Below, piece by piece: positions 1 to 24,000 of a stretch of 24,000 nt of DNA (position 1 is the stretch's first letter; each line of letters begins with the position of its first letter). The DNA lies in NCBI GenBank assembly GCA_031222025.1, contig CP130740.1:1385666-1409665 (forward strand), written 5' to 3'. This DNA is from Eubacteriaceae bacterium ES2 (GTDB lineage: Bacteria > Bacillota > Clostridia > Eubacteriales > Eubacteriaceae). Below the pieces are notes generated by a model. That model had not been told where the DNA came from. It was given only the letters and a program-made list of their open reading frames with translations, and made no database searches. The translations under genes were made by a program, and so were the position numbers.

Positions 1-1
1 G

Positions 2-1234
2 ATTGAGAGTCAAAATGATTTCAGAATTCCTGAGCTGATACCCATGCGTCATGAAAAAATGGCCTCTTCACCATTTTCTTTTTTTCGGGGAACAGCACTG
101 TTAATGGCTCATGATCTGTCACATCAGGCTCAAACTGGTATTCATGCAATTATTTGTGGAGACGCGCATATTGGCAATTTTGGTTTTTTTGCTTCCCCCG
201 AGCGAAGACTAATATTTGATTTGAATGACTTCGATGAAGCAGCGCCAGGGCCATGGGAATGGGATTTAAAGCGGTTTTTAACGAGTATTATTCTGATTGG
301 CAAAGAACATGAATTGAATGAGAATAAGATTCGGGAAATATGTCTTGAAGCTGCTAAGCATTATCGAAATGGGTTGTCGTTAATGTTATCAATGAGTTCA
401 CTGGAACGCTATTTTCTAATAGGTGATGAGGTTTTGTTTTTGGATAGTTTTTCCAAGTCATCGCGGGCAGATTTCGAAAAAATTATTAATAAAGCTAAGA
501 CAAGAACCTCAGATCAAGTCATCAATAAAATGACTGAAACAGACCAGTTTGGGCGGAGAATATTTATTGAAAAGCCACCTGTGGTTGAACGAGTTCAAAA
601 TGAATTAATGGGTAAAGTTGAAGCCTGTTACATGGAATACCTAAAAACTGTTCGACCGGACATTGGCGTCCTTTTATCTCAACATATCCCAACAGATGTT
701 GCCAGACGAGTGGTTGGTGTTGGAAGTATTGGCACCAGGTGCTATTTGCTGGTCCTAACCTGTGAGGATGAAAGTCACTTGGTCTTACAAATTAAGCAGG
801 CTTCAGATTCAGCAATAAGCCGCTATTGCCAACGAAATTTTACAACACCGGAAACTTTGGATCATAATCTTGGAAATGGTTTTCGTGTTGTGAGCCATCA
901 ACAAATGCTTCAAGCAGTTTCTGATCCGTTTCTTGGCTATTTTACCAGTGATGATGGTTTTGATTTCTATGTCAGGCAATTTCGTGATATGAAAGGAACA
1001 GTTAAACTTGACGAACTGGATAATGACACATTCAAAGAATATGCCAGAAACTGTGGGATTGTTCTGGCCCGGGCTCACGCGCAAAGTCCGTACGCCAATT
1101 GGATAAAGGGGTATCTTGGTGAAAGCGATGAGTTTGATCACGCGGTTTATGAATGGAGCATGGCTTATTCGCGGCAGGTTTTTAATGATTATAAGATATA
1201 CGTTGATAAACTCGGACTAGCCTCCGAGAAGTAA
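2..1234 (+). CDS. DUF2252 domain-containing protein (5' end cut by window edge)
   Basis: The reading frame is open from nt 2 (IESQNDFRIPELIPMRHEKM...), so the ATG at 44 in the ORF track is internal. The conserved DUF2252 N-terminal blocks SPFSFFRGTA, CGDAHIGNFG and RLIFDLNDFDEAAPGPWEWDLKR are recognised from family knowledge. A terminator hairpin follows the stop. Confidence 0.85.
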   Translation: MESQNDFRIPELIPMRHEKMASSPFSFFRGTALLMAHDLSHQAQTGIHAIICGDAHIGNFGFFASPERRLIFDLNDFDEAAPGPWEWDLKRFLTSIILIGKEHELNENKIREICLEAAKHYRNGLSLMLSMSSLERYFLIGDEVLFLDSFSKSSRADFEKIINKAKTRTSDQVINKMTETDQFGRRIFIEKPPVVERVQNELMGKVEACYMEYLKTVRPDIGVLLSQHIPTDVARRVVGVGSIGTRCYLLVLTCEDESHLVLQIKQASDSAISRYCQRNFTTPETLDHNLGNGFRVVSHQQMLQAVSDPFLGYFTSDDGFDFYVRQFRDMKGTVKLDELDNDTFKEYARNCGIVLARAHAQSPYANWIKGYLGESDEFDHAVYEWSMAYSRQVFNDYKIYVDKLGLASEK

Positions 1235-1237
1235 ATT

Positions 1238-1277
1238 AAAAACCCTCTAAAAGAGTCGCAACTTTTAAAGGGTTTTT
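1238..1277 (+). terminator. Rho-independent terminator of the DUF2252 gene
   Basis: aaaaaccctctaaaag (1238-1253) pairs with cttttaaagggttttt (1262-1277): 16 bp with one C:A mismatch and an 8-nt loop. The T-run 1273-1277 starts 4 nt after the stop codon region. Confidence 0.7.
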
Positions 1278-1526
1278 GATTGGAATCCAAGAGACTGGAA
1301 AAGGTTTTTTCAGCTGAATCAATGCGATAAGTGTTGATACAAACTGAAATAATGCATAAAATGATGAATCTATCCATATTATATCGGAATTTCTATTGAA
1401 AGTCAAGTGCAAAACAAGATAAAAAGTAACGAAAATGATCGTAATTGGTTTAATAAATAAAGTCAAGCGCGGATGAAAAAGCAAATTTCATCTGATGAAT
1501 CAACAAACGTTTACAAATCATTTGTC

Positions 1527-1555
1527 TTGAAATCTTTTAAGGATTTTGATAGAAT
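1527..1555 (+). promoter_or_regulatory. Candidate sigma-A promoter for the permease gene
   Basis: TTGAAA (1527-1532), a 17-nt spacer, then TAGAAT (1550-1555). This would give a leader of about 130 nt before the ATG at 1694. Confidence 0.45.
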
Positions 1556-1693
1556 AAATTCGTTGATGTTTGAAAGGTTTCGAAAAGAGCAATGGCGCTA
1601 ATAACTTCGAAAGGAGTTTTTGCGCCCTTTTTTGCTTTATGCCATTTAAATTTTAACTCAAAAGAGTTTATAATTTCTTTAAAGGAGGATGAT

Positions 1694-2974
1694 ATGACAG
1701 AAGCAACATATTTTTTTCTTTCGCTGGTGATTTTTATTGGTGTCTATGTTTTGATTATTATGGATCGGTTGGATCGGACACTTGTTGCCTTGGCGGGAGG
1801 CTTGCTGATGATTTTTTTGCAAATTATCAATCAGGAGGAAGCGATTCATGCCGTTGACTTTGACACCATTACCTTACTAATTGGTATGATGATGATTGTT
1901 ATGGTAATGCGGCGGACCGGCATTTTTGAATATCTGGCTATCAAAATGCTGAAAATATCAAAAGCCGATCCTCAAAGACTGATTATTCTGTTTTCTTTGA
2001 TAACCGGTGTTTTGTCTGGTCTACTTGATAATGTTACAACAATTATGCTGATTATACCGGTAACGCTAAGTGTTGCAAAGGACCTGAAACTTGATCCCAT
2101 TCCGTTTATAATTGCTGAAATTTTTTCTTCTAATATTGGTGGTACAGCAACATTAATTGGGGATCCACCTAATATTATGATTGGCAGTGAAGTACCACTT
2201 TCATTCAATGATTTTTTGTTGAATAATGCCATAATTGCCTTGCCGATTCTCATTGTCACCTCAATCCTGTTTTCCCTGTTGTACAAACGGATGTTGGTTG
2301 CTGATGAAACGGTTAAACGAAAACTGCTGGAAGTCGATGAAAATGAGGCTATTCATGATCCGGTTCTATTGCGAAAGAGCCTAGTGATTTTCAGTCTTGT
2401 TATATTAGGATTTATTTTTAACGCTTATATCCATGTTGAGTCGGCAACGATTGCTTTAACTGGTGCCGTGGCATTAATTTTTCTCTCAGGAATTTCGTCA
2501 GAAGAAATTTTAGTTGAAGTTGAGTGGAAAACAATTTTCTTTTTTATTGGGCTTTTTATGTTGGTTGGGGGAATTGAAGCAACTGGCGTAATTGAAATGC
2601 TGGCTGAAGAAGTACTTCGACTAACCGGAGGGAATCTTTTCAGCACATCCATATCGATTTTATGGGTGTCTGCGCTTGCTTCTGCCTTTATAGATAATAT
2701 CCCCTTTGTTGCCACAATGATTCCGATGATTACTGATATGGGAATTATTTCGGGAATGGACGTTTACCCTTTATGGTGGGCTTTGTCACTAGGTGCATGT
2801 CTGGGGGGGAATGGGACTGTTATTGGAGCCAGTGCTAATGTTGTGGCCATCGGACTGGCAGAAGGTCAGGGATATAAAATCACCTTTAAAAACTATTTTA
2901 GGGTCGCTTTTCCCTTCATGCTGATGACTGTTTTTGTTGCGATGATTTATCTTATTTTTCGTTTTCTGGTTTAA
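1694..2974 (+). CDS. ArsB/NhaD-superfamily (citrate transporter-like / SLC13-type) permease
   Basis: The ORF is 1592-2974, but I place the start at ATG 1694 because AAAGGAGG (1681-1688) sits 5 nt upstream. The protein is polytopic and hydrophobic (about 10-12 predicted TM segments). Blocks typical of the ArsB/NhaD/CitMHS fold are present (LLDNVTT, SNIGGTATLIGDPPN, DNIPFVATMIP, GGNGTVIGASANV). Confidence 0.8.
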   Translation: MTEATYFFLSLVIFIGVYVLIIMDRLDRTLVALAGGLLMIFLQIINQEEAIHAVDFDTITLLIGMMMIVMVMRRTGIFEYLAIKMLKISKADPQRLIILFSLITGVLSGLLDNVTTIMLIIPVTLSVAKDLKLDPIPFIIAEIFSSNIGGTATLIGDPPNIMIGSEVPLSFNDFLLNNAIIALPILIVTSILFSLLYKRMLVADETVKRKLLEVDENEAIHDPVLLRKSLVIFSLVILGFIFNAYIHVESATIALTGAVALIFLSGISSEEILVEVEWKTIFFFIGLFMLVGGIEATGVIEMLAEEVLRLTGGNLFSTSISILWVSALASAFIDNIPFVATMIPMITDMGIISGMDVYPLWWALSLGACLGGNGTVIGASANVVAIGLAEGQGYKITFKNYFRVAFPFMLMTVFVAMIYLIFRFLV

Positions 2975-3018
2975 AAAAGAGCAGTTTCTTTAGGGGGAAA
3001 TAAAGAAACTGCTCTTTT
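2975..3018. terminator. Bidirectional terminator between convergent genes
   Basis: Perfect 18-bp stem: aaaagagcagtttcttta (2975-2992) pairs with taaagaaactgctctttt (3001-3018), with an 8-nt loop gggggaaa. A/T runs sit at both stem ends. It lies between the stop at 2974 (+) and the stop at 3037 (-). Confidence 0.85.
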
Positions 3019-3036
3019 AAAGATGTTAAATTTCTT

Positions 3037-4230
3037 TCATTGTTTTTGAGCTATTGCAGGTGAAACTGCTTTTTCTTGAGAACTCAAATGTTCAAAAAAG
3101 TCTTTCTTATAGGCTTCTTTTTTTTGATACATGTGCTGATCAGCGTCTTTTAAGAGATCTGATAATGGGCGGTTTTCAGAAACTGTTTGTGTGCTGCAAC
3201 CAAAACTGATACTGAGCTGGTATGGTTTAGAAGCGGACTCGTTGTACATTATTAAAGCATTTGAAATATTTTGTAATAATGCATTTAAATTGAGATGGTC
3301 ATCAGATTCGATTAAAATTAAAAATTCATCGCCGCCAAAACGATACACGGTATCACCTGAACTAATCATTGATTCCAGAATGTGGGAAGTGGTTATTAGG
3401 GCTTCGTCCCCGGTGTGGTGGCCATAGCAATCATTTATTTGTTTGAAATTATTAATATCACCAAGAATAATAGAAAAAGCCTGAGCTTTATCATTCAGAT
3501 ATTGGACACGTTGCACAAAACGTTCACGGGTAGGAAGACCGGTTAAGGCGTCACGCAGGTTATTGTCTTGTTCAATCTGAACATAGGCAATGAGCGTAGA
3601 GAAGGAAAAAGCCGGCCAGATGATCAATAATCCATAAGCAACGGATTGAAGAACACCGGCAAGAATCGGAATTAGCATGAACAGAAAAACTGATTCGAGA
3701 ATTCGCCCGTTTATCTGTTTTTTGAATTTGAAGGTACATAAGTAGAGGATGGTAATCATCAGATAAGTTAGCGAAACAATCAGATAAAGGCCAATATTGC
3801 GGGCGTACTGATTTTCGGAATTGATGGTAAATACAAAGCCGGTAAAGAAATTGATGGACATGATTAAAAGAGTAATGTAAAAAGGAATGAGATAAAAACG
3901 GATGCGTTTCTTTAAAGCACGGTAATCATCGAAAATTTTATAATCGGCATAGGCAACCCAAGCCACAGCTGGGAAGCTATTAAAACAAATAAGTATGGTG
4001 TTGCTGACAAGCAGTAGCCAGTAACTAAAAACATAATGTGTGCCATCAAGAAACCAGGTAAGACCTTCCAAAAAGTTCATTATGATCAAAATGAAAACAA
4101 TATTTAGAAGTAGTTTCGTAGAGATGTCATGCGAACGGTTTTTTTTAATGAGACTGATGGCAATAAAGATCAGGAGACAAATCGCAAAGAGCAGCAGGTC
4201 AATTGAATAGAAAAGATGCAGATGGTTCAT
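3037..4230 (-). CDS. Membrane-anchored diguanylate cyclase (multi-TM N-terminus + GGDEF domain)
   Basis: 397 aa. The N-terminal ~210 aa are hydrophobic helices. The C-terminus has LTGLPTRERF, NNFKQINDCYGHHTGDEAL and RFGGDEF. There is no RxxD I-site 5 residues upstream of GGDEF (SSGD instead). The RBS GGAGG is upstream of ATG 4230. Confidence 0.9.
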   Translation of the reverse strand: MNHLHLFYSIDLLLFAICLLIFIAISLIKKNRSHDISTKLLLNIVFILIIMNFLEGLTWFLDGTHYVFSYWLLLVSNTILICFNSFPAVAWVAYADYKIFDDYRALKKRIRFYLIPFYITLLIMSINFFTGFVFTINSENQYARNIGLYLIVSLTYLMITILYLCTFKFKKQINGRILESVFLFMLIPILAGVLQSVAYGLLIIWPAFSFSTLIAYVQIEQDNNLRDALTGLPTRERFVQRVQYLNDKAQAFSIILGDINNFKQINDCYGHHTGDEALITTSHILESMISSGDTVYRFGGDEFLILIESDDHLNLNALLQNISNALIMYNESASKPYQLSISFGCSTQTVSENRPLSDLLKDADQHMYQKKEAYKKDFFEHLSSQEKAVSPAIAQKQ

Positions 4231-4266
4231 AAAGCCTCCAAATTATAAATTGATTTGATCTTAATT

Positions 4267-4329
4267 ATTATAACATAAGGCCTAAGCGGAATGAAGATAG
4301 AATAATTCGCTTAGGCCTTATGTTATAAT
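4267..4329. repeat. 22-bp perfect inverted repeat (terminator hairpin of upstream GGDEF gene) carrying TGTTATAAT on both strands
   Basis: attataacataaggcctaagcg (4267-4288) is the exact reverse complement of cgcttaggccttatgttataat (4308-4329), with a 19-nt loop. It lies 16 nt downstream of the stop of gene 4345-5451 (-) and 37 nt upstream of ATG 4230 (-). Each arm ends in an extended -10 consensus, TGnTATAAT. Confidence 0.8.
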
Positions 4330-4344
4330 TCCCAAACAATTCGG

Positions 4345-5451
4345 TTAGACTTGGGCAGGGATAAAAAGTTTGGGATCAGAGTATCGGACAACTTTGTTTC
4401 GGCCGCTGTTTTTAGCATCTTTAAGCGCTATACCGGCATTCTTAATGGTATCAAGACAATCTCCACCCGGATATAGAGCAGTGCCAATTGAAATAGTGAT
4501 AGGACAAACTCCGTTAACAGAGCGCTCGACGGCATTGCGGATTCGCTCGGCAACTAAATCGACCTGATCCTCAGGACAATCAAATAGAATGGCGGCAAAT
4601 TCTTCTCCACCCCACCGAATAACCAGATCAGAAGCTCTTAAACTGTTACGAATACAGTCTGCGACAAACTGTAGAATGCGATCACCATTATCGTGACCAA
4701 AGTGATCATTAACTGCCTTTAAATGGTCGATATCCATCATTAAAATAGCAATCTGGCTGCTTAAAAAACTGATATCATGAGAAGCGCCCATCAGTTCATC
4801 GATTTTACGACGATTAAAAACTTTGGTCAAGGGGTCGTGAAGGAGTGCAAAGGCTAATTTTTTTTCCATGAGATAATGCTGGAAATAAAATTGCGTAAAT
4901 GTGAAAGTTAAAGCTGATAAAAAAATGATTGGAATAATTAAAGAAACAAGTGCGGCTGGTGAGTTTTCAAGCAGTTGGTAATAGTTGAAAAAATAAAAGT
5001 CTCCAATCAAAGCCAAATAAGTAACAATGGAAAAGGATAGAGGTGCTGAAAATGTGATAAGAAATAATATAAAAGCGGCAAAAATTAAGACTATGTTTAT
5101 TGATGAATAGCTGCTTTTTGAGCTGTTGATCAGAAGTGCGCCGATAATAAAAGCATGGATGGTTATCAATGAAAGCCCCGATATTAATTTGTAATTACTG
5201 CTTTGAGTTGATGTAAAATAAACCGCCAACAAAGGTAAAATAAAAAGAAGGCGCATTATAAAAACAAATGATGAAATCGAAGCGGTTATACAAAAATCAT
5301 TGATGATCGCACCCAGATATAGAAATAAAGCAATTGTTAAAACGACAAGATTGAATGATCGATAATAGTGATATTTAGCCAGATAAAAGTCATTCCGGGC
5401 GCTTTCCGGAAGATTTAAAAAAATATTCATCTTTGGGGTCTCCTCAGTCAC
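4345..5451 (-). CDS. Membrane-anchored diguanylate cyclase (multi-TM N-terminus + GGDEF domain with I-site)
   Basis: 368 aa. The hydrophobic N-terminal ~190 aa are followed by DPLTKVFNRRK, DIDHLKAVNDHFGHDNGDRIL and RWGGEEF. RASD lies exactly 5 residues upstream of GGEEF, which is an RxxD inhibitory site. The RBS GAGGAG is upstream of ATG 5451. Confidence 0.9.
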   Translation of the reverse strand: MTEETPKMNIFLNLPESARNDFYLAKYHYYRSFNLVVLTIALFLYLGAIINDFCITASISSFVFIMRLLFILPLLAVYFTSTQSSNYKLISGLSLITIHAFIIGALLINSSKSSYSSINIVLIFAAFILFLITFSAPLSFSIVTYLALIGDFYFFNYYQLLENSPAALVSLIIPIIFLSALTFTFTQFYFQHYLMEKKLAFALLHDPLTKVFNRRKIDELMGASHDISFLSSQIAILMMDIDHLKAVNDHFGHDNGDRILQFVADCIRNSLRASDLVIRWGGEEFAAILFDCPEDQVDLVAERIRNAVERSVNGVCPITISIGTALYPGGDCLDTIKNAGIALKDAKNSGRNKVVRYSDPKLFIPAQV

Positions 5452-5483
5452 GTAAAATAATCCAAGATTTTGATGGATAGAAT

Positions 5484-5512
5484 ATTATACCATATTTAAT
5501 CTAATGAAGGAA
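5484..5512 (-). promoter_or_regulatory. Candidate extended -10 promoter for GGDEF gene 4345-5451
   Basis: On the minus strand, TGGTATAAT (5492..5484) with a weak -35 TTCCTT (5512..5507) at 17-nt spacing. It sits about 33 nt upstream of the start codon. Confidence 0.5.
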
Positions 5513-5824
5513 TTTAAAAGCGCACGACAGGGAGCGATATTTAAAATGAGCAGGGATCAGGATCGGGCTGTGACATATAAAAGCCTGACATGAATGAAAT
5601 ACCGAAAGAGAATATTGTGGGTTTTATCGGGTATGAATTTGGTATATTTCTTTTTAATAATTTCCCGTCTTACAAATCCATTCAAAGGGATTCAAGGGAA
5701 CAAACCCAACCGTAAAAAACTGAATCCCCAAAAAGTGCAAGAGAGAAACCTGCGTTAGAGTCGAACACGATAACTTTTTCAGCCAGTAAATAGCAACTTA
5801 AAAGGGTATAATAAGGGAAACGTG

Positions 5825-8119
5825 ATGAAAAAAGATCAGATTAGAGATTTTCTTAATAAAAATATTTTTAAAGCAGATGAACAGGACGAAAGCCTTGGCA
5901 ATCTGCACTTGTTAAAGAACAGGATTTATTCACTGGTCTCATTTCTGATTGTTTTATTCAGTGGACCACTGCTTGTATATGGGGCATATTTATTTTATCA
6001 GAAAAATGATTATTTACAGGCTAGTCTGGAAATCATAGTCTACATCATCGTGATTATTTCTATGACATCTCCCAACATTGGCGTTGATCTAAAGAAGATT
6101 ATCATGATATCATTGATTTATTTTTTCGGTCTTGTTTTGTTGCTTTCTGCTGGGCCCCAAGGAGCTGGGCAAATTACGATTGTTTTATCCTTTGTATTGT
6201 CTTCTTCTGTGCTGGGTAAAAAACAGAACATTCTATTTTTTATTTTTAATCTGGCTATTTTTATCATGATTACGGTTTTTCTTTCTTTGGGCTTTTTAAA
6301 AGGACTTGCCATCAGTCAATATGAAAACTATTGGCTGATCAATGTTCTGACGTTACAACTTGTTTTGATGGGGATGGTTTTTCTACATCAGATGATCTAT
6401 GATGGTCTGGAAAAACAAACTGAAGCAGTTCTCAAATCAAAAAAAAAGTTGGCTGTCAGCGAAGAAAGGTATCGTATTTTGGCCGATAACACTGCAGACG
6501 TTATTTGGGTTTATAATGTTGACTTGAAAAAATTTGTCTATATTAGTCCGGCGATCAAAACACTGCGGGGATTAACTGTAGAGGAAGCGTTAAAAGAGTC
6601 GCTTGAAGAATCAGTGATACCTGAATTTAGAGCGGCTCTAGTTGCTGAGATTGCCAAAAGTTTAAATGATTTCTTGCATAATCCGACAGAGCCGGAAGAT
6701 TTTATTAATGAATTTAAACACCCCTGTAAAGATGGGACTAGCGTTTGGGTTGAAACGGCATCTCGTTATCGCTTTAATGCTAACGGGGAAGTCGAGATCA
6801 TAAGTTCCAGCCGTAATATTATGGAACGAAAAGAAAAGGAAGCTCAGATCGAGTATTTAGATGATCATGATCCCTTAACAGGCTTATTTAACCGCAAAGC
6901 GCTGATGAAGAGAATGCTTAAAGATGAGAAACAGATATCTGTGATTAGTATCAACATTGATAATTTCAGGGTGATTAATGAAGAGCTTGGTCATAAGGGG
7001 GGAGATCGTATTCTTCAGGAATTGTCAGAAAATATCATGACAGCAGTCACAGACATCGGTCAGGTTTACCGGATTGGCGGTGACGAATTTGTAGTGGTAA
7101 TAAAAAATAATTATCACAAACAGGTTCTTAATGTAGCTGAGAAAATTTCTAAAGCTGTTTCAAGACAATTTAAGTCTGATTCTAAGATCTTGTATATTAC
7201 TGTTTCGCTGGGGATCGGAATAGGAGATGAGAATGAAGATTTATCAGAAATTATAAAAAAATCTGACACTGCTTTATACGTTGCTAAAAAAGAAAAAAAT
7301 CAAATATTGCTGTATCAGCCATCAATGGAAAAACGAAGAAGCTGGGAAGCGATACTCGAAAAAGATTTATCATCAGCCCTGGAAAACAAGGAATTCGAAC
7401 TTGTTTTTCAGCCGATTTATGATATAAATCAGCATAAGTTTAATCAGGCTGAAGCTTTGCTGCGATGGAATCATCCGGACTTAGGCGAGATTTCACCTGT
7501 TGACTTTATTCCAATCGCAGAAAAAACCCGTTTGATTATTCCCATCACTAACTGGGTCATAAAAGAAGTCTGTAAACAAAGCAGTAAATGGGCTTCAGCG
7601 GGATTGGGGGAAATGATTATCAGTATTAATATCTCAATTTTACTATTTGAAAATAGGGGTTCAGAGCTTTTAGAAGCTGTTCAGACGGGAATAGATGAGG
7701 CAATGATTCTGGCCAGCTCGATCAAATTGGAAATTACTGAAAGCTGCTTGATCAGAGATACCAATGAGTTAATCAAAACATTTTCTGAGTTGAAGAAAAT
7801 TGGTGTCAAATTGGCATTGGATGACTTCGGCACGGGTTATTCTTTTTTTGGCAGTATCAAAGACTTGCCGCTGGATGTGATTAAACTGGATCGATCGTTG
7901 ATCGCGCAAATTGATATAGATCTGCGAGAGCAGCAAATAATAAAAGCCTTAATTACAATTATTCACAATTTAAAAATTAAAATTGTGGCTGAGGGAATTG
8001 AGACAGTAGCAGAATTTGAAATTTTGCAGCAAATGGGTTGTGATTATATTCAGGGATTTTATTTTAGTCAGCCACTGAAAGCAAGCGATTTGTTTTTTTT
8101 CTGTACTAATAATAGCTAG
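5825..8119 (+). CDS. Membrane-bound PAS-GGDEF-EAL protein (putative bifunctional diguanylate cyclase/phosphodiesterase)
   Basis: The ORF starts at GTG 5822. I prefer ATG 5825 because AAGGGA lies 6 nt upstream. The N-terminal ~190 aa are TM helices, followed by a PAS domain (RYRILADNTADVIWVY...). The GGDEF domain shows DPLTGLFNRKAL and RIGGDEF, with no RxxD. The EAL domain has intact signature residues (EALLRW, EITES, DDFGTGYS, KLDRS, EGIET, QGFYFSQP). Confidence 0.9.
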   Translation: MKKDQIRDFLNKNIFKADEQDESLGNLHLLKNRIYSLVSFLIVLFSGPLLVYGAYLFYQKNDYLQASLEIIVYIIVIISMTSPNIGVDLKKIIMISLIYFFGLVLLLSAGPQGAGQITIVLSFVLSSSVLGKKQNILFFIFNLAIFIMITVFLSLGFLKGLAISQYENYWLINVLTLQLVLMGMVFLHQMIYDGLEKQTEAVLKSKKKLAVSEERYRILADNTADVIWVYNVDLKKFVYISPAIKTLRGLTVEEALKESLEESVIPEFRAALVAEIAKSLNDFLHNPTEPEDFINEFKHPCKDGTSVWVETASRYRFNANGEVEIISSSRNIMERKEKEAQIEYLDDHDPLTGLFNRKALMKRMLKDEKQISVISINIDNFRVINEELGHKGGDRILQELSENIMTAVTDIGQVYRIGGDEFVVVIKNNYHKQVLNVAEKISKAVSRQFKSDSKILYITVSLGIGIGDENEDLSEIIKKSDTALYVAKKEKNQILLYQPSMEKRRSWEAILEKDLSSALENKEFELVFQPIYDINQHKFNQAEALLRWNHPDLGEISPVDFIPIAEKTRLIIPITNWVIKEVCKQSSKWASAGLGEMIISINISILLFENRGSELLEAVQTGIDEAMILASSIKLEITESCLIRDTNELIKTFSELKKIGVKLALDDFGTGYSFFGSIKDLPLDVIKLDRSLIAQIDIDLREQQIIKALITIIHNLKIKIVAEGIETVAEFEILQQMGCDYIQGFYFSQPLKASDLFFFCTNNS

Positions 8120-8195
8120 AAAAAGGGCTTCGATCTGCTTTGGAGAGCTTATTTTGGGTAAATATCTTATAATTCGTACTGCATAAGGAGTGAAA

Positions 8196-10172
8196 ATGAA
8201 AAAGAAAATTTTAGGACTAGTTGTTTTATTAGGTTGTATATTTTTATTAAGTTCCTGTAGTTTTACACAAACAAATTCAAATAGTCAATATGAACAAACT
8301 ATTGAAACTGCAAGAACGGCGGTTTGGCGATCCATTACCTCCGGCAATGTTTCCAGTGCCGGTGTTGCAATCATGAAGGACGGTCAGCTGGTTTACAGCG
8401 AAGGTTTTGGTATGGCTAACCGACTTTCATCACAGGCAGTTGATGGTCAGACGCAGTTTAATATTGGATCAGTGAGCAAAGTATTTACAACAGTTGCAGT
8501 GCTGCAGCTGGCTGAAGAAGGAGTCATTAATCTGGATGAGCCAGTTGTAACTTATCTTAGTGATTTTACAATGCTGGATGAGAGATACCAGATGATTACT
8601 GTTAAAATGCTTTTAAATCATACGTCAGGATTACCAGGCACATATATTCGTAATGGTTTTGCAACGGCTGAGGACCCGGAATTTTTATCACAATTTATGG
8701 ATTATCTGTCCCAGAGTACCCTTAAAAGTGATCCCGGTAGTATCAGCGTCTACTGCAATGACGGATTTACATTGGCGCAAGTTCTGATCGAACGAGTAAC
8801 TGGTCAGACCTATGCCGATTATTTGCAGGAGCATATTTTCGATGTGGCTCAAATGGATAATTCATCTTGCTCTTTTATGCCAGATAATCAAAACATTGCC
8901 CTAAATTATAAGGAAGATGGTTTGGCTAACCCGGTTGAAATTGTTAATTTAATGGGGACGGGTGGATTGTCATCGACTGCTGCAGATCTATGTAAATTTG
9001 GTCAGGCGCTTTTAAATAATGATCTGATAAATGAAGATTCGTTTCATCTGATGTCACAAGCTCAGTATGGCGAAAATACAGTGCCGGAAGGTATACCAAT
9101 TACAGATTATGGTTTGGGTTGGGATATGGTAGCGGTTTCTGATTTTGTCAATCAGGGTATTACAGTACACAGTAAAAATGGAGCGACATTTCAGTATTCT
9201 TCGCAATTTTATCTGATACCAGAACAAAGTCTTGTTCTGGCTGTTACTTATTCGGGAAATAAAGACGTTACCGCGGTGACAAATGAAATTACTGAAGCAA
9301 TTTTAGAAGAAACAGGTGCGATAAGTGCTCAAGCTGATGCTATAATCAGTGCCGCAACATCGTTTCCAGCAGAAATTTTGCAGTATTCAGGTATTTATGG
9401 TGGCGCCGGAACAATCTGGAGGATTCGTTTTGATCTGACGAATAATACCATGATTATTGATGATTATATTGAAGGCGAATTCGTTGAATCTCAGGAAATG
9501 GCTTACTTTGACGATGGTTATTTTCACAACGCTTCGGGTATGAGATATAGTTTTTCAAAAAGTGTAGATAAAAATCTGATTATAATGACTGTCCCGGATG
9601 TCGAAAGTCATCTGGTGGTTGGCGAAAGCCTTTTACCAGGAACGATTACTGATACTGGAAACTTTAATGATACCTGGTGGGTGCCGATAAATCTTAGCAG
9701 CTCTGATTTAAATGCAGAGGCCACTTATACAGATTCCTTTGACGAAATTCCTGGTTTGATAACCATTGATCAGGCTACTGCCTATGCTTTAACTGATAAT
9801 ATGACCAGCAGGATGATTCTTGAATATGCCAGAGATCTGGCAGATTTTAAAATAAGTCTTAAAGATGGTGTGGCGAGACTGACTTGCTTTGGCGTTCAAT
9901 ACAAAAATGCTTCGGCAATTGAAGTTTTGGCAAATTCTCAGGATTTTTTGATTGAAGCTGACGGGGGAAATGTACTAAGACGGACAAGTAACGATATGAA
10001 CCTTCAAATTTCAATGCCCGACAATGGACGAGTTGTAATTTATGCACCGGATTATTCAATCTTTTATGACAGTCTATTTGGAACTCAAGAATCAATTGAT
10101 GTGGAAGCTGGTTCGGTTCTGCTGCTCTCTGGCAACGCTGGGGATGCTTTTAGCGTAACGGTTCTTAATTAA
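8196..10172 (+). CDS. Lipoprotein serine hydrolase, beta-lactamase/transpeptidase-like fold, with uncharacterised C-terminal half
   Basis: AAGGAG (8185-8190) favours ATG 8196 over the GTG 8190 of the track. There is a signal peptide with the lipobox LLSSC. The S-x-x-K motif is present (GSVSKVF), as are Y-x-N (YCNDGF) and LLNHTSGLP. Residues ~370-660 have no motif I recognise. Confidence 0.8.
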   Translation: MKKKILGLVVLLGCIFLLSSCSFTQTNSNSQYEQTIETARTAVWRSITSGNVSSAGVAIMKDGQLVYSEGFGMANRLSSQAVDGQTQFNIGSVSKVFTTVAVLQLAEEGVINLDEPVVTYLSDFTMLDERYQMITVKMLLNHTSGLPGTYIRNGFATAEDPEFLSQFMDYLSQSTLKSDPGSISVYCNDGFTLAQVLIERVTGQTYADYLQEHIFDVAQMDNSSCSFMPDNQNIALNYKEDGLANPVEIVNLMGTGGLSSTAADLCKFGQALLNNDLINEDSFHLMSQAQYGENTVPEGIPITDYGLGWDMVAVSDFVNQGITVHSKNGATFQYSSQFYLIPEQSLVLAVTYSGNKDVTAVTNEITEAILEETGAISAQADAIISAATSFPAEILQYSGIYGGAGTIWRIRFDLTNNTMIIDDYIEGEFVESQEMAYFDDGYFHNASGMRYSFSKSVDKNLIIMTVPDVESHLVVGESLLPGTITDTGNFNDTWWVPINLSSSDLNAEATYTDSFDEIPGLITIDQATAYALTDNMTSRMILEYARDLADFKISLKDGVARLTCFGVQYKNASAIEVLANSQDFLIEADGGNVLRRTSNDMNLQISMPDNGRVVIYAPDYSIFYDSLFGTQESIDVEAGSVLLLSGNAGDAFSVTVLN

Positions 10173-10337
10173 GTATGCTGCAGCGATTTTTACAATTTAT
10201 CCTTTCACGAAAAAAAAACAAAAATATTAAGCAAGTAGACTGAAATTCAGCAGTATTTTAAATAATCGCGGATAATAATTTGTAAGAAATTGAGTTGAGA
10301 AGTGAAGAAGTAACTACAAATAAGGTGAAAACATTAA

Positions 10338-12851
10338 ATGAGTGAGACGATTAATAAAAGAATGATAAATCAGATGCCGATTGCCTATGCCTATCATCAT
10401 GTTCTTTTGAATGATAAAGGCGTACCGATTGATTATGAATTTCTTGAAGTGAACACTGCTTTTGAAAAATTCACAGGACTTAAGGCAAAGAATATTATTG
10501 GACGAAAAGCAACTGAAGTGATCGATGACATCGAAAATGATGATTTCGATTGGATTAGTGAATATGGAAAAATTGCCCTTGAAGGAGGCTTATATGAGAT
10601 TGAACAGTATTCAGGTGCATTTGACAAATGGTATCAAATTCAGGTTGTTTCCGATGAACGATTTTATTTTGCCACTTATTTTACAGACATCACTGAGTTT
10701 CACAGTCAGGTAAATGATTATAAAGTTTTATTAAATTCGCTTAACGATGCAGTTTTTGAGGTGAATGATCAACTGGTATTTGAAAAAGTCTTTGCGCCTG
10801 ACGAATCAATTTTGCTTTTTCCTAAAGAGTTGATTATTGGGAAAAGGATCAGTGATTTATTTGATGGCACCCTGCTGGAGGATTTTCTTGAGGTCTTTCA
10901 AAAGGCAAAAAAGACAAATGAAATGCAAAGCTATGAATATTCCCTTTTGATTGATAATCAAAAAAAATGGTATCAAATGAACGTACGAGCTCTTAAAATA
11001 AATCAATTGGAGAAATTTGTTATCAGCCTGATAGATATCACTGATAAAATACAAGCATTAGAGGAATTGACGCAAAAAACTAATGAATTGGAGCGGTTTT
11101 TTTCTATTAATTTGGATTTGCTCTGCATTGCCAATACCAAGGGTGAGTTTTTAAAAGTCAATAAAGCCTGGGAGGAAACTTTGGGCTATACTGCTGATGA
11201 ATTGGAAGGACGATCTTATTTCGATTTTGTTCATCCTGATGATTTAGAAGAGACGATTAAGGCGACAAATTTACTCGAAGATCAGAATATAATTGATAAC
11301 TTTGTTAACCGCTTTAGAATTTTCAATGGATCTTACAAGTACATAGAGTGGAAAAGCCGGGCGTATGAAGATGTTATCTATGCGGCGGCCAGAGATATAA
11401 CGGAAAAGAGCGAGATGGAAGAGCAACTGTTTCTGGAAAAGGAAAAATATCAATCGACCCTTTTTTCGATTGGCGATGGCGTTATTGCGGTTAATAATCT
11501 GCAGAAAATCACTTTAATGAACAAAGTGGCAGAAGAATTAACGGGCTGGAAACAGGATGATGCAATTCACCGACCTTTTAAAGAGGTTGTTCAATTGATT
11601 CACGAAAAGAATCGCACACCTGTTGATGATCCTGTCGAAAAAGTGCTGAAAACCGGAGCAACGGCAAAGATGGAAAATCATACAGTCCTAATCAGAAAAG
11701 ACCGGACTGAAATTGCCATTGAAGACAGTGCGGCACCAATTCATGACAGCAATCGAAATATTCGGGGAGCTGTGCTTGTTTTTCATGATGTTACCCAAAA
11801 GCGTAAATCTCAGAGTGAAATTCTTTATTTAAGCTATCATGATTTTTTGACGGGCTTATATAATCGGCGTTATTTTGAGGAAGAGGCAGAGCGTTTAGAT
11901 CATGCTGGCAATTTGCCTCTTTCAGTTCTAATGTTGGATGTTAATGGTCTTAAACTGACTAATGACGCTTTTGGTCATAGAACAGGTGATGCACTGCTTA
12001 AAAAAGTAGCGGAAATAATTAAGAAAAATGCTCGTATGGGTGACCTGATCGCTAGATTAGGTGGCGATGAATTTGCTGTGCTGTTACCAAAAACGAATAA
12101 GAAAGAAGCGATGATGATCGGCCAAAGAATTCTAAAATACACCGAATTAAATACAGTTGGTTCGGTTATTATTTCAGTAGCTATTGGACAAGCGACCAGA
12201 GTTGCAATGAATCAGAGTTTTGAAGAAACTGTCAAAATCGCAGAAAATATGATGTATAAAAACAAGGTTCAATCAAGTCGACTAATGAGAGATCAAACGA
12301 TTATTCTAATTCAGGAAACTTTAAATAAAAAAAGTGACATGGAACGAATTCACTCGCAGCGCGTGGGGAGAATTGCTAAATATTTAGGGGAAGCAATGAA
12401 TTTAACGATCGAACAAGTAAAAATGTTAGAGACTATCGGTTTACTTCATGATCTGGGTAAAATTATCGTACCAGAGGAGATATTAAAAAAAGAAGGAAAA
12501 CTCAGTGAAAAGGAATATAGTATCATGAAAAACCATGCGGAGACAGGTTATCAGATCTTAAAATCTGTTGAGGAGTATGTTCCGATAGCCGAAATAGTTT
12601 TGTCCCATCATGAATGGTGGGATGGAACAGGATATCCGAGAAACTTAAGCGGTCTCGATATTCCTTTCTTTTCGAGAATTATCCAGGTGGCAGATGCATA
12701 TGAGGCAATGACAGCTGACAGACCCTATCAGAAAGCCTTTAATAAGGACGAAGCTATCAAAGAACTTAAGGCTCTTTCAGGTATTCAGTTTGATCCTAAG
12801 ATTGTTGATATTTTGGTTGAAAAGGTATTGATAAAATCATTTGATGAATAA
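10338..12851 (+). CDS. Cytoplasmic multi-PAS sensor with GGDEF and HD-GYP domains
   Basis: 837 aa with no TM segment and about four PAS-like repeats. The GGDEF domain shows HDFLTGLYNRRYF and RLGGDEF, with RMGD as an RxxD I-site 5 residues upstream. The C-terminal HD-GYP domain shows HDLGK and HHEWWDGTGYP. Confidence 0.9.
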   Translation: MSETINKRMINQMPIAYAYHHVLLNDKGVPIDYEFLEVNTAFEKFTGLKAKNIIGRKATEVIDDIENDDFDWISEYGKIALEGGLYEIEQYSGAFDKWYQIQVVSDERFYFATYFTDITEFHSQVNDYKVLLNSLNDAVFEVNDQLVFEKVFAPDESILLFPKELIIGKRISDLFDGTLLEDFLEVFQKAKKTNEMQSYEYSLLIDNQKKWYQMNVRALKINQLEKFVISLIDITDKIQALEELTQKTNELERFFSINLDLLCIANTKGEFLKVNKAWEETLGYTADELEGRSYFDFVHPDDLEETIKATNLLEDQNIIDNFVNRFRIFNGSYKYIEWKSRAYEDVIYAAARDITEKSEMEEQLFLEKEKYQSTLFSIGDGVIAVNNLQKITLMNKVAEELTGWKQDDAIHRPFKEVVQLIHEKNRTPVDDPVEKVLKTGATAKMENHTVLIRKDRTEIAIEDSAAPIHDSNRNIRGAVLVFHDVTQKRKSQSEILYLSYHDFLTGLYNRRYFEEEAERLDHAGNLPLSVLMLDVNGLKLTNDAFGHRTGDALLKKVAEIIKKNARMGDLIARLGGDEFAVLLPKTNKKEAMMIGQRILKYTELNTVGSVIISVAIGQATRVAMNQSFEETVKIAENMMYKNKVQSSRLMRDQTIILIQETLNKKSDMERIHSQRVGRIAKYLGEAMNLTIEQVKMLETIGLLHDLGKIIVPEEILKKEGKLSEKEYSIMKNHAETGYQILKSVEEYVPIAEIVLSHHEWWDGTGYPRNLSGLDIPFFSRIIQVADAYEAMTADRPYQKAFNKDEAIKELKALSGIQFDPKIVDILVEKVLIKSFDE

Positions 12852-12871
12852 AAAATTGAGAAGGATAAAAG

Positions 12872-13429
12872 ATGAAAATTATTTGCTTCGGAGATAGTTT
12901 GACTTTTGGTCATGGTCTGGCATCAAAAGACAAATGGCACGCCATTGTCGCAAGAAAAACCGGTCTTGAAATGTTTAATCGCGGTGTAAGTGGAAACACA
13001 ACATCTGAAATGCTGGTGCGTTTTAATCGTCAAGTTCTTTTGATGAAACCGGATGCTGTGATTATTATGGGTGGGTATAATGATATTTTTTTTGAAGGAA
13101 GTTATCAATCAGCGCAAAAGAACATTGAACTCATGATTGATAAGGGAGAAAAAAAAGGAATCAAGGTGATTGTTGCGGTACCGCCACCGATTAAACCGCC
13201 AATTCCGTTTTTTGAAACGATTGATCAGGAAAATTTCAATGTAAGTATAGTAAATGATTACCTGGACTGGTTAAAAATGTTTGTAAAAAAACGGAATCTT
13301 CAATCAATTGACTTTACTTTTGGAATAGATTGGATGAGACAGGATCTTTATATCGATGGGGTACACCCAAATGTGATGGGAAATGAATTGATGGCTCAGA
13401 AAGTAATAGCGTTTTTTTCAAAAATATAA
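12872..13429 (+). CDS. SGNH/GDSL-family hydrolase (esterase/lipase-like)
   Basis: All four SGNH blocks are present: FGDSLTFG (Ser), GVSGNT (Gly), GGYNDI (Asn) and DGVHP (Asp-x-x-His). The gene starts 20 nt after the preceding stop with the RBS AAGGA, so it is probably co-transcribed with 10338-12851. Confidence 0.85.
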   Translation: MKIICFGDSLTFGHGLASKDKWHAIVARKTGLEMFNRGVSGNTTSEMLVRFNRQVLLMKPDAVIIMGGYNDIFFEGSYQSAQKNIELMIDKGEKKGIKVIVAVPPPIKPPIPFFETIDQENFNVSIVNDYLDWLKMFVKKRNLQSIDFTFGIDWMRQDLYIDGVHPNVMGNELMAQKVIAFFSKI

Positions 13430-13438
13430 AATTACAAG

Positions 13439-13465
13439 GTTGTGGGTGGAGTCCGCAACTTTTTT
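13439..13465 (+). terminator. Rho-independent terminator after the SGNH hydrolase gene
   Basis: gttgtgg (13439-13445) pairs with ccgcaac (13453-13459): 7 bp including one G:U, with a 7-nt loop. T6 follows at 13460-13465. Confidence 0.6.
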
Positions 13466-13536
13466 AATGGCAGTAACTGGGAGTATTATGGAAAATGATA
13501 TTAAAGTGATGAAAATATTTCGAGAGGAGAAACAAC

Positions 13537-14865
13537 TTGAACGAAAAGCCGTTAATAGGTTTACTGATTTTACAATTAATATTTATTTTGTTAAATGCGG
13601 TTTTTGCCGGAGCTGAAATTGCCGTCATTACTTTTAATGACAAGAAACTAAAAAAACTGGCTATTGGCGGTGATAAAAGAGCCATTAGGCTTCTAAGATT
13701 GATTGAAGAACCGGCCGGCTTTCTGGCCACTATTCAGGTAGGAATCACACTTGTAAATTTATTAAGCAGTGCGGTTGCCACAGATAACTTTTCGAACCGT
13801 TTGCAGGAATGGTTTTTAAGGATGGGTTTAAATATATCTGAACCAGTACTAAATGCATTATCAATGGTTGTGATCACCATACTGTTAACCTATTTTACAG
13901 TTTTGCTTGGAGAACTGGTTCCTAAACGTTTGGCGATGAAGAAAGCTGAATCGGTAGCCTTGGCTATGTCAGGATTGATTTATGTTGTTGCAAAAATTTT
14001 CAAACCGGCAGTTTGGCTTTTTACTGTTTCTACGGATGGTTTATTAAGATTACTGAGAATTGATATTAATAATGAAGAAGAGGAAAATGTTGAAGAAGAA
14101 ATTCGGATGATCTTAGATGCTGGAAAACAAAAAGGGATCATTGAACCAGATGAAGAAAGAATGATACAGCGGGTATTCGAATTCGATGATATTAAGATTG
14201 AGGAAATAATGACCCATCGTACTCAAATTATAATTTTATGGATGGATGAATCAGATGAAAAATGGGAGCAAAAGATCCTCGGGTCACGACATACCAATTT
14301 TCCAATATGTCAAGAATCTCATGATCAGGTCGAGGGGGTTCTTTTTACCAAAGATTATTTTAGAATGAAAGAGCGAAACAGAGAAAATGTTTTAATGAAA
14401 GCGGTCAAACCGGCAGTATTTGTACCTGAGACTATTCATGCAGATGTGGTATTCAGAAATATGCAGAAAAGTCGTAATCACTTTGCCATTGCAGTGGATG
14501 AGTATGGTGGCATGAGTGGCGTCATTACAATGAATGATCTGCTGGAACAATTAGTGGGCAGCCTTGATGACAGGCGTGTTTTTTCTGATGAATTGCCAAT
14601 GATTCAAAAAATTGACGAAAATACCTGGCGAATCCATGGGGCTTGTGATCTTGACGAAGTGGCGAATCAGCTGGCAATTACTTTTTCTGATGAACATTTC
14701 AATACCTTTGGCGGTTGGGTTTTTAATAGATTGGGTATTATTCCTGAAGATGGTAGTACTCCGGAAATTCAATATAACGGTTTTAACATTATGGTGACAA
14801 AATTGAAAGAACATCGACTCATCAGTGCAGTTGTTAACAGGATAGAAAATGAGCGACAGAAATAG
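13537..14865 (+). CDS. CNNM/HlyC-CorC family transporter (DUF21 TM domain + CBS pair + CorC_HlyC C-terminal domain)
   Basis: TTG start with the RBS GAGAGGAG upstream. The N-terminus is typical of DUF21 (LLNAVFAGAEIAVIT). Also present are MTHRT, a CBS region (AIAVDEYGGMSGVITMNDLLEQLVG) and a C-terminal transporter-associated domain. Confidence 0.85.
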   Translation: MNEKPLIGLLILQLIFILLNAVFAGAEIAVITFNDKKLKKLAIGGDKRAIRLLRLIEEPAGFLATIQVGITLVNLLSSAVATDNFSNRLQEWFLRMGLNISEPVLNALSMVVITILLTYFTVLLGELVPKRLAMKKAESVALAMSGLIYVVAKIFKPAVWLFTVSTDGLLRLLRIDINNEEEENVEEEIRMILDAGKQKGIIEPDEERMIQRVFEFDDIKIEEIMTHRTQIIILWMDESDEKWEQKILGSRHTNFPICQESHDQVEGVLFTKDYFRMKERNRENVLMKAVKPAVFVPETIHADVVFRNMQKSRNHFAIAVDEYGGMSGVITMNDLLEQLVGSLDDRRVFSDELPMIQKIDENTWRIHGACDLDEVANQLAITFSDEHFNTFGGWVFNRLGIIPEDGSTPEIQYNGFNIMVTKLKEHRLISAVVNRIENERQK

Positions 14866-15034
14866 ATGCTTAGATGTTGCTCACAACTAAGTCATATGTA
14901 ACAGAAAAAAATATAAAAATGAATATCCATTGTAATTAAGGGGATATTATTAAGAAATGAATTAATATAGTCTATTTTTAGTTCAAATGTAAATGTTGTA
15001 TTTCTGCGAATTTAATTTAAAAGGAGAAGAAACG

Positions 15035-15829
15035 ATGCCTCTGGAAGATGATAAGTTAAAAGCTCAGTTATTGGAACAAATACCTGTACCGGTCATGGCC
15101 GTTGATTGCAATCTGAAGATTATTTATATTAATGAAGCTGGTAAAAAAATGCTCAATAAGGGGCATGAGCAATTAATTGGATGCTCTTGTCATGAAATTG
15201 TTAATTCGGAACAGTGCGGGACACCAGAGTGTAATATGTTAAAGGTTCAAAAAACTGGTAAACAAATAACAGCTCGAAGCTTGATTATGGTTAATCATAT
15301 AAAAACACCAATTGAATATACAAGTGTACCATTTAAAAATGAAAAGGGTGAAATTATTGGAGGCCTGGAGTTTTTTATGGACATTACTGAACGTGTTAAT
15401 TATGAAAATCGTTTAAAAGAACAAAGTCACACAATTCGAGAGATGTCAACACCGACCATAAAATTGTGGGATGGTGTAATGGTTTTACCGGTTGTAGGTG
15501 TTATCGATTCAATGCGTGCCCAGCATATGATGGACAGTATACTCAATAAAATTGCCGAAACATATACGAAGGTTATTATTCTTGATATTCATGGAGTTGC
15601 TGCTGTGGACACGGCGGTGGCAAATCATTTAATAAAAATCACTAAGGCAACGAAACTGATGGGGTGCGAGTGCATTCTGTCAGGCATTTCACCTGCAGTA
15701 GCGCAAACAATTATTCAATTGGGAATAGATATGGGAACCATCCAAACAAAGGCAACCTTGAGCGATGCACTTAGTGAAGCGTTTATTATGCTTGATCTGG
15801 AAGTGTGTGCAATAAAGGATGGAAGATGA
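15035..15829 (+). CDS. rsbR: RsbR-like stressosome sensor: Cys-rich PAS domain + C-terminal STAS domain
   Basis: AAAGGAGAAG precedes ATG 15035; the track start at 14993 lacks an RBS. The N-terminal PAS carries C-x-C-H-x7-C-x4-C. The C-terminal STAS has the RsbR phosphoacceptor context DIHGVAAVDTAVANHLIK (compare B. subtilis RsbRA DITGVPVVDTMVAHH, recalled from memory). Confidence 0.8.
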   Translation: MPLEDDKLKAQLLEQIPVPVMAVDCNLKIIYINEAGKKMLNKGHEQLIGCSCHEIVNSEQCGTPECNMLKVQKTGKQITARSLIMVNHIKTPIEYTSVPFKNEKGEIIGGLEFFMDITERVNYENRLKEQSHTIREMSTPTIKLWDGVMVLPVVGVIDSMRAQHMMDSILNKIAETYTKVIILDIHGVAAVDTAVANHLIKITKATKLMGCECILSGISPAVAQTIIQLGIDMGTIQTKATLSDALSEAFIMLDLEVCAIKDGR

Positions 15830-16221
15830 AAGAAAGATACTTTTATAACCACCGTTTACATAAACGTTTAACAGAAGATCTGTCAGATTTTGTACTTGAA
15901 GAAATTAAAAAACAAATATTCGAAAAAGTGAATGGAGAGAATATAAAAGAATTGATATTTGATTTTGAAGATGTGAATGTCATGGACTCCTTTACATATA
16001 ATAGTTTAGATCGCATAACAAGTGAACTCAAATTAATGGGTGTTGAAGTGGTATGGGTTGGACTAAAGCCGTGCTTAATAGCAGGACTAATAGAATTGGA
16101 GGTTGAAATCAATCCATTGATTCATGTTGAGAAAAATTTAAATATGGGCAACCTTTATTTAGATCAAATTGGAAATGAGAGAAATAAGCATGCCAGATCC
16201 CAAAGAGGAAAATCCTCGTGA
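15826..16221 (+). CDS. rsbS: RsbS-like single-domain STAS protein (stressosome scaffold/antagonist)
   Basis: ATG 15826 overlaps the rsbR stop in an ATGA junction (15826-15829), with the RBS AAGGATGG. The protein is ~131 aa and STAS-only, with the conserved phosphorylatable Ser context DFEDVNVMDSFTYNSL. Confidence 0.75.
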   Translation: MKERYFYNHRLHKRLTEDLSDFVLEEIKKQIFEKVNGENIKELIFDFEDVNVMDSFTYNSLDRITSELKLMGVEVVWVGLKPCLIAGLIELEVEINPLIHVEKNLNMGNLYLDQIGNERNKHARSQRGKSS

Positions 16222-16651
16222 ACAATCGAATTATGAAATACTAGAGACGCGTAAACATATTCTTGAATGGAATTACGATCATGAGAATGTTGTTTACAGT
16301 GTCATTGAAATGGCTCGAAAAACCGGTTTCAATCAACAGCAAAGTGTGATGATTTCGACTGCGGCTTCGGAGTTATCAACGAATATATTAAGATATGCCA
16401 ATTCCGGTAAAATACAGATCAGTATCATTAGAGATAGTCATATACAACGTATGGGAATTAAAATAGTAGCGACAGACAGGGGACCGGGAATCAGTGATCT
16501 AAAAAAGGTAATGGAGGAAAATTACAGTACTTTTCCCGGAAGCCTTGGGTTAGGATTGCCCAGTGTTAAACACATAATGGATCAGTTTTGGATTGAATCA
16601 GAGCTAGGTGCTGGGACACGTGTAGAAATATTAAAATGGTTGGAAAAATGA
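16190..16651 (+). CDS. rsbT: RsbT-like GHKL serine/threonine kinase (anti-sigma regulatory factor family, HATPase_c_2)
   Basis: N-box ELSTNILRYA, G1 DRGPGI, G2 GSLGLGLPSV and C-terminal GAGTRVEILKW. The start is uncertain: TTG 16169, ATG 16175 and ATG 16190 are all in frame, and all overlap the 3' end of rsbS by 32-53 nt. Confidence 0.8.
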   Translation: MPDPKEENPREQSNYEILETRKHILEWNYDHENVVYSVIEMARKTGFNQQQSVMISTAASELSTNILRYANSGKIQISIIRDSHIQRMGIKIVATDRGPGISDLKKVMEENYSTFPGSLGLGLPSVKHIMDQFWIESELGAGTRVEILKWLEK

Positions 16652-17238
16652 CAATTGTGAACTATGCATCAGGGCTATGGCCGTTAATGGGAAGTATTGA
16701 AGAATGTGGTGATTATCCTTTGATAATTGAGTGTCAGCAAGGCGTGTTTGTAGCCATGATTGACGTGCTAGGTCATGGATTTGAAGCACGAAAAATAGCG
16801 GTTATGGCTTCGGAATACCTATTGAATCATTTGCAAAATGATTTGTTGGATCTTTTACATGGTTTGCATGATTATATTCAGGGGGAAAGAGGACTGGTCA
16901 TTCTGCTTGGATGGTGTAATCCGACTGAACAAACTTTTATATACTCGGGAATCGGTAATATTGTCGGCAGAATTTTTGGCTTTCACGATAAACGTCTGAT
17001 TCTGAGGGATGGGATTATTGGGAGTGGCATGATTCATCCGGTCATAAAGGAGTGCTCTTTTACAACTAGAGATTTAATGCTCATACATACTGATGGAATA
17101 AAGGAACATTTCAATCAATTTGAATATCCTGAGCTTTTGGCAAAAGATCCTCAAGCTGTAGCAAGTGGGCTGATTGATCAACTCAGAAAAGAAACGGATG
17201 ACGCGGGATGCATTGTATTTCGCTATGAAGATTTTTGA
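16648..17238 (+). CDS. rsbX: RsbX-like PP2C/SpoIIE-family phosphatase
   Basis: ATG 16648 overlaps the rsbT stop in an ATGA junction (16648-16651). PP2C-type motifs are shared with RsbX: ECGDY, MIDVLGHGFEA, GIGNIVG and LIHTDGI. Confidence 0.75.
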   Translation: MTIVNYASGLWPLMGSIEECGDYPLIIECQQGVFVAMIDVLGHGFEARKIAVMASEYLLNHLQNDLLDLLHGLHDYIQGERGLVILLGWCNPTEQTFIYSGIGNIVGRIFGFHDKRLILRDGIIGSGMIHPVIKECSFTTRDLMLIHTDGIKEHFNQFEYPELLAKDPQAVASGLIDQLRKETDDAGCIVFRYEDF

Positions 17239-17259
17239 TGTTTTATGGGGAGTGTTAGG

Positions 17260-18747
17260 ATGATAAAACTGGGATCAGTTAGAATAACAACTAATTTTGA
17301 GATGATTCAGATTCGCAAAAAGGTTCACATCATTGCCAGTAAACTTGGTTGTACGAATATTATCGCCGCAAGAATAGAAGCATTATTTTCGGATCTAATT
17401 AGAGAGTTATTAATGATGAATGATGCAATTGAACTTCGAGTTTTTTTGAATGACATGATTCATGAAAAGGGTATTATTTTTGAAACGGGACCTTGCAATC
17501 AATCCATTATTATTAAATCATATAATTCTAAACTGCTTTTTTTGAATTGGATTCAACTTGGAAAAGGGTTAAAACAACTTACCATTACAATTCCTTTTCG
17601 CACAATCAATCCAGAAATTAATTCAATTTTAATTCAATCTATCAAGGACGAGATTAATGCTAAATCAAAAGAAGAACTGCAAGAGGAAATAAAGAAAAAA
17701 AACGAAGAACTGTCGTCCAGCAGGGAATTTATGGAATCAGTACTTGATAATTTAAAAGCGGCAGTTTATGTTAAAAATCTGAGCGGAGAGTATACATTTC
17801 TAAATCGTCAATGGGAAGAGTATTTAAATTTTGATCGTAAAAATTGTCTGGGAAAAACGGTGGCGCAACTTGTCGGAAACACAATTGCGCAAGATCAGCA
17901 TCGTCAGGATATGGCGGTTATAAAAAACAGAAATATTGAAGTTATCGAAGAAAAACTATCGTATCGGGGGACTGAACTGACATTATTGACAACAAAAGTG
18001 CCGATGTATATAAACGAAGAAATGATTGGTATTTGTAGTATTTCTACTGATATCTCGAAACGTATCCAGATGGAAGAGGAATTAATTGAAGCGAAGTTAC
18101 TTGCTGAAGAAGCTGCTGAATCAAAAAGTAATTTTTTAGCAAACATGAGCCATGAGATTAGAACACCAATGAACGCTATTTTAGGAATGAGTTATCTTTT
18201 ACAAAAGACAAAACTAGACGAAAAGCAAGGCGATTATCTTGAGAAAATAAGGGGGTCGGGACAGCACTTATTGGGGATTATTAATGATATCCTTGATTTT
18301 TCGAAGATTGAAGCGGGAATGCTGGATGTTGAGGTAGTTGAATTCAGTCTTTACGATGTTCTAGATAATCTGGCTAATTGTGTAGGTGAAAAATGTCGAT
18401 CAAAAGGTCTGGAACTGATGTTCGATATTGATTCAGAAATACCCAATAAATTGAAAGGAGATCCTTTACGTGTTGGACAAATTCTAATTAATTATGTAAA
18501 TAATGCTATAAAATTTACTGAGCATGGTGAAATAATTCTAAAAATAAAAATGATAGAAAGACAGAAAGATGGATATTTTTTAAAATTTGAAGTTACTGAT
18601 ACTGGAATTGGTTTAACAGAAGAACAACAAAATAGATTATTTTCTTCTTTTCAGCAGGCAGATACATCAACAACCCGAAAATATGGCGGAACGGGTTTGG
18701 GGCTAGCAATTTCTAAAAATTTGACTGAACTGATGGGGGCAGGGTAG
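17260..18747 (+). CDS. Hybrid histidine kinase, N-terminal fragment as encoded (alternative representation of the same locus)
   Basis: ORF in frame 1 ending at TAG 18745-18747. It contains the N-domain, PAS, HisKA and most of HATPase_c, and lacks the last beta-strands of the ATPase domain. Confidence 0.6.
   Translation: MIKLGSVRITTNFEMIQIRKKVHIIASKLGCTNIIAARIEALFSDLIRELLMMNDAIELRVFLNDMIHEKGIIFETGPCNQSIIIKSYNSKLLFLNWIQLGKGLKQLTITIPFRTINPEINSILIQSIKDEINAKSKEELQEEIKKKNEELSSSREFMESVLDNLKAAVYVKNLSGEYTFLNRQWEEYLNFDRKNCLGKTVAQLVGNTIAQDQHRQDMAVIKNRNIEVIEEKLSYRGTELTLLTTKVPMYINEEMIGICSISTDISKRIQMEEELIEAKLLAEEAAESKSNFLANMSHEIRTPMNAILGMSYLLQKTKLDEKQGDYLEKIRGSGQHLLGIINDILDFSKIEAGMLDVEVVEFSLYDVLDNLANCVGEKCRSKGLELMFDIDSEIPNKLKGDPLRVGQILINYVNNAIKFTEHGEIILKIKMIERQKDGYFLKFEVTDTGIGLTEEQQNRLFSSFQQADTSTTRKYGGTGLGLAISKNLTELMGAG
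18735..18739 (+). other. G5 homopolymer at the frameshift site of the hybrid kinase
   Basis: The sequence is ctg atg ggg gca ggg tag. One extra G (G6) would give ctg atg ggg ggc agg gta ggt = LMGGRVG, matching the conserved LMGG(R/K)IxVES block of HATPase_c. Confidence 0.8.
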
Positions 18748-18899
18748 GTGTTGAATCTGTTTACGGTCAGGGCAGTACTTTTTGGTTTACAGTACCATTC
18801 AAAGAATCAAAAAATTCTCAGCAATCTAAGATCTCTAGTCTTATTTTACAAAACTATCGCGCTTTAGTCGTAGATGATCACGAAAATGCTCGGCTTATC

Positions 18900-20342
18900 A
18901 TGTCAGATATGCTAAGCTCTCTGGGTTTGGCGGTCGATCTTGCTACGGATGGATTTGAAGCAGTAAAGAAATTTAGTGATAATGACAAAAAAGGTCAAGC
19001 CTATGATTTAGTTTTTATGGATATGCAGATGCCCGGGATGAGTGGTGTTCAGACGATTGAAACAATAAAAAATCAGATTACAAAAAAAGTACCATACTTT
19101 ATTATAGTCACGGCCTATGGACGAGAAGAAGTATTTTTGAAAGCAAAGCAGATAGAAGTTGATTTGATTTTAGTTAAACCAGTTAATTTATGGGTGTTAA
19201 ATGATGTTGTACATCAGTTGCTTGAGAAAAAAGAAGAAAGATCTTTTGAAAAGAACTATCAGCAGACTGATAATTCGTTAGAAAAACAAATATCAAAAAT
19301 TGCGGGAGCTAGAATTTTATTAGTAGAAGACAATGAAATTAATCAGGAAGTTGTTTTGGAAATTCTAAAAGAGGGACAAGTAGTGGTGAAAACTGTGACT
19401 AATGGGCAGTTGGCAGTTGACGAAGCAGAAAAAAATAAATATGATATAATATTGATGGATATGCAAATGCCTGTTATGGATGGTCTTGAGGCAACAGAAC
19501 GTATCCGTGCAAAAGTTTCTGGGGCCACAGTGCCCATAATAGCAATGACCGCTAATGCGATGCGTGGAGACCGAGAGCGTTGTCTTCAGGCTGGTATGAA
19601 TGGTTATTTGTCGAAACCCATTGATCCTGTTCAGTTGTTTGAAACGCTCTTAAAATGGATTAAGCCTGAAGAAAATTCTAGACCTGTTTCTGTTAAGCCA
19701 GAAGAAACTGACGTTCAGCTGATAAAAATTGAAGGATTGGACATGGAAACAGGTATTAATAGAATTATGGGAAAGAAGAAGTCTTATATAAAATTGTTGA
19801 AAAAATTTGCTGACGGACAGAAAAAGACGGGATCAGAAATAGAAAGTGCAATTGATCAGGGTGATTTCACAAAAGCGGCAAGATTAATTCATTCATTAAA
19901 AGGGGTAGCTGGTAATATTGGGGCGACACGGGTGGCCAAAAAAGCAGAATCGCTAGAAACTGCTATTCGTGAGCAGCCGGGAAAGGCAACACTAAAACCA
20001 CTGATTGAGGAACTGTCCAAGGAATTAGACCAACTGATTGTATTAATTAAATTAAATTATAATGATGAAAGTGAAAAGCTTTCACACGAAAATGAGGTGA
20101 ATGTAAGCGATGAAATTATCATCTTTCTGGAAACCCTGATACCCTACTTAAAAGCACGTAAACCAAAACCTTGCGCAGAACTAATTGAAGAAAAATGGAA
20201 TAGAAATTGGACAGAAAAAATTCAGACTAAAGTTGATGACGTGATTAACAAGGTTTTAAAGTATCGGTTTAAAGAAGCACAAGCTGATGCTGAGTGCTTG
20301 CTTGCGAAATTGAAAGAGGAAAAGCATGAAAACTTTAAGTGA
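18900..20342 (+). CDS. Hybrid histidine kinase, C-terminal fragment as encoded (REC-REC-HPt; alternative representation of the same locus)
   Basis: This is the first ATG of frame 0. The ORF lacks the beta-1/DD pocket of REC1, which is encoded upstream of the ATG in the same frame. It is therefore unlikely to be an independent gene. Confidence 0.5.
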   Translation: MSDMLSSLGLAVDLATDGFEAVKKFSDNDKKGQAYDLVFMDMQMPGMSGVQTIETIKNQITKKVPYFIIVTAYGREEVFLKAKQIEVDLILVKPVNLWVLNDVVHQLLEKKEERSFEKNYQQTDNSLEKQISKIAGARILLVEDNEINQEVVLEILKEGQVVVKTVTNGQLAVDEAEKNKYDIILMDMQMPVMDGLEATERIRAKVSGATVPIIAMTANAMRGDRERCLQAGMNGYLSKPIDPVQLFETLLKWIKPEENSRPVSVKPEETDVQLIKIEGLDMETGINRIMGKKKSYIKLLKKFADGQKKTGSEIESAIDQGDFTKAARLIHSLKGVAGNIGATRVAKKAESLETAIREQPGKATLKPLIEELSKELDQLIVLIKLNYNDESEKLSHENEVNVSDEIIIFLETLIPYLKARKPKPCAELIEEKWNRNWTEKIQTKVDDVINKVLKYRFKEAQADAECLLAKLKEEKHENFK

Positions 20343-21441
20343 ATGTAATGTTCTGATAGTAGATGATACAGAGATAAATATTGATATTCTCGTAGAGGCG
20401 CTGGGGGATGATTATGATCTATCTGTAGCTCTTGACGGTGAAACGGCACTTGAAATAATTTCAGAAGAAATGCCAGATTTAATTCTACTGGATATAATGA
20501 TGCCTGGAATGAGCGGCTATGAAGTATGTCATCTATTAAAAAACAATCATCAAACAAAAGACATTCCAATTATTTTTCTGACAGCAATGACCGATATCGA
20601 CAGCAAAAAGAAAGCCTTTGAAGCTGGGGCAGTAGATTATATAACAAAGCCATTTGAAATTATTGAAGTGCGGGCAAGAACACAGACTCATTTGATGTTA
20701 ACCTTAATTCAACAGGATCTGGACATGAAGAATAAAAATCTAGAAAAACTGGTGGAGATTCGAACGAAAGAATTATGCATGACTCAGGATATTACCATCG
20801 AAGCACTTGCAGCATTAGCGGAATATCGTGATCCAGACACCGGAGGACATATTAATCGAACAAAAAATTATGTTCGAATTTTGGGAAGAGCTTTACATAA
20901 TACTCAGAAGTATCATGGTTTACTAACTGAGAAACTGATAGAAGAATTATATAAGTCTGCGCCTTTGCACGATATTGGAAAAATTGGTATTCGTGATGAA
21001 ATTTTACTGAAGCCTGGCAAATTGACAGAAGAAGAATTTACGATTATGAAAAATCATACTTTGATTGGCTTCAACGCAATCCAGGTGGCTTCTAATCGGT
21101 TAGGTGGTAACTCGTTTTTAAAATCGGCAATGGAGTTTTCCAAGTATCATCACGAAAGATGGGATGGCATGGGATATCCTGATAAATTATCGGGCGAAGA
21201 TATACCCTTGCCTGGTCGAATAATGGCAGTTGCCGATGTTTATGATGCTTTGATCAGCAAGCGCTGCTATAAGCAGCCGTTTGCCCACCGGGAGGCTGTT
21301 GGGTTGATAAATGAAGGAAAAGGGAGTCAATTTGATCCTGATATTGTTGATGTATTTATGAAAGAACAAGAAGCTTTTAGGCAAATTGCTCTAAAATATG
21401 CCGATTGTGAAGAAGAACGGATTAAACTAAACGAAATTTAA
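20326..21441 (+). CDS. Response regulator with HD-GYP output domain (RpfG-type c-di-GMP phosphodiesterase)
   Basis: REC domain: VLIVDDTEINIDIL, LILLDIMMPGMSG and ITKP. HD-GYP domain: HDIGK and HHERWDGMGYP. The ATG 20326 overlaps the kinase 3' end by 17 nt. Confidence 0.9.
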   Translation: MKTLSECNVLIVDDTEINIDILVEALGDDYDLSVALDGETALEIISEEMPDLILLDIMMPGMSGYEVCHLLKNNHQTKDIPIIFLTAMTDIDSKKKAFEAGAVDYITKPFEIIEVRARTQTHLMLTLIQQDLDMKNKNLEKLVEIRTKELCMTQDITIEALAALAEYRDPDTGGHINRTKNYVRILGRALHNTQKYHGLLTEKLIEELYKSAPLHDIGKIGIRDEILLKPGKLTEEEFTIMKNHTLIGFNAIQVASNRLGGNSFLKSAMEFSKYHHERWDGMGYPDKLSGEDIPLPGRIMAVADVYDALISKRCYKQPFAHREAVGLINEGKGSQFDPDIVDVFMKEQEAFRQIALKYADCEEERIKLNEI

Positions 21442-21470
21442 ATGACAAAAATTATTAAGGAGTTACTAGA

Positions 21471-22454
21471 TTGATCGAAAAAAAGAGACTGGAACTTTCT
21501 ACACAAATGCTCATCAGTGCGGCAGAAAAGCGGAAGTTATGTGTTCAAGTTCTAGATTATGAAGATAATTTTATTCGCATCCATGACGAAAAAAAGGTTG
21601 AGTATATCAAGGAGGCAACAAAAACCTCAGTGGATCCCTATATTGTCCCATTAATTATGGAGAATAAAGAAATTACCAAATTGATTTTAAGAGAACAAAA
21701 GATCAATGTTCCAGAGGGGATTCGCGTAAATTCCCTTGAAGAAGGGCTTGCCTTATATTCGGATTGGGATAAAAAAGCGTTGGTTATTAAACCCAAGAAT
21801 ACTAACTTTGGTCTTGGGATTACCATCCTAAAAAAACTTGAGTCGATGGAAGCTTTTAAAGACGCCTTGCAATTTGCCTTTTCTTATGATAAAACAGTGC
21901 TGATAGAGACCTTTGTTCGGGGAAAAGAATATCGTTTTCTGGTGATTGGCGATGAAGTTGCTGGAATTTTGCACCGCGTCCCTGCCAATGTAAAAGGTGA
22001 TGGTATCATGACAATCAGTGAGCTGGTGAATGAAAAGAATAAAGACCCTTTGCGTGGTAAAGGGTATGTAACCCCGCTTGAAAAACTCAGCCTGGGAGAA
22101 ACAGAAATTGCTTTTTTGAAAGCCGACCACAGAACCAAGGATACGATTCCAGAAAAGGATGAATTGGTTTTTCTGCGGGAAAACTCCAATATCAGTACAG
22201 GTGGTGACAGTATAGACTACACTGAAATAATTAGGAGCGACTACAAGAAGATTGCCATTGAAGCTGCCAAGGCGGTTGGGGCGAAAATATGTGGCGTTGA
22301 TATGATGATAAGAAGTATCGACGAAAAAGCAGGCCAGGATAATTACAGCATTATAGAACTAAATTTTAATCCGGCACTGCACATCCATAATTATCCCTGG
22401 CACGGAAAAAACAGACATGTTGAGGAAAAAGTGCTGGATCTATTGGGCTTTTAA
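21471..22454 (+). CDS. Stand-alone ATP-grasp ligase resembling the C-terminal (glutathione-synthetase-like) domain of bifunctional GshF/GshAB
   Basis: TTG start with AAGGAG 8 nt upstream, 29 nt after the regulator stop. Blocks I recall from the GshF C-terminus and cyanophycin-synthetase-type ATP-grasp domains are present: VIKPKNTNFGLGI, EYRFLVIGDEV, RVPANVKGDGIMTISELVNEKNKDPLRG, NSNISTGGDSIDYT and ELNFNPALHIH. No glutamate-cysteine ligase domain is present. Confidence 0.7.
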   Translation: MIEKKRLELSTQMLISAAEKRKLCVQVLDYEDNFIRIHDEKKVEYIKEATKTSVDPYIVPLIMENKEITKLILREQKINVPEGIRVNSLEEGLALYSDWDKKALVIKPKNTNFGLGITILKKLESMEAFKDALQFAFSYDKTVLIETFVRGKEYRFLVIGDEVAGILHRVPANVKGDGIMTISELVNEKNKDPLRGKGYVTPLEKLSLGETEIAFLKADHRTKDTIPEKDELVFLRENSNISTGGDSIDYTEIIRSDYKKIAIEAAKAVGAKICGVDMMIRSIDEKAGQDNYSIIELNFNPALHIHNYPWHGKNRHVEEKVLDLLGF

Positions 22455-22635
22455 TAGGTAAAGAATTTTAAAGCGGTTTGAAATCTTTAAATTATTTTGT
22501 TAAACTAGTAGAAACTAATAAATGTTGAAGTATTAAATAATTGATTAGATTATGATAGACCGGTTTTCTAAGTTTTAATAATCATAAATATGATTTGAGA
22601 TAGGAATAATAAAGTTAATCGTTGAGGAGGAACAT

Positions 22636-24000
22636 ATGCTACATTCAAGACCAGATGAAAAAGAGATTGAACAGGAATGCTTCCATGCATCTGTATTCAG
22701 TGAAGAAATTTTGAATTTCCCCAAGTATCATTTAAACGAAGAATCAGTTGATCCGGAACTGGCTTATCGGATTATAAAAAATGACTTAATGGATGAGGGG
22801 AATTCAAGACAGAATTTGGCAACTTTTTGCCAGACGGATATGCAACCGGAAGCGGTTCGGTTAATGGCGGAGACCCTGGAAAAAAATGCAATTGATAAAT
22901 CGGAGTATCCGCAGACCGCCGATTTAGAAAAACGGTGTGTCAATATTCTTGCTGATTTGTGGAATGCGCCAAAAGATAAAGCTTTTATAGGAACATCGAC
23001 AGTGGGTTCTTCAGAAGCGTGCATGCTTGGTGGACTGGCCATGAAGTTCAGATGGCGGAAAGCGGCGGAAATTAATGGACGCGACATTTATCGAAAAAAA
23101 CCTAATCTGGTTATTTCATCAGGTTTTCAGGTATGTTGGGAGAAGTTTTGTGTTTATTGGGATATTGAACTACGAACGGTTCCGGTTGATGAAACCCATC
23201 TGGCCATTAATCTTGATACGGTCATGGACTATGTAGATGACTATACCATCGGGATTGTTGCAATTATGGGAATCACCTACACGGGTAAATACGATGATGT
23301 AAAAGGCCTTAACGATCTGGTGGAAGTGTATAATCAACAGGCTGACTACAAAATACCGATTCATGTGGACGGTGCGTCAGGCGCCATGTTTGCTCCCTTT
23401 GCTTTTCCGGATCTAGAATGGGATTTCAGGCTTTCTAATGTGGTGTCCATTAATACGTCGGGACATAAATATGGATTGGTTTATCCAGGCATTGGATGGA
23501 TTATCTGGAAAGATCAGGAATTTGTTCCACAGGAACTGATCTTTGATGTCTCCTACCTGGGGGGCAGCATCCCCACGATGGCTATTAATTTTTCGCGTTC
23601 AGCCAGTCAAATCATTGGCCAGTATTTTAATTTTTTGTCTTTGGGTTATTCGGGCTATCAAAGTATACAATTGCGAACTCGGCGGGTTGCCAGGTTTATT
23701 GCTTCTGAGATCGAAAAAACGGGTTTGTTTGAAATGATTAATGATGGTGATAATATCCCGATCGTTTGCTGGAAAATGAAAACCGAAAAAAAATGGAACC
23801 TCTATGATCTGGCTGATCGTCTGCGGATGAACGGCTGGCAGGTTCCGGCCTATCCTTTACCAGAAAACTTGCAAAAAACAGTCATTCAACGGGTAGTGGT
23901 GAGACAGGATCTGAATCGACAATTAGCATTGCTTTTTGTCGAAGACTTAAAGCGGGCCATTATTGATCTGGATCATGCCCGAGTTCTTTTCAGTTCCCCA
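22636..24000 (+). CDS. gadB: Glutamate decarboxylase, PLP-dependent (3' end cut by window edge; absent from ORF track because no stop is reached)
   Basis: GAGGAGG lies 6 nt before ATG 22636. I hand-translated 455 codons to nt 24000 with no stop. Hallmark GAD blocks are NLATFCQT, IDKSEYPQTADLEKRCVNILADLW, GTSTVGSSEACMLGGLAMKFRW and the PLP-lysine motif NTSGHKYGLVYPGIGW. Confidence 0.9.
   Translation, partial: MLHSRPDEKEIEQECFHASVFSEEILNFPKYHLNEESVDPELAYRIIKNDLMDEGNSRQNLATFCQTDMQPEAVRLMAETLEKNAIDKSEYPQTADLEKRCVNILADLWNAPKDKAFIGTSTVGSSEACMLGGLAMKFRWRKAAEINGRDIYRKKPNLVISSGFQVCWEKFCVYWDIELRTVPVDETHLAINLDTVMDYVDDYTIGIVAIMGITYTGKYDDVKGLNDLVEVYNQQADYKIPIHVDGASGAMFAPFAFPDLEWDFRLSNVVSINTSGHKYGLVYPGIGWIIWKDQEFVPQELIFDVSYLGGSIPTMAINFSRSASQIIGQYFNFLSLGYSGYQSIQLRTRRVARFIASEIEKTGLFEMINDGDNIPIVCWKMKTEKKWNLYDLADRLRMNGWQVPAYPLPENLQKTVIQRVVVRQDLNRQLALLFVEDLKRAIIDLDHARVLFSSP

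Follow-up and report, generated by a model that had tools for sequence, protein, structure and literature searches.

A stressosome-type RsbR-S-T-X module linked to a predicted c-di-GMP-degrading phosphorelay in Eubacteriaceae bacterium ES2, with an RsbT-like domain at the start of its kinase

Gene arrangement of the locus

Six genes lie on the + strand at 15035-21441 of the window, the 24,000-nt stretch of DNA analysed here. Four of them encode RsbR, RsbS, RsbT and RsbX, the fifth a hybrid histidine kinase that is soluble, and the sixth a REC-HD-GYP regulator. Each domain assignment of the original prediction was backed by Pfam profile search, and catalytic or phosphoacceptor motifs were found in all six genes. 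The predicted ATGA start/stop overlaps are real, located at 15826-15829 for rsbR/rsbS and at 16648-16651 for rsbT/rsbX; rsbS and rsbT overlap as well, with the rsbS stop at 16221 and possible rsbT starts at 16169-16190. Tight packing continues downstream of rsbX, where only 21 nt separate the rsbX stop from the start of the kinase gene at 17260, and the last 17 nt of the kinase gene are shared with the regulator gene. From 14865 to 22454 the + strand has no terminator-like site.

The 24,000-nt window encodes no sigma factor, RsbU, RsbV or RsbW, as had been stated, and the surroundings are indeed rich in c-di-GMP genes, with two GGDEF genes, one MASE11-PAS-GGDEF-EAL gene and one PASx3-GGDEF-HD-GYP gene. 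Judged by its sequence, the locus combines a stressosome-type RsbR-S-T-X module with a two-component phosphorelay whose last member is a predicted REC-HD-GYP c-di-GMP phosphodiesterase.

Stressosome genes

The rsbR-like gene (15035..15829, + strand) encodes a PAS sensor whose Cys triad is invariant, followed by a STAS domain that holds the conserved Thr (Pfam PAS_4 3e-15, STAS 1e-16). Its start, preceded by a GGAG ribosome-binding site 9-13 nt upstream, agrees with NCBI protein WKY45750.1, and the product is 54-67% identical to homologues from several phyla (n=16). The anticipated phosphoacceptor Thr in VDTAV is invariant, as are C52, C61 and C66 (16-17 homologues). The rsbS-like gene (15826..16221, + strand) encodes a single STAS domain (Pfam STAS 4e-9), in which the phosphoacceptor Ser55 of MDSF is present directly after the invariant Asp54; most homologues have either Ser or Thr at residue 55.

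The rsbT-like gene (16169..16651, + strand; the start may be 16175 or 16190) encodes a GHKL Ser/Thr kinase (Pfam HATPase_c 7e-11, HATPase_c_2 8e-9), active as judged by its motifs. Its N, G1 and G2 boxes are intact and E68, N72, D103, G105, G107, G127 and G129 are invariant (31 homologues), while Val occupies the position equivalent to R19 of Bacillus subtilis RsbT. The rsbX-like gene (16648..17238, + strand) encodes a single-domain PP2C phosphatase (Pfam SpoIIE 28.5 bits, cut-off 25) that keeps the PP2C Asp motifs, with CGD, DVLGHG, GNI, DG and DD conserved (13 homologues).

Hybrid kinase and REC-HD-GYP regulator

The kinase was originally described as a hybrid kinase without transmembrane segments encoded by one gene. 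Its domains stand, and no transmembrane segment was found in it (largest Kyte-Doolittle 19-residue mean 1.22); the single gene does not, since the ORF is broken by a frameshift. All features of the kinase lie on the + strand. Behind an N-terminal domain discussed below, a helical linker (17665..17754) with a conserved SRxEL...KNxEL signalling helix leads to the PAS domain; in the AF2 model, residues 137-164 form one unbroken helix (pLDDT above 90), and E139 and L140 of the linker are nearly invariant. The PAS domain (17743..18063; Pfam PAS_4 2e-11, residues 167-273 of ORF 17245-18747) is a possible second signal input. The catalytic core of HisKA and HATPase_c (18121..18800; Pfam 9e-24 and 4e-20; H-box SHEIRTP) contains the frameshift, so that the HATPase_c match in the split ORF stops at profile position 88 of 111. 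By three-frame translation, the -1 frameshift site splitting the gene is a G5 homopolymer at 18735..18739: ORF 17245-18747 terminates in "LMGAG*", the protein resumes in another frame from the G5 run, and one extra G at the run gives a single kinase ORF of 1027-1032 aa. Downstream lie two receiver (REC) domains (18855..19646; Pfam Response_reg 9e-50, two stretches), both with the acidic pocket, DMQMP Asp, Thr and Lys, and an Hpt domain (HSLKG; Pfam Hpt 2e-13) with the C-terminal tail (19794..20342).

The response regulator (20326..21441, + strand; Pfam Response_reg 2e-27, HD_5 2e-28) is a predicted c-di-GMP phosphodiesterase carrying the motifs HDIGK and HHERWDGMGYP. Its top NCBIfam match is a NosR-family REC c-di-GMP phosphodiesterase model, at 159 bits under a cut-off of 400. 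Relatives also have a REC-HD_5 gene after the kinase.

An RsbT-like domain at the start of the kinase

Missing from the original prediction is the domain formed by kinase residues 1-135 (17260..17664, + strand), designated here N-dom, which tells more about the locus than any other feature. No Pfam or NCBIfam model matches it. Its AF2 model (pLDDT 89) retrieved anti-sigma GHKL proteins, namely UsfX, RsbW and SpoIIAB, as the top 11 Foldseek matches, led by UsfX in complex with a STAS protein; UsfX is presumably kinase-dead. By hhalign, N-dom matches RsbT with 96.9% probability and an E-value of 1.4e-10 over 114 columns, and true RsbT ORFs are picked up by the N-dom HMM with E-values of about 2e-9. 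Unlike RsbT, it has no N-box Asn, G1 or G2, the motifs of ATP binding, and thus is an RsbT/RsbW-like GHKL pseudokinase, without ATP lid. These profile comparisons identify N-dom as homologous to RsbT. Conservation is very high in the beta-1 strand (MxxLGxL). Ser44 is nearly invariant in N-dom and equally conserved in RsbT; it belongs to the "SE" with which the N-box helix of GHKL proteins is built and so does not mark an acceptor site in particular. Where B. subtilis RsbT has R19, 45 of 47 N-doms have Arg, whereas 23 of the 25 RsbTs of N-dom cassettes have Val or Ile; of the other RsbTs, a group of six sequences only, four have Arg. R19, together with R23 and N24, has been implicated in RsbT-RsbU binding (PMC12143880).

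In relatives, N-dom sits at residue 1 of stressosome-linked output proteins. An RsbT-anchored survey covered 44 loci, found with patterns from this RsbT subfamily and not representing all stressosomes, and in 37 of these the gene right after RsbT/RsbX begins with N-dom, most such genes being kinases. The loci of this survey come from Bacillota, Spirochaetota, Fibrobacterota, Desulfobacterota, Bacteroidota, Victivallales, Gemmatimonadota, Planctomycetota, Calditrichota and Proteobacteria, and related ones span more than ten phyla. N-dom is also fused to PP2C-HATPase_c_2 (L029, L031) or PP2C (L038) and, by sequence reading, to nucleotide cyclases (P0122, P0124, P0127) and HD-GYP (P0131). Irrespective of the output domain, most related cassettes have N-dom at the front of the gene that comes next after RsbT/RsbX; two Pfam-checked loci without it (L030, L032) have RsbU_N at that position instead. 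The proposed linkage of Rsb and two-component genes was kept in five of the six loci found via kinase homologues, with the orders RsbT-RsbX-HK-Hpt-REC-HD_5 in L001 and RsbR-S-T-HK-REC-HD_5 in L002/L003, and likewise in L004, L005 and L050. In L051, which has an N-dom kinase, RsbRST genes are absent within 4 kb upstream.

Proposed coupling and its alternatives

N-dom is probably the coupler linking stressosome and output, in the role that RsbU_N plays in Bacillus, and as a whole this explanation is rated the best and reasonably likely. The favoured version, given somewhat short of an even chance, is a duplication of RsbT with a split of functions, in which the free copy would have retained catalysis and dropped the alpha-1 "switch" arginine while the N-dom copy retained the arginine and dropped catalysis. 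At rest, N-dom would tether the kinase to the RsbR/RsbS STAS core. A signal received by the Cys-containing PAS of RsbR, perhaps together with the PAS in the kinase itself, would lead RsbT to phosphorylate RsbS-Ser and RsbR-Thr; N-dom would then be set free and the helical linker would allow an active kinase dimer, although the stressosome may act on the kinase either as activator or as inhibitor. Phosphate would pass from His to REC, Hpt and the REC of the HD-GYP regulator, c-di-GMP would be hydrolysed, and RsbX would reset the core by dephosphorylation. The ATP lid forms a large part of the SpoIIAB-SpoIIAA interface, so that STAS binding by the lidless N-dom may be weak or different.

Alternatively, released RsbT itself could be the messenger, pairing GHKL to GHKL with N-dom, much as in the RsbW or SpoIIAB dimer, and with the adjacent helix, stiffening the linker and switching the kinase. 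The analogy is with RsbT acting on RsbU, with N-dom in the RsbU_N position and an RsbU-like long helix behind it; the fold search was topped by RsbW and SpoIIAB, whose structures are dimers, and the conservation of the beta-1 strand would fit an edge-strand interface. However, the alpha-1 Arg is gone from the RsbTs of N-dom cassettes, and no interaction of RsbT with VvD1, the Vibrio vulnificus kinase that lacks RsbU_N, was found (Heinz et al., PMC9237108). That negative two-hybrid result is weak evidence because the assay also missed RsbT-RsbS binding, and both observations on VvD1 are expected if N-dom docks on the STAS core; the messenger route is considered rather unlikely. Heinz et al. proposed for outputs without RsbU_N that RsbT phosphorylates them directly (PMC9237108), and Moorella work has been summarised as an RsbT homologue phosphorylating the downstream cyclase (PMC4976288). 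N-dom would then be a mere dimerisation or substrate domain meeting RsbT in a transient enzyme-substrate encounter on Ser/Thr, for which its nearly invariant Ser44 offers a candidate. This seems improbable, since Ser44 is shared with RsbT itself, and a phosphoacceptor loop would not require the strict conservation seen across the entire RsbT-like fold, including its basic alpha-1/alpha-2 face. The two gene sets might also be independent systems adjacent by chance; this is strongly disfavoured, indeed very improbable, by a gene order kept in dozens of species of more than ten phyla, overlaps or gaps of at most 21 nt without terminator-like sites, the RsbT-derived domain within the kinase, and the co-regulation of rsbRSTX with VvD1/VvD2 in V. 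vulnificus.

The relay of ES2 as deposited works only if the frameshift is a sequencing error or is bypassed. If it is real, the kinase stops short within its ATP-binding domain and is left without either REC or Hpt, and the output branch is dead in a decaying cassette. In favour of this, the frameshift stands in the deposited genome, the GenBank kinase entry is the 495-aa N-terminal part only (WKY45754.1), the next accession being the regulator (WKY45755.1) with no protein accession for the REC-REC-Hpt half, and every relative reads LMGGxVGVES through this point uninterrupted. Against it, the 531 codons past the shift are still open with all REC and Hpt motifs kept, so that any inactivation must be very recent, and the other genes translated in the window are all intact. 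Single-base errors in G homopolymers are a common sequencing artefact, and a dead branch is put at well below an even chance. Such decay in ES2 is compatible with the coupling mechanisms in intact relatives.

Comparison with known systems

The ES2 locus is a member of a known cassette type, RsbRSTX followed by a two-component system and a c-di-GMP phosphodiesterase, and its architecture is not new. The original view that such wiring is uncharacterised is not supported, in view of the V. vulnificus locus. Descriptions of it go back to Pane-Farre 2005, where RsbRSTX was noted ahead of a two-component system with a predicted c-di-GMP-degrading role, and cryo-EM, proteomics and deletion mutants have since been applied to it (PMC9237108, PMC10014275). 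The RSTX genes, sensor kinase and predicted c-di-GMP-degrading regulator of ES2 are arranged as VvRsbRSTX-VvD1-VvD2; VvD1, placed beside the ES2 kinase by this arrangement, is a candidate member of the N-dom family. The D1 deletion mutant has reduced motility (PMC10014275), as would fit an output that degrades c-di-GMP. The part that appears new is N-dom, an undescribed RsbT-like domain heading the kinase. In the cassette outputs it stands exactly where RsbU_N, the established binding partner of RsbT, is otherwise placed, and the long helix that follows it in the AF2 model resembles the RsbU linker.

A stressosome cassette followed by a hybrid kinase and an HD-GYP regulator

The six + strand genes expected between 15035 and 21441 were found there, each supported by a Pfam profile search. 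The first, at 15035-15829, encodes an RsbR made of PAS_4 and STAS domains, in which the Thr of GVAAVDTAV (equivalent to T171 of B. subtilis) is invariant in 17 sequences and a second Thr (AVAQT) is also present. RsbS is a single STAS domain (4e-9, Pfam) whose phosphoacceptor, the S59 equivalent, is Ser55 in MDSF; the preceding Asp54 never varies, and most homologues have Ser or Thr at position 55, so that the alignments uphold both acceptor contexts of the original prediction, VDTAV and MDSF. RsbT is a GHKL Ser/Thr kinase matching HATPase_c and HATPase_c_2 (Pfam), with N, G1 and G2 boxes present and E68, N72, D103, G105, G107, G127 and G129 invariant among aligned homologues. RsbX is a single-domain PP2C phosphatase (Pfam SpoIIE, 28.5 bits against a cut-off of 25) that keeps the PP2C Asp motifs in its homologue alignment and has no matching NCBIfam model. 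Judged from the genes, all four proteins of a stressosome RsbR-RsbS-RsbT-RsbX module are predicted; stressosomes of this kind form a pseudo-icosahedral complex of about 1.8 MDa in which RsbT is sequestered.

The module is followed by a hybrid kinase of the architecture PAS-HisKA-HATPase_c-REC-REC-Hpt (Pfam), with the motifs SHEIRTP and HSLKG and two complete REC domains; no RsbU_N, the RsbT-docking domain of Bacillus RsbU, was matched in the Pfam search, and a membrane segment is absent, as had been proposed. The last gene encodes a regulator with REC and HD_5 (HD-GYP) domains (HD_5 2e-28, Pfam). It carries the signature motifs of HD-GYP c-di-GMP phosphodiesterases, HDIGK and HHERWDGMGYP, and is predicted to be such an enzyme. 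The tight packing was also as described, with ATGA overlaps at 15826-15829 and 16648-16651, overlapping rsbS and rsbT, and a 21 nt gap between rsbX and the kinase start at 17260. Furthermore, the regulator gene and the kinase 3' end share 17 nt, and no terminator-like site was found on the + strand from 14865 to 22454.

Among the window genes, Pfam detected no sigma factor, RsbU, RsbV or RsbW, and the surroundings are indeed rich in c-di-GMP functions, with four further such genes in the window. Upstream of the cassette lie two GGDEF genes (3037-5451, - strand) and a MASE11-PAS-GGDEF-EAL gene (5822-8119), and the 837-aa product of 10338-12851 has a GGDEF cyclase and an HD-GYP phosphodiesterase domain, as well as several PAS domains, in a single protein. 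An Rfam scan of the window gave no match. On the 3' side, 29 nt from the cassette and with no terminator between, a stand-alone GshB-like ATP-grasp protein (21471-22454) corresponds to the glutathione-synthetase part of bifunctional GshAB (462 bits, cut-off 425); its gene was rejected as a cassette member because it is not conserved downstream in relatives. A PLP-dependent (glutamate-type) decarboxylase gene at 22636-24000, which runs past the window end, is likewise absent beside the cassette in relatives.

The sensor half of RsbR contains a triad of cysteines, C52, C61 and C66 (GxxC-x8-C-x-T-x2-C), invariant in 17 homologues and often accompanied by a fourth Cys and a His, which suggests a metal, Fe-S or redox input. 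A haem globin sensor is not indicated, as the protein matches PAS_4 and not Protoglobin in Pfam. The nearest NCBIfam model is the YtvA LOV-STAS family, with a match far under the cut-off.

Conservation of the gene order

The linkage of RsbRST to two-component genes is kept in relatives, whether the loci are anchored on the kinase or on RsbT. The locus with a 53% identical kinase (L001) reads RsbT-RsbX-HK-Hpt-REC-HD_5, and a Treponema MAG (L002/L003, 41% identity) carries GGDEF, RsbR, RsbS, RsbT, HK and REC-HD_5. A globin RsbR, RsbS, RsbT, RsbX, HK and Hpt follow one another in L004, and the order RsbR-S-T-X-HK recurs in L005 and L050. Scanning of species-representative genomes with the RsbT alignment yielded 44 loci, a sample biased to the RsbT subfamily of the window, whose ORFs were annotated with our own HMMs and phmmer. 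They are spread over Bacillota, Spirochaetota, Fibrobacterota, Desulfobacterota, Bacteroidota, Victivallales, Gemmatimonadota, Planctomycetota, Calditrichota, Alphaproteobacteria and Burkholderiaceae. The typical cassette in these RsbT-anchored loci is RsbR-RsbS-RsbT-RsbX-[HK-REC-REC-Hpt]-[REC-HD-GYP], and the same pairing with a REC-HD_5 regulator recurs in at least 13 related loci. Where the cassette occurs in Alphaproteobacteria and Victivallales, a REC-guanylate/adenylate cyclase takes the place of REC-HD-GYP as the end of the relay.

Several loci depart from this arrangement. In an alphaproteobacterial MAG (L045:7896-14635) the cassette is rearranged, with RsbT-RsbX on one strand and RsbR, RsbS, the kinase, Hpt and REC on the other. 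Extra, unusual RsbR-like proteins occur in L020:2417-6616 and L029:4638-6506, one of about 1400 aa that matches the window RsbR and another of dCache-HAMP-STAS architecture that would be membrane-anchored. In the globin-type cassettes L004:1971-2399 and L041:7508-7930, RsbS has Leu after the invariant Asp (DL vs DS), and RsbS may therefore be non-phosphorylatable at the canonical site. RsbR is 54-67% identical across different phyla (alignment A5; loci L002-L039), far above RsbS (15-31%), RsbT (31-48%), RsbX (27-40%) and the N-terminal domain of the kinase (16-38%); these identities suggest either that the sensor/STAS protein is strongly constrained or that the cassette has spread horizontally.

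A frameshift in the kinase gene

The kinase had been taken for a single ORF, and this did not hold: ORF 17245-18747 stops five codons past a G5 run at 18735-18739. The -1 frameshift at this run lies inside the HATPase_c domain, with reading continued in another frame, and the addition of one G restores an unbroken frame for a kinase of 1027-1032 aa. Every relative reads LMGGxVGVES through the G-run point without a break. The first ORF is 100% identical to WKY45754.1 (N-terminal 495 aa); the next GenBank accession, WKY45755.1, is the regulator, and the REC-REC-Hpt half has none. Since the 531 codons 3' of the shift are open with all motifs kept, the lesion is very recent unless it is a sequencing error in the homopolymer. 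The G run does not form a canonical slippery heptamer, and programmed -1 frameshifting was therefore rejected. Kinase or regulator genes split into two ORFs were also seen in MAG loci (L006:9031-11771, L042:9055-11527, L012:4454-5605), at positions different from that of the window, and probably reflect assembly or homopolymer errors.

An RsbT-like pseudokinase domain on the output enzyme

Residues 1-160 of the kinase had no match in Pfam or NCBIfam. Within them, residues 1-135 (17260-17664) form a domain, here called N-dom, that precedes a helical linker and the PAS domain and is common to all full-length kinase relatives; among 47 family members, 0/47 match any Pfam model. The AF2 model of N-dom, from a 25-sequence alignment (pLDDT 89, pTM 0.76), has the topology beta-alpha-alpha-beta4-alpha and then a long helix. 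In a Foldseek search of the PDB, the best eleven matches were all GHKL proteins of the anti-sigma type, namely UsfX (with RsfB), RsbW and SpoIIAB, headed by UsfX (PDB 8ih8, E 2e-3, probability 1.0), with SiaB further down the list. The N-dom HMM also matches true RsbT ORFs, Bacillus RsbT for example at E ~2e-9 in a small database, and hhalign of 47 N-doms against 31 RsbTs gave 96.9% probability and E 1.4e-10 over 114 columns, the whole RsbT fold. The earlier hhalign run with five RsbT sequences was weak (18% probability), the comparison being decisive only with the larger alignments, and a profile search of N-dom against PDB sequences returned coiled-coil noise only. Model and alignments together argue for a Bergerat-type alpha/beta fold homologous to RsbT.

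Catalysis appears to have been lost from this fold. The N-box Asn position is unconserved, G1 (DxGxG) and G2 are absent, and the G1-G2 (lid) segment is shortened and devoid of glycines. Because homology to RsbT is combined with loss of these ATP-binding motifs, N-dom is, by its sequence, an RsbT-derived pseudokinase and not a kinase. In the literature searched, as in Pfam and NCBIfam, no account was found of stressosome outputs that carry an RsbT-like domain at the N-terminus.

The gene right after RsbT/RsbX begins with N-dom in 37/44 RsbT-anchored loci, and the domain accompanies PAS-type as well as globin-type RsbR. In two loci without N-dom, RsbU_N stands at that place (Pfam), as RsbU_N-GGDEF in L030 and as RsbU_N-HisKA-HATPase in L032; N-dom thus behaves as an alternative to RsbU_N. 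When 1.84 billion representative proteins were searched exhaustively with phmmer, 18 proteins were retrieved, matched from residue 1 in almost all. Sequence reading of this set revealed fusions to kinases, nucleotide cyclases (P0122, P0124, P0127), PP2C (P0128) and an HD-GYP fragment (P0131), while among the loci Pfam places PP2C-HATPase_c_2 after N-dom in L029 and L031 and PP2C in L038. The word-indexed protein search gave no match with N-dom alone and one fragment only with the 47-sequence profile, the index being too insensitive for N-dom. In a search for VvD1, the Vibrio vulnificus hybrid kinase encoded after RsbRSTX, tblastn of N-dom against plasmids gave no match, and the published qPCR primers gave 0 and then 29 chance matches in metagenomes, N-dom being in none.

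The deltaproteobacterial locus L030:6742-12277 itself has two tandem RsbT-like genes and RsbX before its RsbU_N-GGDEF gene, and further downstream a protein with C-terminal HD-GYP whose N-terminus is RsbU_N-like by eye. A single stressosome may there feed both a cyclase and a phosphodiesterase.

A switch arginine lost from RsbT and kept in N-dom

Three residues in helix alpha-1 of B. subtilis RsbT, R19, R23 and N24, have been linked to its binding of RsbU (Hardwick 2007, as cited in PMC12143880). At the column equivalent to R19, Arg is found in 45/47 N-doms. The RsbTs of N-dom cassettes have Val or Ile there in 23/25 sequences and Arg in 0/25, whereas those of RsbU_N or classical loci, a small comparison group of n=6, have Arg in 4/6. 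These counts indicate that in N-dom cassettes the catalytic RsbT has lost the "switch" Arg and that the dead copy on the output enzyme has retained it. N-dom also retains K21 (45/47), R38 (46/47) and the S44-E/D45 pair. The RsbT mutants of Hardwick and co-workers reportedly affected binding to RsbU and also to the binary RsbR:RsbS complex.

How the stressosome may reach the kinase

Stressosomes occur in many phyla, yet only the Bacillus route, in which RsbT binds RsbU_N, is understood. The step from stressosome to output at most other loci has been a gap since 2005, and the sole direct attempt, RsbT against VvD1, was negative. We infer that N-dom is the link between stressosome and output enzyme. 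In the favoured model, which we put at somewhat under an even chance, N-dom docks on the STAS core and is freed on core phosphorylation. The domain would sit on the unphosphorylated RsbR/RsbS STAS core until the RsbR PAS domain senses a signal and RsbT phosphorylates the core; the kinase would then be freed, with the helical linker permitting a putative active dimer, and the HD-GYP enzyme would be switched on through a His-Asp-His-Asp relay, so that c-di-GMP would fall (a putative direction). RsbX would reset the system.

STAS partners are the usual docking target of GHKL anti-sigma proteins, which speaks for such docking; UsfX, presumably without kinase activity, still docks on its STAS partner. 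The ATP lid, by contrast, is part of the SpoIIAB-SpoIIAA interface, and N-dom is without a lid. A further point against docking is that an orphan N-dom kinase exists: in L051:4045-7925, Hpt, REC and HD genes come after the kinase P0057, and RsbRST genes are absent within 4 kb upstream. The PAS region of P0057 looks deleted, and this kinase may be an orphan or a decayed copy. Alternatively, RsbT freed from the stressosome might bind N-dom and the linker as it does with RsbU, which we regard as less likely. Most proteins downstream of stressosomes, VvD1 included, are without RsbU_N, and an RsbT-VvD1 interaction was not demonstrable (Heinz, PMC9237108), an absence that the favoured docking on the STAS core would fit. 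Direct phosphorylation of the kinase by RsbT seems improbable.

Extended to the whole family, the docking reading would make N-dom a widespread RsbT-derived pseudokinase, a built-in messenger that docks outputs on the STAS core and is freed by RsbT phosphorylation; this we hold only tentatively. The outputs so served would be histidine kinases and PP2C phosphatases, and probably also nucleotide cyclases and HD-GYP enzymes. If true, it would explain signal transfer in stressosomes without an RsbU_N-bearing output, V. vulnificus probably included, and would offer a clear example of a switch kinase divided into catalytic and partner-binding halves. The conserved dead RsbT copy on the kinase turns the coupling gap into a concrete experiment, so that a long-standing question becomes directly testable. 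N-dom can moreover be defined by an HMM and is covered by neither Pfam nor NCBIfam; it would improve the annotation of hundreds of "ATP-binding protein" or "hybrid sensor kinase" genes and connect stress sensing with outputs through c-di-GMP, cyclic nucleotides and phosphatases.

Comparison with known systems

With B. subtilis the cassette shares the STAS core of RsbR and RsbS, including its Thr and Ser acceptors, the RsbT kinase and the RsbX feedback phosphatase. The output enzyme is also built alike, a helical linker joining the catalytic domain to an N-terminal domain for docking, which is putative in the cassette. The output differs: a chain of PP2C, RsbV, RsbW and sigma in B. subtilis, a histidine kinase phosphorelay in the window, where none of the components of the Bacillus-type SigB output (RsbU with RsbU_N, RsbV, RsbW, sigB) is among the genes. 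The docking domain is the four-helix RsbU_N in the former and an RsbT-like pseudokinase in the latter, and in the window RsbX comes directly after RsbT, which is without an R19 equivalent. The MtR-MtS-MtT-MtX-MtG locus of Moorella thermoacetica resembles the window in its RSTX order and in controlling c-di-GMP rather than a sigma factor. Its MtG, on which MtT acts, is an RsbU_N-GAF-GGDEF cyclase working in one step (Quin 2012, as summarised in PMC12143880), whereas the window has a multi-step phosphorelay to an HD-GYP phosphodiesterase, with N-dom as the putative coupler; L030 is a Moorella-type locus (RsbU_N-GGDEF). As for N-dom itself, UsfX (RsbW) of Mycobacterium tuberculosis has the same GHKL anti-sigma fold, solved with a STAS antagonist, and has the STAS partners RsfA and RsfB. 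UsfX is free-standing and sequesters a sigma factor, whereas N-dom is joined by a helix to signalling enzymes, and its lid region is shorter.

The closest likeness is to V. vulnificus. Pane-Farre et al. 2005 and later Heinz et al. 2022 (PMC9237108) listed RSTX modules that precede two-component or c-di-GMP outputs, VvD1 and the regulator VvD2 are co-regulated with rsbRSTX, and deletion of D1 lowers motility and fleQ expression (Cutugno 2023, PMC10014275). The claim of an uncharacterised route ending in c-di-GMP degradation was therefore too strong, since the RSTX-VvD1-VvD2 locus had already been catalogued and studied. Both loci have the RSTX order with RsbX right after RsbT, neither sigma B nor RsbU_N, and a soluble PAS hybrid kinase of ~1000-1060 aa (VvD1 is VV2_0077) before a predicted c-di-GMP-degrading regulator. 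The window locus would accordingly be classed, on its gene content, as a V. vulnificus-type cassette, in which a hybrid kinase without RsbU_N and a c-di-GMP-degrading regulator follow rsbX. Globin-type cassettes of other Proteobacteria have N-dom, VvD1 itself being compared by its published description. The RsbR of V. vulnificus is a haem globin and that of the window a Cys-containing PAS sensor, and the window belongs to a low-GC Eubacteriaceae anaerobe with a frameshifted kinase gene. In conclusion, the wiring diagram of the cassette is not new; its PAS sensor, its Eubacteriaceae genome and its frameshifted kinase set it apart.
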